Of a stretch of DNA of 64,000 nucleotides, positions 1 to 64,000 are shown piece by piece; within the stretch, counting starts at the first letter, position 1, and the number at the start of each line of letters is the position of its first letter. The stretch is from positions 81,806 to 145,805 of the forward strand of contig CAZKJM010000001.1 in the NCBI GenBank assembly GCA_964553245.1, read 5' to 3'. The position numbers and the translations under genes were made by a program. The DNA comes from an uncultured Gammaproteobacteria bacterium (GTDB lineage: Bacteria; Patescibacteriota; Microgenomatia; Levybacterales; UBA12049). Below the pieces are notes generated by a model. It was not told the origin of the DNA. It did no database searches and was given only the letters and a program-made list of their open reading frames with translations.

Positions 1-136
1 ATGCTTTGTCTTATCCGTAATTTGCCCCAATAATTCTCCAGAAGTTGAAATATTATTAGAAATGACAGTTTTTATTATTAAAAGAAGAAAGATCATTGAG
101 ATTAATGACGTTAATATTAAAATCTGTTTTTTCATA
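1..136 (-). CDS. partial gene (N-terminal ~45 aa; continues past window start): small single-TM protein, FtsL-like by position downstream of rsmH
   Basis: Reverse complement of 1-136 opens with ATG at 136-134 and encodes MKKQILILTSLISMIFLLLIIKTVISNNISTSGELLGQITDKTKH, which has one hydrophobic helix. The start abuts the rsmH stop, matching the canonical mraZ-rsmH-ftsL order. Not in the supplied ORF track because it runs off the window. Confidence 0.4.
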
Positions 137-1030
137 TTAATTTTTTTCAAATATTCTTAATTTTGCACTTTTACTCCTGGGATTCTCTTTTTGCTCTTTT
201 TCACTTGGTAAAATCGGTTTTTTCGTAATAATTATTCCCATATTTTCATCTTCGAATTTTCTAAACATATCCTTTACTATTTTGTCTTCCAGGGAATGAA
301 AACTTATTACTGCAATTCTCCCGTTTCTTTTTAAAATATTCATTGCCTGAGGCAATGCTTGCTCTATATTTTCCAACTCGTTATTTACTGCTATTCTTAA
401 TCCCTGAAATACTCTTTTAAATAACTCATTTTTCTTAAAATCTGCAATTTCTTCATCTCTTATCCCGTAGGCTTCTTTTATAACATCCCCTAAGTCCTTT
501 GTTGTTTCGATTTGTTTTACTCTACGGGTCCTAATAATAGTGTCAGAAATGGACCTAGCACGATGCTCCTGACCCAATTTATTAAATAATTCATAAAGTT
601 CTCCTTTCGTTAAAATATTAACAAGATCTCTTGCTTTTACACCCAAGGACCTATCCATTCTCATATCCAAAGGTCCCTGTTTTAAAAAACTAAATCCTCT
701 ATTAGGAGTATCTATTTGATGAGAAGATACTCCCAGATCAAATACTACTCCTCTTACCTCGGTAAATTCTTTTAAATGTGCTATTTCTTCTATGTCTTTA
801 AAATTACCTTTGTATGCTACAAAATTATTATTCCTCCCAATTTTTTTCGTTGCATAAAAGATCGCATCTTGATCTGTATCTATTCCTAATACAATTCCCC
901 CTCTTTTTAAAAATTCTTCTGTATGTCCCCCACCACCTAATGTCGCATCTATATATTTTTCACCCTTTTTAATTCGTAAATATTCTGTTATTTCGCTTAA
1001 AAGTACTGGTGTGTGATAATCAGTTTTCAT
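137..1030 (-). CDS. rsmH: 16S rRNA (cytosine1402-N4)-methyltransferase RsmH (MraW)
   Basis: N-terminal HTPVLL and GGGGHT motifs, ~297 aa, and position immediately downstream of mraZ. Confidence 0.9.
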   Translation of the reverse strand: MKTDYHTPVLLSEITEYLRIKKGEKYIDATLGGGGHTEEFLKRGGIVLGIDTDQDAIFYATKKIGRNNNFVAYKGNFKDIEEIAHLKEFTEVRGVVFDLGVSSHQIDTPNRGFSFLKQGPLDMRMDRSLGVKARDLVNILTKGELYELFNKLGQEHRARSISDTIIRTRRVKQIETTKDLGDVIKEAYGIRDEEIADFKKNELFKRVFQGLRIAVNNELENIEQALPQAMNILKRNGRIAVISFHSLEDKIVKDMFRKFEDENMGIIITKKPILPSEKEQKENPRSKSAKLRIFEKN

Positions 1031-1460
1031 TCTTATCTTTCTCGACTAACTTTTGCGAAATTTTATCTATATTCTTTTCAAGGTTCCCTCTATATTCTTC
1101 CCATCGTTTTTTATCCCAAATTTCCACATATCGCGATAAACCTATAAATACGACTGTGTCTTCAATTTTTCCAAAGTCTCGTAAATATGAAGGCAATACA
1201 AACCTTCCCTTGCTATCGAGCTCAACACTGCTTGCTCCTCCGAGCAGGAAACGCTGTGTTTCCCTTGCTTCTGATTGGATAAAAGGTTTTCCTTCTGTAC
1301 CTTCAAGTAAAGCTTTCCAGTTTTTTTCCGAGACGACAATAAGTGAGTTTTCATATCCAAGTGTTACTATTAATTTATCTCCCAAAAATTCTCTAAATTT
1401 TTTAGGAAATGCAATTCTGTTTTTAATATCAATCTTTCCTTCATATTGACCTATTAGCAT
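1020..1460 (-). CDS. mraZ: transcriptional regulator MraZ
   Basis: 146 aa with duplicated MraZ-type halves (KGRFVLP..., DxKGRxxxP pattern). It is the first gene of the dcw cluster, and its 3' end overlaps the rsmH start by 11 nt. Confidence 0.85.
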   Translation of the reverse strand: MLIGQYEGKIDIKNRIAFPKKFREFLGDKLIVTLGYENSLIVVSEKNWKALLEGTEGKPFIQSEARETQRFLLGGASSVELDSKGRFVLPSYLRDFGKIEDTVVFIGLSRYVEIWDKKRWEEYRGNLEKNIDKISQKLVEKDKNEN

Positions 1461-1498
1461 ACTTTTTACCCAGTTATCCGGGTCCTGCCTTTCGTTAT

Positions 1499-1526
1499 CC
1501 CACTTTTTCCCACTTTAGACCACTTT
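1499..1526 (-). promoter_or_regulatory. MraZ operator: three direct repeats (plus strand CCCACTTT / CCCACTTT / ACCACTTT; minus strand AAAGTGGG-type) at 10-bp periodicity
   Basis: Repeats lie at 1499-1506, 1509-1516 and 1519-1526, about 40-65 nt upstream of the mraZ start codon. Three GTGGG-like direct repeats with 10-nt spacing are the known architecture of MraZ autoregulatory sites. Confidence 0.6.
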
Positions 1527-1531
1527 ATTAC

Positions 1532-1560
1532 ATTTTGAACCGTTTACTAAATATTGTCAA
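1532..1560 (-). promoter_or_regulatory. candidate sigma70-type promoter for mraZ (minus-strand TTGACA -35 at 1560-1555; weak -10 CAAAAT about 17 nt downstream at 1537-1532)
   Basis: A perfect TTGACA hexamer on the minus strand sits immediately upstream of the MraZ boxes. The -10 is a poor match. Confidence 0.35.
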
Positions 1561-1625
1561 GAGGAAAGTAAATAAAATATGGGATAAATTATCCAAAAAC
1601 ACTACTTGTAGAATTTAATAATGTT

Positions 1626-2123
1626 TTATTCTTCCAAACTGAGGGTTTTTTCCAATTGATATGTTTTTCCGTCTTTTTTAACTACTTTTAATACTAATTT
1701 AACCGATGTTACCCCTTCGTCGTAATGACAAACATCAGAACACGTTCCAAGAGTTATCTCTTTTTTTGCTGGATCAAGTTTAAGATCAAGTTGACCAAAT
1801 GCTCCTCTTTCTATACCATCTTTGTCCAAATAAGAAAGAGTATATTCAACTAATGTTAAGTCTTCTACTTTGGAGATTTCCAATATTACCGTTTTTCCCG
1901 CTTTTCCCGATGTGAATTCTAAACCAAGCTCCTCGGGCATTATTGTCGGAATTACCTCAATAATTTCTTCACTAGGTTTAATCTCTGCTTTCCTTGAATT
2001 ATTACCAATAAAAACATATAAAACAACTCCGATAATTATTAAAAATACCGCGACGATTGCAATTATTAGGTTTTTATTTTCTTTCATGTTTTTATGATAA
2101 ATAAAAAAATTGTTTTCTGTCAA
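1626..2123 (-). CDS. hypothetical membrane-anchored protein (N-terminal TM helix, soluble C-terminal domain)
   Basis: ORF of 165 aa with a hydrophobic stretch LIIAIVAVFLIIIGVVLYVFIG. No recognizable catalytic motif. Confidence 0.45.
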   Translation of the reverse strand: MTENNFFIYHKNMKENKNLIIAIVAVFLIIIGVVLYVFIGNNSRKAEIKPSEEIIEVIPTIMPEELGLEFTSGKAGKTVILEISKVEDLTLVEYTLSYLDKDGIERGAFGQLDLKLDPAKKEITLGTCSDVCHYDEGVTSVKLVLKVVKKDGKTYQLEKTLSLEE

Positions 2124-2132
2124 TAGCCTAAA

Positions 2133-3518
2133 TTAACCACAAATTTTTTTATTTATTTTTTCTACTAATTCTGTTATTTTTATGCGTTCTTGTTTTGCAG
2201 TATCCCTATCTCTTACAGTAACTGTATTATTTTCAAGTGTTTCAAAATCTATTGTTATACAATATGGAGTACCAATTTCGTCTTGAGAGAAATATCTTTT
2301 TCCAATATTCCCCCTATCATCAAATATGACTAAACCATTAATCTCTTTTTTAAGTTTTTCGTACACTTCTTTTGCTTTTGATACCAATTCCGGTTTATTC
2401 TTAAGAAGCGGGAAAACCGCTGTTTTTACAGGAGCTATTTTTGGATCAAGAGCTAAATAAATTCGTTTTTCACCCTTTAATTCTTCTTCTTTATAAGAAT
2501 CAAACAAAACTATTCCTGTTAATCTTGATAAACCAAATGTCGGCTCTATAACATGAGGTATGTATTTTTCTTTCGTCTCCAAATCCTGGTAGGATAAATC
2601 TTTTCCTGAGTTTTTTGAATGATTGTTTAAGTCAAAATCAGTTCTGTAGGCAAGCCCGAACATTTCCTTCCAACCAAAAGGATAATTATATTCAATATCC
2701 ATTGTCTTTTTCGAGTAATGGGATCTTTCAAACTCCTCATGTTCTCTCCATCGAAGTTTTTTCTCTTCTAAGCCGATTTTTAGAGCAAAGCTCCACATTT
2801 CTTTCTGCCAATATTTAAAAACTTTTTCCCATTCTTCAGGTTTTATAAAATATTCAAATTCCATTAAATCAAATTCCAATGTTCTATGAATAAATTGACC
2901 CATTGTAATTTCATTCCTAAACGCCTTACCGATTTGAGCAATTCCAAAAGGAATTTTTATTCTCATTGTATCCAGAACATTTTTAAAGTTAAGAAATATC
3001 CCTTGAGCAATTTCTCCTCTTAAATAAGCTTTTGATTTGCTTTCTTCTATTATTCCAATCTCTGTTTCAAAAAGAAGATTAAATCTTCTTGCTTCTGTAA
3101 AATTTACTTCCTTACATTTTGGACACTTTAATTTTTTCTCTTTAATAATTTTAGTAAGTTCATCAACAGGAAGTCCTTCTACCTTAATATCAGAAACATT
3201 ATCTTCAATTAAGTGATCTGCTCTTGTTCTGTATTTGCAATTTTTACAGTCAACTAATGCATCCGTGAAGTTTTTAACATGTCCTGATGCTTCCCAAACT
3301 TTAGCATTTAGAAATATTGAAGCATCTATGCCAACCATATCATCCCTATCTAAAACAAATTTTTTCCACCATAAATCTCTTAGATTGTTTTTTAGTAATG
3401 TTCCATAATACCCATAATCCCAGGCATTTGCCATTCCTCCGTATATTTCGGAAGACGGATAGACAAAGCCTCTTCGCTTACAAAGCGCTGTAACTTTTTC
3501 AATCAAGCTATTTTCCAT
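2133..3518 (-). CDS. glyQS: glycine--tRNA ligase (class II, alpha2 GlyQS type)
   Basis: 461 aa. N-terminal ...RRGFVYPSSEIYGGMANAWDYG... is the GlyRS signature, and a C-terminal anticodon-binding-domain-like region is present. Confidence 0.88.
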   Translation of the reverse strand: MENSLIEKVTALCKRRGFVYPSSEIYGGMANAWDYGYYGTLLKNNLRDLWWKKFVLDRDDMVGIDASIFLNAKVWEASGHVKNFTDALVDCKNCKYRTRADHLIEDNVSDIKVEGLPVDELTKIIKEKKLKCPKCKEVNFTEARRFNLLFETEIGIIEESKSKAYLRGEIAQGIFLNFKNVLDTMRIKIPFGIAQIGKAFRNEITMGQFIHRTLEFDLMEFEYFIKPEEWEKVFKYWQKEMWSFALKIGLEEKKLRWREHEEFERSHYSKKTMDIEYNYPFGWKEMFGLAYRTDFDLNNHSKNSGKDLSYQDLETKEKYIPHVIEPTFGLSRLTGIVLFDSYKEEELKGEKRIYLALDPKIAPVKTAVFPLLKNKPELVSKAKEVYEKLKKEINGLVIFDDRGNIGKRYFSQDEIGTPYCITIDFETLENNTVTVRDRDTAKQERIKITELVEKINKKICG

Positions 3519-3554
3519 AAGCTAATAATAGCAGAAAAACCGGTATTTAAAAAG

Positions 3555-4094
3555 TTAGCTAAAATGAGGCATAATTTGTCTTGCTTTAAGTTTCTTTTCT
3601 AAAAGATATTCAATAATTTGTGATGGATTATCAACTTTCCCATCCAAAAGGTTATAAAATCCTAATATTGACAATAGCTTGATCTCAAAATTTTTAATGA
3701 GGTCTTCTGTTTCTTCACTTACTGATACTTTCTCAAGAATGTTCCTAAGCAGTTCAAAAACTTGCTCATTTTCCTGATTTTCAGGACACAAAGAATCAAT
3801 TAATTCACAAATATGATATGCTACGCCTATCTTTTTTAATTCTTTTTTTATATCTTTAAAATTATTTACTGTTTCTACCTCTGTTAAAAGCGGCAGGCTT
3901 TTCCCTTTATAAATGGTCACTTGAGAATAATTCAAAAGCTCTATATGCGACGATCTCCTGCTTACAATTCTTCTTACACCAATTGCTTTTATTTGAATTT
4001 TCCCAAATTTTTTTGTAAATACCGTTAAAATTCTATCAGCTTCGCCAAAATTTTTTCTTTTAATAATTATTCCTTCTGTTTTGTATGATCGCAT
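3555..4094 (-). CDS. recO: DNA repair protein RecO (short form, N-terminal OB-fold domain plus helical region; no C-terminal zinc-finger region)
   Basis: N-terminus EGIIIKRKNFGEADRILTVFTKKFGKIQIKAIGVRR matches the RecO N-terminal pattern (EGIVL..R.YGE.D.IL.LLT...GK....AKG.R). It is only 179 aa. Confidence 0.6.
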   Translation of the reverse strand: MRSYKTEGIIIKRKNFGEADRILTVFTKKFGKIQIKAIGVRRIVSRRSSHIELLNYSQVTIYKGKSLPLLTEVETVNNFKDIKKELKKIGVAYHICELIDSLCPENQENEQVFELLRNILEKVSVSEETEDLIKNFEIKLLSILGFYNLLDGKVDNPSQIIEYLLEKKLKARQIMPHFS

Positions 4095-4106
4095 ATTCTT
4101 GAGGAG

Positions 4107-6056
4107 TTACGGCTTAAGTTCAAATTTTTTGTCTGTATTTAATATAAACTTTTCTATCTCTTTACCGTTAACATTAAGCTTGTATTCAAAATCCCCTGTT
4201 CCAGGTTGCTTCTGAATCATTACAGGCAAGGTTGATCCTTTCTCCAGTTTAAAAGGTAATTTATATGTGAGAGTAATTTTTGCAACGCCCTGAGGTCTTA
4301 CTGTCATAAAACCTTCAAAAACAGTTTTTCCAAGTTCTTCGTAGGTTTTCATTTTTACCTCTGAGCCTTTACTATCAACCAACTTACTACCCTTAGGAAC
4401 ATAAACCCTAAACCAATTTCTTAATATTGCATTTAAGCATAAGTTTCCTCTTTCTAAGTTACAATCAGACGGAGCGTATGGATTTTTATAGTCGATGGTT
4501 ACTGTTTTTGTTATTGATCCATCAGATTTTACTTGATATTCCTGATTTATGTTTTCCGAAACGTACATATTTGATTTTGCCCCGCCGAAATTCGCTTCGT
4601 TTAAATGAAAATAATCTCCGTCAAAAGCTAATATCCTACCAGAAGCATTTAAACTCTCTAGGCCTTTTTGTGCTTCCTTATCATACATGTAAAACAACAC
4701 GTGTTTTTCTGCTGTTTGAGCAAGAAAAGTCTGGAAAAGCGGTCCCCAATACAGCTTAGGAGAAGACGAAAAAGCCTTATTCATAATTGCATACATTAAG
4801 TCTCCAATAATTCCTTTCCTGTTAGTTTTTTCATAATTTACGGGTCGATCTGCATACTCTTCCAAGGCATATATTACCTGAGGACAATTACATCTTGGGT
4901 CAATTTTTGTTGTAAAAGTCATACCCCCTGCATTAATTTCTCCAAGTATTTCCATAGTAGCAACCAACATATTTGTATCAATGGTTATTATTCCATCAAC
5001 ATCCGGACCTGATGATTTTTCGTAAAGTTTATTAAATTCCTTCATTGACTCAATAAAGTCAGGGGATAAATTAGTATCTCTTAAATTAAAAAGGGGTACT
5101 TTTGGCATATAGGTGCGAAGCGGTTCAGGTGCGCTTTTTTTACCGGAAATTTTATCGTCCAATTCATAAATATCACTTGAGCCTTCTGCATAAATCATTC
5201 CTTGTTCTACTCTAAAAACTGCATAAGCAGTCATAAAACCACCAGTTGGTCTTAGCTCCTTATCGTTTTGGAAAATAACTAAATACCTTTTTTGTTTTGG
5301 CTCTCCCAATAAACTCGGCAATACTTTTATAAGTGGAGTGGCATCGCTTATAAAGGTCACTCCATTATCTGTTAGGTTTTTAAAACTATCTAAACTTTTT
5401 CTGATTTTATCCCCGCCTAAAAAAGACGGATAACGATTCACGTCAACTTTATCAACTTCCTTTTTAACCAACTCAAGCTTTTCCACAACTTCGTCTATTT
5501 TCGGAGTCACTTTTCCCATTGTTTTTACTGCTGTTTGGATACGTTGTTCCGCCGATCCCATTACAAAACTACCTTGTCCTTTTAAGCCTAATACGTCCGC
5601 GTAGGGCTTAACTGCGTCTACCAAAATAGTAGCAGCGTCTAAACCATAAGAAGCTGCATTTGCAAGATGCTTTGCGTCCGAATAATACCAATTTGCAATC
5701 GGAACAAATTGAAGATAACCCATTGATTCTAAGTCTTTTTGAGTCTTGCTAAGCTCAGCCTTCGTTTTAATTAATTCTTCTCCACCCAGTTGAACATTTT
5801 GTTTTTTTAAAGCATCAATCGCTATTTTTGCTTGAGTGTAGGTCTTCTTTGTAGAGTCTAAGGTTTTTTTTGCAGGCAAAACTATTGTGAATACAGATAT
5901 TACGAGTAAGAAAAGAAAAGTTCCCAGTAAAATAAACAAATTTTTTTTACTAATTCTTTTTCTTTTCATCTTCTGTCTTAAAACCGAGGTATTGTTATTT
6001 GTAACATTACGTTCTTTAATATTTGTAGCAAAATCTATTTTATTAAAACCATCCAT
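4107..6056 (-). CDS. exported/membrane-anchored protein of unknown function, DUF4012-like (KRYLVIFQNDKELRPTGGF motif)
   Basis: 649 aa, with a basic N-terminus followed by one TM helix and then a large soluble domain. The LRPTGGF-containing block resembles DUF4012 proteins that flank polysaccharide loci. Family assignment is from memory and has not been searched. Confidence 0.45.
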   Translation of the reverse strand: MDGFNKIDFATNIKERNVTNNNTSVLRQKMKRKRISKKNLFILLGTFLFLLVISVFTIVLPAKKTLDSTKKTYTQAKIAIDALKKQNVQLGGEELIKTKAELSKTQKDLESMGYLQFVPIANWYYSDAKHLANAASYGLDAATILVDAVKPYADVLGLKGQGSFVMGSAEQRIQTAVKTMGKVTPKIDEVVEKLELVKKEVDKVDVNRYPSFLGGDKIRKSLDSFKNLTDNGVTFISDATPLIKVLPSLLGEPKQKRYLVIFQNDKELRPTGGFMTAYAVFRVEQGMIYAEGSSDIYELDDKISGKKSAPEPLRTYMPKVPLFNLRDTNLSPDFIESMKEFNKLYEKSSGPDVDGIITIDTNMLVATMEILGEINAGGMTFTTKIDPRCNCPQVIYALEEYADRPVNYEKTNRKGIIGDLMYAIMNKAFSSSPKLYWGPLFQTFLAQTAEKHVLFYMYDKEAQKGLESLNASGRILAFDGDYFHLNEANFGGAKSNMYVSENINQEYQVKSDGSITKTVTIDYKNPYAPSDCNLERGNLCLNAILRNWFRVYVPKGSKLVDSKGSEVKMKTYEELGKTVFEGFMTVRPQGVAKITLTYKLPFKLEKGSTLPVMIQKQPGTGDFEYKLNVNGKEIEKFILNTDKKFELKP

Positions 6057-6098
6057 AGCTTAAATAATATCTTAAAATAAAAGGTATTGCAAATATTT

Positions 6099-6764
6099 CT
6101 ACAGGGCTCCTTTTCCGGAAATCATTGCCCAAGGAGTTTTAAAAACAATTAAAAAGTCGTAAAAAACTGATCTTTTCTTAACATAATCTGCATCCATTTC
6201 TATACGCTTATCAAAATTAATTTCACTTCTGCCTGAAACTTGCCAATATCCTGTTAACCCAGGTTTTATTGAAAGCACAATTTTTACTGCATCCTTAGTG
6301 TTTGGGTATTTTTTTTGCTGTTCTCTTAGTTCATCCGGATAATATGCTCTTGGACCAACTAAGCTCATATCTCCTTTTAAAATATTGATAAATTGCGGGA
6401 CTTCATCAAGAGAGTGTTTCCTTATAAAATGTCCTACCTTTGTTATTCTTGGATCATCTTTTAATTTGTAACTTCCTCTTCTGTATTGTTCATAATATTT
6501 TGCAAACTTCGGATTATTTCTTAAAATATCGTGCGCGTTAATAATCATCGATCGAAATTTATACATTTTAAATGTTTTTCCGTTTTTACCAACTCTTGGA
6601 GGCGTATCTGCCATAATTGGACCCTTGGAATCAATTAATATTGCTAAAGAAACAATTAATATGATTGGTGAAAAAAATATCAAAAGAGTTGAAGAAAATA
6701 ATACATCCATTAATCTTTTAATAATTTCGTAAAACGTACTTTTTTTTATTTCTTTATATGGCAT
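6099..6764 (-). CDS. polyprenyl-phosphate hexose-1-phosphate transferase (bacterial sugar transferase family, WbaP/WcaJ C-domain-like initiating enzyme)
   Basis: 221 aa with one N-terminal TM helix. Conserved KFRSM...DE(V/L)PQ...GDMSLVGPR motifs of the PGPT family are present. Confidence 0.85.
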   Translation of the reverse strand: MPYKEIKKSTFYEIIKRLMDVLFSSTLLIFFSPIILIVSLAILIDSKGPIMADTPPRVGKNGKTFKMYKFRSMIINAHDILRNNPKFAKYYEQYRRGSYKLKDDPRITKVGHFIRKHSLDEVPQFINILKGDMSLVGPRAYYPDELREQQKKYPNTKDAVKIVLSIKPGLTGYWQVSGRSEINFDKRIEMDADYVKKRSVFYDFLIVFKTPWAMISGKGAL

Positions 6765-6765
6765 A

Positions 6766-7848
6766 TTACGAAAGCTTCTCGTTTGTTGTTCCGTTTAAAC
6801 TCTCTACTAATTTTTTTACTTTAGGGACTGATTTTTTTGGACAAACTAAAATTACATCATCTGTGTTAACCACGAGCATTTGATCAAGATCAATGCCAAC
6901 CACCATTTGATTTGTGTAGTTAAAAATTAAGCTATCCTTACTATCCTCAACCATTACTTTACCTTTAGTAAGGTTATCTTCTTCTTTATCAACCAATGCT
7001 TCTTTTAAAGATTCCCACGCTCCAATATCACTCCATCCCAAATCGCAGCCAATTACATAACCGTCTTTAGGATCAATTTTTTCCAAAATCAAATTATCAA
7101 AAGAGTTTTTTTCAAAATTGGGATAAACCTTATTTAACTCCTGCTGAAAATTATCTTGACCCCAGTATTTTTGAATCTTTAATAATTCTTCGTACATTTC
7201 AGGAGCAAATTTTTTGTATAAAGAAAAAAGGAATTCTGCTGTAGTCCCAAAATATCCGGGATTCCAATAATGCAATTTGCTCTTATGAAAATCTTCTGCT
7301 GTTTTAATATCCGGTCTATAGTGAAAACTTTTAAATCCAAAAACCGAAAGACCATTGGCTTCTTTTACTTTATTACCTTGCTCAATCCAACCTAAATTCT
7401 GACTTGCAAATCTTGAGTCTTGAGCCATAAAAACTATTTTATTATTATCTTTTTTTAAAAGATCGTTTCCTGTAAGGATTACTTTTCTAAATACTTCCTC
7501 ATTTTTTACGAGATGATCGCTCCAGAGAATAAAAAACGGTTCGTTAGGGGAAATTTTTTGAAGCACTGCTGTTACAAGCCCAACAGCTGCACCAACATCA
7601 CGCATTTCAGGTTCGAAAATAAAATTCTGTTCAGGGATATCAGGTAATTGTGAAATTATTAACTCTTTGTATCTTATTCCAGATGAAATAAAGATATCTG
7701 ACGGTTTAAATATCGGATAAACCCTATCGTAGGCAAGTTGCAAAGTTGATTTATCTCCGACAATTTTTTCAAATTGTTTCGGTGTGTTTTTTCTTGATAA
7801 AGGCCAAAGTCTTGTACCAACTCCTCCTGCAAATATTACTACCTTCAT
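6766..7848 (-). CDS. mannose-1-phosphate guanylyltransferase-type sugar-1-phosphate nucleotidyltransferase
   Basis: N-terminal MKVVIFAGGVGTRLWPLSRKNTPKQF (GGxGTRLWPLSR) is typical of ManC/GMP family nucleotidyltransferases. 360 aa. Confidence 0.75.
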   Translation of the reverse strand: MKVVIFAGGVGTRLWPLSRKNTPKQFEKIVGDKSTLQLAYDRVYPIFKPSDIFISSGIRYKELIISQLPDIPEQNFIFEPEMRDVGAAVGLVTAVLQKISPNEPFFILWSDHLVKNEEVFRKVILTGNDLLKKDNNKIVFMAQDSRFASQNLGWIEQGNKVKEANGLSVFGFKSFHYRPDIKTAEDFHKSKLHYWNPGYFGTTAEFLFSLYKKFAPEMYEELLKIQKYWGQDNFQQELNKVYPNFEKNSFDNLILEKIDPKDGYVIGCDLGWSDIGAWESLKEALVDKEEDNLTKGKVMVEDSKDSLIFNYTNQMVVGIDLDQMLVVNTDDVILVCPKKSVPKVKKLVESLNGTTNEKLS

Positions 7849-8948
7849 AATTTTTTAAAATGTCTTATTAATTCCTTTTCTATTAACCTACCTAATTTCT
7901 TTTCAAAATTACCTTCAGAAAACTTTTTAGCGCTAAGCTGTAATAATTTAGTATTATATCTTTTATTATTTACATTTTCCAATACTTTTTTTAAAGAAAA
8001 AGCTGATTGTTCTTTAAAAAATTCTCCCGTTATTCCTTCTTTAATTATATCCAGTGCTCCACCGCCTTTGTATGCAATAACGGGTTTTCCAAAGCTCTGT
8101 GCTTCGGTCATCACTAATCCAAAATCTTCAATTCCGGGAAAAATCAATGCTTTACAATTTTTATAATAAAACGAAAGCTCATCGTCCGTCAATCTGCCCA
8201 AGAATTCAATGTTAGGACCTGCTATTTTTTTAAGATTATTTTCTTCCGAACCTATTCCAACAATTTTTAGAGGGAATTTTAAATAATTAAAAGCCTTGAT
8301 TGCAACATCAATTTTTTTATAACGAACAAGTCTTGAAACAATTAAATAAAAATCCTTGTCTTTTCTAAAAACAGCTTTATTTTTTGTTTTTTTCTTAATC
8401 AAAGTCATCGGAGGATGTATTAAAGATGAATCACGATCATAATATTTCTTAATTCTTTCTTTAACTTCTCTTGAAATTGAAACAAAAGTATCGGGTCTTT
8501 TTGAGGCTATTTTATCCCATCTTCTTAAATAAGAAACAACAGGCTTAGATAAATTTTTAAGCAATGAATTCTTAAAATAGTCTTCATAACCACTCCAAAG
8601 ATATCTAGTCGGTGTTAAGCAATAACAAATATGTAAAGTTTTATCTTTTGTAATAATCCCCTTAGCTGCTTCGCTTGTTACTGATATTACTAAGTCATAA
8701 TCATCAAATCCAAAATTTTCAAAAGCGATTGGCATTAGCGGAGCTAGAATCTCATGTGAGGTTTTTGCATTGGGTATTTTTTGTAAAAAAGACGTTTTTA
8801 CATCAAATTCTTCTGCCCATAAAGCAGTTTTCCTATTATAAACAGATGTGAAAATCGGTGCTTTTGGAAAAATCTTGTGAAGGGAGAGAAGTACTCTTTC
8901 TGCACCTCCCCATTTATTTATTCTGTCGTAAACTAAAGCAACTTTCAT
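7845..8948 (-). CDS. glycosyltransferase family 4 (GT-B, GT1-type C-domain)
   Basis: Motif EDFGLVMTEAQSFGKPVIA (E-x7-E region). 367 aa. Confidence 0.8.
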   Translation of the reverse strand: MKVALVYDRINKWGGAERVLLSLHKIFPKAPIFTSVYNRKTALWAEEFDVKTSFLQKIPNAKTSHEILAPLMPIAFENFGFDDYDLVISVTSEAAKGIITKDKTLHICYCLTPTRYLWSGYEDYFKNSLLKNLSKPVVSYLRRWDKIASKRPDTFVSISREVKERIKKYYDRDSSLIHPPMTLIKKKTKNKAVFRKDKDFYLIVSRLVRYKKIDVAIKAFNYLKFPLKIVGIGSEENNLKKIAGPNIEFLGRLTDDELSFYYKNCKALIFPGIEDFGLVMTEAQSFGKPVIAYKGGGALDIIKEGITGEFFKEQSAFSLKKVLENVNNKRYNTKLLQLSAKKFSEGNFEKKLGRLIEKELIRHFKKL

Positions 8949-10038
8949 AAATCTTAAAGGTTTCTATAGCAGTTTTTTTCCATGAAAATTTAGATGCTCT
9001 TTTATATGCATTTTCAATTTTATTTTTAAAATCCTGTTTTTTCTTTTTGTATACATAAATCATTTTTTCTTCCATATCAAAAATATCATAAGGGTCAAAG
9101 TAAATGGCATCATTTTTGCAGATTTCTTTGACTGATGGGATATTAGAAGCTAAAACTAAGCATTTATTTGAAATTGCTTCTATTACGGGTAAACCGAATC
9201 CTTCCATAAAAGAAGGCATTATTAATGCGATTGCTCCTCTGTATAATTCTTTAAGTTTTTCATCCGTAACTCGTCCTGTTAGAATAACTGATTTAGATAA
9301 TCCATCTTCATTTATTTTATTTTTTATTTTTTTATAAAAGTAATCCTCTTTTCCAACCATAAATAATTTTAGATCTTTAAATTGGTTATTAAGGTTTTTA
9401 AACGCATTTATTAAGCCCTCAAGATTTTTATGTGGGTATGCATTTCCAACATATAAAAAATATCTATCTCTGCTTTCCTTACTAAAAGTTTTACTACTAT
9501 TAACAATTTCAGACCCCTCATGAGTTATATAAATCATATCTTTATTAACTTTTAAGTGACTTATTACCTCCATTCTTGTAGCCTCAGATGGAACAATTAT
9601 TGCAATTGCTTTTTTAGCAATACTTTTAATAACAAATTTATATCCCAGTTTTTTAAATTTATAAATTGGCATAGGCAAAGTCGATGCTTTACCTGTTGAA
9701 TGATGATCTATTATTAAATCGTGAATCGTTACTATATATGGTTTACTGTAAAAAACCGGTACCGAAAAATAAGGAAAATGCATTAAATCTAGATTTTCTT
9801 TATAAATTATTTTAGGAAAAACAAATTGCTCTTTTAAAGAGTGCCAATTAATATCCGCTACTGTTAATTTGAAGTTTTTATTTTTAACATCTTTTTTTAT
9901 AGAAGTCTTGTCACTGCTTTTAATAAATAAAGTATATTCATTTTTTTTATCTATTTTCTGAAGTTCTTTTATTAAATTTCTAGTGTATCTGCCAATGCCA
10001 GTCTGGTTCCAAAATCTTGCATCAATACCAATTTTCAT
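8914..10038 (-). CDS. glycosyltransferase family 4 (GT-B)
   Basis: Motif EGFGLPVIEAISNKCLVLAS. 374 aa. N-terminal MKIGIDARF... GT4 N-domain. Confidence 0.8.
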   Translation of the reverse strand: MKIGIDARFWNQTGIGRYTRNLIKELQKIDKKNEYTLFIKSSDKTSIKKDVKNKNFKLTVADINWHSLKEQFVFPKIIYKENLDLMHFPYFSVPVFYSKPYIVTIHDLIIDHHSTGKASTLPMPIYKFKKLGYKFVIKSIAKKAIAIIVPSEATRMEVISHLKVNKDMIYITHEGSEIVNSSKTFSKESRDRYFLYVGNAYPHKNLEGLINAFKNLNNQFKDLKLFMVGKEDYFYKKIKNKINEDGLSKSVILTGRVTDEKLKELYRGAIALIMPSFMEGFGLPVIEAISNKCLVLASNIPSVKEICKNDAIYFDPYDIFDMEEKMIYVYKKKKQDFKNKIENAYKRASKFSWKKTAIETFKIYESCFSLRQNK

Positions 10039-10084
10039 AAACGAATTATAGCTAAATAAATCCGAGAAGACAATCTATTTTAAA

Positions 10085-10978
10085 TTAAGCACTTAATTTA
10101 GTAAGTTTTTCTTTCAAATTAATTGCAGAAAACATGATCCAATTAATAAAAAATGGGTATTTTTGTTTATAGTTTTTTTTATAAAAAATTCTCATTGCGT
10201 TAAATCTTGCCTTAGACACAATTTCTTTTGTTTTATTATCAGCTGTAGAAATTTCTGATGAAATCTTTTTTATTCCACCAGAAACTCCTTTATAGTGAAG
10301 AATTGCAACATCTGGAACATAATATATTTTCCATCCTTGTTTTTTTAATTGATAACAGAAATCAATATCTTCTCCATAAAAGAAATAGTCTTCGTCCCAC
10401 CAACCTGCTTCACTTCCAGCCTCTCTTTTAACAAGCATAAATGCTCCGGCAAGAGCATCGATTTCGTGAGTTTTATTTAAATCCATATAATTAAGGTTAT
10501 AACCATTGAGAATTTTTAATTTGGGGAATATTTTTGAAAGACCTGAGAAGTGACATAACGAATTCCATGGGGTTGGAAAACCTCTATGAGACGCATCATC
10601 AATTCTCCCATTAACTAAAAGCACTTTACAAGTAGCTGCTCCGGCATCTTCTGTTTTGTTCATAAAATTAATCATACGCTCAATCGTATTCTTATAAATA
10701 ACCGTGTCCGAGTTTAAAAATAGGATGTATTTGCCCTTTGCTTTTTTTAATCCCAAATTATTAGCTTTAGAAAAACCTAGATTCTTATTGCTTCTGATTA
10801 AATTTACTTTAGGAAATTTATCTTTTACCATTTCTACAGAATCATCAGTGGAATTATTGTCTACAACGATTACTTCATAATTTATTTTTCTTGAAATATT
10901 TTCAAAAACTGACTCCAAGCATTTTTTCAAAAAATTGCTTGTATTAAATGAAATAATTATTATAGATAAATCAACCAT
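10085..10978 (-). CDS. glycosyltransferase family 2 (GT-A)
   Basis: N-terminal LSIIIISFNTSNFLKKCLESV...VVDNNSTDDS (DxD-type GT2 signature). Confidence 0.8.
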   Translation of the reverse strand: MVDLSIIIISFNTSNFLKKCLESVFENISRKINYEVIVVDNNSTDDSVEMVKDKFPKVNLIRSNKNLGFSKANNLGLKKAKGKYILFLNSDTVIYKNTIERMINFMNKTEDAGAATCKVLLVNGRIDDASHRGFPTPWNSLCHFSGLSKIFPKLKILNGYNLNYMDLNKTHEIDALAGAFMLVKREAGSEAGWWDEDYFFYGEDIDFCYQLKKQGWKIYYVPDVAILHYKGVSGGIKKISSEISTADNKTKEIVSKARFNAMRIFYKKNYKQKYPFFINWIMFSAINLKEKLTKLSA

Positions 10979-10982
10979 AATT

Positions 10983-12152
10983 TTAAATCGATGCTTTATA
11001 TATATATTCTAATCTCTGCGCAATTTTTTTCCAGTCATATTTATCTTCGATTAATTCTCTTGCATTATTCGTTAGCTTTTCAAACAAATCTTTATTATTT
11101 AATAGGTCAATCAAGCATTTAGAAAATTCATAACTGTCTAATGCTGTTAATACGTGGGTTTTATTTTTTGCTCCAATTCCTTCTACGCCAAGCTCTGTGG
11201 TAACAACTCCAACTCCACTAGCCATTGCTTCAAGAATTTTAAAACTTGTTCCACCACCGATCCTTATTGGAGCAAGTAAAATATCTGTTTTCTTAAATAT
11301 TTCTTCTGTTTCTTCATTGTTGTTATAATCGAAAACTACGTTTTTAAAATCTCGACTTCTAAATGCTTCCGGAATATTTTTTCCAACAATCCATAATTGA
11401 GTATTATCTACTTTTTGTAATACTTTTGGCCAGATATCAAAAAGGATAAACTTTAACGCATCAATATTTTGCACCCATTTAAAATCTCCAATAAAAAGAA
11501 TTTTCTTGTTTTTATTTAAAAAATTTTTTTTATCAAATTTGAATTTTCCGATATCTACACCGTTTGGAATAACTTCTGCATTTTTAATCCCCATTAACGA
11601 CTTTTCTATGTCGGAAACCGCAATAAGTTTTTTTGCCTTTTTCCAAAACTGTTGCTCTTTTATTTTTAACTTATAAACATCCCAATATAAAAATGGCTTA
11701 AGAAAAAAAATCGCCCTGTCGGAAAATCTTTTATAAACTAGGTACTCAACATTATGCTCAACTAAAACTGTTGGCAAATTTGTTTTTGGAAGATTTTGAA
11801 ATACATACGAAGTTTCTATGTGAATAAGATCATATTTTTCATTTTTTAATTCATTTCTAATCTTTTTTCTTAGTAATTTATTCTTATGCCCTGTTATTAA
11901 AAACGGATTTAAAGAAAAAGCGGTTTTTATTATATTTTTAAAGCTCCATTGCTTAAATCTTGGGACAGTTAAAACTTTATCGCAAATTTCTTTGACTTTA
12001 CTTATTTCTTTTTCGTTTTGATTATCTCTTTTTTCACAAATTAAAGTAATTGAGTTTTTTTTTGATAGTTCTTTAATTAAGTTATAAAGCCTAATATGTC
12101 CTCCTGAATAAAGAGGATAAGGTAAAAAAGAAGAAATCATTAATATTCTCAT
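10983..12152 (-). CDS. glycosyltransferase family 4 (GT-B)
   Basis: 389 aa. C-domain with GGTSFKILEAMASGVGVVTT (GT1 motif). Confidence 0.75.
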   Translation of the reverse strand: MRILMISSFLPYPLYSGGHIRLYNLIKELSKKNSITLICEKRDNQNEKEISKVKEICDKVLTVPRFKQWSFKNIIKTAFSLNPFLITGHKNKLLRKKIRNELKNEKYDLIHIETSYVFQNLPKTNLPTVLVEHNVEYLVYKRFSDRAIFFLKPFLYWDVYKLKIKEQQFWKKAKKLIAVSDIEKSLMGIKNAEVIPNGVDIGKFKFDKKNFLNKNKKILFIGDFKWVQNIDALKFILFDIWPKVLQKVDNTQLWIVGKNIPEAFRSRDFKNVVFDYNNNEETEEIFKKTDILLAPIRIGGGTSFKILEAMASGVGVVTTELGVEGIGAKNKTHVLTALDSYEFSKCLIDLLNNKDLFEKLTNNARELIEDKYDWKKIAQRLEYIYKASI

Positions 12153-13618
12153 GGCTTTTCTTTTAAATTAAACAATGCGAAATCCGAGGTTGCTTTTATA
12201 ATTTTATATTCTTTTCCAATTTCTAAATCTTTTTCTGTTGGACTAATGATTGCCAAGTAATCTGCTCCCAGTAAAGACATTTGAGAAAGGGAATTTTGAA
12301 AACTTGCCCAACCTTTTCTTTTTGTCTGATAAAGAAAAGATGTATCTCCATTGTAATTTGCGATTATTTTTGCATCTTTTGGAATTAATTTATCAATTTC
12401 TTCTCCTGCAATAACTATTGAACGATTATTAATATTAAAAAAATCTCTTACAATATACCAACTAAAGAAAAATGTAAACAAAACTATAAGCGCAAATATT
12501 AAATAAGAAATAATTTTGTTTGTTAAATTTTTATTATTTAACAAGAACGAGCTACCTACTCCAAGATAAACAGCAATACTTGGAATTATTAAAATTTGGT
12601 AATAATCATGTTGAACATTTCCTCTTGCTATTACAAATAAATATAATAATGACGACAACGAAAACGAAAATAAAAATAATAAATCATTTTTCTTTTGCCT
12701 TGCGATAAACCCCAATATGAAAAGTCCAATTCCCCAAAATCCTAAAATTAATTTTCCAATTCTTTCTGCAAATATCCAGTAAAAAAAGGATCCTTTAAAT
12801 CGTATATTCCCTCCGTTAAAAAGCCAGTCGCTTGCAGGAATACCTTCTGGGTATTGACTAATCCAAAATCTCCATAAAATAAGCGGAATAATAGAAATAA
12901 CTGCGTAAAGCCATAAATTCCATTTTTTAAGAAAGCTTAAACCAAATTTTTCGTAAGAAAGATATATTAATGGCAGCGTAAAAAATAAGGCATATGGTTT
13001 AACCAAAAAAGCTAAAGTTGTAAATAATAAGCTTAAGATGAACTGATGATTAAAGATTGATAACCTAAGGTCTTTATTAAGCCATTTATCAAAAAAATAA
13101 ATTCCCCCAAGATTTAAGGTAACCATCAATGGATCAGGAAGGATTGTTCTTGAGTAATAAATATTGAATGGCAAAAATAAAAAGAAAAAATACGTCAATA
13201 ATCCAGTCAAGAATCCAAATCTTTTTCTAATAATAAGAAAAAGAAAAAGCCCTGAAAAAACTGAACCAAAAATATTGATCAGTCTTCCCCACTCTTCCAA
13301 GCTTAAAAAATTAAACAAAATAAATCCACCTGCTTGAAGCGCATTAAAAACCGGAAATTCCACAAATCTATATCCTTGAGGATTATTTATTCCTGATGGC
13401 ACATTCGACAAATCGTCAAACCGCGGATGTAAGAAATCAAAACCGTTATTGACAAAATTTCTTGAAACAGATGATGTATCCGCTTGTCTCCATGAATGCC
13501 AATCTGCAATTGGGTTATTAAATCCATAAAATCTTACTAAAAAACCAAGGATGAACAAAATAACCACGGAAATAATTTTATTTTTATTATTTTTGAGCAT
13601 TTTTCTTAACTTCCGCAT
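12149..13618 (-). CDS. polytopic membrane glycosyltransferase, GT-C fold, PMT/ArnT-like variant
   Basis: 489 aa with about 10-12 predicted TM helices. The first extracytoplasmic loop carries an acidic motif (ADWHSWRQADTSSVSRNF...EFPVFNAL) resembling the DE/HPPL region of the GT39/GT83 families. Confidence 0.55.
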   Translation of the reverse strand: MRKLRKMLKNNKNKIISVVILFILGFLVRFYGFNNPIADWHSWRQADTSSVSRNFVNNGFDFLHPRFDDLSNVPSGINNPQGYRFVEFPVFNALQAGGFILFNFLSLEEWGRLINIFGSVFSGLFLFLIIRKRFGFLTGLLTYFFFLFLPFNIYYSRTILPDPLMVTLNLGGIYFFDKWLNKDLRLSIFNHQFILSLLFTTLAFLVKPYALFFTLPLIYLSYEKFGLSFLKKWNLWLYAVISIIPLILWRFWISQYPEGIPASDWLFNGGNIRFKGSFFYWIFAERIGKLILGFWGIGLFILGFIARQKKNDLLFLFSFSLSSLLYLFVIARGNVQHDYYQILIIPSIAVYLGVGSSFLLNNKNLTNKIISYLIFALIVLFTFFFSWYIVRDFFNINNRSIVIAGEEIDKLIPKDAKIIANYNGDTSFLYQTKRKGWASFQNSLSQMSLLGADYLAIISPTEKDLEIGKEYKIIKATSDFALFNLKEKP

Positions 13619-16600
13619 CTAAGATTACTTGATAGTCTGTTACGCTTCCATCGCTATTAAATATTAAAATCTTTTTATCCAAAGACATCTCTGTACTTCT
13701 TAATGCTATATTTAAATCAAGATATTTATTGATTTTTATATTGTCGTTTTTAAAAGACAACCAAACTGCATCCTCTATTCCTACCGGAAAAACCCAAGCA
13801 TCACCGTATTTAATCGGAACATCAACAAAGTTCAACTCAACGGGACCTTTCGCCCACTCGTTTTTATATATTGAATCTATAGAAATAAAAAATTTCTTGC
13901 ACTTATCTCCCGCTCCTAACCAATCAAAGGATGTTTGCCGTAAGCTAATGATGTGGAAAAGAGAATATGTACTAATTAATATAAAAATTGAAAAAACTGC
14001 TATTTGTCTACCGTTAACTAATAAGAATTCAAAAAACTTCTTAACCAAAAGAACAAGAATAAAGATTATTCCAATTGATGCAAGATAACTGTATCTTGAA
14101 GTAATATTTCCAAGACCTATAAAGGGGAGAAGCGAAACCACAAAAAATATAAAACTGAATAAAATAATTCCTTTTTCGTTCCTTTCAAATGCTCGTAAAA
14201 TATTTTTATATACGATGTATAAAATAAATACCACAATTAATATTATTAATGTCGAAGCCAAAATATTTTCTCTTGCATTTATTCTTATTGACTCATAAAT
14301 AGGCAGAGCTATCGGACCCAATAATGTAATAAAAATATAACCGAAAATATTTCCAATAAAGTTAAGAGGTAGTTTTACAAGATTATAGTTATAATCCCCA
14401 TTTAACCAGTGACTGTTTGATAAATATCTTGCGATTAAATAGATAGCTACCGGAATAAAAAAACTTAAAAAGTCCTTTCTTCTAAGAAATGTTTTTATAT
14501 TTGTAATCGAATTATCCTTAAATTTATAAGCTAAGACAAGAAGCGGTAACGCAACTCCTAATTCGTGAAACAACAAGGACATTGCAAAAGAAATAAAAGA
14601 CAGAATAAAAAGATAAAATTTTCGTTTCTCGTCCCAATTAATAAATAATATTAAACCCAGTAATCCAAAAAATGCATTGAACAGGTGTCCTGTCGGAGCA
14701 ATCCAATAGACCATTTCTAGTGATCCGCTCATTGTTAAGAATAATACTGACGCAAAAAATGCTAATAATTTTCTATTAAATACTTTTCTTCCTAAAATAA
14801 AAACTAAGACCGAAATTGCAAAATGCAGAAAAATGGAAACCGAATGATAGACAACTTGATTCAGCCAAAAAATGTTATACATAAAATAAAAGTAAACTTT
14901 TGTTCCTGGTCTATAAAAAAAACCGTCAGACGAGGTAAAAAAACCTAATATTCCATTTTTTGCATCAGCCGCCCATCTAAGCCATGTAAAATCATCGCCT
15001 GTAAAAAAGCTCTCTATGCTTGAAGAAAACAAAAAGAAGGCAATAAAAAATAAATATATCGCAATTGCCCAAGTTGACGTGGCAATCTTTTTTAACTCAG
15101 GCAACAGACTTATTGATTTTTTTTGATAAAGAACAAGCGTTGCAAAAGCTAACCCCATTAAAATCCATAATACAAAAGCAATCTTTGAAGCTTCAAACAC
15201 ATCAATTAACGTTGCATTTAAAGCAAGACCTATCACTCCTGCAACAAAACCCAAAATAAAACTTTTTGCAATTTTCGAGTCAATATCCGGCCAAATTTTT
15301 TTTACATAAACTCCAAAAGATAAAAATATCGCTAAAAAGGAAATAAGACCCAAAAGCCCTACTTCCCCAAGTAATCTAAGATAATTATTGTCAACTGCAA
15401 GACTTACCGAACCATAACCGCTACCTAATAATATGTTTCTATTAAACGCATCAAGAGCCCTTGGCCATTCTCCCTGAAACCTCGTTGTAAAAGACATATC
15501 GTAAGCAGCTGCTCTTTTAACTATAAAATCGCCGTGTAAAACTAAATGATCTGCGCCAATTTTTTCTTTGGCATTTGGAGGAAACTCATAAAAAAAACTA
15601 TCTAATCTATTAACTACTGGTGATAATAATAGATTAATATAACCTGTTCCTTGGGGTAGATTTTCTCCGGTTGAGATGTTTGTTGCAACAACTAATGGTA
15701 CCTTTTCTGGAATATATTTATGGTCTAAAATCGCAGTTGGAGAAGCAAGGGGATCATTTTTATCTCCAGTTAATGCCCTATTTAATTCTTCTTTATCTTT
15801 AACATTTTTTTGTAGTACTATTTTATTTTTAAAGTATTCTTGGTTAACAAATTTAACGTGGCCAACCGACTCTCCTGTTTTTGCATCAACTAACACGTCT
15901 ACTTCTTTAACTGTGCTTTTAAAACGATCAAAAAGAGATGTTTGAAAACTAAGTATTAATATTGAAGAAACTAAAATTATCGGAATCGAGATCAATACAA
16001 GTTTTTTCTTTTGAAAGAAAAGGACTATAAATAACGAAACCAGTAAAACAAAAAAAGAAACTCTCGATACAGTCATAAATAAAAGAATAAATCCAAAAAT
16101 CGAAGTAACTAAAAGAACAAATTTTAAAAGTAGGTTTTTAATTCCGAAAAATAAACTAACAATAATTGGAATTATTAACACCAAATAAGCTGCCAAATCA
16201 TAATGCCCCGCAAAAGTTGACGGAACTCTTGATAATTGAGATAACTGGATTGGAGTACCTTTGGCAAACTCTTCATTCATTGTTAAATAAGCCGGAAAAC
16301 CAAGATATTTTTGACCAAAGCCATATCCAATTACTGCAATAAGTGAGATAACAAGAGCGGCAACTATAAAAGGAAGGTATTTTTTATTTTTCATTCCCTG
16401 AAAAGCAATAAAAAATAAGCTCATGTATTCTATATGTCTTAAGAGGCTCAAGAATGCCACGTTTGGAAAAACATTCGCAATTTTAGGAAAAATCAATAAT
16501 ATTCCATGAAGCGTTGCAACTATTCCAATAGACCAAAAAATAAAAATCGGCATTGTCAAGGGCGTTTTTAAATTGATTTTTTTTAAGAATAAAAGGGCAA

Positions 16601-16769
16601 CCCAAAACAAAAGAACAAATAAAACAATAAAATCTTCAAGTCTTACATATACCCATGTATTTCTAATATCAACCATTGGTATTTTAGGATAAAGCGGAAT
16701 AAATGCTAGTAAAAAAAGTGATATTAAAAATAAAATATTATTCTTAATAAAAGCAATTAATTTATTCAT
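13587..16769 (-). CDS. 1060-aa fusion membrane protein: N-terminal O-antigen-ligase/polymerase-like (Wzy_C-type) domain plus C-terminal GT-C-like polytopic domain
   Basis: The N-half has many TM helices, a large extracytoplasmic loop of about 190 aa, and a GSGYGSVSLAVDNNYLRLLGEVGLLGL block that matches the WaaL/Wzy_C signature (GxGxG...HNxYLxxLxExGxxG; here D replaces H). The C-half (from ...FFTGDDFTWLRWAAD...) resembles the first-loop region of the GT-C-like paralogs at 58275..60572 and 60569..62203. Confidence 0.6.
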   Translation of the reverse strand: MNKLIAFIKNNILFLISLFLLAFIPLYPKIPMVDIRNTWVYVRLEDFIVLFVLLFWVALLFLKKINLKTPLTMPIFIFWSIGIVATLHGILLIFPKIANVFPNVAFLSLLRHIEYMSLFFIAFQGMKNKKYLPFIVAALVISLIAVIGYGFGQKYLGFPAYLTMNEEFAKGTPIQLSQLSRVPSTFAGHYDLAAYLVLIIPIIVSLFFGIKNLLLKFVLLVTSIFGFILLFMTVSRVSFFVLLVSLFIVLFFQKKKLVLISIPIILVSSILILSFQTSLFDRFKSTVKEVDVLVDAKTGESVGHVKFVNQEYFKNKIVLQKNVKDKEELNRALTGDKNDPLASPTAILDHKYIPEKVPLVVATNISTGENLPQGTGYINLLLSPVVNRLDSFFYEFPPNAKEKIGADHLVLHGDFIVKRAAAYDMSFTTRFQGEWPRALDAFNRNILLGSGYGSVSLAVDNNYLRLLGEVGLLGLISFLAIFLSFGVYVKKIWPDIDSKIAKSFILGFVAGVIGLALNATLIDVFEASKIAFVLWILMGLAFATLVLYQKKSISLLPELKKIATSTWAIAIYLFFIAFFLFSSSIESFFTGDDFTWLRWAADAKNGILGFFTSSDGFFYRPGTKVYFYFMYNIFWLNQVVYHSVSIFLHFAISVLVFILGRKVFNRKLLAFFASVLFLTMSGSLEMVYWIAPTGHLFNAFFGLLGLILFINWDEKRKFYLFILSFISFAMSLLFHELGVALPLLVLAYKFKDNSITNIKTFLRRKDFLSFFIPVAIYLIARYLSNSHWLNGDYNYNLVKLPLNFIGNIFGYIFITLLGPIALPIYESIRINARENILASTLIILIVVFILYIVYKNILRAFERNEKGIILFSFIFFVVSLLPFIGLGNITSRYSYLASIGIIFILVLLVKKFFEFLLVNGRQIAVFSIFILISTYSLFHIISLRQTSFDWLGAGDKCKKFFISIDSIYKNEWAKGPVELNFVDVPIKYGDAWVFPVGIEDAVWLSFKNDNIKINKYLDLNIALRSTEMSLDKKILIFNSDGSVTDYQVILDAEVKKNAQK

Positions 16770-17632
16770 ATTTTAAAAGCCTCTAGGTAAGTATTTTCTA
16801 AATATTTATTATTGACTATTTTGCCTAAAACCACAAGAATCAATGCCTTTGTTTTAAGGAAAAATACTGCAATTAGATACTGCCATCTTGGTTTATATTT
16901 TTTATAGAAAAATTTTATGCCTTTATAAATATTTAGTATCGCAAATGTTTTATTACTGCTTCCTCTCTCTTTGTGAATTATTTCTATATCTTTATAAAAA
17001 TAAGTATCAAAACCTCTTAATTTTGCTCTAAAACAAAGTTCCTGATCTTCCATATACATAAAAATTTCTTTTTCAAACATTCCCAGTTTATTAAATAAAT
17101 CTTTTTTTATCATCAAGCTTGCTCCACTTACCCAATCAACTTTTTTGTTATTTTTGGGGCTAAATCTTAAAAATTCAAACCTTTCAAGCCCTAAAAGCAT
17201 TAAAAAAAGATTAAAGAGTGTATAAAATTTTCCTGCTGATTTTTGAATCGATCCGTTGGGAAATTTTAATTTTGCACCCAATATTCCGATTTTTTTATTT
17301 CCCTTCATAAACTCAATCATTTTTAAAAATCCTCTATCTTTAACTTCTGTATCCGAGTTTAGAAATAATAAATATTCTCCCTTAGCTTTATCAGCGCCAA
17401 GATTGCAACCCTTGGAGAATCCAAGGTTTTCTTTTAATTCAATTAATTTAATTTTTGAACTCAATTTTTTAAATGAGGAGATAGAATCATCAATTGAATT
17501 ATTGTCCACAAGAATGACTTCTAGCTCTTTTGAATCTAATTCTTTCTTATATTCTTTGTAAATTGATTCAACGCAAGATGTAGTTAAGTCTTTTGTATTG
17601 TAGTTTAAAATAACTATAGAAAGAGTAGTCAT
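16766..17632 (-). CDS. glycosyltransferase family 2 (GT-A)
   Basis: LSIVILNYNTKDLTTSCVESI...VDNNSIDDS signature. 288 aa. Confidence 0.8.
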   Translation of the reverse strand: MTTLSIVILNYNTKDLTTSCVESIYKEYKKELDSKELEVILVDNNSIDDSISSFKKLSSKIKLIELKENLGFSKGCNLGADKAKGEYLLFLNSDTEVKDRGFLKMIEFMKGNKKIGILGAKLKFPNGSIQKSAGKFYTLFNLFLMLLGLERFEFLRFSPKNNKKVDWVSGASLMIKKDLFNKLGMFEKEIFMYMEDQELCFRAKLRGFDTYFYKDIEIIHKERGSSNKTFAILNIYKGIKFFYKKYKPRWQYLIAVFFLKTKALILVVLGKIVNNKYLENTYLEAFKI

Positions 17633-17640
17633 TATATAAA

Positions 17641-18195
17641 TTATCTAAACCAGGCGGGTCTACCAAGTTTGTAATTTAGCTCTTTTACTTCTCGTTTCTT
17701 TATCGGCTTTGCGGGAACGCCTCCAACAACCATATTTTCCTCAACGTCTCGATTAACTACTGCTCCAGCTGCAATAATTGCACCTTTTTTAATCGTCACT
17801 CCAGGAAGGATTATTGATCTTGGTCCAACAAAAACATAATCTTCAATCACAACTGGTTCTGTTATTGCTTTAAACTTAGAATCATTAATATCATGCTCTG
17901 CGTTATAGACCATTACCTCTGAGGCGAAATCAACGTGATCTCCGATTATTAATTTATCTCTTCCATCCAAAACCACACCTTCTCCGATAACCGTATCCTG
18001 ACCGATTCTAATGCCACTTGGTTTATAAAACCTTGCGTTCGTATGAATTGCTGATCCTCTACCGATCCGCATTCCAGAAAGTCTATAAAAAAACTTCCTA
18101 AATTCGTGAGAGGGAACATGTCCAATCCAAATTAGAAGCATATTTAAAAATTCCAGTGAAATTGCTTTTATTCTTCTTGTTATTTTTTCTCCCAT
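17641..18195 (-). CDS. hexapeptide-repeat (left-handed beta-helix) sugar O-acetyltransferase (WcaF/maltose-acetyltransferase-like)
   Basis: Repeated [LIV]-G-x-x-x-x hexapeptide units (IGQDTVIGEGVVLDG...IGDHVDFASEV...). 184 aa. Confidence 0.75.
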   Translation of the reverse strand: MGEKITRRIKAISLEFLNMLLIWIGHVPSHEFRKFFYRLSGMRIGRGSAIHTNARFYKPSGIRIGQDTVIGEGVVLDGRDKLIIGDHVDFASEVMVYNAEHDINDSKFKAITEPVVIEDYVFVGPRSIILPGVTIKKGAIIAAGAVVNRDVEENMVVGGVPAKPIKKREVKELNYKLGRPAWFR

Positions 18196-18215
18196 ATATT
18201 TTAAGCTTAATACAT

Positions 18216-19313
18216 CTATTTTTTATTTACCAATTCTTCCAGTGCTTTTAAAGTCTCTCTTGCTGTTTTTTCCCATGAAAATTTTTTAACCTGCTCATAA
18301 CCTTTTTTAATCATTTGTGCTCTTAGTTTCTCATTTTTTAAAACCTGATTAATTTTTGTTGTAATGTCGGAAACATTTTCTGGATCAATATAAACGGCAG
18401 CATCTCCACCTGCTTCGGGAAGAGAGGAAATATTGCTGGTAATTACAGGGCAACCGTATTTCATTGCCTCAAGTACAGGAAGACCAAATCCTTCATACAA
18501 AGATGGTAAAACAAAACATTTTGCATTTTTATAAAGTGACGGTAAATCTTCATTAGTTACAAAATCTAGAAACTTAACCCTATCCCTAACCTTATATTTA
18601 TCAGGAGCCGCTAATATTTCTTCATATAGCCAGCCTTTCTTACCAACAATAACTAAATCAACTTTTTTATCTTCAATTTTTGAGAATGCCTCAATTAGTC
18701 TCGAAGTATTTTTTCTTGGCTGAAGAGTCCCAACGAATAATAAGTACTGTTTATCTATTCCAAATTTCTTTAAGTCTGTATTTTTCATATCTTTTAACTG
18801 CTTAATGCCTGGGTAGGTCACAACTATCTTTTTTGAATCCACTTTATATTCTCTAATTATATCACTCTTGCTGGACTTGCTAATTGTAAAGATTAACTTT
18901 GCATTTACTGCAGAATATCTAGTCCAATTTATTAATTGATATAAATCATTTTTTTTAAATAAATCTGGAAAATGAATATAGGAAAGATCCATTATGGAAA
19001 TTGCTGTTGATGTAGGTGAGTATCTTGGGGCATAATGAGACGGTGTAAAAAAAACATCAGTTTTCTCTTTTTCAAACATTAATCTAAAAGGGAGAGCAAT
19101 TTGAGTCCACATTTTTTTAGGTCCAATTACTTTGTATTTCCAATTGCTAGACTCATTTGGCATATCTGAAAGAGGATTATCTTTTAGGTAAATTCTAAAA
19201 TCTAAATTCTGAGTCTTGAATTCATTGAGTTGCTTAAGCAACTCATATGCGTACTCACCTATTCCAACTCTATTTTTTACATTGGCTTCATTACCATCAA
19301 TTCCTATTATCAT
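18216..19313 (-). CDS. glycosyltransferase family 4 (GT-B)
   Basis: EGFGLPVLEAMKYGCPVITSN motif. 365 aa. Complete N- and C-domains. Confidence 0.8.
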   Translation of the reverse strand: MIIGIDGNEANVKNRVGIGEYAYELLKQLNEFKTQNLDFRIYLKDNPLSDMPNESSNWKYKVIGPKKMWTQIALPFRLMFEKEKTDVFFTPSHYAPRYSPTSTAISIMDLSYIHFPDLFKKNDLYQLINWTRYSAVNAKLIFTISKSSKSDIIREYKVDSKKIVVTYPGIKQLKDMKNTDLKKFGIDKQYLLFVGTLQPRKNTSRLIEAFSKIEDKKVDLVIVGKKGWLYEEILAAPDKYKVRDRVKFLDFVTNEDLPSLYKNAKCFVLPSLYEGFGLPVLEAMKYGCPVITSNISSLPEAGGDAAVYIDPENVSDITTKINQVLKNEKLRAQMIKKGYEQVKKFSWEKTARETLKALEELVNKK

Positions 19314-19317
19314 AATC

Positions 19318-19851
19318 TTAAAATCCTGGATAGATCACCTTTAATTTTTGCTTATCTATACCTAAGATATCAATTGCATCCTGTTTCGTAGCCTCAGAAA
19401 TACAAAATACTATATTAGACTCTTTTTTTACCCAATTAAGTTTTCTTCTTTGCGTCTGAACAATTTTATTGTCTGTTTCTTCTGGTTTAGAATATACAAT
19501 AAGGTCATATAAAATTGTAGCCTTAATTGCCTTTCTTGCTGGCGGTTCCGTCCAATCTGAAGTAATAAATAAATCTATGTCTCCGATAAAATTTTCGATT
19601 GGAACAATGTGAAGCTTATTCCATAAAATATTAAGTAAAGTTGGAGGTAGATTAAACGATTTTATCTTTACGTTATTTGAATTACTAAAATTTAACAAAG
19701 ACGAATCAATTTTTTTTCTTAAAGATGAAAAAAATAAAACATATTCATTCTTTGTGTCAATTTCCAAGAGAGCATTAACTAAGTTTTTAAGATATTCTGA
19801 AACTCCAGTGTTTTTGTATGCTAACTGAGAAATATCTATTCCAATTCTCAT
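19318..19851 (-). CDS. GT4 N-terminal-domain-only ORF (177 aa; possible gene remnant or stand-alone half-domain)
   Basis: It aligns with the N-domains of neighbouring GT4s (MRIGIDISQLAYKNTGVSEYLKNL... versus MKIGIDARFWNQTGIGRYTRNL...). It stops after VIYPGF, and there is no C-terminal nucleotide-binding domain with an E-x7-E motif. A complete GT4 starts 4 nt downstream. Confidence 0.5.
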   Translation of the reverse strand: MRIGIDISQLAYKNTGVSEYLKNLVNALLEIDTKNEYVLFFSSLRKKIDSSLLNFSNSNNVKIKSFNLPPTLLNILWNKLHIVPIENFIGDIDLFITSDWTEPPARKAIKATILYDLIVYSKPEETDNKIVQTQRRKLNWVKKESNIVFCISEATKQDAIDILGIDKQKLKVIYPGF

Positions 19852-19917
19852 TCTTTAATTTTACTATTATTTAACCCTAATCTTCAAATATAAATTATTA
19901 TTTGTTAAAATGCTCCA

Positions 19918-20871
19918 ATGGGAATTGAAACAGAAAACAAAAGTATTATTAATTTAGGATCAAATCCTGAGCAAGAAACAAAAACATACAACATTAATGT
20001 AGATAATTTTATAAAAAAATACAAAGTAGAAGATCAAAAAACCATAGAAGTATTACGAGATTTTCCTACTCTTTGCTATCTTTTAGGAAATGTAACAGAG
20101 GAACCTCAAGGAACTGATTCAAGCCCAGATGGAATAAATCGTCATATTTTTTATTTAACAGAAGGTTCTGGAATGTTCGGATTAAAAAACCCAGAAGATG
20201 CTCAAAGATGGAAAGGTATTTTTAATCATATAATGGGATCTTCTAGGCATGTATATTTTTTATCCGAAAAAATTAATGCTTCAACAGCTAATCAAAAACA
20301 AGAATTATTCGATTTGGGATTTGATATTAATTCTCTTCGACAAATAAATCCTAAAATTCTTAGAGATTTTATGTTTGTTAACCATGCTGCAAGAAGACGA
20401 TTTGATGAAAGAAAATGGCATAATCTAAGAGATGATGCACACCCTGAAGGAGAAAGCGAAGATCTAACTACAAATTTACTTCTAGAAAATGATGCGCCTG
20501 AAGAGTTGATAAATTTAATGCGAGCAGAAAACCATACTTACTTAACCACACTTGGACGGAATAATTATCTTCCGAATCTTTCAATTAATATATTGACCTA
20601 TGGTGACTGGACATTTGGTCAAAAACCAGTCACCATAAAGGAAAGGTTTACTCAGCTAAGAAAATCCCGAAGACAACCCGAAGTAGTACTTAATAAACTT
20701 GAAAACTTCGCGCTTTACTTTGAGAAGTCTATAAAAAAAATATTCGGGGAAAGTATTTTTAGCGACATGATAAAATCTGGTCCTTATAGATGGGAAACAA
20801 AAATTCGAGACGCATATTGTTCTGCTTCTGGATTAACCATCGAAGATGTTTTTCCGAGTTATCGCAGGTAA
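19918..20871 (+). CDS. hypothetical cytoplasmic protein, no recognizable family
   Basis: 317 aa with no TM segments. It is rich in D/E/R/H/G, unlike the Lys/Ile/Phe-rich neighbours. It is the only plus-strand gene in the first 43 kb, lies divergent from 19318..19851, and has a TAAAAT hexamer about 10 nt upstream of the ATG. Confidence 0.5.
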   Translation: MGIETENKSIINLGSNPEQETKTYNINVDNFIKKYKVEDQKTIEVLRDFPTLCYLLGNVTEEPQGTDSSPDGINRHIFYLTEGSGMFGLKNPEDAQRWKGIFNHIMGSSRHVYFLSEKINASTANQKQELFDLGFDINSLRQINPKILRDFMFVNHAARRRFDERKWHNLRDDAHPEGESEDLTTNLLLENDAPEELINLMRAENHTYLTTLGRNNYLPNLSINILTYGDWTFGQKPVTIKERFTQLRKSRRQPEVVLNKLENFALYFEKSIKKIFGESIFSDMIKSGPYRWETKIRDAYCSASGLTIEDVFPSYRR

Positions 20872-20886
20872 TAATTTAATAAAATT

Positions 20887-21117
20887 TTATCCCTTGGATT
20901 CATTTTTAAGCTCCTCAATAAATATAAAGATTATTGCTAAGGCAATAAAGGAAGCTGCATAATAAATCAATCTTTGGGCGGTAAAAAATATCCAACTTGA
21001 AAACAAAGGAATCGCCAATATTAAACAAGCCAATCCTAGACTTAAAGTAAGCTTAAAACTTCGTTTGAAAATTAAAAAAACAAATATTATTAAAAAAATA
21101 GCATCTTGTGGTTTCAT
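20887..21117 (-). CDS. small membrane protein (76 aa, 2 predicted TM helices)
   Basis: Hydrophobic ORF located between the unknown plus-strand gene and the GtrB-like gene. Confidence 0.35.
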   Translation of the reverse strand: MKPQDAIFLIIFVFLIFKRSFKLTLSLGLACLILAIPLFSSWIFFTAQRLIYYAASFIALAIIFIFIEELKNESKG

Positions 21118-21164
21118 TTAAACTGTTAAATAAGATTTAAGCCCGTTTTTTAAAAACATTTTCC

Positions 21165-22118
21165 TTAATCCGTACTATATTTTAGTATATACGAAGAAGA
21201 ATCTACTTGATCGTTTTTCTGATTTAAGTGAAGTAAAAGATCTGCTAAAAATCCAGTAAAAAACACCTGAATACCAGCCAATACTAAAAGAATTCCAAAT
21301 AAAAGAAGTGGTCTGTTACCAATTGATTCACCTTGAAATCTAAGTATGCTTAAGTAGGCTAAGATTATTGAGCCTATTCCAAATAAAATTGATCCAAAAA
21401 TTCCAAAAAAATGCATTGGTTTTTTGCTGTATTTGTGAAGAAATATCATTGTAAACATATCTGGAAGGTCTTTAACAACCTTAGATATACCATATTTAGA
21501 CTTTCCATATCTTCTTTCTTCATGCTTAGTTGGTATTTCTGTTACTTTAAAACCTTGCGCAAAACTAAGCAAAGGAATAAAACGATGCATCCCGCCATAA
21601 AGATTTAAGCTTTTTGCTGCCTCTTTTTTATAAGCTTTTAATCCGCAGTTATAATCATGAAGTTTAACTCCCCAAATCGTAGAAGCAAGAAGATTAAAAA
21701 CTCTCGAGAAAAAAACCTTACCAAGCGAGTCTTTTCTATTTTTTCTCCAACCGGATACAACATCGTATCCTTCATCGAGCTTATTAAGAAGAGCTTTAAT
21801 CTCATCAGGTTTATCTTGTAGATCAGCATCAAGAGTGACCATAAAATCGCCTTTTGCTTTCTGAAAACCAATGGTTAAAACCTCAGCTTTACCCTGATTT
21901 TTCCTTAAAGAAAAAATCCTAACATTCTTATTCTTCTTTTCAAAATCCTTTAAAATCTCTAACGAGCCATCATTTGATCCGTCATCAACGAAAACTACCT
22001 CATAAGATTTGTTAATCTTGGAAAGATTTTTAATAAGCTCATCATAAAAATACTGAAGGCTTTCTTTTTCGTTAAAAACCGGCACAACTATACTCAACAT
22101 ATAGTTGTATTCTACCAT
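21165..22118 (-). CDS. polyprenyl-phosphate glycosyltransferase, GT2 (GtrB/DPM1/ArnC-like) with two C-terminal TM helices
   Basis: MLSIVVPVFNEKESLQYF...YEVVFVDDGSNDGS followed by the DAD region. 317 aa. The C-terminal hydrophobic hairpin is typical of GtrB-type Und-P-sugar synthases. Confidence 0.8.
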   Translation of the reverse strand: MVEYNYMLSIVVPVFNEKESLQYFYDELIKNLSKINKSYEVVFVDDGSNDGSLEILKDFEKKNKNVRIFSLRKNQGKAEVLTIGFQKAKGDFMVTLDADLQDKPDEIKALLNKLDEGYDVVSGWRKNRKDSLGKVFFSRVFNLLASTIWGVKLHDYNCGLKAYKKEAAKSLNLYGGMHRFIPLLSFAQGFKVTEIPTKHEERRYGKSKYGISKVVKDLPDMFTMIFLHKYSKKPMHFFGIFGSILFGIGSIILAYLSILRFQGESIGNRPLLLFGILLVLAGIQVFFTGFLADLLLHLNQKNDQVDSSSYILKYSTD

Positions 22119-24154
22119 TTTTTGGTTACATAACCAAACCCAAGGAAGAATAAAATTGAGGCTAAGGTTATTCCACTTAGAATTAAGCCTGTATCTACGT
22201 ATTTTTGCGGTTCATAATATACTGTTGCAGAGTAAGTCCCATCCTTATTGAGCTTAAAACTGTTAAATAACTTATACTTATCAGACATTATTTTTGAATC
22301 ACCAGCTATAAAACTCCAGTTCTTGTCAAAGCTTTCTGAAAAAATTAAATATGTATTTTTTTGAACATTTTCTAAGCTAACCTCATATTTAACTGGACTT
22401 ACATATTCATATTCAACATTACCCTGCCCAACTAGCCAAAAATGATCTTTTGGATCACTAACTTCAAAAACTTTTATTTTCCCAAAGCCTTCAGCGGGTC
22501 TTAACCAAGCTATCTTATTAATCTCATTTACTGTCTTTAAATATTCAACCTCGCTATATACCCTATCTTCTAAAAATATTTCTCCCTCAGAATCATATGG
22601 AACAATAACATACTTAACTGCTGATTCTCGTAAAAGGTTTTCTGTTTCTTTTTTGTCTAGACTCATAAATAAAGCAGAACTACTTGAGGTATTAAAAAGT
22701 TGAGAAGAGGAAATACTTGGATGTCTATTTGTTCCCATTGCAAATCGTTGTGTTGTTGGAACCCAAAAAGTTCTAAAAAATTGATCTTTTGACGAAATAA
22801 AATTATTTAATTTATCATATTCCAACGGAATACTACCCGGTTTAAAAGTTCCTGTCAGTTGACCAAGAATTGCAGGACAAATAAGAAACATTAAATAAAA
22901 GATAACAAGTAGTAAGAATAAATTTGGTAGGATTTTTTTATTTTTAAGTTGTAATTTTGAATTTTGAATTTTGAATTTTGAATTTATGAACACATATATT
23001 TTCGATACAGAGAATGGAATTAACATCGAATAAGATAAAACAATCAAGGCATAAAACTTCGTCGGGTCTCTAAACATCTGCATACCGGGAAGATGATTAA
23101 ATAGCCATAAATATATATTTCCAAACGGCTCATTTGATCCCTTTGCCAAAAATGCTCCAAATAGTCCCAATACTAAAAAATAGATAATATAAAGTTTTTC
23201 TTTTGAACTTTTTAATCCTTTAATAAAAAATAAGCTTAAATAAGCTAATATTGGTAAAATCAAGAATTCCGGCTTTAAAAAATATACTTTTCCAAAAATA
23301 TTTTCCGGCCAATTCGGATGAAGAAGAGAAAAAGAATTCTCAAATTTTGCAAAACTAAAAAACATTACGCCTTGAGAAGTGCTATACGCACTACCCATCT
23401 GCTCTATTGGATTTTGCCCAACAAGTAAAATTGGCAGAATCCAGTAAGAATTTAAAAGCAAAACAATAAATAAAGATAAAATAAACAATATTAAAGTATT
23501 GAAAAATACTTTCTTGTTTACATTTAATAAATTAAAAAGTAATAGAAGCAAAAATATAGAACATATTGCAACATATCCGATTCTTAAATCAAGCATTATC
23601 TGGATAGTTAAAATTAATCCTATTATTAATGTTTTTCTAAATAATTCATAAAAAGATATTTTTACAAAATTGTCTTTGGCAAAAATATTAATAAAAGAAT
23701 ATAAAGTTATTGGAATAAGTGCTATGGATAATGCAATAAATATTTGTCCGCCTCCAACAAGCATTAAAACATAGGAATTAAATAAAAATATTAAAGGGGT
23801 TAAAAAATAAAAATTATTATTTTTAAATAATCTCTTAAAAAGAAAACTTGAGGAAATTATTGAAAGTACAATAAAAGAATAAAAAAATGCAATTTTTTGA
23901 ATTAATTCTAAATTTATTTTTAAAAGATTACCTAAGAATAAAGGAAAACCAATAATAAAATTTAACCATCCATAAGCGTACATTGGTCCTCCCAATCCAC
24001 TTAAACCATTTCCCCAAGCGAATGCATTTAAAGTTGGGTTACTTACTGACAATGTAAAATCTCCCGAATTAACAGCGTTTCCTATAAACCAATTTCTAAA
24101 AACCGTTATTGTTAAAACAAAAAACAAGACTAGGGGAAAATTTTTTAATTTCAT
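22112..24154 (-). CDS. polytopic membrane protein, GT-C/YfhO-like architecture (about 14 TM helices, then a C-terminal soluble domain and a terminal TM anchor)
   Basis: 680 aa. The start overlaps the GtrB-like gene by 7 nt. The ORF contains a heptanucleotide tandem repeat. Confidence 0.5.
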   Translation of the reverse strand: MKLKNFPLVLFFVLTITVFRNWFIGNAVNSGDFTLSVSNPTLNAFAWGNGLSGLGGPMYAYGWLNFIIGFPLFLGNLLKINLELIQKIAFFYSFIVLSIISSSFLFKRLFKNNNFYFLTPLIFLFNSYVLMLVGGGQIFIALSIALIPITLYSFINIFAKDNFVKISFYELFRKTLIIGLILTIQIMLDLRIGYVAICSIFLLLLLFNLLNVNKKVFFNTLILFILSLFIVLLLNSYWILPILLVGQNPIEQMGSAYSTSQGVMFFSFAKFENSFSLLHPNWPENIFGKVYFLKPEFLILPILAYLSLFFIKGLKSSKEKLYIIYFLVLGLFGAFLAKGSNEPFGNIYLWLFNHLPGMQMFRDPTKFYALIVLSYSMLIPFSVSKIYVFINSKFKIQNSKLQLKNKKILPNLFLLLVIFYLMFLICPAILGQLTGTFKPGSIPLEYDKLNNFISSKDQFFRTFWVPTTQRFAMGTNRHPSISSSQLFNTSSSSALFMSLDKKETENLLRESAVKYVIVPYDSEGEIFLEDRVYSEVEYLKTVNEINKIAWLRPAEGFGKIKVFEVSDPKDHFWLVGQGNVEYEYVSPVKYEVSLENVQKNTYLIFSESFDKNWSFIAGDSKIMSDKYKLFNSFKLNKDGTYSATVYYEPQKYVDTGLILSGITLASILFFLGFGYVTKKW
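22953..22987. repeat. heptanucleotide tandem repeat: four perfect AATTTTG units (22953-22980) plus one imperfect unit (AATTTAT, 22981-22987) inside the coding sequence of 22112..24154
   Basis: Read directly: gtAATTTTGAATTTTGAATTTTGAATTTTGaatttatgaa. On the minus strand it encodes ...NSKFKIQNSKLQ.... The unit length is not a multiple of 3. Confidence 0.85.
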
Positions 24155-24474
24155 TTTTTATAAAATCTATCTTTAAATAAAAGATAAAAATATTTAGCTA
24201 ATGACAAAACGAGAAACCCATAAACAAAAGACATATAATGATTTGCTTCGACGGGAGAATTTAAAAGAAAGCTTACTATGCTTATACAAAAAAATATTAA
24301 AGCACAAATTTCAAAACTGAATCTTAATAAAACTAATATTATACAAAAAGTATAAATTACAAAATAATTTATATCGAATATCTGTCTTAATATAAAATAA
24401 TACAAAATAAAAAAAGGCCATTGCAAAAATCTATTGCTTTTTTTATCAAAATATTTTAACCACAACTTTTTCAT
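24151..24474 (-). CDS. small 3-4 TM membrane protein, possible GtrA-like flippase component
   Basis: 107 aa. It sits between two GT-C-like genes and downstream of the GtrB-like gene. The basic C-terminal tail ...AKYFYLLFKDRFYKK resembles GtrA-family C-termini only loosely. Confidence 0.3.
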   Translation of the reverse strand: MKKLWLKYFDKKSNRFLQWPFFILYYFILRQIFDINYFVIYTFCIILVLLRFSFEICALIFFCISIVSFLLNSPVEANHYMSFVYGFLVLSLAKYFYLLFKDRFYKK

Positions 24475-27400
24475 TTTTTATTAAGTCTTATATACAAAAT
24501 TAATGTTAAAATGAATACTGCTACTAAGATAAAAGCATTTCTTATCGTCTTTTTATACCCGATATATTCAATAATTATCGTGTCCGTTGGAGAATCTATG
24601 TACCATGCATTCGAGTATGAACTAGAAAAATGGTAATAATTTTTTTTATTATCATCTATTGGATAAGCAATCCAATCTTTATTATACGTTTGATTAAAAG
24701 CTAAAAATCCAGAAAAATTTTTTGACATTTTTAATTCATATTTCATTGGACTGTTTTTTCTTACATCTAAAATTCTTCCTGTTGTTTGTTTTTTGGAAGT
24801 TTCTAGCAAACAGTAAAGCCTTACATCGTCATTGCCTACTTCAGGAGAAATTATAAAATCATTATAAATACTAGGATTATTAGAATTCGTATCTAAATTA
24901 ATCACATAAAAATAATACACTGGGTGATCAAAATTATTCACATTAAATTCCTTCGAAAAAGCTTGTTGCTTATTGCTCTTTTTGAGTATCGTTCCAAAAA
25001 CAATAGAATTTTTATCGTGTACTCCATCTCTTATTTCATTTAAATCTAATTTTCCCTTGGACAATAACAAAACATATGTTCCTTCAGATTCTTCATTAAG
25101 AGTAAAACCAATATGATAGCTTCCATTTTTTAGCAAACCAGCTTTTATCTCATTTATACCTCCTACATTTTCCTGCAGACTATCTAACTCTAAGATATTT
25201 TTTACATTATATTTAATCTCTGCTTGAAAGCTTCCTTTTGAAAGAGTAATGTAACCCGGAAGAGATAACTCGTTATTGTTAATAGTAACTTTATTAATAT
25301 TTAAATTACTATTTCTTGCCTCAGCGAAACACCTATAATCTCCTGTATGTGATATATCAAGCCTCATTCTGTAAACTTTTTCAATATAATCTGTCTCCCA
25401 AATATTGTTTTTAATATCATTAATTGACTTTTCTATGTATGATAAAAGATAAAGTATTTGCGTATTCAGCTCATTATCTCTTAGGGGATTGATTTTTGTA
25501 GGATTAAAATTTCCACCGGTAACAAAGTTTATCAATTTTTCCTGCTGTGGGATTAGAAAATTAATTACTTCAATACTTTTGTTGTTTTTTGTAAAAAAAT
25601 CTGAATTTAACGAATTTAAATTATTTATCGTGTCTCTAAAAGATAAAATATATTTTGACGCCTGGTCCTTAACTTCGCCTGTTGTACCATTATCTATTTT
25701 TTTAAATAAATTCAAAAATTCATTCTGGGTATGAATTAACGAATAACTAATTTTATCTTCATCGGTTAATATTACTGGATTTGTCTTTCCGATAATTGTT
25801 TTTATTACCGTTTTAATTTTCTTTATGAAGCTATCGTCATCTACTTGAGGTAATTTTGCATTAATCTTAATGCAGCCTACGCAATTGGCAACAGAAGAAT
25901 AATCACTAATTTTTTCACTAAATTGCTTTAGTAAAGTATTTTCACTTACAATGATGTATCCCTCAACTGCGCCTATTTGTCTTGATAAAATCTCAAATTC
26001 CTCCCCTGAATTTAGTTGTAAATTAGTATATACCAGCCTTGAAGGCGTTGAAAAACCATAGTTAAAATCTTTAATTGTATTTAACTTAAATAACTTAAAA
26101 TATGTATTTTCATAAATCTTATTAAATTCTTCATCTTTTTCAAGCCCAAAAGCTATTTTTTCCGGATCAATATCATTTAAGTTTAAATAATTTGTGTAGT
26201 AAAAAGGCACATTATCTTTTTTTACTAAAACTAAACCTATTTGGTTTTGGACTAGAAAATTTTTAAAATCTTGCAAGTTATCTTTTTGAAGCATCAAATA
26301 TGGAGACATATTAAAAGAATCAGGTTTGTTTTGAATAAATTGTGTATTTAAAAAACTGCAATTTATCAACCTGTTTAAAATTTCCTGTCCAACATAGGAG
26401 TAACCCGTTTTTTCCCATACTGCGTTTGAGATAATTGATGTTTTCGGAATAACAAGAGTTGTCGTACGTTGACATTCCTTTTCTAAATTGAGTTTTAAAT
26501 CATAATATTCAACTGGAATTTGAGTTTTTGAACTAAAAACATAGTCTTTATTACCGTAAGTGAAATTAACTTTTTTAACATTGTCGTAAGAAAAAATAAA
26601 AAATGGTCCCGTTATTATCGCGGTAACACACAGCACAAGAAAAAATGTAGCAAATATTGTCTTTTTCATTTTGTAGCGAATAAGATAATCCAGTAGTAGC
26701 ATTAAACCAACACCTGTTAAAACAAAGTAACTGAAAAAGTAAAAAAGTCCTGCTTTTTGATACGCATCTCTAAACGCTCCAAAAAATGGAATATAATCAA
26801 ATGCAAATCTTAATATCCAAGACAATGGAGGATTCCCGGCTTTCATAATAAATATGAACATCAGAAGTAAAAATAAAAAATATATTAAAATATTTTTATT
26901 CTTTATATTTTTTAGCCTAAGCATCAAAAAAACAATCAAAAAGGGAAGAAGGAAAATCGGTAAAGTGAAAACAGAACCGCTGACATAAAATTCATTCCAG
27001 CTAAATGCATTATTTATCATCATCGGACTACCCAAGATCCTTAAAATATTTAACAAGGTGCTCCCTTGGGCATTAACGTCAAGATATATAGAGGTTCCCA
27101 AGCTAGCCTGGGATTCATACTGCTTAGCCAAAATTGAGATTATTGGAGAAAACCACCACGAGTTAATTAAAACGACTAATAAAAAGAATAAACAAATATT
27201 TAATGTTTTCCTACTGATTAATTTTGTATTAGAAGTAAAAAAATAAAAGAATAGGTATATAAAGATGATTATTAAATATTGAGCAAGATAGATATATGAA
27301 ATAAATCCTGGGATTAAAAATAATTCACTCAAAAAAAATGCGAATAACCAAAATGACCTTTTATGCTGATTATTTTTGTCTAATGGAAAAAGCTTAATAA

Positions 27401-27893
27401 GACATAAAAAATTAAATGGAAGCATGCTGTAAATATAAATTTGGGGATTAAACATAAAATAAGCATAATAAAAAGTGTAAAGATTTAAAGAATAAATAAT
27501 TGAAAATGAAATGATGCCGAGTGAAATATATTTATTCTTATTAATTTTTAGATAACTGGCAAGATAGCTCAAGAATAAATAATAGCTAATAATAGATAAC
27601 ATTATGAAAGAAATATATAGAAGAAATTGCGCAGTTGACAAGCTTGAAAATAACTCCGCAAATAAGGATGTTGGCAAAACATAAGGAATCCAAGCCCAGC
27701 CAAAACCAAAATCACCAGGAAAAATATTGCTATCCCATGTATCAAGAAAATGTAAAGAATGCGTTAAATCAAAAGAAAGAAGACTATCCCAATAATAAAT
27801 GATTGTACCTCCCTCAAACCATTTATGTACTGCCATTACCGCAATAAAAAAACTAAATATAATTAAAACAACTGCCTTCAGGATTTTGCTCAT
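24471..27893 (-). CDS. 1140-aa giant membrane glycosyltransferase-like protein (N-terminal GT-C-like polytopic domain, about 680-aa extracytoplasmic domain, C-terminal TM anchor; AftD-like architecture)
   Basis: About 12 N-terminal TM helices with an acidic first loop (YYWDSLLSFDLTHSLHFLDTWDSNIFPGDFGFGW). A long hydrophilic region rich in N/Y/T follows, and the final segment is a TM helix, ...AFILVAVFILTLILYIRLNKK. Confidence 0.5.
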   Translation of the reverse strand: MSKILKAVVLIIFSFFIAVMAVHKWFEGGTIIYYWDSLLSFDLTHSLHFLDTWDSNIFPGDFGFGWAWIPYVLPTSLFAELFSSLSTAQFLLYISFIMLSIISYYLFLSYLASYLKINKNKYISLGIISFSIIYSLNLYTFYYAYFMFNPQIYIYSMLPFNFLCLIKLFPLDKNNQHKRSFWLFAFFLSELFLIPGFISYIYLAQYLIIIFIYLFFYFFTSNTKLISRKTLNICLFFLLVVLINSWWFSPIISILAKQYESQASLGTSIYLDVNAQGSTLLNILRILGSPMMINNAFSWNEFYVSGSVFTLPIFLLPFLIVFLMLRLKNIKNKNILIYFLFLLLMFIFIMKAGNPPLSWILRFAFDYIPFFGAFRDAYQKAGLFYFFSYFVLTGVGLMLLLDYLIRYKMKKTIFATFFLVLCVTAIITGPFFIFSYDNVKKVNFTYGNKDYVFSSKTQIPVEYYDLKLNLEKECQRTTTLVIPKTSIISNAVWEKTGYSYVGQEILNRLINCSFLNTQFIQNKPDSFNMSPYLMLQKDNLQDFKNFLVQNQIGLVLVKKDNVPFYYTNYLNLNDIDPEKIAFGLEKDEEFNKIYENTYFKLFKLNTIKDFNYGFSTPSRLVYTNLQLNSGEEFEILSRQIGAVEGYIIVSENTLLKQFSEKISDYSSVANCVGCIKINAKLPQVDDDSFIKKIKTVIKTIIGKTNPVILTDEDKISYSLIHTQNEFLNLFKKIDNGTTGEVKDQASKYILSFRDTINNLNSLNSDFFTKNNKSIEVINFLIPQQEKLINFVTGGNFNPTKINPLRDNELNTQILYLLSYIEKSINDIKNNIWETDYIEKVYRMRLDISHTGDYRCFAEARNSNLNINKVTINNNELSLPGYITLSKGSFQAEIKYNVKNILELDSLQENVGGINEIKAGLLKNGSYHIGFTLNEESEGTYVLLLSKGKLDLNEIRDGVHDKNSIVFGTILKKSNKQQAFSKEFNVNNFDHPVYYFYVINLDTNSNNPSIYNDFIISPEVGNDDVRLYCLLETSKKQTTGRILDVRKNSPMKYELKMSKNFSGFLAFNQTYNKDWIAYPIDDNKKNYYHFSSSYSNAWYIDSPTDTIIIEYIGYKKTIRNAFILVAVFILTLILYIRLNKK

Positions 27894-28897
27894 ATTATGT
27901 TTTTACCAATTGAACCCTCGCGAACTATTTTATTTAACGAATATCTTTTCATAAACTTTAACATTAACTTTGGGATTAACAATGAAGAAACTAACCAAAA
28001 CCAGAAAGAAAAACTATATAAAAATTTTTTTCTTAATTGTATTACCCTTCTTGCTCCTTTTATTAGGTTAAAATTGGTATTAGAATACTTATTTGCCGGA
28101 AAATGTCTAATTAATTCTCTTATTATTTTGTCAATGAACTCATTTGCTTCTTCTTTATTAAGTGACTTTTGTAAAAATAATAAATACTTTTCAAATGAAA
28201 ATTTACCTTCTTTTATGTAAAAAAAGGGGTGATTAGGGTTTTTATCTTTATCTATCCACCGAGCAAAAAATAAATATTTGGAAATAAAAAATCCTCCGCT
28301 CTCTTTTATATTACCTATTAACATGTCTATCCATGGGATAAGCTCTGAATTAATTAATCTATTTTTTTTATTCTGCTTCAATATGATTCCCGTAAGAAAA
28401 AATGGATCCACTTTTTCAAGGAATTTGATAATTTCATAATTGCCCAAATTAGGATTCAGACTCTTATTTGTTAAAAATTTATTATCCTTATTAAAATTAA
28501 AAATTTTTCCTGTTTTATCATTAACGCTTAAGTAATTTGCTCTAATAAATCCATAATTATTCTTTGTTAAATGTTTATAAATATGCTTTAAAGCATTACT
28601 ATTCTTCATATAGTCGTCGTCTCCATGAAAAATAATGTATCTTCCCTTAGATAATGAAATTGCTTTCTGAAGGTTACCTATCCAAGTAATTTTTTTTGCA
28701 TTTTTTATATACTTTATTCTTGAATCCTTAAAGCTTAATACGATTTCTCTTGTTGAATCACTAGAGTTGTTATCAGAGATTACAATCTCAAAATTTTTAA
28801 AAGTTTGTTTAAGTATGGCAACTATTGCTTTATTAAGATATTGTTCTCTATTGTAAGTGGGTATCAAAATTGAAAAAAAGGGGTTATTTACTTTCAT
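27890..28897 (-). CDS. glycosyltransferase family 2 (GT-A)
   Basis: FFSILIPTYNREQYLNKAIVAIL...ISDNNSSDST. 335 aa. Confidence 0.75.
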   Translation of the reverse strand: MKVNNPFFSILIPTYNREQYLNKAIVAILKQTFKNFEIVISDNNSSDSTREIVLSFKDSRIKYIKNAKKITWIGNLQKAISLSKGRYIIFHGDDDYMKNSNALKHIYKHLTKNNYGFIRANYLSVNDKTGKIFNFNKDNKFLTNKSLNPNLGNYEIIKFLEKVDPFFLTGIILKQNKKNRLINSELIPWIDMLIGNIKESGGFFISKYLFFARWIDKDKNPNHPFFYIKEGKFSFEKYLLFLQKSLNKEEANEFIDKIIRELIRHFPANKYSNTNFNLIKGARRVIQLRKKFLYSFSFWFWLVSSLLIPKLMLKFMKRYSLNKIVREGSIGKNII

Positions 28898-29856
28898 TTA
28901 TATAACATTTGTTCCATTGTTTGATAATATTTGAGAAACTTCTTAACTTTTATTTCGTCTGGTAATACAATATAGAATTTTTTACATTCAATTAGTAATT
29001 CTTTTTCTTCATCTGTAAAAAGTTTCTCTGTAATTTTCTCTCCGTTCCTTTTTCCAACAATTTTTATTTTTATTTTTTTACTATTTGAGTTCTTTATAAT
29101 AGTTTTTTTTGCTAATTGATAAATATTTTCCTCGTCCATCTTTAACACAAATATCTCTTGACCTTTCATTAACGTAGCCGCAAGAAAAACTAAATTAACT
29201 GCATCGGGAATTGACATAAAAAACCTTTTCATTCTTTTATCGGTAACTGTTACTGGTCCTCCTTCATTAATTTGATTAATCCATACTGGTATAACAGATC
29301 CTCTTGAGTTCATAACATTCCCAAATCTAACAACTGAAAACTTAGTAAGAGCAGACCCAGAGTAATATTTGGAACAGATTACCATTTTTTCCATAAGAAG
29401 TTTTGTAATACCCATAACATTATTAGGATATACTGCTTTATCGGTAGATATGGCAATTAACCTATCAACATTATTTTTAATTGCCAAGTCAATTATATTT
29501 TGTGTCCCATAAACATTGGTCTTTATTGCTTCAAAAGAATTATTTTCACAATATGGAACGTGTTTTAATGCAGCTGCATGAAAAACAATATTAACCCCTT
29601 GAAAGGCTTTTTCAAGTCTATCTTTGTCTCTTATATCTCCAATAAAATATTTAATATCTACTGGACTAGAAAGTTTTTTCAGTTCTTGTTCAAGAAAAAA
29701 ATGCTTAGACTCATCCCTGGAGTATACTCTAACTTGCTTTGGCCTGTATGGCAAAATTTGTCTTACGATTTCACTTCCAATTGATCCAGTTCCACCAGTT
29801 ACCAAAATTATTTTTTTATTAAAAGTTCGAAATAATTTTTTATTTAATTTTGTCAT
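28894..29856 (-). CDS. nucleotide-sugar (UDP/GDP-GlcNAc) 4,6-dehydratase of the PseB/FlaA1/CapD/LegB family
   Basis: KKIILVTGGTGSIGSEIVRQIL...VRVYSRDESK...FIGDIRDKDRL...FHAAALKHVP...ISTDKAVYP is collinear with Campylobacter/Helicobacter PseB. 320 aa. Confidence 0.8.
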   Translation of the reverse strand: MTKLNKKLFRTFNKKIILVTGGTGSIGSEIVRQILPYRPKQVRVYSRDESKHFFLEQELKKLSSPVDIKYFIGDIRDKDRLEKAFQGVNIVFHAAALKHVPYCENNSFEAIKTNVYGTQNIIDLAIKNNVDRLIAISTDKAVYPNNVMGITKLLMEKMVICSKYYSGSALTKFSVVRFGNVMNSRGSVIPVWINQINEGGPVTVTDKRMKRFFMSIPDAVNLVFLAATLMKGQEIFVLKMDEENIYQLAKKTIIKNSNSKKIKIKIVGKRNGEKITEKLFTDEEKELLIECKKFYIVLPDEIKVKKFLKYYQTMEQMLYK

Positions 29857-30685
29857 TAAAGCTTTTTCTTATAAAACCAGGCAGATTATTTTTAAATTCT
29901 ATTTTAATTTCTTTGGATAGTTTATCGTTTGATATATTTTCTATATTCTCGTAAGGCTCACGTTTAGCGTATTTTACCTTAAATTTACTTTTTGTTAAAG
30001 TGGAAACAAGTTTTATAAACTCTCTTACTGTATATTCCTCTTCTCCACTTAAATTATAAGTACCATAAATGTCTTGCAACATGGACTCAACAATTAAATT
30101 TGCACAATCGTCAACGTGCATAAAAAACCTTTTTAATGAACCGTTATTATTAAAATATAATTTTCTATCTGATATAAAAGATTTATAAACATATCCACTT
30201 ATTCCTTTTGAACCAATTCCATATAGATTAGATATTCTATATATAGTTTTTTTTCGGTCAGGAATAAATTCATTAATCAAAAACTCCGAATATGCCTTGC
30301 ATGTTGAATAAGGAGTCTCTGGGTTTAAAGGATTTTCTTCCAAAGCGTAATCCGTAGTTCCATAAACTGCAACGGTTGATAATTGAATTAGCTTCTTGTC
30401 ATATTTATTACAAATTTTGATTAGATTTAAAATTGCTTTTGAATTAAGCAAAAAACATTGATTTATTGGAAAGCTTATTTGTCCAGTACAGTTAACAACT
30501 GTATCGAAAGCCCTAGACTCCTCTTCAAGCTGATTATAGTTAAGAATATCAATTCTCTTATTTCTAGAATTTTTATTATGCATAGATGCAAATCCTGTAT
30601 TTCTAATCCCTCTTTCGGATAGTTTTTTTACTATGCTTTTACCAAGGAATCCACTACCACCTAATACCATTACCGACTTATTCAT
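29840..30685 (-). CDS. NAD(P)-dependent epimerase/dehydratase (short-chain dehydrogenase/reductase superfamily, extended class)
   Basis: VMVLGGSGFLGKSIVKKL Rossmann motif. 281 aa. Confidence 0.6.
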   Translation of the reverse strand: MNKSVMVLGGSGFLGKSIVKKLSERGIRNTGFASMHNKNSRNKRIDILNYNQLEEESRAFDTVVNCTGQISFPINQCFLLNSKAILNLIKICNKYDKKLIQLSTVAVYGTTDYALEENPLNPETPYSTCKAYSEFLINEFIPDRKKTIYRISNLYGIGSKGISGYVYKSFISDRKLYFNNNGSLKRFFMHVDDCANLIVESMLQDIYGTYNLSGEEEYTVREFIKLVSTLTKSKFKVKYAKREPYENIENISNDKLSKEIKIEFKNNLPGFIRKSFNDKIK

Positions 30686-31832
30686 AAAATTTTTTTTGAA
30701 TGATGTTACTGAGAGGAATTGTCTTTAATACTTTAACAATTTTTTCTGCAGAATTACCTATGCCATAAGGATTTCTAATTTTTTTAATTGAGTTTAGAAA
30801 TTTTTTATCATATAGAGCTTTTTTTATAGCTTCCATAATTTCTTTTTTGCTATATCCTACATCTATAACGTTGCTAGACCTTTCTCTGCCTTGTTGTCGG
30901 GTACCAATGTTAACCACTGGAGTTTTAAAGGTAGCTGCCTCATGAATACCAGAGCTTGAATTCCCTATTAAAACAGATACATATCTTAATAAATTGGAAT
31001 ATTTTGTAGAAGATAGTGTTGGATAGTATTTTACATTAAGTTTTTTCAATTGCTTGATAATTCCAGAATATCCAGCATCGTTATTAGGAAATAATATTAT
31101 ACTTTGTATTTTTAAAGTTTTTAAAGCTTCAATCGTTTCAATAATCTGAGAATCTGATTTGTTATTTTCAGTTGTAACAGGATGCTGAATCATTAATGCT
31201 ACTGGTTTTGAAAAATCCACATTGAATTCTTTTTCCAGCTCCTTCTTCGAAATCTTCTTCGAATTTAAAAGGGTATCTATTGATGAACAACCTACTGTAA
31301 AGATAAATTTTGGGTCTTCTCCAATTCTTATTAGTCTTTTTTTAGATAGCATCGTTGCTGGAAAATGTATATGAGCAAATTTACTCATTGCATGTCTTAT
31401 GCTCTCATCGATGCTTCCTGTAAGTTCTCCTCCCTGAATATGAGCAACGGGAATATTCATATGCGCAGCTGCTATAGTTACTGCAAAATTTGCTCCAATA
31501 TCAAATCCCGATAAAACTATATCTGGCTTAACCTTTTCTAGCTCATCGACAATCTTCAACATAAATCTACTCATACCCCTTACCATCTCTGCACCAGAAT
31601 CTTCCCCATTGTCTTTAAACATTTTTATTTCGGAAGAAATTTTAAAACCATCATTTTTTATGTTTTGAATATCATGCCCATGACTTTTTAATAAACAAAT
31701 TCCTGTAACCACAATATATAGTTCAAAAAAAGGATCTTCTTTTATCTTTTCTAAAACAGGCTTGAATCTACTATAATCAGCCCTTCTTTCTATGACTACA
31801 AAAATTTTTCTCATTTCCCTATATCCCTCCAT
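30678..31832 (-). CDS. neuC: UDP-N-acetylglucosamine 2-epimerase (hydrolysing), NeuC/LegG family
   Basis: ADYSRFKPVL...LYIVVTG...GFDIGANFAVTIAAAHMNIPVAHIQGGE...DESIRHAMSKFAHIHFPAT is collinear with NeuC. Confidence 0.8.
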   Translation of the reverse strand: MEGYREMRKIFVVIERRADYSRFKPVLEKIKEDPFFELYIVVTGICLLKSHGHDIQNIKNDGFKISSEIKMFKDNGEDSGAEMVRGMSRFMLKIVDELEKVKPDIVLSGFDIGANFAVTIAAAHMNIPVAHIQGGELTGSIDESIRHAMSKFAHIHFPATMLSKKRLIRIGEDPKFIFTVGCSSIDTLLNSKKISKKELEKEFNVDFSKPVALMIQHPVTTENNKSDSQIIETIEALKTLKIQSIILFPNNDAGYSGIIKQLKKLNVKYYPTLSSTKYSNLLRYVSVLIGNSSSGIHEAATFKTPVVNIGTRQQGRERSSNVIDVGYSKKEIMEAIKKALYDKKFLNSIKKIRNPYGIGNSAEKIVKVLKTIPLSNIIQKKFYE

Positions 31833-32887
31833 TTTAACTGAGTGTTAATAGGCAAGCTTCTAATTATTTTTTTACCTAAAATTTTTCTATAGTCCTTTGC
31901 TTTAATCTCACCTGTTCCAGGTCTCTTTACCCAAATATTTTCTTCTGTGAGTAGATCGCCTTTTTTTATTTCTTTTGTCGTCACGACGCAAGCGTAAGCA
32001 AAATTAATAGTAGGTTGTTCTTCTTTTAAAATATTTTTTGAACCACCAAGTGCCTTATGAATAAAATCCGTACCTTTAATTAATTCACTAAGCTCAGTAG
32101 GATCGATTGAGATAGGAATATCTGGCCCAGGCCACTTCTTGCTCGATGTAAAATGTTTTTCAATTATTGATGCGCCACAACTTATAGCAGCAAAACTAGT
32201 ATAATTTCCTATTGAATGATCGCTTAATCCTACTACGGTATTAGGAAATGTTTTTGACAGATCAACTAGTGCCCCCAATCTTACTTTTTCGTAAGGCGTT
32301 GGATAAATTGAAGTACAATGTAATATTGCAAATTCAGTTTTATAGCTTCTAAGTATCTTAACTGCCTTTTTTATAGAAGGGATATCATTCATTCCCGTAC
32401 TTAGAATAATTGGTTTTTTAAATCTAGCAATATGCTCAATCAATGGATAATTATTGCACTCTCCGGACCCAATTTTGTAAGCATCAACATTCATTCTTTT
32501 CAATCTTTCTGCTGCTGCGCGCGAGAATGGAGTAGATAGATAAATCATACCCTTAGATTCAACATATCTTTTTATCTTAAAATCCTCTTCCTCTGATAAT
32601 TTGCATCTTTCCATAATTTTCCAGATGGTTTCCTTGGTATTTCCAGGCACGACCTTATTTGGAATCATCTCATCCTCTATTACATGTGCCTGAAACTTAA
32701 CGCACTCACAACCTGCATTATGGGCATCATCTATCATCCTAATTGCTTTCTTAATATTTCCTTCGTGATTAATCCCCACTTCTGCAATAATAAATGGCTT
32801 AAAAGAAGGACCAATCTTTCTATCCTTTATTTTTATATACTGCTTTGAATTCATATTAAATCTAAAAAACCCTAAACTGCATAGCAA
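31811..32887 (-). CDS. neuB: nonulosonic acid (N-acetylneuraminate/legionaminate/pseudaminate-type) synthase, NeuB family with C-terminal SAF domain
   Basis: FIIAEVGINHEGNIKKAIRMIDDAHNAGCECVKFQ is the NeuB TIM-barrel N-terminal signature. 358 aa. A C-terminal antifreeze-like (SAF) domain region is present. Confidence 0.85.
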   Translation of the reverse strand: MLCSLGFFRFNMNSKQYIKIKDRKIGPSFKPFIIAEVGINHEGNIKKAIRMIDDAHNAGCECVKFQAHVIEDEMIPNKVVPGNTKETIWKIMERCKLSEEEDFKIKRYVESKGMIYLSTPFSRAAAERLKRMNVDAYKIGSGECNNYPLIEHIARFKKPIILSTGMNDIPSIKKAVKILRSYKTEFAILHCTSIYPTPYEKVRLGALVDLSKTFPNTVVGLSDHSIGNYTSFAAISCGASIIEKHFTSSKKWPGPDIPISIDPTELSELIKGTDFIHKALGGSKNILKEEQPTINFAYACVVTTKEIKKGDLLTEENIWVKRPGTGEIKAKDYRKILGKKIIRSLPINTQLKWRDIGK

Positions 32888-34017
32888 ATTGTATCAGCAA
32901 TTTCCTCAGTCAAGTGTCTAAGATAGAATTTATAATTTTTGTTAATTTTGTAAATCTTTAAAATTATTTTCCAAATGTGATCTGGATGATGATATACAGA
33001 AATTGCTAATTTAGGCTTATGTTTTCTAATTATATCTTTCGCTCCATCAAGCGCCCTATATTCAGAACCTTCTATGTCCATTTTAATTAATGTTGGTTTT
33101 TCTTTACGGTTATGGAAAAAATCATCAATCGTAGTAACATGTATATAATCTTTACCTGCTTTATTCTTTTTAACTACTTCTTTTAAGGAGATACTCGAAT
33201 CAAAACTGTTGTTACAGATAAATTTAACCCATGAATTGGAATTATATACTCCTTCTTTTAATAGGTGTATGTTTTTTAAATTATTTCTTTTTATCAAATC
33301 TCTAATTTTACGAAGATTTTTAGGATCAGGCTCAAATGCATAAATACTATTATAGTTTTTTTTTGCACTTAAGAATGCCTTTATTGTATCTCCATCATAT
33401 GCTCCGCAATCAACATACACTTCATCTTCTTTTAAATGTAAGATATCACTTTCTAAAAATATTGGAAATTTTGATTTAGATTTATCTATGTATTTATAAT
33501 CTCCAGTAATCCTGAATTTTTGTAGATTAGACAGAACCTTTTTTGACTCATCATCGCTTAAAAGCGTCTTCACCTTAAGTATATTAAAGTTATAATTATT
33601 ATTAAAAATTTTTTTATGCATTTTATCAATCTGAGGCAAAGGAAATATTTTTGGAGAAAAAATATTTAATATATAAGGAATAAAAATCGACTTAAACCCA
33701 TTCTTTTTTAGTTGTTTATATATCTGATTTGTATATAAAAGACTACCAATAATTATTAATTGATTTTTTATAACTTTCGCTTCTTTTAAAGAAATAATTT
33801 TTGTATTTTTATATTTTTTTCCTTGAACCTTCAAATCATTGTCAATAAATGCTTCTGTCCTAATACCTTTTTTTTCTAAATTATCGTGATATAACCTACC
33901 AAGACCTCCTGCTCCAAAAATTAAAACTTTTTTTTTACTATCGAAGATTTGCTTATATTGCGAGTATTTATTTTTTTTAAAAAATATTTTTTTTTCAAAG
34001 ATAAACTTATTTAACAT
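32872..34017 (-). CDS. fusion protein: N-terminal NeuD/PglD-like Rossmann-type domain plus C-terminal FkbM-family methyltransferase
   Basis: N-terminal VLIFGAGGLGRLYHDNL resembles the NeuD N-domain IIGAGGHGKV motif. The C-terminal VYVDCGAYDGDTIKAF...IKMDIEGSEYRALDGA...LAISVYH matches FkbM methyltransferase. Confidence 0.65.
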   Translation of the reverse strand: MLNKFIFEKKIFFKKNKYSQYKQIFDSKKKVLIFGAGGLGRLYHDNLEKKGIRTEAFIDNDLKVQGKKYKNTKIISLKEAKVIKNQLIIIGSLLYTNQIYKQLKKNGFKSIFIPYILNIFSPKIFPLPQIDKMHKKIFNNNYNFNILKVKTLLSDDESKKVLSNLQKFRITGDYKYIDKSKSKFPIFLESDILHLKEDEVYVDCGAYDGDTIKAFLSAKKNYNSIYAFEPDPKNLRKIRDLIKRNNLKNIHLLKEGVYNSNSWVKFICNNSFDSSISLKEVVKKNKAGKDYIHVTTIDDFFHNRKEKPTLIKMDIEGSEYRALDGAKDIIRKHKPKLAISVYHHPDHIWKIILKIYKINKNYKFYLRHLTEEIADTICYAV

Positions 34018-34021
34018 TTTA

Positions 34022-34801
34022 CTAAATTATTGTCCAGCCTCCATCAACTATTAAATTATGACCTGTTATGTATGATGAGGCATTCGAAGAAAGAAACAAT
34101 ACGGGCATAATAAAATCTTTTGGAGTTGCCATTCGACCAAGCGGAGTAAATTTTGAATAATTTTTTACGAATCTAGGATTTTGATTATCGAATACTCCAC
34201 CTGGGCTAATACAATTTACCCTTACATTATATTTACCAAAATATGACGCAAAATATCTTGTCATTGTATTAATCCCACCTTTAATTAAAGGATAAGCCGC
34301 AGCGGTAGTCATATTAGTTCCTTCATAAATATTGAAATTTGGTCCTACTAAGCCATATATTGAGCTGAAATTTATAATACTGCCTTTTTTTCTTCTGCTC
34401 ATATCTATTGCAACTTGCTGAGAAACATAATAATAACCACCCAAATGATCCAATAAATTTTTTCGAACAGACTGCAAAGGAGTTTTTTTTATATCAACTT
34501 GCCAATCTAAAGTTCTTGGAAAACTGCAATTAATTAAAACGTCAATATTTTTATACTTATTTTTAAAGTTTTTTAGCAAAAAATCTATGCTATTTTTACT
34601 TGAAATATCAAACTTAACGGTTGTAATTTTTTTCTCTTCCTGGTTTAAGTATTTAACTAACTCTTTATCAATAACCTTATCTGCAATAAGTAATTTACTC
34701 TGTAATTTTACAAAAGCCTTTACAAGCTCTTTTCCTATTAAACCAAAACCCCCAATTAGCAAAATATTTTTATCTTTTAAATCTGAAAAATCGTATCTCA
34801 T
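34022..34801 (-). CDS. SDR-family oxidoreductase (classical short-chain dehydrogenase)
   Basis: NILLIGGFGLIGKELVKAF glycine-rich motif. 259 aa. Confidence 0.6.
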   Translation of the reverse strand: MRYDFSDLKDKNILLIGGFGLIGKELVKAFVKLQSKLLIADKVIDKELVKYLNQEEKKITTVKFDISSKNSIDFLLKNFKNKYKNIDVLINCSFPRTLDWQVDIKKTPLQSVRKNLLDHLGGYYYVSQQVAIDMSRRKKGSIINFSSIYGLVGPNFNIYEGTNMTTAAAYPLIKGGINTMTRYFASYFGKYNVRVNCISPGGVFDNQNPRFVKNYSKFTPLGRMATPKDFIMPVLFLSSNASSYITGHNLIVDGGWTII

Positions 34802-34831
34802 TTTATTTTACCGTATTATATAACGAAATTA

Positions 34832-35821
34832 TTAGTTTATTTCAATCATTTTTTCAAGCCTAACTGACTTATGAATGGCAAGTAATATTTTTAAATTTCT
34901 TATTCCATCCTCTAGTGATATTTCTGCTTCTTTTTTATTCTTAACGCTGTCTATAAAACTTTTTATTTCTGAAGCAAACATATCATTTCTTTCAAATTTT
35001 TTAAATTTAAAGGTCTCAATATTAATATTTCCTTTACGGTTGAACCTATAAACCGTTATTTTTTTTAAAAAATAATCAAATTCAATTCTTCCATTTTCTC
35101 CAATAAAATACCATTGCCTTTTTGGTGGATTTTGCAAAAAATCAAGATGAATATTTGCAATTACGCCATCTTTATATCTGAATAATATCTCTGCCACATC
35201 TTCTGTATTAATTACCATATTAGACAAATGACCAGAGAATGCAAAAACACTTTCTGGACATCCAAGAAAATATGTCAATAAGTCAACTTCGTGACAAAGT
35301 GTAAATATTACCCCTCCACCTAATTCTCTTCTAGCGGAATATCCTTTCGCGTAATCCTCTTTTGGATGCCATAATGGAAGAAATTCACCACATGTAAGAT
35401 TGCAATACAATATCTTTCCAATATAATTCTTATTTAAAAGCTCTTTAATTTTTATTACTGCTGGATGATATCTCATCATAAAACCAACAAATACCAATCT
35501 TTTGCTTGCTCTTATTGTTTCCAATAATTTTTTTGCCTGATTTAAATTAGTACCCAATGGCTTCTCGATAAATATATTGCTTTTATTTTTAGCTGCTAGC
35601 AATGCAAACTTTAAATGCAGTGATGATGGATTTGTAATAAAAACAATATCTGGTTTTTCGGAAAATGCTTTTTTTAAACTATAAAATTGCTTTACGCCTA
35701 AATTATCTTTCTGATAATTTTTTTTAGATCTAAAAGCTATTATATTTTTTTCGCCACATTCTATTAAATTTTTTAAATGTCGCTGGCCAATAGAACCAAG
35801 TCCGCAAAAAAGATACTTCAC
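34832..35821 (-). CDS. Gfo/Idh/MocA-family NAD(P)-dependent oxidoreductase
   Basis: MKYLFCGLGSIGQRHLKNL N-terminal Rossmann fold. 329 aa. A EKP motif region is present (IFIEKPLG). Confidence 0.7.
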   Translation of the reverse strand: MKYLFCGLGSIGQRHLKNLIECGEKNIIAFRSKKNYQKDNLGVKQFYSLKKAFSEKPDIVFITNPSSLHLKFALLAAKNKSNIFIEKPLGTNLNQAKKLLETIRASKRLVFVGFMMRYHPAVIKIKELLNKNYIGKILYCNLTCGEFLPLWHPKEDYAKGYSARRELGGGVIFTLCHEVDLLTYFLGCPESVFAFSGHLSNMVINTEDVAEILFRYKDGVIANIHLDFLQNPPKRQWYFIGENGRIEFDYFLKKITVYRFNRKGNINIETFKFKKFERNDMFASEIKSFIDSVKNKKEAEISLEDGIRNLKILLAIHKSVRLEKMIEIN

Positions 35822-36711
35822 TTTTCGACCTTCCTAATCCTGCTAATAGCAAAATAATCATCTTTTATAAGAAACTGTTTACTTATTATTGATTTATTAT
35901 TTTTTAAATGTTGGTATAATTTTAAGATTCCCTCTTCATATGAATAAAACTTCAATAGCGGCATTTCATTTCTTAATCTAGAATTATCTCCCGTGTATTG
36001 ATAGTTCAATCCTTTATTGACGACTGTTATTTCTGAATTCTTTCTTGAAATTTTATTTATTATTTTTACTATCTCTACCAAGCTTATGGATGTATCAGGT
36101 GTAACATTATAATCAGAGTACGTCACATTTGCCTTAAGAAAGAAATCTAAAACCTTTATCAAATCATCTATAAATAAATAGTCGAAAACCACATCTTGCT
36201 TTATAGATATCGGTAGATTAAAAATATTCTTCGCAACTGAATTTGATATAAATTTTTTTAAATAGTCTTCTCCCGGTCCATATATCCCAAAAAGCCTTAA
36301 GTTGGTAATATTTTTTACCTTACTCCCTTTTTCTTGTATTAAAAACTTCGCAAACCCATATGAATCCTGTGGCACATATTTTCCCCAATCTGTTTCTTTT
36401 ACTTTAACTAAGTTCCTGTTTTTCGCATATTCTGCTCCTGAACCAAAGTGAATTATCTTCTTAACAACATCTGAATTTCTAAAGATACTTTCAAACATTC
36501 TTAAATTATCTTCAAAACCCTCTGACCCATTAACTATTGCAGAATGTATAATCGCATCTATCTTTTTTAATTTTAAATATTTTCTTAACAATAGTTCATC
36601 TTTAATATCCAATTCATTATGAGAGGGTGAAAAAAGAATGTGTTTTTTCTTCAACTTCGATATAATATTCTTGCCTATAAAACCTCTTCCTCCTGTTATT
36701 AAAATTTTCAT
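35818..36711 (-). CDS. NAD-dependent epimerase/dehydratase or reductase
   Basis: MKILITGGRGFIGKNII. 297 aa. Confidence 0.6.
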   Translation of the reverse strand: MKILITGGRGFIGKNIISKLKKKHILFSPSHNELDIKDELLLRKYLKLKKIDAIIHSAIVNGSEGFEDNLRMFESIFRNSDVVKKIIHFGSGAEYAKNRNLVKVKETDWGKYVPQDSYGFAKFLIQEKGSKVKNITNLRLFGIYGPGEDYLKKFISNSVAKNIFNLPISIKQDVVFDYLFIDDLIKVLDFFLKANVTYSDYNVTPDTSISLVEIVKIINKISRKNSEITVVNKGLNYQYTGDNSRLRNEMPLLKFYSYEEGILKLYQHLKNNKSIISKQFLIKDDYFAISRIRKVEK

Positions 36712-36715
36712 ATTA

Positions 36716-38497
36716 TTATTTTTTAAATAAGTTCATATTTTTATTAAACTCTTTCCTGTCTAAAAAGGGATATAGATCTTCCAATGGTCTTGATTCTAAT
36801 ATCCCGTCTTTCCTTTGATAAGTTGATGTTCTTGGAATTCTTTCCTGATTATATTCAATATTAACTTCGCATAACGCCGGTGAATTATTTTTCAAGACAT
36901 CTCTTATCTTTTTTTCTACTTCGTCATTATTTGAAATGCAATAATATTTAAGCTTATATGCGCTTGCAATATCTTTAAAATCTGGATTTATAACACCTGT
37001 ATTCTTATCTGCTCCAACTAATCTCCCTTTAAACAAATTATTTTGCGTATCTCTAATTGATTTATATCCTTCATTGTTAAAAACAAAAATTTTCAGTGGT
37101 AATTTATTAAAAGAGATCGTGCTAAGCTCTTGGATATTAAATTGAAAACTACCATCACCGGTGACTACAATTGTTTTTTTTCTGTTATTCGCTAAACAAG
37201 CCCCAATTCCAGCTGGTAAACACCAACCCATTTGTCCGAAATTTTTATTAACATAAAGTCTCTGATTTTTCTTGATCTTAAAAGACTGAATAATACTAAC
37301 TATGTCTTGACCCATTCCTGTAACTACGGTATTCTCAGACATAAGTAATTCTGAAAGTTTATACACAAAATAATAACTGTTAACATAATTTGTTTTTTTT
37401 AAATGGAGAGGATCTAAAATCCCATATCTATTTTTCCAATCACTACAAGCTCTAGCCCACTTTTTATCAAATTTAACATTTAACTTACGCGATATCTCAT
37501 ATATTTTTTTAAGAAAAAATGCTGCATCTGTATTTATCTTCAAATCAATTTCCATATCGTCTTTTTCCAGCTCTGATTTGTCTATATTAACCATAATAAT
37601 TTTTGCATTACGTCCAAAATCTTTTCTGTTAAATCCTGTCGATGCCACATTTAAACTCGCACCGATTGAAATAATTAAATCTGAATTCTGAAGCACAAAA
37701 TTTGCTCTTCGCTGTCCTTTTGGACCATATCTTCCCATATATGACGGGAGATCCTCAGAAAACATATCCAAACCGTTTTCATCCGTAACAACAGGAACTT
37801 TAAAATTATTAATAAATTTATGAAGTATTTGAATCCCGCCTGCTAATCTAATTCCGTTTCCCGCAATAATTAATGGTCTACTAGATTCTTTTAATAACTT
37901 AGTTAGTTTACCAAATTGTTTTTTATCAAAAATATTTTTTTTTCTAGGAGGAATAAATTGTGTAAAACTGCTCTTTTCTATTTCAGCATTCTGTACATCA
38001 AGTGGAATACTGATCCAAACTGGCCCTGGTCTGCCTGATGTAGCCTCATAAAAGGCCTTTTGCAAGTTAAACTGGACATCAGAAGGATTTAAAAGTTGAA
38101 CTGCATATTTTGTAATCGGTTTTACCATGTCTATTATATTTATTTCTTGCGGTCCTTTTTGCCTTGATTTTGTGTAATCTGCAATTATTTCTTTTTTTAC
38201 CTGTCCTGAAATTACAATCATTGGAATAGAGTCAACCCAAGCAGCGGCCACACCTGTTATCGCATTAGTTCCACCTGGGCCAGATGTAACAACACATGCC
38301 GACACGCCATTTTTCATCCTAGCATAACTTTCTGCGCAAGTAGCTGAAGCTTGCTCATGGAAATTAGCACAATATCTAATGTTCTTATTCCTATAGATGG
38401 CATCAAGAAGATACATTATTCCCCCACCAGATACCAAGAAGATGTCTTTTATCCCTTTCTTTTCTAGAAAACTTATTACAAATTCTGAAACGGTCAT
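36716..38497 (-). CDS. thiamine-pyrophosphate-dependent enzyme, acetolactate-synthase-large-subunit-like (YerE-like candidate)
   Basis: 593 aa. N-terminal TPP Pyr domain (FLVSGGGIMYLLDAIY), a central domain, and a C-terminal TPP-binding domain with GDGSFQFNIQEL (GDG-x24-30-N motif). Confidence 0.75.
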   Translation of the reverse strand: MTVSEFVISFLEKKGIKDIFLVSGGGIMYLLDAIYRNKNIRYCANFHEQASATCAESYARMKNGVSACVVTSGPGGTNAITGVAAAWVDSIPMIVISGQVKKEIIADYTKSRQKGPQEINIIDMVKPITKYAVQLLNPSDVQFNLQKAFYEATSGRPGPVWISIPLDVQNAEIEKSSFTQFIPPRKKNIFDKKQFGKLTKLLKESSRPLIIAGNGIRLAGGIQILHKFINNFKVPVVTDENGLDMFSEDLPSYMGRYGPKGQRRANFVLQNSDLIISIGASLNVASTGFNRKDFGRNAKIIMVNIDKSELEKDDMEIDLKINTDAAFFLKKIYEISRKLNVKFDKKWARACSDWKNRYGILDPLHLKKTNYVNSYYFVYKLSELLMSENTVVTGMGQDIVSIIQSFKIKKNQRLYVNKNFGQMGWCLPAGIGACLANNRKKTIVVTGDGSFQFNIQELSTISFNKLPLKIFVFNNEGYKSIRDTQNNLFKGRLVGADKNTGVINPDFKDIASAYKLKYYCISNNDEVEKKIRDVLKNNSPALCEVNIEYNQERIPRTSTYQRKDGILESRPLEDLYPFLDRKEFNKNMNLFKK

Positions 38498-39414
38498 TGT
38501 TTAATACTTTTTAAAATGGAACTCTCAATTTGATCAATTGATAATTCATTAACTTTTCTCATATACTCTTGTGAACCGATGCTTCTAGTAAAATGGTCTC
38601 TTACTCCTAGTCTTCGAAAGGGAATCTTTATTAAGTTTTCTGCAAGTACTTCAGCAACTAGACTTCCTAATCCTCCTGTTAAAAAATGTTCTTCAAGTGT
38701 AAAAATTCCTCCAGTCTTTTTTGCTGATTCCACAATAATATCAATATCTAAAGGTTTAATCGTATGCATACTAATAAGCCTTGAGGCAATATTTTTTTTA
38801 TCTAATTTCTCGCATACTTCAAGACCAGTACTTAACATACTACCAGTGGTTATCAGAGTAACATCTTTTCCTTCTCGTATAAGGCGACCTTTTCCCATCT
38901 TAAGGGAAAAATTTTTATTCCAGGTAATTTTTTTATCCAATCTTCCTAATCTAATATATACAGGTCCCTTTATCTTTATTGCTTCTTTTGTAACAAATCC
39001 AACCTCCATAGAATCTGCTGGGGAAAAAATTGTCATATTGGGGAGCGTTCTTAAAATGCCAATATCTTCGAGGGCATGATGAGTATGTCCATATGGACCA
39101 TATGTGAATCCTGCTCCCATTCCAACAATTTTTACGTTTAGATTTTGGTAGCAAATATCATTTCTTATTTGTTCAAAATTCCTCATTGTACAAAATGGAA
39201 TTATTGAATAAATGATAGGAATTTTATCTTCAATTGCCATACCCGCTGCAACTCCTGTCATATTCTGCTCTGCAATTCCTGCATTTAAATATTGTTTAGG
39301 AAATTGATTAATAAAACTTTCAAAAACTGAAAATCCTAAATCACCTGTTAATAAATGAATTTTACAATTTTTCTTTGCTAACTCTTCTAATGTTTTTATA
39401 AAAGTTGTTCTCAT
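38494..39414 (-). CDS. split transketolase, C-terminal (pyrimidine-binding plus C-terminal domain) subunit
   Basis: 306 aa resembling TktB-type subunits (LTGDLGFSVFESF...AEQNMTGVAAGMA...). It is adjacent to the N-terminal subunit gene. Confidence 0.75.
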   Translation of the reverse strand: MRTTFIKTLEELAKKNCKIHLLTGDLGFSVFESFINQFPKQYLNAGIAEQNMTGVAAGMAIEDKIPIIYSIIPFCTMRNFEQIRNDICYQNLNVKIVGMGAGFTYGPYGHTHHALEDIGILRTLPNMTIFSPADSMEVGFVTKEAIKIKGPVYIRLGRLDKKITWNKNFSLKMGKGRLIREGKDVTLITTGSMLSTGLEVCEKLDKKNIASRLISMHTIKPLDIDIIVESAKKTGGIFTLEEHFLTGGLGSLVAEVLAENLIKIPFRRLGVRDHFTRSIGSQEYMRKVNELSIDQIESSILKSIKQ

Positions 39415-40223
39415 TCTATTATTTTAAGTTTTCTTAAATTATCCTCTGTAATTGACTTATAATGCGATTCAACAGTTGCCTCATTCTCAATAACTCCACC
39501 TTTTCCTTTAATCGTATGTGCTATTAAAACAGAAGGCTTATCTTTTTCAAACGGTAAATTTTCAAGAGATGAGATAATTTCCTCAATATTATGACCATTA
39601 GCTTCCTTTGTTGCCCATCCAAAACATTCCCATTTTTTTGCAAAAGGTTCAAGATTTAAAACCTCATTCGTTGCCCCAAAGCCCTGAAAACCATTGTAGT
39701 CAATTATTGCAATTAAATTATCAAGCTTATGATGTCCCGAGAAAAGGATTGCTTCCCAAACAGATCCCTCATCGCATTCGCCATCGGAAAGAAGAACGAA
39801 TACTTTATGCTTTTTTTTGTCAAGTTTGCCTACGTATGCCATTCCTGCAGCCATAGACAATCCATGTCCCAGTGATCCGGCTGAAACCTCTACGCCAGGA
39901 ACGCAATTTCTGGTTGAGTGACCAGGTAATTTTCCTCCATCTTTTTCATAACTTTTAAGGATCTCTTTATTAAAAAAACCTCTCTCTGCTAAAACAGCAT
40001 AAAGTGCCTTTACATCATGTGCCTTGCTTAGAATTAGCCTATCTCTGTTTACGTTGTTTGGGTCATTTGGGAAAATGTTTAATATTTTAAAGTATAAAGA
40101 AACTAAAATTTCTACGCTTGATAAAGAACCTCCAACATGTGCGCTTTTAGCACGATAGCTCATGAGCAGAATTTCCTTTCTTACATTTTCGCAGATTTTT
40201 AAAAGCTTTCTGTCTTCAGGCAT
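39411..40223 (-). CDS. split transketolase, N-terminal (TPP-binding) subunit
   Basis: 270 aa with SAHVGGSLSSVEILVSLYF...GSLGHGLSMAAGMA...LLSDGECDEG. Confidence 0.75.
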   Translation of the reverse strand: MPEDRKLLKICENVRKEILLMSYRAKSAHVGGSLSSVEILVSLYFKILNIFPNDPNNVNRDRLILSKAHDVKALYAVLAERGFFNKEILKSYEKDGGKLPGHSTRNCVPGVEVSAGSLGHGLSMAAGMAYVGKLDKKKHKVFVLLSDGECDEGSVWEAILFSGHHKLDNLIAIIDYNGFQGFGATNEVLNLEPFAKKWECFGWATKEANGHNIEEIISSLENLPFEKDKPSVLIAHTIKGKGGVIENEATVESHYKSITEDNLRKLKIIE

Positions 40224-40239
40224 AAAGCTTATTTTAGTA

Positions 40240-42324
40240 TTATTTTACTGATTCGTAAAGAGATATTGTATTAAATGAATTTTTATTAATTTGCTTGTAT
40301 TTCTCTTCTATTATCTTTTCGATTTCCGGAGTTAAAAACTCATATTCCCCAACATGATATATTTTTGTTACAAAAACTTTATATTTTTTATTATCTCTTA
40401 AAAATTTAATTAGCCTATCTACATCCTCTTTTAAGAAAAGCTCCATTAATCCTGGTGAATCAAAAGCAGAAACTGTATCAGATTCTGCATAATATACACT
40501 TGGAAAACTAGAAATTATAATAATTTTTTCCTTTTTGTTTGTATGTTTTTTAATAAAATTTATCTCTGATATTATCTCTCTTGAATTATCTGGATCGTTA
40601 GTTAATTTTTTAAAAATATATTTAACATTGTTTACATTTCCCACTGAAAAATTGGTAAAATTTTCAACCCAATAAGGTAGATACGATAACATAAATAAAA
40701 ATAAAATAATAAAAAAGATAAAGTTGTGATAAAGTTTTAACCCATACTTTTTATAAAAATAAAATAGGTCATCGGTATATATAATTAATAAAAGCACAAA
40801 GCTATACATCGGCCCCCACAAATTTGAATCAACACTCCTTCCTTGGTAAAAAGAAAACGTTCCCAAACCAAGAATTGATAATAAAAATATAATGACTGGT
40901 CGGTCTTTGTTATCGCATTTTTCTATAAACGCTTGTATTGAATATATCAAACCTATTATATATGTAATAAAAACGATATTCCACGGATGAATAAGCTTCA
41001 TTTTTATCATATTAAATCCCATTAGATAATAATGGGTCTGGGATTTAAGGAATAAATTTAAATCTGGAAATATTCCTCTTGTTATGAAAATATACAAGGA
41101 ATAAATAATCAATAATGCTAAAAAGATAAATATAATTTTTACAAAATGTTTAAATATTTCTTTTATCGCCGACCTAAAGCCGGATCGAAAAATTTCGTAA
41201 TATGAAATTGAAGCTAACCATGTAATAAAAATGATTATTCCGGTATCTGCATTCCATAAAACGGAAGCTGAGGCAACTATTGAGTTAATATAATAAGTTA
41301 AGCTACTTTTATTTTTAAAATATAAATATGAAATAAATATAAACAATGAAGGGAAAAAAATCCTAATAGGCACAAACTGAAAATAAGGATCATTTTGAAA
41401 ACCTGGCAGTATATATCCACCAGCCATAAAATAAAAAATAAAATAAAAAGATATACCAATAAAACTTATAAATCTATTTTTAATAAAATATTTAATAAAC
41501 AAAGAAATTATCGTTATGGATACTCCTGAAAGGAATGCCATAATAACCGTAAATTTAAAAACACTAATTCCACCTGTCAACTTAAATAATGGCTCAAGAA
41601 AATGAGGATATAACCCGTATAGATTTATAAAATTATTAGTGAGTAAAGCTTTACCCGCATAAGACTGAGACACGGAATAAAAAACAGTTTCTAAATTATG
41701 CGCTCTTTCGTAATTTGATATTCCTGTTACAATTAAATCTTCTACATCGAAAATTTTTTGTGAAAAGATAGAAAAAAATATTATAAATATTAATCCTTTA
41801 AATAAATAATTTGTAATTTTTGTTGACAATCGGATTTTTTTTATTATTTTAATTTTTAAAAAAACAAAAGCTGTTAGTAATGTAATGGAAAAGTATAAAA
41901 GGGGATATTTGTAAGCATAGCTGTTTTTAATGTAGTCATTAAATTCTTTAAAATCATAATAAATTAAAAGTAACGTTACCACTAAGCTTAATAAAAAAGA
42001 AAGTAAATATAAATAACTTATTCTTTTTTTTATTTTATTTAAAACTTTTTTAAAAATATAAAAAGATAAATATGAAAAAATAGGTAATAGAAATATTGAT
42101 GATATATATTGAATCCTCTCTATAGGTTCAGGGGAAAAATAAATTCTATCTCTAACTGACAGCCTAATTGAAGAATTAATTATTTCTTGCACATTTGGAT
42201 CGTAGTATTTTCGAATTATAAATATTGTTATTAACAATAATATAATTGTAAGTAAAGTACTAAAAAAGAAAACTATAAAACGTTTGTACTCAGAAGTTAA
42301 TAAAATATCTTTTTTGCTAGACAC
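40240..42324 (-). CDS. polytopic membrane protein of unknown function (694 aa; many TM helices, C-terminal soluble domain)
   Basis: Hydrophobicity pattern only. It could be a polymerase or GT-C-like protein, but no motif was recognized. Confidence 0.4.
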   Translation of the reverse strand: MSSKKDILLTSEYKRFIVFFFSTLLTIILLLITIFIIRKYYDPNVQEIINSSIRLSVRDRIYFSPEPIERIQYISSIFLLPIFSYLSFYIFKKVLNKIKKRISYLYLLSFLLSLVVTLLLIYYDFKEFNDYIKNSYAYKYPLLYFSITLLTAFVFLKIKIIKKIRLSTKITNYLFKGLIFIIFFSIFSQKIFDVEDLIVTGISNYERAHNLETVFYSVSQSYAGKALLTNNFINLYGLYPHFLEPLFKLTGGISVFKFTVIMAFLSGVSITIISLFIKYFIKNRFISFIGISFYFIFYFMAGGYILPGFQNDPYFQFVPIRIFFPSLFIFISYLYFKNKSSLTYYINSIVASASVLWNADTGIIIFITWLASISYYEIFRSGFRSAIKEIFKHFVKIIFIFLALLIIYSLYIFITRGIFPDLNLFLKSQTHYYLMGFNMIKMKLIHPWNIVFITYIIGLIYSIQAFIEKCDNKDRPVIIFLLSILGLGTFSFYQGRSVDSNLWGPMYSFVLLLIIYTDDLFYFYKKYGLKLYHNFIFFIILFLFMLSYLPYWVENFTNFSVGNVNNVKYIFKKLTNDPDNSREIISEINFIKKHTNKKEKIIIISSFPSVYYAESDTVSAFDSPGLMELFLKEDVDRLIKFLRDNKKYKVFVTKIYHVGEYEFLTPEIEKIIEEKYKQINKNSFNTISLYESVK

Positions 42325-42376
42325 AGGATTATCTTACAATAAATGCTTATTTTCAACAATTAATGATAAAACTTTA

Positions 42377-43447
42377 TTATCTAATAGTTTCTATGCTTTT
42401 AGGGTTAGCTTTTTTAAACCAATCAACTGTTAATTGAATGCCCTTGTCTAAATCATACTTAGGACTCCAGCCAATTATTTTTTTTGCTAAACCATTATCT
42501 AAAGCTCTAGTTGGCACACCTTCTGGCTTTGTTTTATCAAATATTATTTTCTTTGGATAAAAATTTGTAGCATTAAATATCATTTCTACAACATCTTTTA
42601 TCTTATATCTTTTCGAAGTTCCTAAATTAACCACAGTTGCATCCTTTATTTTTTCGCATGCTAATAATGTACCGGAAACTATATCATCTAAATACGTAAA
42701 ATCTCTATCTTGCTCTCCTGTTCCCCATACAATATAAGGATCTTTTTTCTCTATAGCTCTTTTAATTAAAGCAATAATAGCATGAGTATCATTTTCGCCT
42801 GGACCATATGCAGTTACATATCTAGTAATCGATGATTTTAAACCATACTGTTTATAGTAAGCTTTTAATGTAAGCTCGCCCATTAATTTTGCCCATCCAT
42901 ATTCTTGATCTGCATTTGCCCAATTATTGTTAAATGCATCTTTTTCTTTTAATAAATACTTAGAGTTGTAACCTTTTTGTAAATCAAGAGGATAAACACA
43001 TGCAGAGCTTGCAAAAGCTACTCTCTCTACCTTTGCAAGATAAGAAGCATGAAAAACGTTTGTATTTATGGCAAAATTAGTTGAACAATCTGCGGGGTGA
43101 GTATCTATATAACCCCTTCCTCCAAAATTACAAGCCAAATGAAAAACAATGTTTTGTCCTTTAATTATGGAGATTATATCGCATAAATTTAGACAATCTG
43201 CAAAAATAAACTTATGACCTTTGTTGGTAGATATCTTTTTATTCTTATAGCTACTAAACTCAATATTTTTATCCTTAAAAATTCTTTTAATATTTGTCAA
43301 TAACCCAGTAGAAAGATTATCTACTATTGTAACTTTAGCTCCTAGATCTATTAAATTCCTAACAATGTTACTACCAATAAATCCAGCACCGCCTGTTACG
43401 CAAACTTTTTTATTTTTATAAAAACTATTTTTCGTATTACTATTCAT
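42377..43447 (-). CDS. NAD-dependent nucleotide-sugar epimerase/dehydratase
   Basis: KKVCVTGGAGFIGSNIVRNL...ASSACVYP...YGWAKL (catalytic Y-x3-K). Confidence 0.65.
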   Translation of the reverse strand: MNSNTKNSFYKNKKVCVTGGAGFIGSNIVRNLIDLGAKVTIVDNLSTGLLTNIKRIFKDKNIEFSSYKNKKISTNKGHKFIFADCLNLCDIISIIKGQNIVFHLACNFGGRGYIDTHPADCSTNFAINTNVFHASYLAKVERVAFASSACVYPLDLQKGYNSKYLLKEKDAFNNNWANADQEYGWAKLMGELTLKAYYKQYGLKSSITRYVTAYGPGENDTHAIIALIKRAIEKKDPYIVWGTGEQDRDFTYLDDIVSGTLLACEKIKDATVVNLGTSKRYKIKDVVEMIFNATNFYPKKIIFDKTKPEGVPTRALDNGLAKKIIGWSPKYDLDKGIQLTVDWFKKANPKSIETIR

Positions 43448-43477
43448 TTAAGTTTAATGATAAAATAATTATAATTT

Positions 43478-45220
43478 ATGATAAGACTATTTATTAATTT
43501 TTTCAATAACAAAAATGTGTTACGGGTATTCATTACAACTATTATTGGTTTAATACTATCTATTATTGTTAAAGAATATGGAACACTTCATTTTACAGGA
43601 ATGGATTATGGGGTACTTACGAGCGCTGCTTATCAATATTTCTTGGGATATAAACCTTATTCAGACATAATAACTGGTACACCACCTGTATATTTAATAT
43701 TAGGAAAAATATCCTTCGACCTGTTTGGAGTAAAATTTGCTTCCTTTGTATACATTACTGCAATTGTAACATTTTTCACATTCTTGTATTTGGTCTGGGT
43801 TTGGTACAAAATCTCTAATTCGTTAATCAAATCATTGATCTATTCTTTAACAGCTGAAATTGTAATAATTTTTACTTTTTCAACAATTAATTATAATCGA
43901 TTTTCGCTTATTTCAGCAACGATGTATATTTTAACCCTCATTTACTTTATAAAACAAAAAAGGCAATTATTTTCATCATTTTTATTAATAATTCAAGGAG
44001 CAATATTGCTTTTAGTGAAAGCTAATATTGCAGTTTCATTAATTCTTTTCTCTTTTATAATTTTAATTAGACTCAATAACAAAATAAAAACTTTAATAAT
44101 TTATACAACATCTTTCTTAGTATTCTTATTATTACTATCTTTTTCTAATATAAATATTTTTAATTTAATTAAAAATTATTTATGGCATGGGGGAAGAGCT
44201 TTTGATCCAAGCGTCTGGAAGATATTTATCTTAAATGGATGGGAAGTAAAACAAACATTTATTTTTTTTACTCCAATTACGGTAATTTTATTAATCTCAC
44301 TAATCGCAGTTGTAATAAATAAGTCAATCTTTAAAAAATGTAATTTACAGTTTGTATATTTTCAAATAATTTTATTGTCAGTTTTAATAGGAATAATCGG
44401 TCTTATAACAAATAACGATCTTAATTTTGTCGATGGTTTTCTAATACTTAATGGCATAATTTTAATACCCATAATTTACAAAAATATTCTCCAGAATACT
44501 AACATCTATAAAATTTATAATATCGTAATCTATGCTACATGCAGTTTTCTAATTATATACGGATTAATTATAGGAATTAATAGAGTTAATATTTCTGAGG
44601 GAGGACCAAGCTTCTTCTATGAATATGCTTATTATCCAAGCGAAAAATGCTTATTTTTATCTGATACTAAATGTCGACAACTCATCATAGGATCTACTGC
44701 AAAATTATTAAATTTAAATGTTCAAGACACAGGAAATTTTAGATACTTAGTTAAATCTAAATACTCTTTTTTTAATTCTATGCTTATTGAGCAAAATTTA
44801 GAAGAAACAGAAGATGAAATAAATAAGGTAATATTATTTTTTAAAAAAAATGGTGTAAATAAAGATAAAATAGGCTTTGGTCCAAGGATTGATTTTAATT
44901 ATGCAACTTTTAAAATTAAACCTCCTAAAGGTCCGCTATGGTGGGAAGCATTTAGTTATGTAAAACCAGATGAAAAGTTAATATCTATGGTTCAAAAATA
45001 CAGAAATAATAATAAATTGATTTTTATTCATCTAAAACAAATTTATCAATTTTATCCTCCTTTATTATATGGTGGATATATAATTAGCGAACATGATCTA
45101 GTTCAAACAAGCATGTTAGATATCTGGTTTAACAAGCAAGATAAGCAAACACAAAAAATAAAAGAAGCTTATAAAAAAATGCTAAAAGATGAAGGTATTG
45201 AATATATCGAATCCGAATAG
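43478..45220 (+). CDS. polytopic membrane protein, GT-C-like (first loop HFTGMDYGVL...TPPVYLIL), C-terminal soluble domain
   Basis: 580 aa with about 12 TM helices, on the plus strand. Confidence 0.45.
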   Translation: MIRLFINFFNNKNVLRVFITTIIGLILSIIVKEYGTLHFTGMDYGVLTSAAYQYFLGYKPYSDIITGTPPVYLILGKISFDLFGVKFASFVYITAIVTFFTFLYLVWVWYKISNSLIKSLIYSLTAEIVIIFTFSTINYNRFSLISATMYILTLIYFIKQKRQLFSSFLLIIQGAILLLVKANIAVSLILFSFIILIRLNNKIKTLIIYTTSFLVFLLLLSFSNINIFNLIKNYLWHGGRAFDPSVWKIFILNGWEVKQTFIFFTPITVILLISLIAVVINKSIFKKCNLQFVYFQIILLSVLIGIIGLITNNDLNFVDGFLILNGIILIPIIYKNILQNTNIYKIYNIVIYATCSFLIIYGLIIGINRVNISEGGPSFFYEYAYYPSEKCLFLSDTKCRQLIIGSTAKLLNLNVQDTGNFRYLVKSKYSFFNSMLIEQNLEETEDEINKVILFFKKNGVNKDKIGFGPRIDFNYATFKIKPPKGPLWWEAFSYVKPDEKLISMVQKYRNNNKLIFIHLKQIYQFYPPLLYGGYIISEHDLVQTSMLDIWFNKQDKQTQKIKEAYKKMLKDEGIEYIESE

Positions 45221-45221
45221 A

Positions 45222-45926
45222 CTAATCTGCAAATTTTATTTTTAGCAATCCTACTCCATTGCTTAACGCGATAGATGGTATTTTTTTAAAATGATAAACC
45301 TGCGTTTGTCCATCAATTCTATTTCTGTGATTTATCTGTATTTCATTTAATTCAATATTTCTTTTAATGCAAGTAGCAACGAATCCCCACCAAAAACCTT
45401 CCCTCATTCTATTTAGTAATTTTAAATGAGGAAGAATTTTTGTTTTTTTAAATAAAACAAAAGGTGCACTCGGATCATGAATTGTGCATTTGAATAAAAG
45501 CTTTAACAACAAAAAGAAAGATTTTGAATATAAAATTCGACTTCTTGAATCAGATCTATTAACTCTCCAACCAATTAAAACTTTATTTTTATCTCTTTTT
45601 TTCCAAAACTTTATTACATCCTTTGCGTCGCATTGACCGTCTGAATCAATACAGAGTACGTATTCAGAATTTGATAATTTAATTCCATCTATTACTGCTG
45701 GTCCGTATCCTCTTCTATATGGTTTTTGACTTAAAATTATCGGGTATTGATTTTTTATTTTTGACAATAGTTCCTTAGTCCCATCAGTTGATCCATCCTC
45801 GCAAATAATAAAATTATGAGATATTTTTGTTTTTTTTAAAACTTTTTCCCATTCATTTAGCACCTTTTTTATAGATTTTTTTTCATTATAAACAGGTAAG
45901 ATAATATCTATATTTTTTCTTTTCAT
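45222..45926 (-). CDS. glycosyltransferase family 2, DPM1/GtrB-like polyprenyl-phosphate sugar synthase-like (no C-terminal TM helices)
   Basis: IDIILPVYNEKKSIKKVL...FIICEDGSTDGT...IDSDGQCD. 234 aa. Confidence 0.65.
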   Translation of the reverse strand: MKRKNIDIILPVYNEKKSIKKVLNEWEKVLKKTKISHNFIICEDGSTDGTKELLSKIKNQYPIILSQKPYRRGYGPAVIDGIKLSNSEYVLCIDSDGQCDAKDVIKFWKKRDKNKVLIGWRVNRSDSRSRILYSKSFFLLLKLLFKCTIHDPSAPFVLFKKTKILPHLKLLNRMREGFWWGFVATCIKRNIELNEIQINHRNRIDGQTQVYHFKKIPSIALSNGVGLLKIKFAD

Positions 45927-46879
45927 TTAATAAAATTATACCAATTATTTACAAACTTTATAGTATTGGAAAATGTAAAATTATTTTTCCAGCCTAGTTT
46001 TTTTATTTTATTATCGTTAAGGTGTTGATACGGAATTTCATTTTTTGCGTTATTTATAATTTTATACTTAATTTTTGTTTTCAATACTTTCTCTGTTTTT
46101 TTTATTAATTCTAAAACAGATAATGTATCTTTTGATGAAAAATTAAATGCTTCTCCTCTTGTTTTTTCAAAATTTTTTAATAAAAAAATATACCCATCGA
46201 CCACATCCTTAACATACAAATAATCTCTTACGTATGAACCATCGCTTCTTATTTCTAGGATTTTATCTTCCGCTATTGCCTTGCAAATTCCAGGAATTAT
46301 TCTATTGAAGTATAAATCACCCTCTCCATAAACATTTCCAAAACGAGTAATAACAATTGGAAGATTATATGTTTTTATGTAAGTTTGGCAGATTAAGTCC
46401 ATGCATGATTTAGATACATCATAAGGATGATCTCCTTTTAGAGGAAACTCTTCTGTGTATTTTTTAATTGTTTTTCCATAAGCTTTATCGGACGAAGCAA
46501 CAATCATTCCTTTTATTTTTTTATTTTTTCTTAATTCTTCCAAGAGGTTTATTGTCCCATTAATATTTGTCTCAAATGCATCAACTGGATTTTCATATGC
46601 TTTTTCTACAATTGGCTCTGCTGCTAAATGAAAAATATATTCCGGAGTGTATTTTTTAAAAAAATTACCTAGCTTTTTTTTATCTCTTATGTCGATAATT
46701 TTCAAATCTACTTTATTTTTAAGTTTATTTAAAACAAACGTTGACTTTGGATTAACTTTTATATCTATAATAGTTACTTTTACTCCCAATTTTAGCAGCT
46801 CTTCTACTAAATGTCCTCCAATAAATCCCGTACCTCCTGTAACTAAAATTTTCTTTTTTGTTATTTCCATACTTTCCAT
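45923..46879 (-). CDS. CDP-glucose 4,6-dehydratase-like (RfbG/DdhB-type extended SDR)
   Basis: ILVTGGTGFIGGHL...ASSDKAYG...HPYDVSKSCMDL fits the CDP-glucose 4,6-dehydratase pattern (SDKxY, PYxxSKxC). It is translationally coupled to the downstream rfbF. Confidence 0.6.
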   Translation of the reverse strand: MESMEITKKKILVTGGTGFIGGHLVEELLKLGVKVTIIDIKVNPKSTFVLNKLKNKVDLKIIDIRDKKKLGNFFKKYTPEYIFHLAAEPIVEKAYENPVDAFETNINGTINLLEELRKNKKIKGMIVASSDKAYGKTIKKYTEEFPLKGDHPYDVSKSCMDLICQTYIKTYNLPIVITRFGNVYGEGDLYFNRIIPGICKAIAEDKILEIRSDGSYVRDYLYVKDVVDGYIFLLKNFEKTRGEAFNFSSKDTLSVLELIKKTEKVLKTKIKYKIINNAKNEIPYQHLNDNKIKKLGWKNNFTFSNTIKFVNNWYNFIK

Positions 46880-47637
46880 TTTAGACTATCACTCCAAATC
46901 TTATTTAAACTCTCCACATCCGGATAGGTATCCATAGAATGCCAAAACCCATCATGCAAAAAGACTGACAATTGATTTTCCTTAACCAATCTCTTTAATC
47001 CCTCGTGCTCCATTTCTCCCGGTTTAATGTAATCAAAAAAATTGCGTTTAAAAATCATAAATCCACCATTCGTTCTATCTTGTAGCACGGGTTTCTCAAT
47101 AAAACTTTCTGCCTTAAAGTTTTTGTTAATTTTTAAAAGTCCATACTTACTTCTTGGATGTACCCCCGTAACTGTTCCTATTGTTTTTTGTTTTTTATGA
47201 AACGAGATCAATTCCTTTATATTTATGTCTGAAACACCATCTCCATAGGTAACCATAAAATCCGTATCCTCTTTTGGAATATAATTTTTAACTTTTAAAA
47301 TTCTTTCTCCTGGTAAAGTTTCTTCCCCCGTATCAACAAACGTAATCTTAAAATCATCTGCTTTAATACTGCCCTTTTTATGAATTTTTGTAAAACCTGA
47401 TTTTGTATGGAGGGTAAAATTATGTTGAAGCTCTCTCTGGTTTAAGAAATATCGTTTTATATAGTCACCTTTATAACCCAAGGCTATAATAAAATCATTA
47501 AAGCCATAATGGGCATAAATTTTCATTATGTGCCATAAAATTGGTTTTCCACCAATATTTACCATTGGTTTTGGCTTAAATTCGGTTTCTTCTTTTAACC
47601 TATAACCTAATCCACCACAAAGAATTACAGTTTTCAT
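46861..47637 (-). CDS. rfbF: glucose-1-phosphate cytidylyltransferase
   Basis: MKTVILCGGLGYRLKEETEFKPKPMVNIGGKPILWHIMKIYAHYGFNDFIIALGYKG is near-collinear with RfbF/DdhA. 258 aa. Confidence 0.88.
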   Translation of the reverse strand: MKTVILCGGLGYRLKEETEFKPKPMVNIGGKPILWHIMKIYAHYGFNDFIIALGYKGDYIKRYFLNQRELQHNFTLHTKSGFTKIHKKGSIKADDFKITFVDTGEETLPGERILKVKNYIPKEDTDFMVTYGDGVSDINIKELISFHKKQKTIGTVTGVHPRSKYGLLKINKNFKAESFIEKPVLQDRTNGGFMIFKRNFFDYIKPGEMEHEGLKRLVKENQLSVFLHDGFWHSMDTYPDVESLNKIWSDSLKWKVWK

Positions 47638-48668
47638 ATTTTTCCTTTTAATTTAAGCTTTATTAAATAAATAGCTGTAAACCTAGTATAATATATCAGA
47701 AACAACCAACAAGCAAGTGGATGAATAAACCAGGAAACGTCTTTAATTCTTAAAAATCCTTTTATGCTTCTATACAATGGCTCAACGATTGTTACGGTAA
47801 ATAAAATATATTTTACAAGATTCTTCTTGTCAACTGATGAACTTAAATCAAGCACAGAATATCTCCGTACCAACGCATATTCAGATAATGAAAATCTTTT
47901 TAGATAGAGCACTCTTCTTTTTACCAAATCGATCAGACTATTGCCTATTACGTGATTTATTTGAGTCGATTTAACAACGCCAAATCTTTTATATCCAATT
48001 TTAAGAAGATCTACATAAACGTCAATATGTAAGTAATTTTTGGGCGATGTTTTTGCTTTAAGTAAAATTTCTCTTTTTGTTAAAAAACCATTATCACCAA
48101 CTGTTGGAAGATTTTTAGTATTAAATTCTACAACATCATATTCTTTTCCTATTTTTATTATTTTTCCTTTTTTATATTGTTTATTTACCCACCATTCTCT
48201 ATCTGCTTTTCCTAAATAAAATACCAAAGGATCACTTACGCCAAAAAGAGCACAATACCTATCAATTACACTCATTTTTTTGTTATAGCCATAATGATGA
48301 GTATATGTAGCGATTATTTGATTATCTTCCATAAAAGGCTTAATCAAGTTAAAAAGAGTATTCTTGCTCGGTAAAATATTATCGGATTCTAAACAAAAAA
48401 CTATTTGATTTTTCGCTTTTTTTAAAGCATATGATCTCCTTGCTTCGCTTTGATCTCTAAGATTTTTCATTACTAAGACTTTACATTTATATTTTTTCAT
48501 TAATTCTAGAGCCTGCTTAGAAGATCCTCCGTCAACAACAATATGTTCAATTTTATTCTTGGGATAATCTTGTTTTTTTATTGATCTTAGAACATTTTCA
48601 AAAATAGAAAGATTAGGATTATAAGTAATAGTTAAAATGGAAATTGAAGGGTATTTTATTTTTTTCAT
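47634..48668 (-). CDS. glycosyltransferase family 2 (GT-A)
   Basis: SILTITYNPNLSIFENVLRSIKKQDYPKNKIEHIVVDGGSS. 344 aa. Confidence 0.7.
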   Translation of the reverse strand: MKKIKYPSISILTITYNPNLSIFENVLRSIKKQDYPKNKIEHIVVDGGSSKQALELMKKYKCKVLVMKNLRDQSEARRSYALKKAKNQIVFCLESDNILPSKNTLFNLIKPFMEDNQIIATYTHHYGYNKKMSVIDRYCALFGVSDPLVFYLGKADREWWVNKQYKKGKIIKIGKEYDVVEFNTKNLPTVGDNGFLTKREILLKAKTSPKNYLHIDVYVDLLKIGYKRFGVVKSTQINHVIGNSLIDLVKRRVLYLKRFSLSEYALVRRYSVLDLSSSVDKKNLVKYILFTVTIVEPLYRSIKGFLRIKDVSWFIHPLACWLFLIYYTRFTAIYLIKLKLKGKI

Positions 48669-48699
48669 TTTTTTATTTTAACATATTTATTGTTATATC

Positions 48700-49950
48700 T
48701 TGATAAACAGAAAACTAAAACCTATAATAAGATGTATGACAAAAATTAAGAAACCGCTCAGAATTACCTACGGACTTTCCGTATATGACAACAAGGAAAT
48801 ATTAAGGGTAACTAATGTTTTAAAAGAACACCGCTCCAACATGGGAATAGAAACAAAGCAATTTGAAAAAAGTGTGGCAAAATATTTTGGTAAAAGATAC
48901 GGAATTATGGTTAATTCAGGATCATCCGCAAACCTCTTAGCGCTAGAGCTTTTAAACTTGCCTGAAGGATCCGAGGTAATTACTCCTTTATTAACTTTTT
49001 CAACAACAGTAGCTCCAATCATTCAAAAAAAACTTACTCCTGTTTTTATAGACGTTGAAGAAGGAAAATATATTATCGATGTTAACAAAATCGAAAAAGC
49101 AATTACAAAAAAAACAAAATTGTTAATGATTCCCAATCTTTTCGGAAATATTCCAAATTTAGAAAAATTGGAAAAAATAGCTAAGAAACATAATTTATAT
49201 TATATTGAAGATTCTTGCGATACCTTAGGTGCAAGATTTAACAAAAAACCCAGCGGAAGTTATTCCGATATTTCAACTACAAGTTTTTTTGGCTCGCATA
49301 TTATAACAGCCGGTGGAAATGGCGGAATGATAATGGTAAACAAAGAAGAATGGAGGGATAAATTAAAGGTTCTAAGAGGATGGGGAAGAAGTTCTTCTTT
49401 ATTTAGTGAATCAGAAGACATTAAAGAAAGATTTAAGAAGAAGATAGACGGGATACCATACGATGCAAAATTTATTTTTGAAGAGATTGGATACAATTTT
49501 TTACCAGTAGAAATGTGTTCTGCTTTTGGCAATGAGCAAATTAAAAAACTTCCAATATTCAGAAAAACAAGAGAAAAAAATTTTAAAGTATTAAGAAAAT
49601 TTTTCGAAAAATATGAAAAGTATTTTATACTTCCAATTCAGGAAAAAAATGTTCAAACCCAATGGCTTGCTTTCCCACTTACTATAAAAGGGAATGCGCC
49701 ATTTACAAGACTTGAAATAACAACATTTTTAGAAAAAAACAATGTGCAAACAAGACCTATTTTTACAGGAAACATTCTAAAACAACCAGGATTTAAAAAC
49801 ATTAACAGAAAAGTATTGGATAAAAAATATTCTGTTGTTGATGAAATTATGGAAAGAGGATTTGTTGTTGGTTGTCATCATGGACTAGAAAGTAGACATA
49901 TAAAAACATTAACCTCATTGTTTGAAACTTTTTTAAACAAATTCAACTAA
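48700..49950 (+). CDS. PMP-dependent nucleotide-sugar 3-dehydrase of the DegT/DnrJ/EryC1 fold (E1/RfbH/DdhC- or ColD-like)
   Basis: GIMVNSGSSANLLALELL fold-type-I motif. At the position of the Schiff-base lysine the sequence reads SFFGSHIITAGGNGGMI, where His replaces Lys. This is the hallmark of E1 and ColD 3-dehydrases, not of aminotransferases. 416 aa. Confidence 0.65.
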   Translation: MINRKLKPIIRCMTKIKKPLRITYGLSVYDNKEILRVTNVLKEHRSNMGIETKQFEKSVAKYFGKRYGIMVNSGSSANLLALELLNLPEGSEVITPLLTFSTTVAPIIQKKLTPVFIDVEEGKYIIDVNKIEKAITKKTKLLMIPNLFGNIPNLEKLEKIAKKHNLYYIEDSCDTLGARFNKKPSGSYSDISTTSFFGSHIITAGGNGGMIMVNKEEWRDKLKVLRGWGRSSSLFSESEDIKERFKKKIDGIPYDAKFIFEEIGYNFLPVEMCSAFGNEQIKKLPIFRKTREKNFKVLRKFFEKYEKYFILPIQEKNVQTQWLAFPLTIKGNAPFTRLEITTFLEKNNVQTRPIFTGNILKQPGFKNINRKVLDKKYSVVDEIMERGFVVGCHHGLESRHIKTLTSLFETFLNKFN

Positions 49951-49957
49951 ACTTTAC

Positions 49958-51289
49958 CTATTGCTCATTATAATTTAAAATCGTCCAATTGGTTAAAAAC
50001 AAAATTAAAATAAGCATCGAAAAAGCAATTATATTAGATGTTTTTTTTGCTCTTGGAAAAAAAATAGGCAGCAAAGTTAGGCTCGTTGTAAAAATAAATA
50101 TCCTTAAGATTGAATATGAAAAACCAAACGATTGCGCAAATGATAATTGAAACATCGATAAACTAGTGACTATTAGATAAATAAAAGTTAATAAATAATC
50201 CTTTACAAAATAATCTTTTAAGAATAAAGCAATTGAAATAATTAAAAATGGATAAAATGGATATCTATACCAACCATGCCCAGGTTCATTTGGAATAGCA
50301 AAAACGAACATTAAAAAATATGCCAAGAACGGAAAAACTACAAAATAATTTTTTTTAAGATCTTTTGTAAATAAAATAAACATTGCTACCCACCCAAAAT
50401 ATATCCATCCGTCTATCAAAAATCTATCCACTAGATATGGAGATGTAAATAATGCAAACACACTATTAAAGGCCATGTCATATCTATTAAGTTGAAATTG
50501 CCAGAGGTTTATAAAAAGATCCCAATTATAATAAGCTCCATAAACTAAATATAATAACGAAATCGATATCACTATCATTAAAAATTTATATATATCTTTA
50601 TATTTCTTTAAAAAAAGAAGTATAAAAAAAGCAGCAAAGGAAGCAGCAACCCATGGAACTTTTGCCAAAATCAGTAATCCGCAAATTACCGCAGCGATGT
50701 TTCTAAAAATAGTTTTTTTAGTTTTTACAAATTTAGATATTAAAAATAACGACAAAAGAAAAAATGGAATAAAAAAATTTTCGTTTTGAACAATCCTTGA
50801 ACCAACCGCAATTGTTGGGACAATTGAATAAATAAAAGCTGAGAGTAATCCAATTTTGTATCCATAAATTTCCGAAGCAAAAAGATAGATTATAAATATC
50901 GAGAGAATACCTAAAATTAATGAAAGTCCCCTGACATGATTCACTGTCAAGTCGCTCATGTTATGTACTCCATTAAAAATTGCATATGATCCAGCAACTA
51001 ACCCAAACAATGGCGGGTGTTCAAGATATGGCGTTACTAACCTAAAGTGAACCTTGTTATAAAAAACATCCTTTGCATTTTTATATTGAGGATGAGGTGA
51101 CCATGATATTGGCGCTCCAGATTGAATAAGATTCATTCCCTGCCATGTCCATGCATATTCATCAAAAGTTGCACCGGTTCTCGGCCAAGTATATAGATCA
51201 TGACTTCTAAGTAGGTACCCAAGAACAATTACTAGGATTAGTAATAAATATTTAAACTTATATAAGTTTTTAACGTTTATAAAGTTCAT
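49958..51289 (-). CDS. PMT/ArnT-like GT-C glycosyltransferase (GT39/GT83-type)
   Basis: After TM1 the loop carries TFDEYAWTWQGMNL...YLEHPPLFGLVAG, i.e. the DE motif and the HPPLG motif diagnostic of Dol-P/Und-P-sugar-dependent PMT/ArnT enzymes. 443 aa with about 11 TM helices. Confidence 0.7.
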   Translation of the reverse strand: MNFINVKNLYKFKYLLLILVIVLGYLLRSHDLYTWPRTGATFDEYAWTWQGMNLIQSGAPISWSPHPQYKNAKDVFYNKVHFRLVTPYLEHPPLFGLVAGSYAIFNGVHNMSDLTVNHVRGLSLILGILSIFIIYLFASEIYGYKIGLLSAFIYSIVPTIAVGSRIVQNENFFIPFFLLSLFLISKFVKTKKTIFRNIAAVICGLLILAKVPWVAASFAAFFILLFLKKYKDIYKFLMIVISISLLYLVYGAYYNWDLFINLWQFQLNRYDMAFNSVFALFTSPYLVDRFLIDGWIYFGWVAMFILFTKDLKKNYFVVFPFLAYFLMFVFAIPNEPGHGWYRYPFYPFLIISIALFLKDYFVKDYLLTFIYLIVTSLSMFQLSFAQSFGFSYSILRIFIFTTSLTLLPIFFPRAKKTSNIIAFSMLILILFLTNWTILNYNEQ

Positions 51290-52398
51290 AAAGTTTTAGT
51301 TTTGTAAATTCGCGAAAGCAAAGTAAAGCTTTGATTTGTAACGTTTTCCCATTTTAAACTTTTTGACCAACTCAAAGATTCTTTTTGAAAATTTAGGTAT
51401 CTCGTTTTACTCTTTAAAAGCTTTATGGCTTCATTTGCCATTTCTCTTGGTGTATTATTTTTTAATACAATTCCTGTTTTTCCATTAATAACAGAATCCC
51501 TAAGTCCACTTACATCATAAACAATAGAAGGAGTAGATTGACTAGCAGCTTCAATCACTACCAATCCCCATCCTTCTTTAACCGATGCGTGTAGCAATAA
51601 ATGTGACTTTCTCATAAGCTCTAATTTTTTTTCTTCGGAAACTTGTCCCCAAAATTTAACTTTTGCAGGGATAGAATATCTATTCATCGTTATCTTTAAG
51701 TATTTAATATAATTTTTATCGCCATCGCCAACTATCCAAAGCTGAGCGTTTTTTACTTCTTTTATAATATAAAAAAAGGCTTTTATAACTTCTTCTATGC
51801 CTTTCATTTTTACAACTCTTGAAACAAATATGAATGTTGGCACTTTCTCTTTTGTCGACAAATTCTCTAATGTCTTATTTCTAACAGGACACGGAATTGC
51901 TGTGCATTTTTTTTCTTTTATTCCATGCTTTACTAACTCGTCTATTGTGGATTCTGCGTCTGTCCAAAAAAAATCATTTTTATATATTTTAAAGTATAAA
52001 CGTTCTAATAATTTTCCGAGCAAGTTAATTGGAAATGAATACATTGAATCCCAAATTTTACCAGCTATTTCATGAATAAACGCAACCCTTGGCTTTTTTG
52101 AATAAAGTGGAGTAAAAAAAGGCAACCCATGAATTTCGTCAATAATAAAATCAATTTTTTTTCTATTTAACAAATAAAAAAAAGGGGCTATTAAATAAAC
52201 AGAAAATGAATTACCTTTTCTTATAAATTTAATTCCATCAACGATTTCTGTTTTTTTAGATCCTTTAAATCTGGAACAAAACCATATGATATTATTCCCT
52301 TTTTTTATCCAAGATTTGGCATGCTCATTAGTAACGTATTCCGCCCCACCGCTTTTGGGATTTTTTGGATCTCTCCAATTTAAAATCAAAATATTCAT
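51286..52398 (-). CDS. glycosyltransferase family 4 (GT-B)
   Basis: EGWGLVVIEAASQSTPSIVYD. 370 aa. Confidence 0.75.
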   Translation of the reverse strand: MNILILNWRDPKNPKSGGAEYVTNEHAKSWIKKGNNIIWFCSRFKGSKKTEIVDGIKFIRKGNSFSVYLIAPFFYLLNRKKIDFIIDEIHGLPFFTPLYSKKPRVAFIHEIAGKIWDSMYSFPINLLGKLLERLYFKIYKNDFFWTDAESTIDELVKHGIKEKKCTAIPCPVRNKTLENLSTKEKVPTFIFVSRVVKMKGIEEVIKAFFYIIKEVKNAQLWIVGDGDKNYIKYLKITMNRYSIPAKVKFWGQVSEEKKLELMRKSHLLLHASVKEGWGLVVIEAASQSTPSIVYDVSGLRDSVINGKTGIVLKNNTPREMANEAIKLLKSKTRYLNFQKESLSWSKSLKWENVTNQSFTLLSRIYKTKTL

Positions 52399-53135
52399 TT
52401 CTTGTCGTAATAATGTAAAAATCGTAATCTATAAAAAACAGCAGCCGTATCCCAAAGCATCCAAAAAATTATTCTCCAAAAGTTTGAAGATGTAATACTA
52501 CTTGCTTTATTAAAATTAAGCTTTACTGGTGCTTCGTATATTTTTTTATATCCAAGTTTATTTGCAACAGTTAAGACTTCTATATCAAACGCAAAACGCT
52601 TAATAATGATTTTTGAAAAGATTTCCTTTGCTGCCTTTTTTTTAAATATTTTTAAACCTACTTGTGTATCCCTAACTTTAAACCCGAATAAGATATGAGT
52701 AAGTGTTCTGTACCCCCATGAGAGAACCTTTCTCCAAAAAGGATAATTAACCTTTGATTCAGGATGAAGCTTACTTCCAATAACGATATCTGCCTTGTTC
52801 CATTCCATAATATCAAGCATTATAGAAATCTCCGTCGGGTCTAAATCCATTCCTGCATCTATAAATCCTACAATTTCTTTACTTGCTTTTTTAATTCCAT
52901 ATTTAATCGCAAAACCTTTTCCCATGTTTTTTTGGTATCCTAGTACTTTTAAATTATCCAATTTTACCGTTCTTGCCTTTTCATAAGTATTGTCATTAAA
53001 TCCATCAACAACAAGAATAATTTCATAATTTGGGGTTAATTTTAATAATGCGCTATTTAATATTTTTATTTGTTTTACGATTGTTTTTTCTTCTTTATAG
53101 GCAGGAACTATTAAGGAGATTGATTTTTGAATCAT
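52395..53135 (-). CDS. glycosyltransferase family 2, DPM1/GtrB-like polyprenyl-phosphate sugar synthase-like
   Basis: ISLIVPAYKEEKTIVKQI...YEIILVVDGFNDNT...IDAGMDLD. 246 aa. Confidence 0.65.
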   Translation of the reverse strand: MIQKSISLIVPAYKEEKTIVKQIKILNSALLKLTPNYEIILVVDGFNDNTYEKARTVKLDNLKVLGYQKNMGKGFAIKYGIKKASKEIVGFIDAGMDLDPTEISIMLDIMEWNKADIVIGSKLHPESKVNYPFWRKVLSWGYRTLTHILFGFKVRDTQVGLKIFKKKAAKEIFSKIIIKRFAFDIEVLTVANKLGYKKIYEAPVKLNFNKASSITSSNFWRIIFWMLWDTAAVFYRLRFLHYYDKK

Positions 53136-53689
53136 AACTCATTTTTTAATGATAGGGCTTTTCTAACTAAATCCCATGAAAATGGAGTACCATCTTCTAT
53201 TCTTACATCAGCTTTTTCAAACGGCATTCTTCCTTCTTCCTCCGGGTTATATAAAGCTGTTGGAAAATTAATTAAAATAGCAGGCTCTTTTGAACTTACA
53301 AAAAATGCATGAAAAGTATTTTTGGGAATTAATAATAAATATGGATCCTCTAATGCATTAACTCTAAATAGATTAATGACATCTTTTGTTTCTGAATTTT
53401 CTCTTTTATCTGCTATTGCAATAATTACCTCACCTTGAATTACTCCCATTCTATCCTCTTGAACTGTTGGGTGAAAATGCCACACATCCTCATCTCTTGC
53501 AAGTCCTGGAGGAGTAATCGAATAATACTGCATTGAAAATTCCCTACCGGAACCATAAATATCTTCCCAATTAGTTTTTAATGTCTCAACTAACACGCCA
53601 GATTCATCTTTATTAACCTTAAGTGGATGCATTACCACGTCTTTTATTATTTTAAAATCATTTTTGTTTTTTAAATTAATAAATTCCAT
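53132..53689 (-). CDS. RmlC-like cupin: nucleotide-4-keto-6-deoxy-sugar 3,5-(or 5-)epimerase or ketoisomerase
   Basis: 185 aa. ...DESGVLVETL...WHFHPTVQEDRMGVIQGEVIIAIADKR...LLLIPKNTFHAFF matches the RmlC/AscE-like fold pattern. Confidence 0.5.
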   Translation of the reverse strand: MEFINLKNKNDFKIIKDVVMHPLKVNKDESGVLVETLKTNWEDIYGSGREFSMQYYSITPPGLARDEDVWHFHPTVQEDRMGVIQGEVIIAIADKRENSETKDVINLFRVNALEDPYLLLIPKNTFHAFFVSSKEPAILINFPTALYNPEEEGRMPFEKADVRIEDGTPFSWDLVRKALSLKNEL

Positions 53690-53725
53690 AATTAAGATAA
53701 TATCAAATTTGAATGATTATTGCTA

Positions 53726-55045
53726 TTAAATAGTTTGATTACTAGAAACGGAAAGTGATTTTTTAATAGCACTAATATCAAAATAGTTTTTTGCAAAATA
53801 AATTAATAAATATAATAAAAGCAGAGAAGAACTCATTAAAGATACGCCAATTACTTGAAAAAAACTATTATGAAATAAACAAATTCCTAATACTTGAATT
53901 AATGTCGTAATAAAAACCGGAATAAAAACCATCGTTTTACCAACAGATAAAAAGAAATTTACAAACACATTCAGGATACTAAAAACTGTTACAAATACAG
54001 CAAATATTCCTATATACGGAGCTATAGCAATATAGCTCTTTCCAAGTATAAGATTTACACTAAATTCTGAAAATATAAAATAGAATGATGTAATCGCAAC
54101 AGATGGTAATACTACTAAAAAAATTGCAAGGTAAAATAAATTCGTAATGCTTTGCCCCTTTGAGTTTCTTTTTACGATCAACGGAAACATTACATTGGGA
54201 ATCATTCCCGTAAAATAATAAATTATTCTTCCAATTAAAGATAATCCTCCATAATAACCTGCTTCTACGGGCTTAAAAAAGTGCTTTACCAAGATTACAT
54301 CCATAGATATTAAAGAGGTTAATGATAAAACAGAAATACAAGCTGGTAAGGCATAAATTATTATCTCTTTTAATTTTAGGTCTATCTTTTTGCTTCCATT
54401 TTTTCGAAAGGCAATTTTTTTAACAGGAATAAATCCCATTATAAACGACGTAACTAAAGCAAGTACAACAGCTATTAATGCTCCAAAGATTCTGTAGCCT
54501 ATTAAGACTAATATAATTCCTGAAATAAGTCTTACGAAAGCACTTATTGTAAGAACTAAGGAAGAAAAAGAAAATTTTAGCAAACTCTGAATATATGCTC
54601 CATTTACTATGGAAAGATAATTTATACAAATTGCAACTCCTATAATCGCTGTATATAATGGGTTTTCTATCCTTAAAAAACTGCTAATCGATAATGACAA
54701 TGTAAGAAATGTTACAAATATTAAAATTGATACGATAAAAAAAACTTTAAATGTTTTCTTATAGAACTCGGATGCAAAATCAAATTTTTCCCTAGAAAGG
54801 TAATCCGTTGCAAATTTAACTATTACCGTTGATATTGATTGCGCAGGAATAATGGTTAAAGTAAATAGAGATATCAAGCTTGCATATATTCCGTAATCAG
54901 ACGCTGTAAGATTTCTTGCAAAAAATAAGTTTAAGATAAAAGCAATAAATGACGAAAGTAATGACCCAATAAAAATGAATAGGCTTCCTGTAATTAATTC
55001 ATGTCTTAATATTTTTTTACCTAAATGTAATGCTTTATCTTTCAT
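53726..55045 (-). CDS. Wzx-type oligosaccharide flippase (MOP superfamily, polysaccharide biosynthesis protein)
   Basis: 439 aa with 12-14 TM helices. The N-terminus ...FIAFILNLFFARNLTASDYGIYASLISLF...IVKFATDYLSRE is typical of RfbX/Wzx. Confidence 0.7.
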   Translation of the reverse strand: MKDKALHLGKKILRHELITGSLFIFIGSLLSSFIAFILNLFFARNLTASDYGIYASLISLFTLTIIPAQSISTVIVKFATDYLSREKFDFASEFYKKTFKVFFIVSILIFVTFLTLSLSISSFLRIENPLYTAIIGVAICINYLSIVNGAYIQSLLKFSFSSLVLTISAFVRLISGIILVLIGYRIFGALIAVVLALVTSFIMGFIPVKKIAFRKNGSKKIDLKLKEIIIYALPACISVLSLTSLISMDVILVKHFFKPVEAGYYGGLSLIGRIIYYFTGMIPNVMFPLIVKRNSKGQSITNLFYLAIFLVVLPSVAITSFYFIFSEFSVNLILGKSYIAIAPYIGIFAVFVTVFSILNVFVNFFLSVGKTMVFIPVFITTLIQVLGICLFHNSFFQVIGVSLMSSSLLLLYLLIYFAKNYFDISAIKKSLSVSSNQTI

Positions 55046-56090
55046 AAACTACTTTTTTGTAAACATCTATTGTCTTGTCTGCTGTGTCTTTCCAGGAAAA
55101 ATTTTTAGAATTCTCTTTTCCTTTTCTGGAAAGCTCTTCTTGAATTTTTATATCATTAAATACTTTAATAATACCTTCTGCAATTTCGTCTTCGTCATAT
55201 GCATTTACATAATACGCAGCATTATTTGAGACTTCATCTAAAGATCCCTCTTTAGAACAAATTACAGGAAGACCAGATGCCATTGCCTCCAAGACCGGTA
55301 GACCAAAGCCTTCATAAAGAGATGGCATTGTAAAAACAGTTGCAATCTTATAAAGCTGAGTCAATTCCTCAGATGAAACAAATCCAAGACTTATTATATT
55401 TTTGTTTTCGCTTGCTAATTTCTGAACCGCAACTAAATCCTTATTCCAAGGATTTTTTTTATCATAATTTTTTGATGTTAAAGCTTGTCCAATCATAACC
55501 AATGGAACATTTGCTTTCTTAACTGCACTTAGAAGCCTAGGTAAATTTTTATTCCATGTAACATCTCCAACATATAAAACAAATTTTTCTGGTAATTTGT
55601 GTTTCTCTCTGATTTTTGTAATTAATTTTTCATTCCTTTTAGAATTAACAAACTCTTCTGCTGCTGCTAGATAGACCGTATTAACTTTTTTCTGATCAAT
55701 ATTTACATATTTTAGAATATCTTTTTTGGAAGAATTAGAATCGGTAATAATTGCATCTGTTTTTGCAAGAGATTGCTTTTGCATCTGCCACCTAAACCAT
55801 CCCTTAATTCCCTTAGGAAATTCCTTCGGAAAAACAATTGGAGTTAAATCATGAACTGTAACAATTGATTTAAATTTACTATATATGGGTTTTGCTAAAA
55901 AAAATGGCTCAAAATAAGGAAAATGTATCAAATCCACATCGTTGGGTATTTTTTCTCCTCGAGTAAAAAATGTATATGAAAATTCTGGATGATAATTTAA
56001 CAAAGACTTTTTTAAATTCTCTAAATAAAAACCTACTCCCCTTACCCTGTGTCCTGTATGAAGTGGGGATATATCTATTGCTATCTTCAT
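55035..56090 (-). CDS. glycosyltransferase family 4 (GT-B)
   Basis: EGFGLPVLEAMASGLPVICSK. 351 aa. Confidence 0.8.
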   Translation of the reverse strand: MKIAIDISPLHTGHRVRGVGFYLENLKKSLLNYHPEFSYTFFTRGEKIPNDVDLIHFPYFEPFFLAKPIYSKFKSIVTVHDLTPIVFPKEFPKGIKGWFRWQMQKQSLAKTDAIITDSNSSKKDILKYVNIDQKKVNTVYLAAAEEFVNSKRNEKLITKIREKHKLPEKFVLYVGDVTWNKNLPRLLSAVKKANVPLVMIGQALTSKNYDKKNPWNKDLVAVQKLASENKNIISLGFVSSEELTQLYKIATVFTMPSLYEGFGLPVLEAMASGLPVICSKEGSLDEVSNNAAYYVNAYDEDEIAEGIIKVFNDIKIQEELSRKGKENSKNFSWKDTADKTIDVYKKVVYER

Positions 56091-57277
56091 CTACTTTTTC
56101 CTTTATTCTTAAAATAAAAAATGTATGCTTTTTGAAAAAAGGATATTGCTAGTATATAAAAGAAAGGAATGATTGTTAAGAAATAATTAGTTGAAGAATA
56201 ACCAGTTGATAAAGTCAAAGTATAAACAATAAGCCAAATAAACAAAAACTTTTCTGGATTATTAAGCTTTAATTTTTTCATTAAAAAGTAGACGCCATAA
56301 ATAATGGTAAAAATAACTGAAACTGGCCAAGTAATCATCCATTGAGGATCCTTAATTATTGCATTATTTCCCCACCAAGTGTGCCATCTATTAAAAAGCA
56401 ATAAATCCCAAAAAGAAAACGGAAGAATGAATTTAGACTTGTGATAAGCGAGAATATATTTTTGTATTCCAAAGATTTGAATAATTGAATACCCATCCAT
56501 AATTGTTCTTGTATATGATGCAATTAAGACAAATAATGACAAAGGTAAAGTTATCATAAAAATTCCAAGCTTTTTGCTTAATCCTCTTTTTTCAATAAGT
56601 AAGTATAAAACCATGCAAAAAGTAATTACCGTTCCAGTAACAAAAAATCTTATACTAATAACGCAGCCTAAGAAAAATGAAGTTAGGATAAACCACTTTA
56701 AATATTTTTTATCATCTGCTGCTTTTATAAAAAAATAGAAGGAAAAAAGAATAAACGGGAACTGGATCGGCTCGACCAATGGGATATATTTTAATTTATT
56801 CAAAAATATTGGCTCATTAATAAATATTCCAACTGGTATTAATGAAATTAAAGAATTATTTGTTGCTTGTTTTGTTATAAGAAATATTCCAAGTGTTGAA
56901 AATGCTAAAAGTAAAACTACTATTGTACGTGGATTATCAAATAGAAAAATTGAAAGAGAAATTATGTAATTTCCAAGCGGTGGATGGTCATGAGTTATCA
57001 TTATTGGATTAAGTCCTTTTAAAAAAGCCCCACCTGCAAACGATCTAAATGTCTCATCAGTAATTATTACTGGATTTTTCTTTTGAACAAACTGTGAAGT
57101 GTAATACAGCTTTTTATAATTCTCGTATTGACTATCAAACCCTGGAGAAAAAAGATAATCAGAACTATTTGCTATAATCTCAATTGGTTTTACTAAAATT
57201 ATTAAAAGTAAAAATATAAAAATTAATTTATATCTTTTTTTTATAAATGATTCAAATACAGAAAATGCCTTTTTCAT
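56087..57277 (-). CDS. PMT/ArnT-like GT-C glycosyltransferase (GT39/GT83-type)
   Basis: Loop motif IITDETFRSFAGGAFLKGLNPIMITHDHPPLGNYI (DE and HPPLG motifs). 396 aa with about 10 TM helices. Confidence 0.65.
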   Translation of the reverse strand: MKKAFSVFESFIKKRYKLIFIFLLLIILVKPIEIIANSSDYLFSPGFDSQYENYKKLYYTSQFVQKKNPVIITDETFRSFAGGAFLKGLNPIMITHDHPPLGNYIISLSIFLFDNPRTIVVLLLAFSTLGIFLITKQATNNSLISLIPVGIFINEPIFLNKLKYIPLVEPIQFPFILFSFYFFIKAADDKKYLKWFILTSFFLGCVISIRFFVTGTVITFCMVLYLLIEKRGLSKKLGIFMITLPLSLFVLIASYTRTIMDGYSIIQIFGIQKYILAYHKSKFILPFSFWDLLLFNRWHTWWGNNAIIKDPQWMITWPVSVIFTIIYGVYFLMKKLKLNNPEKFLFIWLIVYTLTLSTGYSSTNYFLTIIPFFYILAISFFQKAYIFYFKNKGKSR

Positions 57278-57292
57278 TATTTAAGGACAGGA

Positions 57293-58270
57293 TTATAAAT
57301 CCTGTTGTTTTTTGTGCCATTGCCATGCGGTTTTAATAATTGTTTCAAGATCTGAATATTTCGGTAAAAAACCAAGTTCTTTATTAATTCTTGACGGATC
57401 AGCAACTAAAATATCTGCATCTCCTGGTCTCCTTGCTGTAATTTCAACTTTAAAATCTGTCCCTGTTACCTTTTTAACCATCTCCACAATTTCCTTGTTT
57501 GAGTATCCTTTTCCCGTTCCAACATTATAAAAATATGAACCAGGGTTTTTTATTAGTTTCTCTATTGCTAAAACATGCGCCTCTACTAGATCTAATACAT
57601 GAATGTAGTCCCTGACACATGTTCCATCCTCGGTTTTATAATCATCACCAAATAACTTAAACGGTTTGTTCTCTAAAACTGCTCTTATTATGTTTGGAAT
57701 AATATGCGTCTCTGGTTCATGCTGCTCTCCCATGGAACCGTCAATCGCTGCTCCGGCAGCATTAAAGTACCTTAAGGCAGCAAAGCTTAATCCTTTTGTT
57801 TTTGCATACCAAGAAAGTATTTTTTCAACCATTAATTTACTTTCTCCATACGGATTTTCAGGAATTTTTTGATGATCTTCTGGAATTGGGGTTTTTACTG
57901 GGTTCCCATAAACCCCAGCTGTGGATGAAAACACAATATTTTTAACCCCATGAATAACTGCTTCATCTATTAAATTTAAAGAACCAAAGGTGTTATTTTG
58001 AAAATACATGTTGGGATTTTCCATTGACTCTCCCATGGAAATGTACCCTGCAAAGTGAATAATTGCATCATACTTCTTGCTAGAAAAAACTTCTTCTAAA
58101 AACTTTTTGTCCAAGACATTGCCTCGTATAAATTCTGCTTTACTGTCTATTACCTCCTTATGTCCTCTTTCAAGACTATCTAGGACGCTAACGCTATCGC
58201 CTTTTTCGACAAGACGTTTAACCATGAAGCTTCCTATGTATCCTGCTCCCCCAGTTACTAAAATATTCAT
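57293..58270 (-). CDS. galE: UDP-glucose 4-epimerase
   Basis: MNILVTGGAGYIGSFMVKRL...FSSTAGVYG...YGESKLMVEKIL is collinear with GalE. 325 aa. Confidence 0.85.
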   Translation of the reverse strand: MNILVTGGAGYIGSFMVKRLVEKGDSVSVLDSLERGHKEVIDSKAEFIRGNVLDKKFLEEVFSSKKYDAIIHFAGYISMGESMENPNMYFQNNTFGSLNLIDEAVIHGVKNIVFSSTAGVYGNPVKTPIPEDHQKIPENPYGESKLMVEKILSWYAKTKGLSFAALRYFNAAGAAIDGSMGEQHEPETHIIPNIIRAVLENKPFKLFGDDYKTEDGTCVRDYIHVLDLVEAHVLAIEKLIKNPGSYFYNVGTGKGYSNKEIVEMVKKVTGTDFKVEITARRPGDADILVADPSRINKELGFLPKYSDLETIIKTAWQWHKKQQDL

Positions 58271-58274
58271 AAAA

Positions 58275-60572
58275 CTATTTACCTATCTTTTCCATTATAT
58301 AATTTTTTAAGGAAAAATTGGACCTTAATTCATGTTTTTTTGACCAACCTATTAACTCATCATACACATCTGCCTTATTAACTCCAATCCAAAGCTTTTC
58401 ATTTTTATCAATTTTTATTCCTCTTAAGTCATATATTGGAACATCATATATTGATGTAACCACTGGATAATCAAATCTTGAACAGCCAGTCCACCAGCAA
58501 CCTATCCCAAGAGGAATACCATCTTCATCAGTTAAGTTTCTATTATCCATTAAGATACTAATTGCCATACTTGAGCCATAAACAAGGTATTTGTAATCAT
58601 AAAGCTTAAATTTTGAATCAGGGAACTTTTTTACAATCTGATCAATTTTACTGTTTATAATTTCAACTGGACTTTTATTAACAATTGAGTTTTTAATAGT
58701 AATAAAGTTGCATCCAATAATTATTATTAATAGTATTATTGCTGTGTATTTAAACAAAACCTGTTTTATCTTCTTAAAACTAAAATCATAGATTGAATCA
58801 ATAGACCAAGCAGTAAAAATTAATATAAAAGGTAAAAAATACAGGAGGTATCCTTCTGATCTTTCCCCTTTATAAAACCTTCCAACAATAAAGAATATAA
58901 ATAAAATAATTCCCAAAGTAAATAACGGTTTTGAGATTTTATTTATTATACTTTTATAAATAAATATTAATCCTGCAAGAATAATAACCACTGAAGACAA
59001 AAACTTATATCTCCCAACTACAAAAGACCAATAATCCGGGAAGTAATGCGTTAAGTATAGCGTCCAGCTATTTGGAACATAAAGTCTATATTGTCCTATT
59101 AAAAAATAATCCATTAAATTATTTAAATTAGCGAAGTTTTGAAAATAATCCCAATAAAAAAGTGGAAATGACGGAATTAAAAAGCCTAAAACCATTAAAA
59201 AGAAGCTTAAGATTCTTTTTTTAAAATTAAGACTAGGCACAATAAGTATTGCAGGGAAAAATATTAGCAAGTTTAATGCTTGGTAATGCATGCTTAATGC
59301 AATACCTAAAGCAATTCCCATTAAGAACGCGAAAAAAGGTCTTTTTCTTTTCCAAAGTAAAATAAAAAATAATATTAACAATGCTGAAAAAGTAGAAATA
59401 TAAGTATGAGGCGTAAGCATTATCGACCTAATAACTAATTGAGGGGATGTAGCGGCCAATACCCCAAGAATTATAGCTAGTTTTTTGCCGCTAATTAGTT
59501 GCCCCAAATAGATGAAAACTCCTATTGTTAATACTCCGACTATCCCCGTAAAAAAGAAGGGAGCGCTAATTAAGAAAGGAAATAGTACATAAGAAAGCAT
59601 TATAAAGTAATAAAATACAGGACCAAATACAAAAGGACCCGCAGAACTAAATGGACCAACTAAGGGCAATTCCATTCTTCTTAACGCTTCAAGACCAATT
59701 ATCGCATCTCTTGCATTATCTCCTCCTAGTCCCCACCGATTTGGATAATTATAAAATCTTAAGACTATAGAAATTAGTAATATTGTAAATACTAAAACTT
59801 TATACCAGCCTAAATATTTAAGATATGATGCCGGAAATCTAAGAGCAGAAAACAAAGAGAAAACAAACCCTGCCCAAAGATCCATAAATCCCTTGTGGCG
59901 AATAAAGGTAAGCAAAAACCAATAGAAAGGCTTAATTAAAAGGTAGTCAAACCCAGAAATTATTTTTGAAAAGATATTTTTTTTAGATTCTTTTTGTTCT
60001 ATTTCTTTGGCAAATAACTTGTTATAAGTATTCCATTTACTCAAATAATGCTTAAAGTTTTTATATGGGTAATGCAAAAGTGCTCCTTTAAAATACCCAA
60101 CTTTTCCGCTAACTTCTGCTTGCTCATGAACATCTTTTTGAGGAAGTTTTCCTCTGCCACGTTTATAAAATCTTAAGGTGTAATCCGGATATTGTCCGCC
60201 TTTCATTAAAAATCTATGAATAAACCAATTTTTTCTCGGCATCCAATAGCCGGTAAATTCTTTTTTATCGCTTGTTAAAACGTCCACTATTTCCTCTTTT
60301 AGCTCTTTTGATAAATGCTCATCTGCATCCATTTGAAGTATCCAATCCTTAGTTGCCATATCAATTGCCATTTGTTTATTAATGTGAAAATTTGGTTTAT
60401 TGGTGGTTATCTTTATTTTCGCTTTATATTTTTTTGCTATTTCAACAGTCTTATCAGTCGATGAACCATCAACAATAATTATTTCATCAGCAATATCTTT
60501 TAAACTATTAAGACAAGCTGATAAATTTTTTTCTTCGTTATAAGTTGCTAATACAACAGATAATGTCTTCAT
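58275..60572 (-). CDS. fusion protein: N-terminal GT2 (polyprenyl-phosphate sugar synthase-like) domain plus C-terminal GT-C-like polytopic membrane domain
   Basis: Residues 1 to about 230 carry LSVVLATYNEEKNLSACLNSL...IIIVDGSSTDKT...QMDADE (GT2). The remaining roughly 530 aa have about 12 TM helices, with first loop GGDNARDAIIGLEALRRMELPLVGPFSSAGPFVFGPVFYY, which is similar to the loops of 60569..62203, 62270..63787 and the C-half of 13587..16769. Confidence 0.65.
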   Translation of the reverse strand: MKTLSVVLATYNEEKNLSACLNSLKDIADEIIIVDGSSTDKTVEIAKKYKAKIKITTNKPNFHINKQMAIDMATKDWILQMDADEHLSKELKEEIVDVLTSDKKEFTGYWMPRKNWFIHRFLMKGGQYPDYTLRFYKRGRGKLPQKDVHEQAEVSGKVGYFKGALLHYPYKNFKHYLSKWNTYNKLFAKEIEQKESKKNIFSKIISGFDYLLIKPFYWFLLTFIRHKGFMDLWAGFVFSLFSALRFPASYLKYLGWYKVLVFTILLISIVLRFYNYPNRWGLGGDNARDAIIGLEALRRMELPLVGPFSSAGPFVFGPVFYYFIMLSYVLFPFLISAPFFFTGIVGVLTIGVFIYLGQLISGKKLAIILGVLAATSPQLVIRSIMLTPHTYISTFSALLILFFILLWKRKRPFFAFLMGIALGIALSMHYQALNLLIFFPAILIVPSLNFKKRILSFFLMVLGFLIPSFPLFYWDYFQNFANLNNLMDYFLIGQYRLYVPNSWTLYLTHYFPDYWSFVVGRYKFLSSVVIILAGLIFIYKSIINKISKPLFTLGIILFIFFIVGRFYKGERSEGYLLYFLPFILIFTAWSIDSIYDFSFKKIKQVLFKYTAIILLIIIIGCNFITIKNSIVNKSPVEIINSKIDQIVKKFPDSKFKLYDYKYLVYGSSMAISILMDNRNLTDEDGIPLGIGCWWTGCSRFDYPVVTSIYDVPIYDLRGIKIDKNEKLWIGVNKADVYDELIGWSKKHELRSNFSLKNYIMEKIGK

Positions 60573-62203
60573 CTTTTTATAATTTTATAACTAATAAGAG
60601 AAACAATAAATAATAAACTTATTAAAGAGATTATATCTGAATATGTTCTAACTTTTGTATTTTCAAACACAGCTTCAATTTTATGATTTCTTCCAGTTAC
60701 ATAAAAAGTCATTAGGCCTCTATATTTTGGATCCTGAAACTGAGTTGGTTCTTTTTTGCCGTCAACATAGATTGTCCAATTTGGAAAATATAAAGTATTT
60801 ACTAAAAGTCTTGCGCTATTTATCCCCTCAAATTCATATACTCTATAATTTGTTTTATGAATAACTTCTTTTACTTCTCCCCTTCCTTCAATAACTTGTA
60901 TCGGGGTTGCTGGTTTTTTTTCCATAAACCTAACAGACCAAATTGGTGAACTTTCCCCAGTATCAGTAGTGCTTTCAAAAACTCCAGTATAAAAAGATTC
61001 AGGTTTTATTAAATAACCCTTAGGCTTCATATAGCTTATGCTTAAAAGAAATAATACCGCTATAAGACCAAAAATTACTTTTTTTCTTACTCTTTCTTTT
61101 AAGATAGATACTGTTAATGCTCCAAGAAGTGACATTGAAAAAACAGGAATCGCTAAAAGCCTCCAAGGAAATTGAAAATTTTGCAAAATCATTATTTTTT
61201 CCCATATAAAATTAGACTCAATAAGCATTAAAAATATTCCGACAATGGTGTATATTATTCCAGCTAAAACGAGCCAAAAATTGTTTTTTTTCTTTAGCTT
61301 AAAGTAAAAAAGAGCAATAAATGAAACCAAAAATGATATCCAATGGATTGGACCAAGCTGTACTGTAAATTCACCTGATTGACCATAATTCCAAGGTCCA
61401 TAAATTAATGAATTAAAATCAACAAATCTTCTAATGTATGTCCCTGAAGTTAAAATATTTCTTAATGTATATTTACCTTCAAGCAATGCTGGCAACCAGA
61501 AAAATGCTGATAATAAAAATCCAAGCATAATTGAAGTAAGCGAATAAATTAAATATGATTTTTTAAATTTTAATCTAGACCATAAAAATACTGTATAAAA
61601 AAATAAAAAAGGTAAGAAAATAAGACTTAATGCGTTATGAGCTAAAATTAAAAAAGCCAAAGAAATCGACAGAAGCGAAAAATTAAAAACATTTTGTTTT
61701 TTATACAATTTATATAAAAACAAAAGAATTAATGGTAAAAAGATAAATGCAAAATTTTCTCCAATTGCACCTCTTACGTAAAGGTCAACAAATCTATAGG
61801 GTGCATACACATAAAGAACTCCTCCAAAAATTGCTTCTTCCCTTCTTAGAAACTGAGATAACCATAGATACATAAAATACCCAGATAAAGCGAAACCTAA
61901 AGCAAATACGAGTTTCGTTGAATCTATAAAATTAAATCCTATTAAATGAAAAAGCGAAGCGGTGTACGAAGGTAATGGATATAAAAACATTGGAATTGGA
62001 TGACCATATCCCCAATTAAGATTTCCCGCCCAACGAGGAATAATAATCCCCTCGGATAAACTCTGGTAAAAATTAGCAATTCTTGCAACATGATCTCTAC
62101 CATCATGAGTAAAAGGAAGTCCTTGATTTAATAGTGATATAAGCGGGACTATTAAAACTAAAATAAATACTAAATTTAATATCCAATTTTTAAATCTCTT
62201 CAC
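60569..62203 (-). CDS. GT-C-like polytopic membrane protein with C-terminal soluble domain
   Basis: 544 aa. First loop LPFTHDGRDHVARIANFYQSLSEGIIIPRWAGNLNWGYGHPIPMFLYPL is a paralog pattern shared with the neighbouring genes. The start overlaps the stop of the fusion gene by 4 nt. Confidence 0.5.
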   Translation of the reverse strand: MKRFKNWILNLVFILVLIVPLISLLNQGLPFTHDGRDHVARIANFYQSLSEGIIIPRWAGNLNWGYGHPIPMFLYPLPSYTASLFHLIGFNFIDSTKLVFALGFALSGYFMYLWLSQFLRREEAIFGGVLYVYAPYRFVDLYVRGAIGENFAFIFLPLILLFLYKLYKKQNVFNFSLLSISLAFLILAHNALSLIFLPFLFFYTVFLWSRLKFKKSYLIYSLTSIMLGFLLSAFFWLPALLEGKYTLRNILTSGTYIRRFVDFNSLIYGPWNYGQSGEFTVQLGPIHWISFLVSFIALFYFKLKKKNNFWLVLAGIIYTIVGIFLMLIESNFIWEKIMILQNFQFPWRLLAIPVFSMSLLGALTVSILKERVRKKVIFGLIAVLFLLSISYMKPKGYLIKPESFYTGVFESTTDTGESSPIWSVRFMEKKPATPIQVIEGRGEVKEVIHKTNYRVYEFEGINSARLLVNTLYFPNWTIYVDGKKEPTQFQDPKYRGLMTFYVTGRNHKIEAVFENTKVRTYSDIISLISLLFIVSLISYKIIKR

Positions 62204-62253
62204 TTGAATAAATCCTTAAGCTAATCTTAACATATTTAAAGCTGGTTTTTAAA

Positions 62254-62262
62254 TGATATAAT
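62254..62262 (+). promoter_or_regulatory. perfect extended -10 element TGATATAAT upstream of 62270..63787
   Basis: Read directly. It ends 7 nt before the GTG start at 62270, so the transcript would be leaderless or nearly so. The divergent 66-bp intergenic region is shared with 60569..62203. Confidence 0.45.
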
Positions 62263-62269
62263 CAAAAAG

Positions 62270-63787
62270 GTGTTTAAAAAAATTACTAAAAAGCTTTGGT
62301 TACTTGCAATTATTATCCCTTCTGTCTTTTATTTCTGGTATGTTTTTAATGGAGAAGCAATTCTTTCTTCAGATATAGCCAGAGACTTCTTGCTTTATTC
62401 AGAGATTACGCAGAAAAAAATTATCTTAATTGGACCAAAATCTAGCGTTATGGGAATCTTTCATGGTCCTTTATGGTTATATCTAAATTATCCAGCGTAC
62501 GCATTGGGTGGAGGAAATCCAGTTGTTATTGAAGCATTCTGGATATTCCTTACTTTTCTTTTTATATATTCATGTTATTTTGTTGGAAAAAATCTTTTTG
62601 ATAAAAATACAGGTTATTTATTCTCGGCAATGGTAGCGCTATATATGTTTTTTCATATAAATCAATTTTACAATCCTATGGGGGCAATGTTTTTAATACC
62701 AATAAATTTTTATTTTTTTATAAAATACCTACAGACTTATAAGAAAAAATTTATCATTGCATACTTTTTGCTTTTAGGACTTATTATCCAATTTGAACTT
62801 GCGATTGGAATTCCGTTTCTAATCCTTTCTATTCTTTATTTATTCATAAAGCTAATAAGATCAAAATATAGAAAACACCTTTTAGCAATTTTTCTAGTAA
62901 TGATTCCTCTATTAAACTATGTTGTTTTTGATATAAGGCACGAGTTTCTTTTAACAAACTCTATTCTTCGTTATCTTTCCCCTGAGAGCGGAGATTCAAT
63001 TAAATACAACTATCTATATATGCTTTATGACCGCCTTAAGTTAATGATTACAAATGTAGAAATACTAAGATCTGACCCAGGAAATAGAAATTTATTAACG
63101 GGACTTATTTTTATTTTCTTTTTAGTTTTGCAATTTAGAAATAAAAAATATAAACAAATTTACTTTCTGTTTTTGTACTTTTATGTCGGTTTTTATGCTT
63201 TAACATTTATAAATAAAGGGCCAGTTTTATATTTTTATATGTTCCCGCTTTTTCCTTTTGTGTTCTTAATTTTTTCATCTTTTATCACATCTAAATATAA
63301 AAGGGTGTTTTTAGCTATTTTTATTATCGTTTACTGCATAAATCTAACTACCTTATTTAAGGATATTAAGATTTTTACAAATACATACTTAGGCAAATCT
63401 GAAACTTCGTGGAAATTTTTATCCACAATGGCAAATAGTCTCTATCAGGGGCCTGAGGAAGGATTTGGGTATTTTGTCTATACTCCTGACATCATTGCGT
63501 ATGGACCAAAATATGCATTATTTTACGAAGAAAAAAGGCATAAAAACAAAAAACCAGTATACTTTGAAAAGAAAAAAATAACCTATATCGTAGTTGCGCC
63601 TCCCGCCAAGGATAATCCGTATCTTTCTTATGAATGGTGGAAAGAACAAAGATTAAATATAAAAAAAGACCCCATAAAAACAATAACTTTTTCAAATGGA
63701 TACAGGATTGAAAAATATGAATTGAATAACCGAGAAGTAAGTGAATCTTTTGATAAAGGAATAGATCCTGGACTTTCTTTTAGATAA
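62270..63787 (+). CDS. GT-C-like polytopic membrane protein (paralog of the domain in 58275..60572)
   Basis: 505 aa, GTG start, about 12 TM helices. First loop SSDIARDFLLYSEI...GIFHGPLWLYL. Confidence 0.5.
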   Translation: MFKKITKKLWLLAIIIPSVFYFWYVFNGEAILSSDIARDFLLYSEITQKKIILIGPKSSVMGIFHGPLWLYLNYPAYALGGGNPVVIEAFWIFLTFLFIYSCYFVGKNLFDKNTGYLFSAMVALYMFFHINQFYNPMGAMFLIPINFYFFIKYLQTYKKKFIIAYFLLLGLIIQFELAIGIPFLILSILYLFIKLIRSKYRKHLLAIFLVMIPLLNYVVFDIRHEFLLTNSILRYLSPESGDSIKYNYLYMLYDRLKLMITNVEILRSDPGNRNLLTGLIFIFFLVLQFRNKKYKQIYFLFLYFYVGFYALTFINKGPVLYFYMFPLFPFVFLIFSSFITSKYKRVFLAIFIIVYCINLTTLFKDIKIFTNTYLGKSETSWKFLSTMANSLYQGPEEGFGYFVYTPDIIAYGPKYALFYEEKRHKNKKPVYFEKKKITYIVVAPPAKDNPYLSYEWWKEQRLNIKKDPIKTITFSNGYRIEKYELNNREVSESFDKGIDPGLSFR

Positions 63788-63830
63788 AATAATAAAATTA
63801 TAGATTTTTTTGCGATACTTTTAAAATTAT

Positions 63831-64000
63831 TTATTTCTTTAAAAATGCCAAGAGTAAAAGACCAATAAAGCCAAGACAACTTATAAAAACGGCTAAGTAA
63901 AAATATGAGGGAAGATAATTAAATTCAATTGTTGATTCACCTTTTGGAACAATGATTGCCCTAAAATTATAATTAGCTTTATAAATTTTAACATCTTTTC
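63831..64000 (-). CDS. partial gene (C-terminal 56 aa; continues past window end): C-terminal soluble domain plus terminal TM anchor, like the C-termini of 22112..24154 and 24471..27893
   Basis: Reverse-complement frame gives ...KDVKIYKANYNFRAIIVPKGESTIEFNYLPSYFYLAVFISCLGFIGLLLLAFLKK* with a TAA stop at 63833-63831. It is not the 63628..63879 ORF in the supplied track. Confidence 0.4.
   Translation of the reverse strand, partial: KDVKIYKANYNFRAIIVPKGESTIEFNYLPSYFYLAVFISCLGFIGLLLLAFLKK

What the first reader, a model, noticed from the sequence alone, without database searches (positions are those of the whole stretch)
22953..22987. Heptanucleotide (AATTTTG)x4+1 tandem repeat inside a GT-C glycosyltransferase gene - candidate slipped-strand phase-variation switch
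Four perfect and one imperfect 7-nt units lie within the reading frame of 22112..24154, about 390 codons into the minus-strand gene. Because 7 is not divisible by 3, gain or loss of one unit frameshifts the C-terminal roughly 290 aa, which carries the soluble domain and anchor. Heptanucleotide coding repeats are a known ON/OFF mechanism for surface-glycan genes in Helicobacter, Neisseria and Mycoplasma. I saw no other multi-copy heptamer in the window, so this is not simply AT-rich background.
Basis: seen in the sequence. Interest (0 to 1): 0.6.

Follow-up and report, generated by a model that had tools for sequence, protein, structure and literature searches.

The report
In-frame heptamer repeat in glycosyltransferase linker
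A real 7-base tandem repeat sits in frame in a short internal loop of a membrane glycosyltransferase gene of a Levybacteria-like (Patescibacteria) genome; it belongs to a recurrent class of slippage-made heptamer tracts that also occur in essential genes, and nothing found supports its use as an on/off switch.

Summary
Window 22953-22985 is a perfect (AATTTTG)x4.7 tract, (CAAAATT)n on the coding minus strand. It is far beyond chance and is the strongest tandem repeat in the window. It lies in frame at codons about 390-401 of the 680-aa ORF 22112..24154.

A predicted structure shows the GT-C fold. The tract encodes the short lysine-rich hairpin between two transmembrane helices. Other family members are split into two translationally coupled genes at exactly this point.

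Of 80 species-level orthologs, 24 show 7-nt periodicity at this loop, with different units, and all 80 are in frame. Similar perfect tracts of 3.0-5.0 copies sit in other loops of the same gene and in neighbouring genes. No repeats of period 6 or 9 were found.

A metagenome scan found the same tract type in frame in LeuRS, MetRS, SecA, TsaD, FolD and MurG.

No frameshifted allele was seen. The apparently truncated homologs are natural split genes.

Best reading: a slippage-born heptanucleotide microsatellite tolerated in a permissive linker, acting as a mutational hotspot. A true phase switch is not excluded, because no read data were available, but comparative data do not support it.

The parts
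22953..22985 (-). Perfect heptanucleotide tract, (CAAAATT)x4.7 on the coding strand. It encodes SKFKIQNSKL(Q) in the TM11-TM12 loop.
22940..22990 (-). Extended, partly degenerate periodic zone (TRF period 21 = 3 x 7). It covers the whole linker ...NSKFKIQNSKLQLKNKK...
22112..24154 (-). Host gene of 680 aa, a GT-C fold membrane glycosyltransferase (AftD/STT3/ArnT-like; some homologs hit YfhO PF09586 or PF10131). It has no Pfam hit of its own.
22986..24154 (-). N-terminal module (about aa 1-390), the GT-C transmembrane catalytic core with conserved D32. It corresponds to the separate 389-411 aa N-part gene in split homologs.
22112..22939 (-). C-terminal module (about aa 406-680): one transmembrane helix, a beta-rich soluble domain and a C-terminal transmembrane anchor. 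It corresponds to the separate 272-285 aa C-part gene (starting MKKYI...) in split homologs.
21165..22118 (-). Downstream GT2 glycosyltransferase (PF00535) with C-terminal transmembrane helices, overlapping the GT-C gene by 7 nt. It is the likely polyprenyl-phosphate-sugar synthase partner (inferred).
   Evidence: conserved neighbour
24151..24474 (-). Upstream small membrane protein of 107 aa, overlapping the GT-C start by 4 nt. A 99-119 aa ORF holds the same position in related loci.
19189..19210 (-). Decayed heptamer tract (GAATTTA-like, about 3 copies) at aa 35-42 of GT4 gene 18216..19313. The ortholog in L048 has a perfect (AAACTCA)x4.4 at the same position.

Best explanation
The tract is a slippage-generated heptanucleotide microsatellite fixed in frame in a permissive linker. 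That linker is the short, lysine-rich loop between the 11th and 12th transmembrane helices of a GT-C glycosyltransferase, inferred to be cytoplasmic. The loop is also the joint between the catalytic membrane core and the C-terminal module (one helix, a soluble domain and an anchor), which other family members encode as two translationally coupled genes.

Today the tract simply encodes about 11 linker residues. Replication slippage can change it in 7-nt steps. A change of 1 or 2 units gives a 398-425 aa core-only product. A change of 3 units adds or removes 7 residues.

In nature the out-of-frame alleles appear to be removed by selection. The tract therefore behaves as a mutational hotspot or liability, one instance of a general heptamer-specific repeat phenomenon, and not as a tuned on/off switch.

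Shown: the repeat, its frame, its position in the predicted structure, its recurrence in orthologs and in other genes, the split-gene architecture, and the absence of frameshifted alleles in assemblies. Inferred: origin by slippage, the cytoplasmic side of the loop, and purifying selection against slipped alleles.
For: - The repeat is real and non-random.
- The AlphaFold2 model has mean pLDDT 84.5. The tract peptide sits between helices 364-393 and 400-424. Every PDB hit with E <= 0.05 is a GT-C enzyme.
- All 80 GTDB species loci are in frame across the loop, and 24 of them show 7-nt periodicity there. Twelve have near-perfect tracts, with units such as AAATTTC, AAGTTCA, ATTTTCA, AAAATCA, AAAGTCA and AAGTATC.
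- Perfect tandem repeats of 3 or more copies in 710 kb of these loci: period 7 gives 29, of which 9 lie in the loop (0.74% of the bases). Period 5 gives 1, period 6 gives 0, period 8 gives 3, and periods 9-12 give 0.
- The other tracts lie in other loops of the same gene (query aa about 160, 312, 577, 618) and at conserved positions of neighbouring GT4 genes and a small ORF. Every one that lies inside an ORF is in frame, at 3.0-5.0 copies.
- All units are free of stop codons in all three frames, which accounts for the CAA...TT consensus (inference from the sequences).
- Natural split genes break exactly at this loop, with an ATGA overlap and a Shine-Dalgarno sequence.
They carried (CAAWWTT) runs of 24 nt or more, in frame in LeuRS, MetRS, SecA, Mfd, TsaD, FolD, MurG and others. 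In-gene tracts were 24-37 nt.
- One ortholog protein, which carries an imperfect tract, is encoded on 24 contigs read, and the tract DNA is identical in all 10 that were fetched.
- Heptamers are the known over-represented long repeat class in prokaryotes, with a proposed polymerase-footprint slippage mechanism (PMC4692102, PMC4679880).
Against: - No reads or same-species genomes exist for the window organism in the collections. Its protein is a singleton cluster and the nearest relative is 61% identical. Low-frequency slipped alleles therefore cannot be excluded.
- Consensus assemblies hide minority variants.
- Perfect tracts in many lineages imply ongoing or recent slippage.
- In Levybacteria loci the tracts are about 10 times denser in this GT-C gene than in its neighbours. 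Several other hosts are glycan genes (GT4, GT9, Wzy_C, PMT_2). That distribution is what a contingency-locus set would look like.
- It is unexplained how a tract of more than 4 copies arises in an essential gene without passing through out-of-frame intermediates.
Confidence: 0.6

Rival explanations
1. This is a true contingency locus. Slipped-strand mispairing of the heptamer tract switches the GT-C enzyme reversibly between full length (ON) and a truncated core (OFF), diversifying surface glycosylation in the population.
For: - The unit length is not a multiple of 3, and a change of 1 or 2 units truncates the protein at 398-425 aa.
- The host is a surface-glycan type enzyme paired with a GT2 gene.
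- Tracts persist, perfect, at the same loop in many species, and are enriched in this gene family and in other glycosyltransferases.
- The same unit, (AATTTTG)14, lies inside the H. influenzae hmw1A ORF with a frameshift (PMC2651432).
Against: - No out-of-frame allele was seen in 80 orthologous loci. Among the homologs that carry a tract-like loop (42 with a clear 7-residue period and 52 weaker, cluster members included), none is cut off at the tract.
- There are only 4.7 copies, against 13-38 in characterised heptamer switches (PMC2651432).
- The position is mid-gene, whereas tuned switches favour the 5' end (PMC3315296 abstract).
- The same tracts occur in essential genes.
- In-gene tracts are capped near 5 copies, while longer ones are seen only in short, probably non-coding ORFs.
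Confidence: 0.2
2. The tract is an evolutionary fusion/fission hinge. A 3n+1 insertion such as one 7-nt unit, placed upstream of an ATGA stop/start overlap, fuses the N-part and C-part genes. The tract would be the scar and continuing engine of switching between one-gene and two-gene architectures. A slipped allele would then give a core enzyme without its C-module, altering function instead of abolishing it.
For: - Split genes break exactly at this loop with an ATGA overlap.
- The 19 split forms are scattered among fused forms in a rough neighbour-joining tree.
- Split N-parts end ...QKFK*, while fused loops begin ...SKFK. Split C-parts start MKKYIP, while fused forms read (I)QNYLP or NKKILP.
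- A tract also sits at the Sua5-TsaE domain joint in L105.
Against: - The split junctions examined carry no heptamer tract.
- The window gene has no start codon or Shine-Dalgarno sequence for a C-part after the tract.
- Tracts also occur in loops that are not domain joints.
- The tree is crude.
Confidence: 0.12
3. The tract is a functional nucleic-acid motif, such as a binding array for a DNA- or RNA-binding protein or an internal regulatory element, conserved as DNA and not as protein.
For: The periodic DNA is conserved at the site while the peptide differs between lineages. Cold-shock proteins have been reported to bind heptamer direct repeats (discussed in PMC4679880).
Against: - Unit sequences differ widely between orthologs: CAAAATT, CAAAGTT, CAAGTAT, GATTACG, GTTCGCA and others.
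- The only shared features are AT-richness and absence of stop codons.
- The tracts occur in unrelated genes and in contigs with G+C from 0.22 to 0.68.
Confidence: 0.03
4. The tract is an assembly or sequencing artefact.
For: One odd contig (L081) joins the C-part to unrelated DNA at a heptamer remnant. This may be a chimera formed at the low-complexity k-mer.
Against: The 33-nt tract is shorter than a sequencing read. It preserves the reading frame of a conserved 680-aa protein. Equivalent tracts appear in many independent assemblies from different projects.
Confidence: 0.01

Closest known systems
Heptanucleotide long simple sequence repeats of prokaryotic genomes (Mrazek et al. 2007, as cited in PMC4692102 and PMC4679880; cyanobacterial tandem heptamers; Xanthomonas GGGAATC; Beggiatoaceae TAACTGA)
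   Same: Short perfect tandem arrays of a 7-nt unit with a few copies. Period 7 is specifically over-represented relative to periods 5, 6, 8 and 9. Arrays recur at the same genomic position in relatives with length and sequence variation. The proposed origin is polymerase slippage.
   Different: The described cases are mainly intergenic and often G-rich. Here the tracts are AT-rich, stop-free in all three frames, translated in frame in protein loops, and capped at about 5 copies.
SSR-mediated phase-variable (contingency) genes, e.g. H. influenzae hmw1A with (AATTTTG)14 inside the ORF and 7-bp repeats in the hmw promoters (PMC2651432, PMC8262952); from memory, Neisseria pglE heptanucleotide repeats
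   Same: The unit sequence is identical to the hmw1A intragenic repeat. The unit is not a multiple of 3 and lies inside a surface-structure gene, and slippage would frameshift it.
   Different: There are 4.7 copies against 13-38. No length polymorphism or OFF allele was found in any ortholog. The organism is an environmental Patescibacteria lineage. The same tract type is found in essential genes.
Three-component extracytoplasmic glycosylation systems pairing a GT2 polyprenyl-phosphate glycosyltransferase with a GT-C enzyme (GtrB/GtrC, CsbB/YfhO, ArnC/ArnT; from memory); Salmonella gtr operons are phase variable through Dam/OxyR (PMC2909390)
   Same: A GT2 gene lies immediately next to the GT-C gene, with small membrane-protein genes alongside. 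Some homologs hit the YfhO family.
   Different: Neither the sugar nor the acceptor is known. The gtr switching mechanism is epigenetic and acts at the promoter, not through a coding repeat.
In-frame selfish or repeat insertions in coding genes (Rickettsia palindromic elements; from memory)
   Same: Short repetitive DNA is tolerated in frame in surface loops or linkers of otherwise conserved genes, including essential ones. The same GT-C loop also hosts small GC-rich palindromic in-frame insertions in some orthologs.
   Different: Rickettsia palindromic elements are mobile palindromes of 100-150 bp. Here the inserted DNA is a tandem heptamer array of 24-37 nt made in place.

Membership tests
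GT-C fold glycosyltransferase | Fold similarity of the multi-helix membrane domain to solved GT-C enzymes | tested here: met
   The AlphaFold2 model has mean pLDDT 84.5. Foldseek PDB hits 1-23 are all GT-C enzymes: AftD at E 9e-8, STT3/PglB/AglB at 1e-5 to 1e-4, then DPY19, ArnT and ALG3.
GT-C fold glycosyltransferase | Conserved acidic residue in the first extracytoplasmic loop | tested here: met
   D32 (motif SGD) is invariant in 25 sequences and at least 90% conserved in 97. It lies between helix 1 and helix 2 of the model.
GT-C fold glycosyltransferase | Match to a curated GT-C sequence family | tested here: inconclusive
   The window protein has no Pfam hit. A few homologs carry PF10131, PF20176 or PF09586 (YfhO), and one is named GT39 by NCBI.
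GT-C fold glycosyltransferase | Use of a polyprenyl-phosphate-linked sugar donor | not testable with these tools
   Only context is available: an adjacent GT2 gene with C-terminal transmembrane helices.
SSR-driven phase-variable (contingency) locus | Tandem repeat with a unit not divisible by 3, placed so that unit gain or loss shifts the frame | tested here: met
SSR-driven phase-variable (contingency) locus | Repeat-number polymorphism, including out-of-frame alleles, among strains or within populations | tested here: not met
   All 80 orthologous loci are in frame. No tract-truncated ORF appears among the 120 best N-domain hits. One ortholog with an imperfect tract is on 24 contigs, and the 10 fetched are identical at the tract. 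For the window organism itself this cannot be tested, because it has no reads and no close relatives.
SSR-driven phase-variable (contingency) locus | Tract long enough for a high slippage rate | tested here: inconclusive
   There are 4.7 copies. Characterised heptamer switches have 13-38 copies (PMC2651432). A survey threshold of more than 2 units was used there only for detection. The slippage rate in this lineage is unknown.
SSR-driven phase-variable (contingency) locus | Host gene is dispensable and surface-related; tracts are absent from essential genes | tested here: inconclusive
   The host is a glycan-type enzyme. However, the same tract class occurs in LeuRS, MetRS, SecA, TsaD, FolD and MurG.
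Prokaryotic heptanucleotide long SSR class | Perfect tandem heptamer of 3 or more copies, with period 7 over-represented relative to neighbouring periods | tested here: met
   (29 tracts of period 7 against 0-3 for periods 5, 6 and 8-12 in 710 kb), and the literature.

The most novel reading that the evidence does not exclude
Levybacteria, and perhaps other Patescibacteria, maintain heptanucleotide tracts at fixed loop positions of a surface GT-C glycosyltransferase and partner glycan genes as true low-copy contingency loci. At this particular joint, slippage would toggle the enzyme between a fused form and a core-only (split-like) form. That would change the surface glycan, not simply switch it off. 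It would be the first phase-variation system described in the candidate phyla radiation.
Probability: 0.12. Interest if true: 0.75.

Novelty: new member of a known kind. Interest (0 to 1): 0.4.

Why it matters
The tract as found is a well-documented example of a translated heptamer microsatellite. It shows that such tracts recur at the same permissive loops across a whole Patescibacteria lineage, that they are confined to stop-free units and about 5 copies or fewer inside genes, and that they also invade essential genes.

This warns against calling phase variation from a non-triplet coding repeat alone. It also marks the loop as the fusion/fission joint of a widespread but unannotated GT-C family.

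If read data later showed 7-nt length heterogeneity, this would be the first contingency locus reported in the candidate phyla radiation. These organisms are thought to depend on surface interactions with hosts.

Tried and rejected
1. Truncated homologs of 380-427 aa looked like OFF alleles. The DNA showed natural split genes with ATGA overlap, not slipped tracts.
2. P0141, a 547-aa variant on 7 contigs, looked like an N-terminal disruption. It is a gene-calling difference caused by a TTG start.
3. The upstream ORF called as either 62 or 112 aa on contigs carrying P0121 looked like a polymorphism. The DNA is identical in all 8 contigs aligned.
4. Cluster members at 90% identity or more were checked for copy-number variants. 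None differed by whole units. Instead the loops differ by divergent or mosaic segments.
5. I first took the tract lengths as quantised in 21-nt steps (24-33 nt, then 49-58 nt). This was weakened when the longer tracts turned out to lie in short, probably non-coding ORFs.
6. I first read the shared CAAnnnT unit as concerted evolution of one ancestral tract. It is explained more simply by AT-richness plus the need to avoid stop codons in all three frames.
7. None of the 120 metagenome tract hits was a GT-C ortholog, so that scan gave no population data for this gene.
8. The window itself shows no general excess of period 7 at low copy number.
9. Literature searches found no paper linking Patescibacteria with phase variation.
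10. The contig L081, which joins the C-part to unrelated DNA at a heptamer remnant, could not be resolved as either a chimera or a rearrangement.
Full report
**1. The observation**

Window 22953-22987 reads AATTTTG x4 followed by AATTTAT. The perfect period-7 run is 22953-22985, 33 nt or 4.7 copies. TRF scores it 67, the top tandem repeat among 81 rows for the window, and also sees a 21-nt (3 x 7) periodicity over 22940-22990.

The run of 26 self-matching bases compares with a mean of 11.3 and a maximum of 17 in 200 dinucleotide-preserving shuffles, taken over all periods from 4 to 12. The window has 29% G+C.

The tract lies in ORF 22112..24154 on the minus strand (680 aa). On the coding strand it is (CAAAATT)n starting at codon 392, and it encodes ...INSKFKIQNSKLQLKNKK....

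**2. The host gene**

The protein has no Pfam hit, but it has 964 homologs. Those that carry a source name are mostly from Levybacteria or other Patescibacteria. The nearest homolog is 61% identical, and the exact protein is a singleton on a 561,761-bp contig.

An AlphaFold2 model built from 97 sequences has mean pLDDT 84.5. Foldseek hits 1-23 against the PDB are all GT-C glycosyltransferases: AftD, STT3/PglB/AglB, DPY19, ArnT and ALG3. D32 in the first external loop is conserved. A few homologs hit YfhO or PF10131.

The gene sits in a glycan cluster:
- a GT2 gene immediately downstream;
- further GT2 and GT4 genes, a hexapeptide-repeat transferase, sugar epimerases and dehydratases, and a UDP-GlcNAc 2-epimerase.

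In the model the tract peptide is the short loop between helices 364-393 and 400-424. After it come a beta-rich soluble domain (about 430-648) and a C-terminal helix (650-677). The soluble domain must lie outside the cell and the loop is lysine-rich, so I infer that the loop is cytoplasmic.

**3. Orthologs**

Eighty loci were fetched from species-representative genomes. I anchored on the conserved segments either side of the loop, and all 80 are in the same frame across it.

The DNA between the anchors shows 7-nt periodicity in 24 of the 80 loci. Twelve have near-perfect tracts, but with different units:

| Locus | Unit | Copies |
|---|---|---|
| L010 | AAATTTC | 4.4 |
| L043 | AAATTTC | 4.9 |
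| L017 | AAGTTCA | 4.7 |
| L018 | ATTTTCA | 4.3 |
| L020 | AATTTTC | 4.6 |
| L021 | AAAATCA | 4.9 |
| L047 | AAAGTCA | 4.0 |
| L052 | AAGTATC | 3.9 |
| L077 | AATTCAA | 3.6 |

. More distant orthologs have short loops without a tract.

The encoded peptides differ between lineages (SKFKIQN, KFQISNF, FSIFNFQ, KSKIKNQ, VSSIKYQ). What recurs is therefore the periodic DNA, not a peptide motif.

**4. A general, heptamer-specific phenomenon**

I counted perfect tandem repeats of 3 or more copies in the 710 kb of these loci:

| Period | Count |
|---|---|
| 5 | 1 |
| 6 | 0 |
| 7 | 29 (9 in the loop, which is 0.74% of the bases) |
| 8 | 3 |
| 9-12 | 0 |

The other period-7 tracts fall in these places:
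- other loops of the same GT-C gene, at query aa about 156-168, 312, 577 and 617-620;
- GT4-like neighbours;
- one position of a 178-190 aa ORF, shared by three species.

Every tract that lies inside an ORF is in frame, and all have 3.0-5.0 copies.

The window's own GT4 gene (18216..19313) has a decayed tract exactly where the L048 ortholog has a perfect one.

All units lack stop codons in all three frames. In AT-rich DNA that requirement essentially forces the C-A-A...T-T pattern. This is my inference from the sequences.

The literature already reports heptamers as the most over-represented long simple sequence repeat in prokaryotes. The proposed explanation is slippage linked to the polymerase footprint (PMC4692102 and PMC4679880, both citing Mrazek 2007).

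**5. Search for OFF alleles**

A search with the N-terminal 390 aa listed 120 best hits. About 22 of them are only 380-427 aa long, several on long contigs. After removing partial ORFs, 19 of these stop at the loop and were classed as split genes. I first took them for frameshifted alleles.

Their C-termini are conserved (...LK(R/K)xF(K/V)*). The DNA shows a natural two-gene architecture in four lineages (L095, L096-098, L099-101, L226):
- the N-part stop overlaps the start of a 272-285 aa C-part (starting MK(K/R)...) in an ATGA;
- a Shine-Dalgarno sequence lies upstream of that start.

In a fifth lineage (L225, P0166) the N-part stop is followed by REP-like hairpins.

The split point is exactly the tract loop. 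The 19 split forms are scattered among fused forms in a rough tree. No ORF truncated by a slipped tract was found.

One ortholog protein, which carries an imperfect tract, is encoded on 24 contigs read. The tract DNA is identical in all 10 that were fetched.

Close relatives at 90% protein identity or more differ at the loop by divergent or mosaic segments, not by whole units.

**6. Metagenome scan**

Contig G+C ranged from 0.22 to 0.68. None is an ortholog of this gene.

Pfam identifies the host ORFs as follows:
- housekeeping genes: LeuRS, MetRS, SecA, Mfd (twice), a UvrD-like helicase, TsaD, a Sua5-TsaE fusion (tract at the domain joint), FolD, MurG, hydantoinase;
- glycan genes: a GT9 heptosyltransferase, an O-antigen ligase, a PMT_2 GT-C with two tracts, an epimerase.

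Tracts inside confirmed long genes are 24-37 nt. Tracts of 39-82 nt occur only in short, probably non-coding ORFs.

Essential genes cannot be on/off switched. The class as a whole is therefore not a set of phase switches, and selection seems to cap tract length inside genes.

**7. Consequences in the window gene**

| Change in units | Product |
|---|---|
| +/-1 or +/-2 | stops at 398-425 aa, a core-only protein about the size of a split N-part |
| +/-3 | 673 or 687 aa |

No start codon with a Shine-Dalgarno sequence is available for a separate C-part.

**8. Interpretation**

*Best supported reading (0.6).* The tract is a slippage-born heptamer microsatellite tolerated in a permissive linker that is also the family's fusion/fission joint. 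It is a mutational hotspot whose out-of-frame products are purged.

*True phase variation (0.2).* This remains possible for four reasons:
- perfect tracts imply active slippage;
- the tracts are about 10 times denser in this gene than in its neighbours;
- many hosts are glycan genes;
- consensus assemblies hide minority alleles.

Characterised heptamer switches have 13-38 copies. That includes (AATTTTG)14 inside H. influenzae hmw1A, the same unit as here (PMC2651432).

*Fusion/fission hinge (0.12).* This reading is compatible with either of the above.

*Functional DNA or RNA motif (0.03), or artefact (0.01).* Both are unlikely.

**9. Novelty**

Coding heptanucleotide repeats and heptamer over-representation are both known. 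No paper in the library links Patescibacteria to phase variation.

Three things appear new:
- recurrence of the tracts at fixed loops across a Patescibacteria lineage;
- their stop-free, roughly 5-copy-or-fewer, in-frame character, including in essential genes;
- coincidence of this tract with a gene fusion joint.

I rate it a new member of a known kind, of moderate interest. Read-level length heterogeneity is the decisive missing test.

Noticed in passing
window 22112-24154; loci L095, L096-L098, L099-L101, L226: This GT-C family exists in two forms. One is a single fused gene of about 680 aa. The other is two translationally coupled genes: an N-part of 389-411 aa and a C-part of 272-285 aa, with an ATGA overlap and a Shine-Dalgarno sequence. 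They split exactly at the loop that carries the heptamer tract. Nineteen of the homologs examined are split, and they are scattered in a rough tree.
   Followed up: partly
window 19189-19210 (GT4 gene 18216..19313, aa 35-42); L048 6755-6785: The window's GT4 glycosyltransferase gene holds a decayed heptamer tract at the same position where an ortholog in L048 has a perfect (AAACTCA)x4.4.
   Followed up: partly
L017 8712-8737, L042 7940-7970, L069 6052-6084: A small ORF of 178-190 aa near the GT-C gene carries perfect heptamer tracts with three different units (AGTATCC, AATTTTC, CAATTTC). In all three species the tract sits at the same position, after the motif ...FFSSLRR. The function of the ORF is unknown.
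   Followed up: no
L004 vs L222 (loop region); P0135/P0136, P0105, P0087, P0023; L225 2485-2572: The same loop also hosts small GC-rich in-frame insertions in some orthologs. The one read as DNA (L004) is flanked by a 7-bp inverted repeat (TTGCCCC...GGGGCAA). In L225 the N-part stop is followed by REP/MITE-like hairpins. In L004 vs L222 the flanks are nearly 100% identical, while about 250 nt around the loop are only about 55% identical, which looks like a recombined segment.
   Followed up: partly
L081 1-300: This contig joins the C-terminal part of a GT-C ortholog to unrelated upstream DNA right at a heptamer remnant (caatttttaattttcaaaac). It is either an assembly chimera formed at the low-complexity k-mer or a real rearrangement.
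   Followed up: no
L113, L123 (5568-5591 and 5632-5662), L170, L177, L197, L208: AT-rich (CAAWWTT)n tracts occur in contigs of 60-68% G+C, often within the first 20 codons of long ORFs. In L123 two tracts form an oppositely oriented pair about 40 nt apart. Their origin in GC-rich genomes is unexplained.
   Followed up: no
L102 and L114 (LeuRS), L105 (Sua5-TsaE), L152 (FolD), L166 (MurG), L117 (SecA), L221 (MetRS), L184 (TsaD): Heptamer tracts of 24-37 nt are translated in frame inside essential housekeeping genes. In LeuRS the tract sits at the same site in two different contigs. How a tract of more than 4 copies of a non-triplet unit arises without lethal out-of-frame intermediates is unclear.
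   Followed up: partly
window 13587-34017: The tract gene sits in a long minus-strand glycan cluster. The cluster holds three GT2 genes, a GT4 gene with a separate GT4 N-domain ORF, a hexapeptide-repeat transferase, a Polysacc_synt_2 dehydratase, an epimerase and a UDP-GlcNAc 2-epimerase. It also holds two very large membrane proteins without any Pfam hit (1060 aa at 13587..16769 and 1140 aa at 24471..27893).
   Followed up: partly

Follow-up and report, generated by a model that had tools for sequence, protein, structure and literature searches.

The minus-strand ORF at 24471..27893 is a genuine gene whose product, a giant membrane protein of 1140 aa, is a highly divergent relative of AftD (arabinofuranosyltransferase D), the mycobacterial cell-wall enzyme (PDB 6W98/6WBX/6WBY; Pfam PF11847 GT-C_AftD, formerly DUF3367). 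It is probably an extracytoplasmic, lipid-donor-dependent GT-C glycosyltransferase of a very divergent branch of the AftD (PF11847/DUF3367) superfamily from Microgenomates-type CPR bacteria. The window, that is the whole stretch of 64,000 nucleotides that we analysed, has a G+C content of 25-35%, and the host is an uncultivated ultra-small (CPR) bacterium. The ORF starts with ATG and was taken as a real gene because its product has 37 homologues (31-44% identical), most of which span about 95-100% of its length, or about 60% in a shorter subgroup of ~1005 aa. The family alignment (A1) comprised 34 members, namely the giant protein and 33 close homologues from Levybacteria/Woesebacteria-type CPR MAGs. 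The features are listed in Table 1.

Table 1. Positions in the window of the giant gene, its protein modules and the neighbouring cassette genes.
Feature	Position	Strand	Basis or remark
Giant AftD-type GT-C membrane protein gene	24471..27893	(-)	Stop codon included; ORF list
GT-C transmembrane module, residues 1-440, 11 TM helices	26574..27893	(-)	AF2 helices, positive-inside statistics
First extracytoplasmic loop EL1, residues 27-84	27642..27815	(-)	Acidic; holds invariant Asp36
EL5 loop, residues 350-381	26751..26846	(-)	Invariant columns of A1
Membrane-proximal alpha/beta 'soluble GT-C' domain, residues 441-680	25854..26573	(-)	Alignment to AftD, conserved columns
Helical-bundle insert, four long helices, residues 681-835	25389..25853	(-)	DSSP of models, module HMMs
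Two beta-sandwich (jelly-roll, CBM-like) domains, residues 836-1035	24789..25388	(-)	Models
C-terminal beta-sandwich module 1036-1110, single TM anchor 1111-1139 and basic tail	24474..24788	(-)	Module HMM
TM anchor, residues 1111-1139	24477..24563	(-)	
335-aa GT2, no predicted TM helix	27890..28897	(-)	Pfam, NCBIfam, synteny
107-aa small membrane protein, 3-4 hydrophobic segments	24151..24474	(-)	Start overlaps giant stop (ATGA)
680-aa remote paralogue, AftD-type GT-C	22112..24154	(-)	hhalign
GtrB/ArnC/PgfS-like GT2, two C-terminal TM helices	21165..22118	(-)	NCBIfam, Pfam

Both fold and remote homology connect the giant protein to AftD. When its AlphaFold2 model (pLDDT 82.7, pTM 0.78) was compared with the PDB by Foldseek, the sole matches at E ≤ 0.001 were the mycobacterial AftD entries 6w98_A, 6wby and 6wbx (E 1.5e-11 to 2.1e-10, probability 1.00, TM 0.45/0.40), at an identity of ~9%; neither a transporter or unrelated fold, which the first-pass annotation had named as contrary outcomes, nor a polymerase or ligase was found at that threshold. 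The HMM scans that it had proposed (DUF3367/AftD, CBM), and those for YfhO, were negative for the giant protein and all 34 aligned members. Neither the protein nor its close family members reached any threshold in Pfam and NCBIfam scans, and the family's own profile found no PDB match by sequence, so that membership of the AftD type rests on transitive and structural evidence. An exhaustive profile search recovered 3,539 related clusters, and 25 of 40 sampled remote relatives matched PF11847 (best 6e-32). A profile of remote relatives matched the AftD chain by sequence (E 4.4e-17), as did a merged profile containing both window proteins (E 5.1e-19), the latter across the TM module (hmm 39-249 to AftD chain 45-243 in the TM region) and the first soluble domain, which in the giant protein aligned by sequence to AftD chain 412-569. 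These results support the AftD-like GT-C architecture originally claimed for a non-actinobacterium.

Hydropathy and the AlphaFold2 helices placed 11 TM helices within residues 1-433, which upholds the multi-TM N-terminus described by the first-pass annotation and corrects its count of about 12; the helix at 66-82 is most plausibly juxtamembrane and part of the first loop. The resulting topology agrees with the distribution of Lys and Arg, which number 10 per 35 residues in the cytoplasmic loops versus 6 per 160 in the outer loops. As anticipated, EL1 is acidic (7 Asp/Glu, no Lys/Arg), the ectodomain measures ~677 aa (residues 434-1110; roughly 680 had been estimated) and a single terminal TM helix is followed by a basic tail (...RLNKK). 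As in AftD, TM7 and TM8 are joined by EL4 (residues 248-306), a region poorly modelled by AlphaFold2 (pLDDT ~50-60), and TM9 and TM10 by EL5.

The conserved residues cluster on the outer side of the membrane, around Asp36, Arg375/Lys380 and Asp/Glu504: conserved loop positions were outward-facing in 29 cases and inward in 1, and conserved positions inside the TM helices in 25 and 10, respectively. Asp36 (codon 27786..27788), in the EL1 motif YYWD-x3-P-L-D, is invariant in the family, and in the merged superfamily alignment A4 its conservation is 90% or more. It is a candidate catalytic or donor-binding residue and the putative equivalent of AftD Asp41, from which it lies two residues off in the ungapped extension of the HMM alignment. 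Two motifs in EL5, K351-x-G-N-P-P356 and F374-R375...K380-A-G, may be the counterparts of R357/K361 in AftD; in A4, F374, R375 and K380 each show ≥ 90% conservation, and Arg375 and Lys380 are invariant in the giant family. In the soluble domain, profile alignments placed the AftD 'RDEP' segment (D474/E475) on Q503/E504, position 504 (YVGQ-E504; codon 26382..26384) corresponding to AftD E475; ≥ 90% of family members carry Asp at this position, where Asp/Glu is near-invariant, and Asp560 is invariant in A1. For AftD itself, K39, D41, E251, K361 and D474 are essential, R357 is absolutely conserved, E475 is conserved and EL5 lies between TM9 and TM10 (bioRxiv 10.1101/2019.12.22.885152). No equivalent of E251 was identified in the giant protein; EL4 is a low-confidence region of the model.

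The ectodomain contains two elements that the first-pass annotation had not foreseen. One is the alpha/beta domain, with conserved Cys474/Cys512 and Cys671/Cys674, which hhalign aligned with the 680-aa paralogue as far as residue ~571. The other is the helical bundle, a discrete optional module, as module HMMs revealed that the ~1005-aa family members are missing exactly this segment and keep all other modules. Beta-sandwich domains had been anticipated and were found in the models of the next region, which also has conserved Cys855/Cys1028; its Foldseek matches were glycoside-hydrolase-associated CBM-like domains, toxin receptor-binding domains and jelly rolls (E 5e-6 to 1e-2, yet with TM-scores ≤ 0.2). 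Remote relatives carry Pfam CBM_4_9 or Laminin_G_3, and their profiles match solved CBMs at about giant residues 836-1035; the domains are CBM-like and not assigned to a specific CBM family. The ectodomain is rich in Asn, Tyr and Thr, as had been claimed (N 11.4%, Y 6.0%, T 5.9%), but its Asn content is unremarkable since the TM-less GT2 neighbour has 10.7% and the window is poor in G+C.

The C-terminal sandwich (motif F-N-Q-T-Y-x-x-D-W...H...Y-x-N-A-W-Y-I) with its anchor is a generic feature common to several GT-C families, and it aligned weakly with AftD chain 1198-1277. Of the two genes in which the domain plus anchor had been said to recur, its HMM matched the 680-aa paralogue (E 5e-9) and was marginal for the end gene 63831..64000 (E 0.03 with the fragment and 3e-4 with the entire protein); it also matched a PTPS_related protein not listed before (60569..62203, E 2e-5). 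The end gene, which continues beyond the window, was rejected as a paralogue, the full protein being a 779-aa member of the YfhO family (PF09586), and the supposed locus-specific family of three is reduced to the giant protein and its 680-aa remote paralogue. Along its chain the giant protein shares with AftD the 11-helix GT-C module with a long EL4 and EL5, the Asp in EL1, the Arg/Lys pair in EL5, a soluble alpha/beta GT-C domain that follows TM11 and is acidic where AftD has D474/E475, additional beta-sandwiches, and a final beta-sandwich leading back into the membrane.

The giant gene belongs to a cassette (GT2, giant, 107-aa, 680-aa and GtrB-like GT2) whose order is kept in five distinct loci of other MAGs wherever the contig allows, and every junction around it is an ATGA overlap. 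This strictly conserved and translationally coupled arrangement typifies multi-component glycosylation outside the cytoplasm. Transmembrane systems of this kind, among them GtrA/GtrB/Gtr*, CsbB/GtcA/YfhO, GacI/GacJ/GacL and Pgf, are documented to have as their signature a GT-A/GT-C gene pair accompanied by a small membrane protein (PMC8035078, PMC11127046). The first GT2, whose best Pfam/NCBIfam matches are of PglI, TuaG and WcaA type, overlaps the giant gene by ATGA and lies directly upstream of it, a position that it kept in every locus examined. The last GT2, conserved at the cassette end, matched NCBIfam ArnC (PRK10714; 4.6e-54) and PgfS (1.2e-41), both under the equivalog cut-offs, as well as Pfam Glycos_transf_2 (2e-35), has TM segments at 234-262 and 265-298, and is a candidate polyprenyl-phosphate-sugar synthase that would supply the lipid-linked donor.

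Between them, the 680-aa paralogue shares the TM module (hhalign and module HMM), first soluble domain, C-terminal sandwich and anchor, and is without the distal ectodomain; hhalign of A1 against its family (A2) gave a probability of 98.3% and E 2.6e-14 over 486 columns, and it has more than 960 homologues in Patescibacteria. The 107-aa protein, with an invariant Arg30 and an invariant E-A-N-H-Y-x-S-F-V motif in the alignment of its homologues, has 16 homologues, all within the giant protein's lineage. Its gene comes next after the giant gene in 5/5 distinct loci whose contig reaches past the latter, and in locus L006 it is duplicated together with the giant GT-C gene and a GT2. The protein lacks relatives in Pfam and the PDB and is not similar to GtrA, SMR or GacJ/DUF2304. 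We propose that it is a dedicated accessory subunit or partner of the giant enzyme, possibly with a flippase or GacJ-like helper role. The cassette resembles the known systems in its adjacent polyprenyl-P-sugar GT2, small protein of 3-4 TM segments and outside-acting GT-Cs (PMC8035078, PMC11127046), and differs in holding two GT-C and two GT2 enzymes, in GT-Cs of the AftD branch rather than of PMT_2, YfhO or GT136, and in this lineage-limited small protein. The 64 kb around the cassette form a locus for glycan assembly, encoding an initiating transferase (Bac_transf), a Wzx-like flippase, numerous GT2/GT4 enzymes and sugar-modifying enzymes; no polymerase has so far been recognised in it. Other polytopic ORFs of the window were left unassigned (13587..16769, 40240..42324, 43478..45220 and 62270..63787).

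The giant protein is unlikely to be a non-catalytic AftD-like scaffold or transport helper whose GT-C-like module has lost its transferase activity and which organises or anchors an envelope-assembly complex, as proposed for MmpA (NCgl2761/Rv0226c, NCBIfam NF053599). MmpA, of moderate size, is partly homologous to the N-terminal ~668 residues of AftD, has an extracytoplasmic domain near its C-terminus and no recognised catalytic motifs, and is a proposed membrane anchor, which gives the AftD superfamily at least one member with a proposed scaffolding role (PMC8698533). The 680-aa paralogue matches it weakly (E 2e-5; 23 bits, far under the family cut-off of 210) and has Gln at the position aligned with AftD E475, and the missing E251 equivalent would also suit a scaffold. 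However, the giant protein itself has no MmpA match, and MmpA occurs solely in Corynebacterineae, where it is linked to the transport of trehalose mycolates, a process absent from CPR bacteria. The EL1 Asp, EL5 Arg/Lys and soluble-domain acidic residues are (near-)invariant in the giant family and retained across thousands of relatives, conservation centres on the face where GT-C active sites lie, and the strictly co-conserved lipid-sugar synthase would be pointless without a GT-C consumer. It is very improbable, too, that the protein is a true functional AftD orthologue using a polyprenyl-phosphate pentofuranose donor, even though AftD is its closest solved structure and sole significant match and three-component pentofuranose systems that use GT-C enzymes occur widely beyond the actinobacteria (PMC11127046). 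Identity is ~9%, with no direct PF11847 match; the five-helix ACP-binding C-terminus of AftD is absent, the giant protein having one C-terminal TM helix and therefore no four-helix bundle for acyl carrier protein binding. The giant protein also differs from AftD in its four-helix ectodomain insert, in beta-sandwiches that are not assignable to the AftD CBMs and in having a 107-aa membrane protein as a separate partner, and its CPR host has no mycolata envelope. The gene context points to a donor of the GtrB/ArnC type (GT2s that make polyprenyl-P-hexose or aminosugar donors) rather than decaprenyl-phosphate arabinofuranose. The window ORFs that were scanned included neither a polyprenyl-phosphoribose synthase of UbiA type, nor a DprE1/E2-type epimerase, nor a MATE flippase; another five ORFs were assigned solely by their resemblance to GT4s and epimerases covered by the scan.

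Instead of being a lipid-monophosphate-sugar transferase, the protein might polymerise or ligate glycans in the manner of Wzy/WaaL, or act as a transporter: it is large and polytopic, has no family assignment, and lies in a locus with a Wzx-like flippase and an initiating phosphoglycosyltransferase yet no polymerase recognised so far. Sequence and fold both tie the protein to AftD-type GT-C enzymes, the fold search returned none of these classes at E ≤ 0.001, and the other unassigned polytopic ORFs are free for the polymerase role, which makes this reading most doubtful. The resemblance to YfhO noted at first concerns an analogous layout (multi-TM N-terminus, ectodomain and C-terminal anchor) and a similar C-terminal sandwich in the true YfhO-family gene of the same locus, and YfhO partners CsbB/GtcA in the same kind of system (PMC8035078). 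At the family level it does not hold: 0/34 aligned members matched PF09586 even at E ≤ 1, whereas that model does recognise the real YfhO-family gene just past the window; the giant TM-module HMMs do not match the latter, and remote relatives are assigned to PF11847. A YfhO-family teichoic-acid-type glycosyltransferase is thus extremely improbable.

For the giant protein as a GT-C glycosyltransferase we envisage the following scheme, in which gene order is the basis for guessing the donor, the acceptor and the flippase and in which we infer the donor synthase, the flipping, the acceptor, the sugar and catalysis by the giant protein itself. The membrane-anchored GtrB/ArnC-like GT2 would charge polyprenyl phosphate with a sugar taken from a nucleotide sugar on the cytoplasmic side, and the lipid-linked sugar would be flipped to the outer face. 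There, the 11-helix module would bind it in a pocket formed by EL1 (Asp36), EL4, EL5 (Arg375 and Lys380) and the soluble domain next to the membrane (Asp/Glu504 and Asp560). The enzyme would then pass the sugar on to a glycopolymer of the cell surface, which the distal beta-sandwich domains would hold, and the C-terminal helix would fasten the ectodomain to the membrane. The 680-aa paralogue probably performs a related transfer with a different specificity. The most likely activity of the giant protein, then, is to transfer sugars from a lipid carrier onto a glycan of the cell surface, on the outer side of the membrane.

The open reading frame 24471..27893, on the minus strand, was recovered as first annotated, with an ATG start and 1140 codons. 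In a search of 5.8 billion proteins, its product (hereafter the giant protein) was found in identical form on a 562-kb contig and had 36 significant homologues, mostly full length and with 31-44% identity, the named ones coming from Candidatus Levybacteria and unclassified 'bacterium' MAGs. Because such homologues exist and most of them are full length, 24471..27893 is a real gene and not a chance ORF. Hydropathy and the AlphaFold2 helices placed 11 TM helices within residues 1-433, one fewer than the about 12 of the first-pass annotation, helix 66-82 being taken as juxtamembrane in the first loop. The same two methods gave an ectodomain of about 677 residues, in line with the roughly 680 claimed, and a single C-terminal TM helix (residues 1111-1139) followed by the expected basic tail, RLNKK. 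The first outer loop (EL1) was acidic as described, with 7 Asp/Glu and no Lys/Arg, and the positive-inside rule was strongly obeyed, with 10 Lys+Arg in 35 residues of the cytoplasmic loops versus 6 in 160 residues of the outer loops. The Asn/Tyr/Thr richness of the ectodomain was rejected as a functional signal, since it equals the general protein composition of an AT-rich genome: Asn made up 11.4% of the ectodomain and 10.7% of a neighbouring GT2 without TM helices, and the window has 25-35% G+C.

Pfam and NCBIfam scans of the giant protein gave no credible match, and PF11847 (GT-C_AftD / DUF3367) did not match it at E <= 0.1. The HMM scans with which the first-pass annotation would have had its reading checked (DUF3367/AftD, YfhO and CBM) were all negative in the close family, which comprises the giant protein and 33 aligned homologues: DUF3367/GT-C_AftD, YfhO, PMT_2 and CBM families matched 0 of the 34 members at E <= 1. 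Likewise, the close-family profile found only noise among PDB sequences. From the 34-sequence alignment a confident AlphaFold2 model was obtained (mean pLDDT 82.7, pTM 0.78), which was compared by Foldseek with 350,542 PDB chains and produced three matches at E <= 0.001, all of them cryo-EM entries of the mycobacterial arabinofuranosyltransferase AftD (6w98_A, E 1.5e-11; 6wby, 1.2e-10; 6wbx, 2.1e-10; probability 1.00), with TM-scores of 0.45/0.40 over the whole multidomain chain. No transporter or other GT-C enzyme reached that threshold, so the AftD-like architecture first proposed was upheld. The model has the GT-C layout, with 11 TM helices, EL4 between TM7 and TM8, EL5 between TM9 and TM10, and TM11 followed by a soluble GT-C domain.

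When 1.84 billion cluster representatives were searched exhaustively with a HMMER profile, 3,539 related clusters (at 50% identity) emerged at E <= 1e-3, 1,609 of them at E <= 1e-10. About 30 top clusters, made up of the close family (fragments as well as full-length members), scored 282 bits or more; below them scores dropped sharply, to 245 bits or less. PF11847 was recognised (best E 6e-32) in 25 of 40 sampled remote relatives, each with E <= 1e-33 to the family profile, and some remote relatives also carried CBM_4_9 or Laminin_G_3 domains according to Pfam. A profile of the remote relatives matched the AftD chain at E 4.4e-17, and a merged 57-sequence profile that includes both AftD-like proteins of the window matched AftD chains at E 5.1e-19. 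The latter match covered the TM module (profile positions 39-249 on chain residues 45-243) and the first soluble domain (414-579 on 412-569); the last beta-sandwich gave a weak, non-significant alignment. Sequence evidence agrees independently with the fold evidence, and the AftD-like reading of the raw sequence was correct overall, as borne out by the Foldseek matches, PF11847 in relatives and the merged profile. The description that fits the giant protein best is that of a divergent subfamily, specific to CPR, within the AftD-type GT-C superfamily and placed in a Gtr/CsbB-YfhO-like system.

The ectodomain was resolved into the modules listed in the table. Module HMMs showed that family members of about 1005 aa lack the helical bundle alone and retain every other module; because they are missing exactly that segment, the bundle is a discrete optional insert. 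A domain-only model (pLDDT 80.1) matched Vip3Aa (E 5e-6), Cry toxins, CBM-like domains associated with glycoside hydrolases (among them 5x7o, 5awo, 4qaw and TmCBM61) and viral jelly rolls, all with TM-scores <= 0.2, and no Pfam CBM match was found in the ectodomains of the 34 members. Of the 'carbohydrate-binding or beta-sandwich domains' first suggested, the beta-sandwich fold class was supported by the models for residues 836-1110; a carbohydrate-binding role can reasonably be predicted by analogy with AftD, EmbC and GT136. For residues 681-1035 (24789..25853, minus strand) the best solved match was the Vip3Aa protoxin (E 5e-6), and three-domain Cry toxins came next; these toxins and the distal ectodomain have in common a helical bundle followed by beta-sandwiches, perhaps a generic resemblance given TM-scores <= 0.2.

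Coordinates of the protein segments and genes considered in this section (protein segments by residue of the giant protein; genes by nucleotide of the window unless a locus from another MAG is named)
Feature	Position	Remark
EL4 of giant protein	residues 248-306	least confident part of the AlphaFold2 model
EL5 of giant protein	residues 350-381	
Alpha/beta domain	residues 441-680	alignable with the 'soluble GT-C' domain of AftD and the 680-aa paralogue
Bundle of four long helices	residues 681-835	optional insert
Two beta-sandwiches	residues 836-1035	
Last beta-sandwich	residues 1036-1110	motif FNQTY-x2-DW...H...Y-x-NAWYI; runs into the anchor helix
GT2 without predicted TM helix	27890..28897 (-)	first cassette gene
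107-aa family genes	24151..24474 (-); L006 5207..5548 and 8554..8895	
GtrB/ArnC-like GT2	21165..22118 (-)	317 aa, two C-terminal TM helices; last cassette gene
GT-C island, AftD-like genes	22112..24154; 24471..27893	
GT-C island, PMT_2 or GT2+PMT_2 fusion genes	12149..13618; 49958..51289; 56087..57277; 58275..60572	
GT-C island, PTPS_related gene	60569..62203	
GT-C island, YfhO-family gene	63831..64000	

In AftD, residues K39, D41, E251, K361 and D474 are essential, E475, W272 and R357 are highly or absolutely conserved, and EL4 and EL5 lie between TM7 and TM8 and between TM9 and TM10, respectively (bioRxiv 10.1101/2019.12.22.885152). Residues invariant in the giant family include Asp36 in EL1 (motif YYWD-x3-P-L-D), Phe374-Arg375 and Lys380 in EL5, and Asp560; at position 504 no fewer than 90% of the close family have Asp, and the giant protein itself has Glu. 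In the merged superfamily alignment (57 sequences), W25, D36, N137, P356, F374, R375, K380 and D560 were at least 90% conserved. HMM alignments placed the AftD segment 'RDEP' (D474/E475, chain index +3) on Q503/E504, with Glu504 opposite E475. Asp36 would correspond to Asp41, and Arg375-Lys380 to Arg357-Lys361, equivalences that we infer from loop position rather than from a residue-by-residue HMMER alignment. The HMM alignment to AftD begins just past Asp36, its ungapped extension would be off by two residues at Asp36/Asp41, and the pairwise links through intermediate sequences were too weak to serve as a bridge. No counterpart of AftD E251 or K39 was identified in the giant protein. Conserved positions numbered 29 in the outer loops versus 1 in the inner loops, and 25 in the outer versus 10 in the inner half of the TM helices; conservation on the outer face is the expectation for a GT-C active site.

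The first-pass annotation had tentatively united the giant gene, its 680-aa neighbour (22112..24154, minus strand) and the truncated gene 63831..64000 in one locus-specific family, of which the first two stayed together and the third turned out to be a YfhO-family protein. The giant protein and its neighbour had 29% identity over 142 residues by BLASTP (E 2e-8), and hhalign of the two family alignments gave a probability of 98.3% and E 2.6e-14 over 486 columns that take in all of the TM module plus the first soluble domain, with Asp36 opposite Asp32 of the neighbour and an FRD motif common to both. By these alignments, 22112..24154 is a genuine remote paralogue; it was the sole match of the TM-module HMM in the window and belongs to a far larger family, with more than 960 matches across Patescibacteria. 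Read past the window end, the truncated gene encodes a 779-aa protein with Pfam YfhO (PF09586), whose C-terminal sandwich and anchor were weakly similar to those of the giant protein (E 3e-4 in a nine-sequence database) and whose TM domain had no relation to the AftD-like HMMs. The HMM of the C-terminal module matched the 680-aa paralogue at E 5e-9, the PTPS_related GT-C 60569..62203 at E 2e-5 and, weakly, AftD itself, so the supposed locus-specific ending did not hold; the module is a generic ending of several GT-C families and no invention of this locus. Four unassigned polytopic ORFs, of 1060, 694, 580 and 505 aa, had no detectable relation to the AftD-like HMMs. The largest of them, 13587..16769 (minus strand), is a second giant ORF with about 21 hydrophobic segments along its entire length and no Pfam match; it may encode a polymerase or some other membrane enzyme of no known class.

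The giant gene lies in a five-gene cassette with the order GT2, giant gene, 107-aa gene, 680-aa paralogue and GtrB/ArnC-like GT2. Promoter-like and terminator-like sites in 20700..30800 were no commoner than in shuffled sequence, and the operon inference was drawn instead from the overlapping start and stop codons that chain the cassette genes (four ATGA overlaps and one of 7 nt). The best NCBIfam matches of the GtrB/ArnC-like GT2 were ArnC (undecaprenyl-phosphate Ara4FN transferase, 4.6e-54) and PgfS (1.2e-41), both below the equivalog cut-offs. As far as contigs reach, the cassette order was kept in all five distinct loci from other MAGs: a Levybacteria/Levyibacteriota MAG (L001, the same as L005), a Woesebacteria MAG, another bacterium and two 'uncultured Gammaproteobacteria' MAGs. 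The GtrB/ArnC-like GT2 closes the cassette in L001/L005 and L006, and the contigs of L004, L007 and L008 stop short of it. L006 has two copies each of the GT2, giant and small genes, with giant and small genes duplicated as an adjacent pair. L006 (CAZSXQ010000002.1) and L007 (CAYSAP010000019.1) carry the complete CPR-type cassette under the label 'uncultured Gammaproteobacteria bacterium', with 33% G+C in L006, like the CPR loci, and 47% in L007; either these labels look doubtful or the cassette looks to have moved horizontally.

The 107-aa protein has 3-4 hydrophobic segments, an invariant Arg30 and an invariant E-A-N-H-Y-x-S-F-V motif. Its family has 16 known members, all from one lineage and always encoded directly downstream of the giant GT-C gene; none of the 16 had a Pfam match, be it to GtrA, SMR or GacJ (DUF2304), nor was a match found in the PDB. 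A Wzx-like flippase gene, 53726..55045, sits 26 kb away. One speculative reading, which we consider unlikely, makes the giant and the 107-aa proteins the two subunits of a hitherto undescribed type of GT-C enzyme; it appeals to the membrane-embedded invariant Arg, the outward-facing E-A-N-H-Y motif, the joint duplication and the restriction to the same CPR lineage. If it were true, the small subunit might stand in for the C-terminal helix bundle that has a regulatory role in AftD (a 'split AftD') or, alternatively, hand the lipid-linked donor straight to the active site, and the optional helical bundle would be a spacer or ruler positioning the enzyme on a CPR-specific surface polymer. In a test of the 107-aa protein as the detached TM13-16 of AftD, its profile matched no AftD segment at E <= 10, and no fused form was present in 314 fetched proteins, bar one very weak case (E 0.08). 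In that metagenomic protein (P0185, 597 aa), the weak resemblance to the 107-aa partner (E 0.08) falls in residues 84-180, and a match to the giant family's distal ectodomain (profile positions 671-1042) covers residues 236-595; fusion or rearrangement may have produced it.

The remainder of the window forms a single long locus for glycan assembly, with a Bac_transf initiating transferase, a Wzx-like flippase, a DegT aminotransferase, many GT2 and GT4 enzymes, and PMT_2, PTPS_related and YfhO-type GT-C genes. Its GT-C island comprises two AftD-like, three PMT_2, one GT2+PMT_2 fusion (765 aa), one PTPS_related and one YfhO-family gene; with at least three further PMT_2 genes just past the window end (L009 9562..17518), there are about 11 recognisable GT-C genes in about 72 kb of a small CPR genome, an unusually dense set. 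Directly upstream of the cassette, in the same operon and strand run, 28894..36711 (minus strand) encodes a nonulosonic-acid-type pathway (NeuB/NeuC/PseB-like) with a PseB/CapD-like dehydratase, an epimerase, a NeuC-like UDP-GlcNAc 2-epimerase, a NeuB synthase with SAF domain, an FkbM methyltransferase, an SDR and a GFO/IDH/MocA oxidoreductase; overlaps were seen at the junctions that were checked (28894/28897 and downstream), and no CMP-transferase was recognised in this run. Split transketolase-like subunits (N and pyrimidine/C domains) and a separate three-domain TPP enzyme follow at 36716..40223 (minus strand), and in the Levybacteria MAG a transketolase pair stands immediately upstream of the cassette (L001 7221..8971); these genes hint at a two-carbon branched or modified sugar. 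A stand-alone 177-aa ORF, 19318..19851 (minus strand), represents the N-terminal half of a GT4 (Glyco_transf_4) and adjoins the complete GT4 18216..19313 (minus strand). It could be a split or accessory half-domain, and a similar 187-aa ORF occurs in the Levybacteria locus (L001 19662..20225). Two short GT2s on the minus strand, 45222..45926 (234 aa) and 52395..53135 (246 aa), have 28-29% identity to the catalytic domain of the GtrB/ArnC-like GT2 and, judged from length and alignment extent, lack the C-terminal TM helices; they are possible additional polyprenyl-phosphate-sugar synthases for other GT-C genes.

In multi-component transmembrane glycosylation, a membrane-linked GT-A enzyme makes a polyprenyl-phosphate sugar, which is flipped and transferred by a GT-C enzyme to an outer polymer (PMC8035078; PMC11127046). 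The cassette carries the documented signature of such systems, and it is on this ground that we propose the giant protein as the outward-facing transferase; its fold, homology, topology, conservation pattern and synteny are observed. The GtrB/ArnC-like GT2 would make the lipid-linked sugar donor, which would be flipped across the membrane and used by the giant protein; the active site would lie at the membrane surface and consist of Asp36, Arg375, Lys380 and Glu504, and the distal sandwiches may hold the glycan acceptor, plausibly the polymer assembled by the window locus. We consider this role as a lipid-donor GT-C transferase probable, with catalysis, donor, flippase and acceptor all predicted. 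The most serious rival is a non-catalytic AftD-like scaffold, for which MmpA provides a precedent (PMC8698533) and to which we give a small chance; the lipid-sugar synthase conserved alongside and the invariant polar residues of the outer face speak against it. The MmpA model (NCBIfam NF053599, cut-off 210 bits) did not match the giant protein and gave 23.4 bits for the 680-aa paralogue.

A true arabinofuranosyltransferase orthologue, with decaprenyl-phosphate arabinofuranose as its donor, is highly unlikely, because the window has no donor pathway genes (no UbiA-type synthase and no DprE1/E2-type genes among its scanned ORFs) and the co-conserved synthase is GtrB-type. The giant protein also departs from AftD in failing the direct HMM test, in its helical insert and dedicated small partner, and in having one C-terminal TM helix (1111-1139) where AftD has a five-helix, ACP-binding TM bundle. 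The AftD ectodomain carries three carbohydrate-binding modules; beta-sandwiches are present at residues 836-1110 of the giant protein and gave generic jelly-roll/CBM-like matches with TM-scores <= 0.2. A polymerase, ligase or transporter role is disfavoured to a similar degree, as AftD alone appeared at E <= 0.001 in the Foldseek PDB search and remote relatives carry PF11847. Those same relatives make membership of the YfhO family the least probable of the readings weighed here: PF09586 matches the truncated gene at the window end but none of the 34 family members, and the TM-module HMMs have no YfhO match. The giant protein is a distant relative of AftD and seems to work like it, and the predicted chemistry is conventional, with no new mechanism beyond well-known multi-component extracytoplasmic glycosylation.

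CPR/Patescibacteria are ultra-small, mostly uncultivated episymbionts whose surface must mediate attachment to the host. To our knowledge, essentially nothing is known about their surface chemistry, and the AftD branch of GT-C enzymes has been studied almost only as a mycobacterial drug target; no published link between CPR/Patescibacteria and AftD-like or GT-C enzymes was found in the searchable library. With the present analysis a 'hypothetical protein' gains a specific assignment that is open to test, that of an AftD-type GT-C enzyme whose candidate catalytic residues are named. The conserved five-gene cassette defined here offers heterologous studies of CPR surface glycans a clean target. 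The sampled non-actinobacterial relatives end in one C-terminal anchor and a cassette of predicted acceptor-binding domains that varies among them, and with 3,539 clusters the AftD branch reaches far past what the Pfam model detects.

Follow-up and report, generated by a model that had tools for sequence, protein, structure and literature searches.

On a 561,761-bp contig we analysed a stretch of 64,000 nucleotides (the window), in which the minus-strand genes between positions 28894 and 34017 encode, in the reading that we favour on balance, the core of a nonulosonic acid (NulO) pathway that does not depend on an aminotransferase, with the extended SDR protein SDR281 acting as a 4-ketoreductase that replaces amination and acetylation. 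The gene set consists of an FnlA/PseB-like dehydratase, SDR281, a NeuC/LegG-type epimerase, a synthase of the NeuB/LegI type and an FkbM methyltransferase. These genes lie inside one long operon for a surface glycan and are tightly packed on the minus strand, with overlaps of 4–17 bp or gaps of less than 35 bp (Table 1). A preliminary description of this DNA had identified the region as the core of a NulO pathway, with which the family profile matches agree, and these matches also establish that the dehydratase, NeuC, NeuB, FkbM, SDR and Gfo/Idh/MocA genes are real and on the minus strand. The dehydratase, NeuC and NeuB genes had been described as contiguous; they do form an adjoining cluster, but the gene for SDR281, which had been overlooked, separates the first two. 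The suggestion that NulO genes would be noteworthy in an ultra-small lineage finds no support, as they are genomically not unusual; close NeuB homologues are found in Staskawicz-, Giovannoni-, Yanofsky- and Saccharibacteria MAGs.

Table 1 Features of the window, with positions counted from its first nucleotide.
Positions	Strand	Length (aa)	Assignment	Profile evidence
17641–18195			WcaF-type O-acetyltransferase (the window's one hexapeptide acetyltransferase)	
27890–28897	−		GT2 glycosyltransferase	PF00535, E 8.4e-29
28894–29856	−	320	Soluble UDP-GlcNAc 4,6-dehydratase, Polysacc_synt_2 family, FnlA/CapE/PseB/Pen-like	PF02719, E 2.6e-106
29840–30685	−	276–281	SDR281, extended SDR	PF01370, E 1.2e-25
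30678–31832	−	378–384	NeuC/LegG-type hydrolysing NDP-HexNAc 2-epimerase	TIGR03568, 394 bits (cut-off 236)
31811–32854	−	347	NeuB/LegI-type nonulosonic acid synthase	PF03102, E 2.6e-74; SAF
32872–34017	−		FkbM-family SAM methyltransferase with N-terminal small Rossmann-like domain	PF05050, E 9.8e-20; TIGR01444, 95.7 bits (cut-off 37.7)
34022–34801	−	259	Classical SDR, PtmA-like	PRK09186, 233 bits; FlagModPtmA, 176 bits
34832–35821	−	329	Gfo/Idh/MocA oxidoreductase, position equivalent to PtmF	PF01408, PF22725, PF02894
35818–36711	−		SDR297	
36716–38497	−		Acetolactate-synthase-like ThDP enzyme	TPP_enzyme_N/M/C; ALS model, 386 bits (cut-off 538)
45923–46879	−		RfbG-like CDP-glucose 4,6-dehydratase	TIGR02622, 216 bits (cut-off 278)
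46861–47637	−		RfbF-like glucose-1-phosphate cytidylyltransferase	TIGR02623, 273 bits (cut-off 300)
48700–49950	+		RfbH-like CDP-6-deoxy-4-hexulose 3-dehydrase (the window's only DegT-family gene)	RfbH NF011936, 346 bits

Enzymes of the NulO core

The dehydratase scores 305 bits against the PseB model TIGR03589 (cut-off 408), 248 bits against FnlA (cut-off 730) and 76 bits against LegB, and among solved structures it matches Pen (6bwc, 233 bits), FnlA (4j2o, 231), CapE (3vvb, 223), PseB (2gn4, 219) and PglF (168). Its motif, STDKAVYPNNVMGITK, is of the MxxxK type common to FnlA and CapE, whereas PseB has YxxxK; Pen, for its part, carries SSNA...YGATK where the window's enzyme has STDK...MGITK. 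The protein is a 4,6-dehydratase, as first described, but its placement in the PseB/LegB type finds no support in this motif or in its scores, which fall below the PseB and LegB equivalog cut-offs. An orthologue that is 71% identical occupies the same position in a related locus, L109.

SDR281 has no NCBIfam equivalog, and its PDB and NCBIfam matches are to generic SDR proteins only, including a weak one to Pal (6bwl, E 8e-9) that is no better than those to UXS or RmlB. The predicted model (pLDDT 91.7) has the extended SDR fold, again with generic matches, among them the reductases 2pk3 and 2ggs. Members of the family conserve GxxGxxG and a Ser-Tyr-Lys triad (Ser98, Tyr121-x3-Lys125), and after the catalytic Ser they have S-T-V-A-V-Y-G, without the Asp-Glu that is a feature of dehydratases at this place. 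SDR281 is therefore a putative NAD(P)H-dependent 4-ketoreductase, although its sequence would fit a 4-epimerase equally.

The window's NeuC reaches only 106 bits against the wecB model (cut-off 210), and compared with solved structures it scores 224 bits against LegG of A. baumannii (5xvs), 222 against human GNE and 56 against SiaA of N. meningitidis. The NeuC proteins encoded beside SDR281 form a subclass of their own, 59–74% identical to that of the window, whereas the NeuC proteins of ordinary NeuB-NeuC-NeuA loci are at most 41% identical to it. For NeuB, the mechanical reading frame runs to 32887, but the true start is Met12, from which the 347-residue protein matches database entry P0001 exactly. 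It scores 364 bits against TIGR03569 (cut-off 400) and 242 against PseI, and 408 bits against NeuB of N. meningitidis (1xuu) compared with 161 against a solved PseI (8h2c), so that by its sequence the synthase is of the NeuB/LegI type and not of the PseI type. In a tree it groups with the NeuB proteins of loci L068 and L070–72 and sits among those of simple NeuA-NeuB-NeuC loci.

Missing genes and the genomic context of SDR281

We inspected the window together with 10 kb on each side (84 kb), and in this DNA there is neither a LegC/PseC aminotransferase nor a NeuD/LegH/PseH acetyltransferase. The preliminary description had called such enzymes unrecognizable in the window; members of both families can in fact be recognized there, but the functions are indeed absent because the DegT-family protein is RfbH-like (LegC 164 and PseC 159 bits, versus 346 for RfbH) and the hexapeptide acetyltransferase scores as a WcaF-type O-acetyltransferase, which rules out the one as a LegC/PseC aminotransferase and the other as a NulO N-acetyltransferase. 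The RfbH-like gene has a 69% identical orthologue in L109, beside an RfbF-like gene. The reported absence in cis of a CMP-transferase stands: no CTP_transf_3 protein (CMP-NulO synthetase) occurs among window ORFs of at least 100 aa, a profile of 77 CMP-NulO synthetases, run against all six-frame ORFs of 50 aa or more from the window and from L108 (the locus covering its right flank), gave no match, and neither 10-kb flank carries such an annotation. Among the 111 sequences searched (loci plus window), 78 have a CMP-NulO synthetase; the window, L068, L070–72, L109, L110, L002, L005 and L012 have none. In the operon family with the ThDP enzyme and CDP-hexose genes beside NeuB, a CMP synthetase is never nearby, unlike in most SDR281 clusters.

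The context of SDR281 was compared across 33 non-redundant homologues from metagenomes, 15 of whose loci are well flanked. NeuC lies immediately upstream of the homologue in 31 of 32 cases and NeuB within three genes of it in 30 of 31; beyond the former pattern, no SDR281 homologue away from NeuC was seen in the sampled loci, and a plasmid search gave no match. The well-flanked loci contain a 4,6-dehydratase (14/15), PtmE (13/15) and a CMP-NulO synthetase (14/15, the fifteenth carrying one just beyond the six-gene span). None of the 33 contexts includes a pathway aminotransferase; the single DegT gene, in one of the 15, lies past Wzm/Wzt transporter genes, beside WbqC and an ATP-grasp gene, and so belongs to a separate module. 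Moreover, the NeuC-SDR281 unit pairs with three unrelated dehydratases, namely LegB (TIGR04180, 480 bits), a 396-aa Polysacc_synt_2 protein and the PseB-like type, as expected if SDR281 acts on their shared 4-keto product. Clusters of the LegB type hold the dehydratase, SDR281, PtmE, NeuC, NeuB and a CMP synthetase in one compact unit, and a Campylobacteraceae MAG has NeuB, dehydratase, NeuC, SDR281, PtmE, HisF, HisH, WbuX and a CMP synthetase together, a set that predicts a 5-acetimidoyl-trideoxy NulO.

Tailoring genes and neighbouring CDP-hexose genes

The gene at 32872–34017 had been described as a NeuD-like/FkbM fusion, but its architecture is nothing special. Its methyltransferase domain spans residues ~200–357, and its N-domain is annotated on the source contig as PF22674 (C2185-like_N) and matches PglD_N below the cut-off (E 5e-4). 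The NeuD model gives 25.9 bits (cut-off 160.8), for the N-terminal part only, and the protein lacks the acetyltransferase half of NeuD, a left-handed beta-helix. Foldseek with the predicted N-domain (pLDDT 88) finds Rex, 3nkl, VioB (7txp), PglB (4m98) and FkbM 2py6, a solved 375-aa methyltransferase that covers most of the N-domain model. The combination of PF22674 and PF05050 is common, with at least 1805 relatives, and extends over near full length in all 120 matches listed. Orthologues in the same position are 50% (L109) and 40% (L110) identical. We propose that the enzyme methylates the sugar or its nucleotide-activated form; O-methylated CMP-NulOs are seen in nature (bioRxiv 10.64898/2026.04.20.719630). 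Pairs of Gfo/Idh/MocA and 259-aa SDR genes flank NeuB, NeuC and CMP-synthetase genes in many loci, and the PtmA-like SDR and the Gfo/Idh/MocA protein of the window may likewise be accessory oxidoreductases of the NulO cluster. Directly downstream of the dehydratase gene, with a 4-bp overlap, lies a GT2 glycosyltransferase gene, whose position is conserved in L109 (39% identity) and which has a homologue in L071; its product is a candidate for transferring the operon's products.

The oxidoreductases reported to follow the module are present, but of the genes on this side SDR297 and the ThDP enzyme are most likely members of a second pathway. These two genes (65% and 59% identical to their L109 orthologues) keep their order in L068, L070–72, L109 and L110, always collinear with NeuB in the operon family, and RfbG- and RfbF-like genes lie directly upstream of the ThDP gene in L068, L109 and L110. 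SDR297 and the ThDP enzyme probably perform YerF/YerE-like branch-forming steps of this pathway to a CDP-linked branched sugar, and we propose the RfbG- and RfbF-like enzymes as its entry steps. Together with SDR297 and the ThDP enzyme, the RfbF/RfbG/RfbH-like proteins most likely supply this glycan with a separate sugar that is branched, yersiniose-like and CDP-activated.

Alternative readings and the proposed route

The core genes might instead serve two separate pathways, the dehydratase and SDR281 making a UDP-6-deoxy-HexNAc (of QuiNAc, 6-deoxy-AltNAc or FucNAc type) that enters the glycan directly, and NeuC and NeuB making ordinary Neu5Ac from UDP-GlcNAc. Synthesis of UDP-QuiNAc by a dehydratase and a 4-reductase is established (WbpM/WbpV, Pdeg/Preq), the window's NeuB is very near true Neu5Ac synthases in both score and tree, and L110, where the operon recurs with a NeuC that shares 67% identity with that of the window, lacks both SDR281 and the PseB-like gene. 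This subclass of NeuC and NeuB can therefore be present without the other two, a point that also counts against the pathway we favour. We nevertheless consider this arrangement unlikely, given the near-invariant placement of SDR281 directly downstream of NeuC in the sampled loci, the divergence of that NeuC from the plain Neu5Ac type, its closest solved relative being LegG (with a 6-deoxy substrate) rather than SiaA, and the compactness of the LegB-type clusters. Somewhat less probable still is a standard route to pseudaminic or legionaminic acid in which the aminotransferase, the N-acetyltransferase and the CMP synthetase are encoded beyond the window and SDR281 is an accessory protein (e.g. 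an epimerase, or a Pal-like protein that partners a dehydratase resembling Pen). The leg genes of C. jejuni are split between loci, Pen is the dehydratase's top PDB match and Pal a weak match of SDR281, our inspection covered 84 kb on a contig that is at least 561 kb long, and a CMP synthetase must sit elsewhere anyway if the sugar is used. However, LegC/PseC and NeuD/PseH are absent from the whole family of SDR281 clusters, most of which are otherwise complete, CMP synthetase included; the motifs of Pen and of the window's dehydratase differ, Pal matches SDR281 no better than UXS or RmlB do, and the synthase is not PseI-like.

The collinearity of RfbF-like, RfbG-like, ThDP, SDR, NeuB and NeuC genes in the window, L068, L070–72, L109, L110, L002, L005 and L012, all without the CMP-NulO synthetase found in most sequences searched, raises the further idea of an integrated pathway. 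NeuB's 2-keto acid would then forgo CMP activation and be used by the ThDP enzyme, through decarboxylation or through carboligation onto the CDP-4-keto-6-deoxyhexose from the RfbF/RfbG-like enzymes, to give a CDP-activated higher-carbon or branched sugar. ThDP enzymes of the acetolactate-synthase-like family do act on 2-keto acids, and CMP-activated ulosonic acids longer than C9 have lately been reported. We regard this as improbable: RfbF/G/H, a reductase and a ThDP enzyme like YerE already account for the whole of a known yersiniose-type pathway, in which pyruvate is used; collinearity can arise when the operon is transferred as a whole; and the loci may stand for only two or three lineages.

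We therefore favour the aminotransferase-independent NulO pathway, a non-aminated, methylated variant of the kind suggested in the preliminary description and favoured by comparative genomics. What we observe directly is which families the enzymes belong to, how the operon is ordered, and that both the gene set and the lack of the missing genes recur across many loci. From these observations we infer the ketoreductase role of SDR281, the order of substrates, the site of methylation and all stereochemistry, which may be of the D- or the L-series. The dehydratase would convert UDP-GlcNAc to UDP-4-keto-6-deoxy-HexNAc, and SDR281 would reduce the 4-keto group to a hydroxyl at the point where, in the Leg and Pse pathways, transamination is followed by N-acetylation; we propose that the usual aminotransferase is missing because SDR281 takes its place. 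The NeuC/LegG-type enzyme would then remove the nucleotide and epimerise at C2, releasing a 6-deoxy-2-acetamido-hexose that NeuB would condense with PEP into a 5-acetamido-3,5,9-trideoxy-non-2-ulosonic acid, to be tailored by the FkbM methyltransferase and the PtmA/PtmF-like oxidoreductases. The dehydratase resembles 5-inverting enzymes, whereas NeuC and NeuB resemble those of the D-manno series, which leaves their stereochemical fit uncertain. CMP activation is presumably supplied from elsewhere in the genome, where a synthetase must be encoded if the NulO is used, as there is none within the 84 kb. The proposed product, C11H19NO8 before its probable methylation, would keep its 7-hydroxyl and be 9-deoxy; Neu5Ac has one oxygen more, known bacterial relatives have a second amino group in place of the hydroxyl, and a 5-acetamido-3,5,9-trideoxy (7-hydroxy) NulO is of the sugar class reported from Fusobacterium nucleatum 25586. 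The SDR281 gene set, of which we found no published description, recurs in many uncultured bacteria.

The five-gene module and its setting

The region between 28894 and 34017 contains five close-set genes that overlap by 4–17 bp or are separated by short gaps. In addition to the genes for a PseB-like dehydratase, NeuC and NeuB, which the preliminary description had taken as a three-gene core of nonulosonic acid (NulO) biosynthesis, the module contains a gene for an extended SDR (SDR281), which that description overlooked. Transcriptionally upstream of the FkbM gene are genes for a PtmA-like SDR, a Gfo/Idh/MocA oxidoreductase, a further SDR, an acetolactate-synthase-like ThDP enzyme and a split transketolase. 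The module is part of a single glycan-biosynthesis island, encoded nearly entirely on the minus strand, that extends from ~6 kb to the right end of the window (G+C ~29%) and then for at least 10 kb further. The encoded proteins match database entries exactly, all from one contig of 561,761 bp; the low G+C, DUF4012 and the best homologues suggest that this DNA may come from the candidate phyla radiation (Patescibacteria). Housekeeping genes occupy the left end (MraZ/MraW and the dcw cluster, RecO, and a class II aminoacyl-tRNA synthetase), and the 10-kb flanks contain further GT-C glycosyltransferases on the right and the dcw cluster on the left.

Location of the module genes and of other features discussed in the text (window positions unless a comparison locus, L, is named)
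Feature	Position	Strand	Details
Polysacc_synt_2 dehydratase	within 28894-34017	-	320 aa
SDR281, extended SDR	within 28894-34017 (29840-30685)	-	276-281 aa
NeuC	within 28894-34017	-	
NeuB	within 28894-34017	-	347 aa; true start Met12 (ORF 358 aa)
FkbM methyltransferase	within 28894-34017	-	381 aa
Sole DegT gene	48700-49950		RfbH-like
Putative yersiniose-type genes	45923-49950; 35818-38497		
Cupin-type dTDP_sugar_isom protein	53132-53689		
Split transketolase	38494-40223		two genes
Glycan island	6099-62203; L108 11562-21518		
GT2-PMT_2 fusion	58275-60572		
Large ORFs without Pfam match	13587-16769; 22112-24154; 24471-27893; 40240-42324		1060; 680; 1140; 694 aa
Small ORF without Pfam match	24151-24474		107 aa
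Half GT4 and full-length GT4	18216-19851		177 aa (half GT4)
Extra C-methyltransferase / radical SAM genes in sister operons	L071 10408-11589; L109 15252-16433; L002 15207-16481, 11011-12642		

Together with its continuation in L108 (a comparison locus that includes the window's right flank), the island covers more than 65 kb of a 561-kb contig, a very large share of a genome that is probably small. It encodes many GT2/GT4 transferases, at least nine GT-C-like PMT_2/YfhO/PTPS_related membrane proteins and a GT2-PMT_2 fusion. Four large operon ORFs have no Pfam match (a homologue of the 680-aa one in a comparison locus, L071, has ~10 predicted membrane spans), nor does the small ORF between two of them. 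A full-length GT4 gene is directly preceded by a short ORF that corresponds to the N-terminal half of a GT4 only; this may be a split or decayed gene. The transketolase inside the sugar operon is divided into an N-terminal half and a pyrimidine/C-terminal half, and comparable pairs occur near NeuB in loci from Staskawiczbacteria (L004) and Omnitrophota (L009).

The window dehydratase shows the same degree of similarity to Pen, FnlA, CapE and PseB (219–233 bits; H. pylori PseB 219, FnlA 231), with the retaining enzyme PglF scoring lower (168 bits). At the active site it carries STDKAVYPNNVMGITK, a motif of the MxxxK form (MGITK) common to FnlA and CapE; the corresponding sequences are YGATK in H. 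pylori PseB and SSNA...YGATK in Pen. The protein scores below the PseB equivalog TIGR03589 (305 bits, cut-off 407.75) and, despite the common MxxxK motif, below the FnlA equivalog (248 bits, cut-off 730), and neither it nor SDR281 reaches LegB TIGR04180 (76 and 36 bits, cut-off 475). NeuC clears the model for hydrolysing 2-epimerases, TIGR03568 (394 bits, cut-off 235.9), and scores 106 bits on the wecB model (cut-off 210); among solved structures it is closest to A. baumannii LegG (5xvs, 224 bits) and human GNE rather than to N. meningitidis SiaA. NeuB scores 363.7 bits on TIGR03569, slightly short of the cut-off of 399.65, and 242 bits on the PseI model (cut-off 340), the NeuB model being the higher-scoring of the two. 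Where it stands among the NeuB, LegI and PseI clades could be addressed: a match of 408 bits (E 2e-121) to N. meningitidis NeuB, as against 161 bits to a PseI structure, places it with the NeuB/LegI group, not with PseI, and in a tree it falls within this large group. Inside the group the NeuBs do not sort by type of cluster (Neu, Leg or SDR281) but are interleaved, so that the product cannot be predicted from NeuB alone (Neu, Leg and Pse denoting neuraminic, legionaminic and pseudaminic acid).

According to the preliminary description, no aminotransferase was recognizable. Taken literally this is incorrect, as the window contains one DegT gene, but functionally the statement holds. The DegT protein scores 346 bits with RfbH, 164 with LegC (TIGR04181) and 159 with PseC (cut-offs 423, 420 and 423.5), its gene lies beside RfbF-like (273 bits, cut-off 300) and RfbG-like (216 bits, cut-off 278) genes, and we ruled it out as the missing NulO aminotransferase because it is RfbH-like. 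The only hexapeptide acetyltransferase in the window is WcaF-like. A Pfam scan of window ORFs of at least 100 aa found no GNAT/PseH protein, and the NeuD/LegH model TIGR03570 matched only the N-terminal part of the FkbM protein, over just its first 86 profile positions (25.9 bits, cut-off 160.8). As for a CMP-NulO synthetase, no ORF in this Pfam scan matched PF02348 (CTP_transf_3), a custom profile of 77 family members matched nothing among the six-frame ORFs of the window and L108, and none is annotated in either 10-kb flank.

The SDR281 family and its gene neighbourhood

SDR281 matched no specific family model, and its predicted structure (pLDDT 91.7) is that of a generic extended SDR. In an alignment, its homologues retain GxxGxxG together with the Ser-Tyr-Lys triad, and the Asp-Glu found in 4,6-dehydratases after the catalytic Ser/Thr is missing from them. 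The database contains ~80 relatives at 34–47% identity, and a tblastn search found no match on plasmids. We compared the gene contexts of four database relatives and of 38 metagenome loci obtained by a scan with a seven-sequence SDR281 alignment, which gave 33 family members after removal of near-duplicates. NeuC lies directly upstream of SDR281 in 31 of 32 non-redundant loci, and NeuB at most three genes upstream in 30 of 31. For the 15 loci with three or more genes on each side, we counted genes within six genes of SDR281. A 4,6-dehydratase is present in 14 of these loci, a CMP-NulO synthetase also in 14 (the fifteenth has one just past that span) and a PtmE-type nucleotidyltransferase in 13. 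A DegT gene occurs in one (L081), beyond Wzm/Wzt transporter genes and together with WbqC and an ATP-grasp gene, and thus belongs to a separate module; we therefore rejected it as an exception to the aminotransferase-free pattern.

Three unrelated dehydratases partner SDR281, namely true LegB (480 bits, above the cut-off; for example in L084), a 396-aa Polysacc_synt_2 protein, and the PseB-like type that the window has. NeuCs that adjoin SDR281 form a subclass of their own, with 59–74% identity to the window NeuC in 34 loci; identity is 54–57% in three loci that have a dehydratase and no SDR281, and at most 41% in all others. The window fits the aminotransferase-free pattern, with the order dehydratase, SDR281, subclass NeuC, NeuB and no pathway DegT. 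In a Campylobacteraceae MAG (GCA_013215945.1) the cluster comprises NeuB, dehydratase, NeuC, SDR281, PtmE, HisF, HisH, WbuX and CMP synthetase, a gene set from which a 5-acetimidoyl form is predicted. Clusters of the SDR281 type occur widely among uncultured bacteria, and we could find no earlier description of them.

We note that in the three loci with NeuC but no SDR281 (L026, L033 and L048), NeuC adjoins a Polysacc_synt_2 dehydratase of ~320–345 aa and DegT is likewise lacking. These loci may represent a further aminotransferase-free variant in which reduction is carried out by a different enzyme.

The neighbouring CDP-sugar genes and the FkbM methyltransferase

The yersiniose pathway makes a branched 3,6-dideoxyhexose by way of RfbF, RfbG, RfbH, the ThDP carboligase YerE and the reductase YerF. 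Judged by sequence, the RfbF-, RfbG- and RfbH-like genes of the window, its YerE-like ThDP enzyme (36716-38497; acetolactate-synthase-like; ALS model 386 bits, cut-off 538) and SDR297, the SDR encoded beside that enzyme, fit the logic of this pathway, and we read them as a putative source of a second sugar for the same glycan. No E3 reductase for a yersiniose-type pathway was identified among the neighbouring genes. A cupin-type dTDP_sugar_isom protein is grouped with the yersiniose-type genes, all of which are under equivalog cut-offs.

The order RfbF-like, RfbG-like, ThDP enzyme, SDR, (Gfo, SDR, FkbM), NeuB, NeuC recurs in L068, L070-72, L109 and L110, and a kindred form is found in L002, L005 and L012. 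All of these loci, like the window, have the ThDP enzyme beside NeuB, and in all of them the custom profile found no CMP-NulO synthetase; one is present in 78 of the 111 sequences searched (loci and window). A search for an alternative nucleotidyltransferase among unassigned ORFs of the sister loci returned only methyltransferases, a B12-radical SAM protein, GT2 and MutS. The simplest reading of the absence is that the synthetase is encoded in trans. L110 (GCA_040961635.1, JBFOMZ010000027.1) has the window's operon from RfbF to NeuC, with 67% identity between the two NeuCs, but lacks SDR281 and the PseB-like dehydratase. Either this operon is a reduced form, or it indicates that the 6-deoxy precursor can come from the RfbG-like enzyme.

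Several sister operons contain extra sugar C-methyltransferase-like genes (Methyltransf_23 with a C-methyltransferase C-terminal domain), and in L002 a gene for a B12-binding radical SAM enzyme separates NeuB from NeuC. The window has none of these genes of L071, L109 and L002, which suggest that sugars of this operon family are heavily methylated.

The FkbM protein is above the cut-offs of both PF05050 (Methyltransf_21; 71.8 bits, cut-off 22.7) and TIGR01444 (95.7 bits, cut-off 37.7). The preliminary description had singled it out as a fusion with a NeuD-like domain. However, the N-terminal ~190 residues score 20.9 bits against PglD_N, below the cut-off of 23.4, and there is no left-handed beta-helix hexapeptide domain in the protein. 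The N-domain is annotated as PF22674 (C2185-like_N) and is modelled as a small Rossmann-like fold (pLDDT 88), for which a fold search returned Rex, V. fischeri 3nkl and the VioB and PglB N-domains with similar scores (E 3e-4 to 1e-2), the last two (E ~7e-4 to 1e-2) being no better than Rex or 3nkl. The search also returned a solved FkbM methyltransferase of 375 aa from Methylobacillus flagellatus (2py6; 170 aligned columns), which has the same pair of domains, C2185-like_N and Methyltransf_21, in proteins of ~360–400 aa. The protein has at least 1805 relatives; the 120 that were listed are all near full length, including ones from Paenibacillus, Arcobacter and candidate-phyla-radiation MAGs. 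The fusion is thus an ordinary architecture, and we no longer regard it as unusual. What distinguishes the window gene from that for 2py6 is a kept position directly upstream of NeuB, also seen in L070/71, L109 and L110, which supports a role for the protein in methylating the NulO. O-methylated CMP-NulOs have been detected by mass spectrometry in other microbes (bioRxiv 10.64898/2026.04.20.719630).

A proposed route and its alternatives

We propose that SDR281 would act on the common 4-keto-6-deoxy product, replacing the LegC/LegH or PseC/PseH pair, and that NeuC would then take the resulting 6-deoxy sugar, so that the predicted product is a 5-acetamido-3,5,9-trideoxy-non-2-ulosonic acid in which the 7-hydroxyl is kept. 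The linkage of SDR281 to NeuC and NeuB, its three types of dehydratase partner and the NeuC subclass are what would be expected if SDR281 uses this common product. The earlier guess of a non-aminated, methylated NulO thereby draws support from the gene that was overlooked; it is the best-supported reading and the one we favour, with moderate confidence. A literature search found no description of trideoxy or 9-deoxy NulO biosynthesis, of a 4-ketoreductase in NulO pathways or of the SDR281 cluster type. According to Vinogradov 2017 as cited in PMC12940168, the O-antigen of F. nucleatum 25586 contains a 5-acetimidoyl trideoxy NulO alongside 6-deoxy-L-AltNAc. As described there, that NulO has one nitrogen, a 7-OH and a 9-deoxy carbon and so is of the class predicted for the window, and 6-deoxy-L-AltNAc is the expected product of a dehydratase and a reductase; the stereochemistry and N-acyl group may differ from those of the window sugar, and the window is without the acetimidoyl genes HisH/HisF/WbuX. 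We found no gene-to-structure link for the F. nucleatum NulO in the literature.

The same genes might instead belong to two independent pathways, one to a 6-deoxy-HexNAc and the other to plain Neu5Ac, which we consider unlikely. Dehydratase, 4-reductase and 2-epimerase act with the same logic on UDP-GlcNAc in the FnlA/FnlB/FnlC (CapE/F/G) route to UDP-L-FucNAc and the WbpM/WbpV-type route to UDP-QuiNAc. However, SDR281 is no FnlB/CapF homologue, and the window 2-epimerase is of the hydrolysing NeuC type, so that the sugar would be released to NeuB rather than kept nucleotide-linked. Somewhat less likely again than two independent pathways is a standard Leg or Pse pathway whose missing genes lie elsewhere. 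In common with the Leg pathway (PtmE, LegB, LegC, LegH, LegG, LegI, LegF; Campylobacter jejuni and Legionella), the window has 4,6-dehydration before the epimerase, a NeuC/LegG-type epimerase, a NeuB/LegI-type synthase, and PtmA- and PtmF-like oxidoreductases alongside, and sister SDR281 clusters retain true LegB, PtmE and CMP synthetase. Unlike that pathway, it has an SDR reductase in place of LegC and LegH/NeuD, a Polysacc_synt_2 (FnlA/PseB-like) dehydratase instead of LegB, and neither PtmE nor LegF in cis, and its predicted product carries 7-OH, not 7-NHAc. With the Pse pathway (PseB, PseC, PseH, PseG, PseI, PseF) it shares the family of the first enzyme and a 9-deoxy NulO as end product, but its motif is MxxxK rather than YxxxK, its hydrolysing epimerase is of the NeuC type where the Pse pathway uses the hydrolase PseG, its synthase is of the NeuB type, and PseC, PseH and PseF are lacking.

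More radical is the idea of one integrated pathway, taking in the operon from the RfbF-like gene to NeuC and, where present, SDR281 and the dehydratase, in which the 2-keto acid made by NeuB is never CMP-activated and is consumed by the ThDP enzyme, which would join or convert it to a CDP-activated sugar. This would explain why CMP-NulO synthetase is absent from every locus of the ThDP operon family, where a synthetase in trans is the simpler reading, and we think an integrated pathway very unlikely.

We regard the SDR281-type system as being of moderate to high relevance for glycobiologists. The systematic absence of CMP synthetase from its ThDP-linked version poses a testable question, namely how, or whether, the NulO is activated; in the improbable event that the ThDP enzyme does consume the keto acid, the operon would make a hitherto undescribed kind of branched sugar with a longer carbon chain. 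Bacterial sialic-acid-like sugars are predicted from genomes by three templates, Neu, Leg and Pse. If the route through SDR281 is correct, dehydratase, SDR281 reductase, NeuC and NeuB would constitute a fourth, aminotransferase-free template, as well as four enzymes for the chemoenzymatic synthesis of 9-deoxy sialic acid analogues. It would also provide a genetic basis for mono-amino 9-deoxy NulOs such as the trideoxy fusaminic acid of F. nucleatum, and would make such sugars predictable in Campylobacterota, Bacteroidota, candidate-phyla-radiation bacteria and other lineages.
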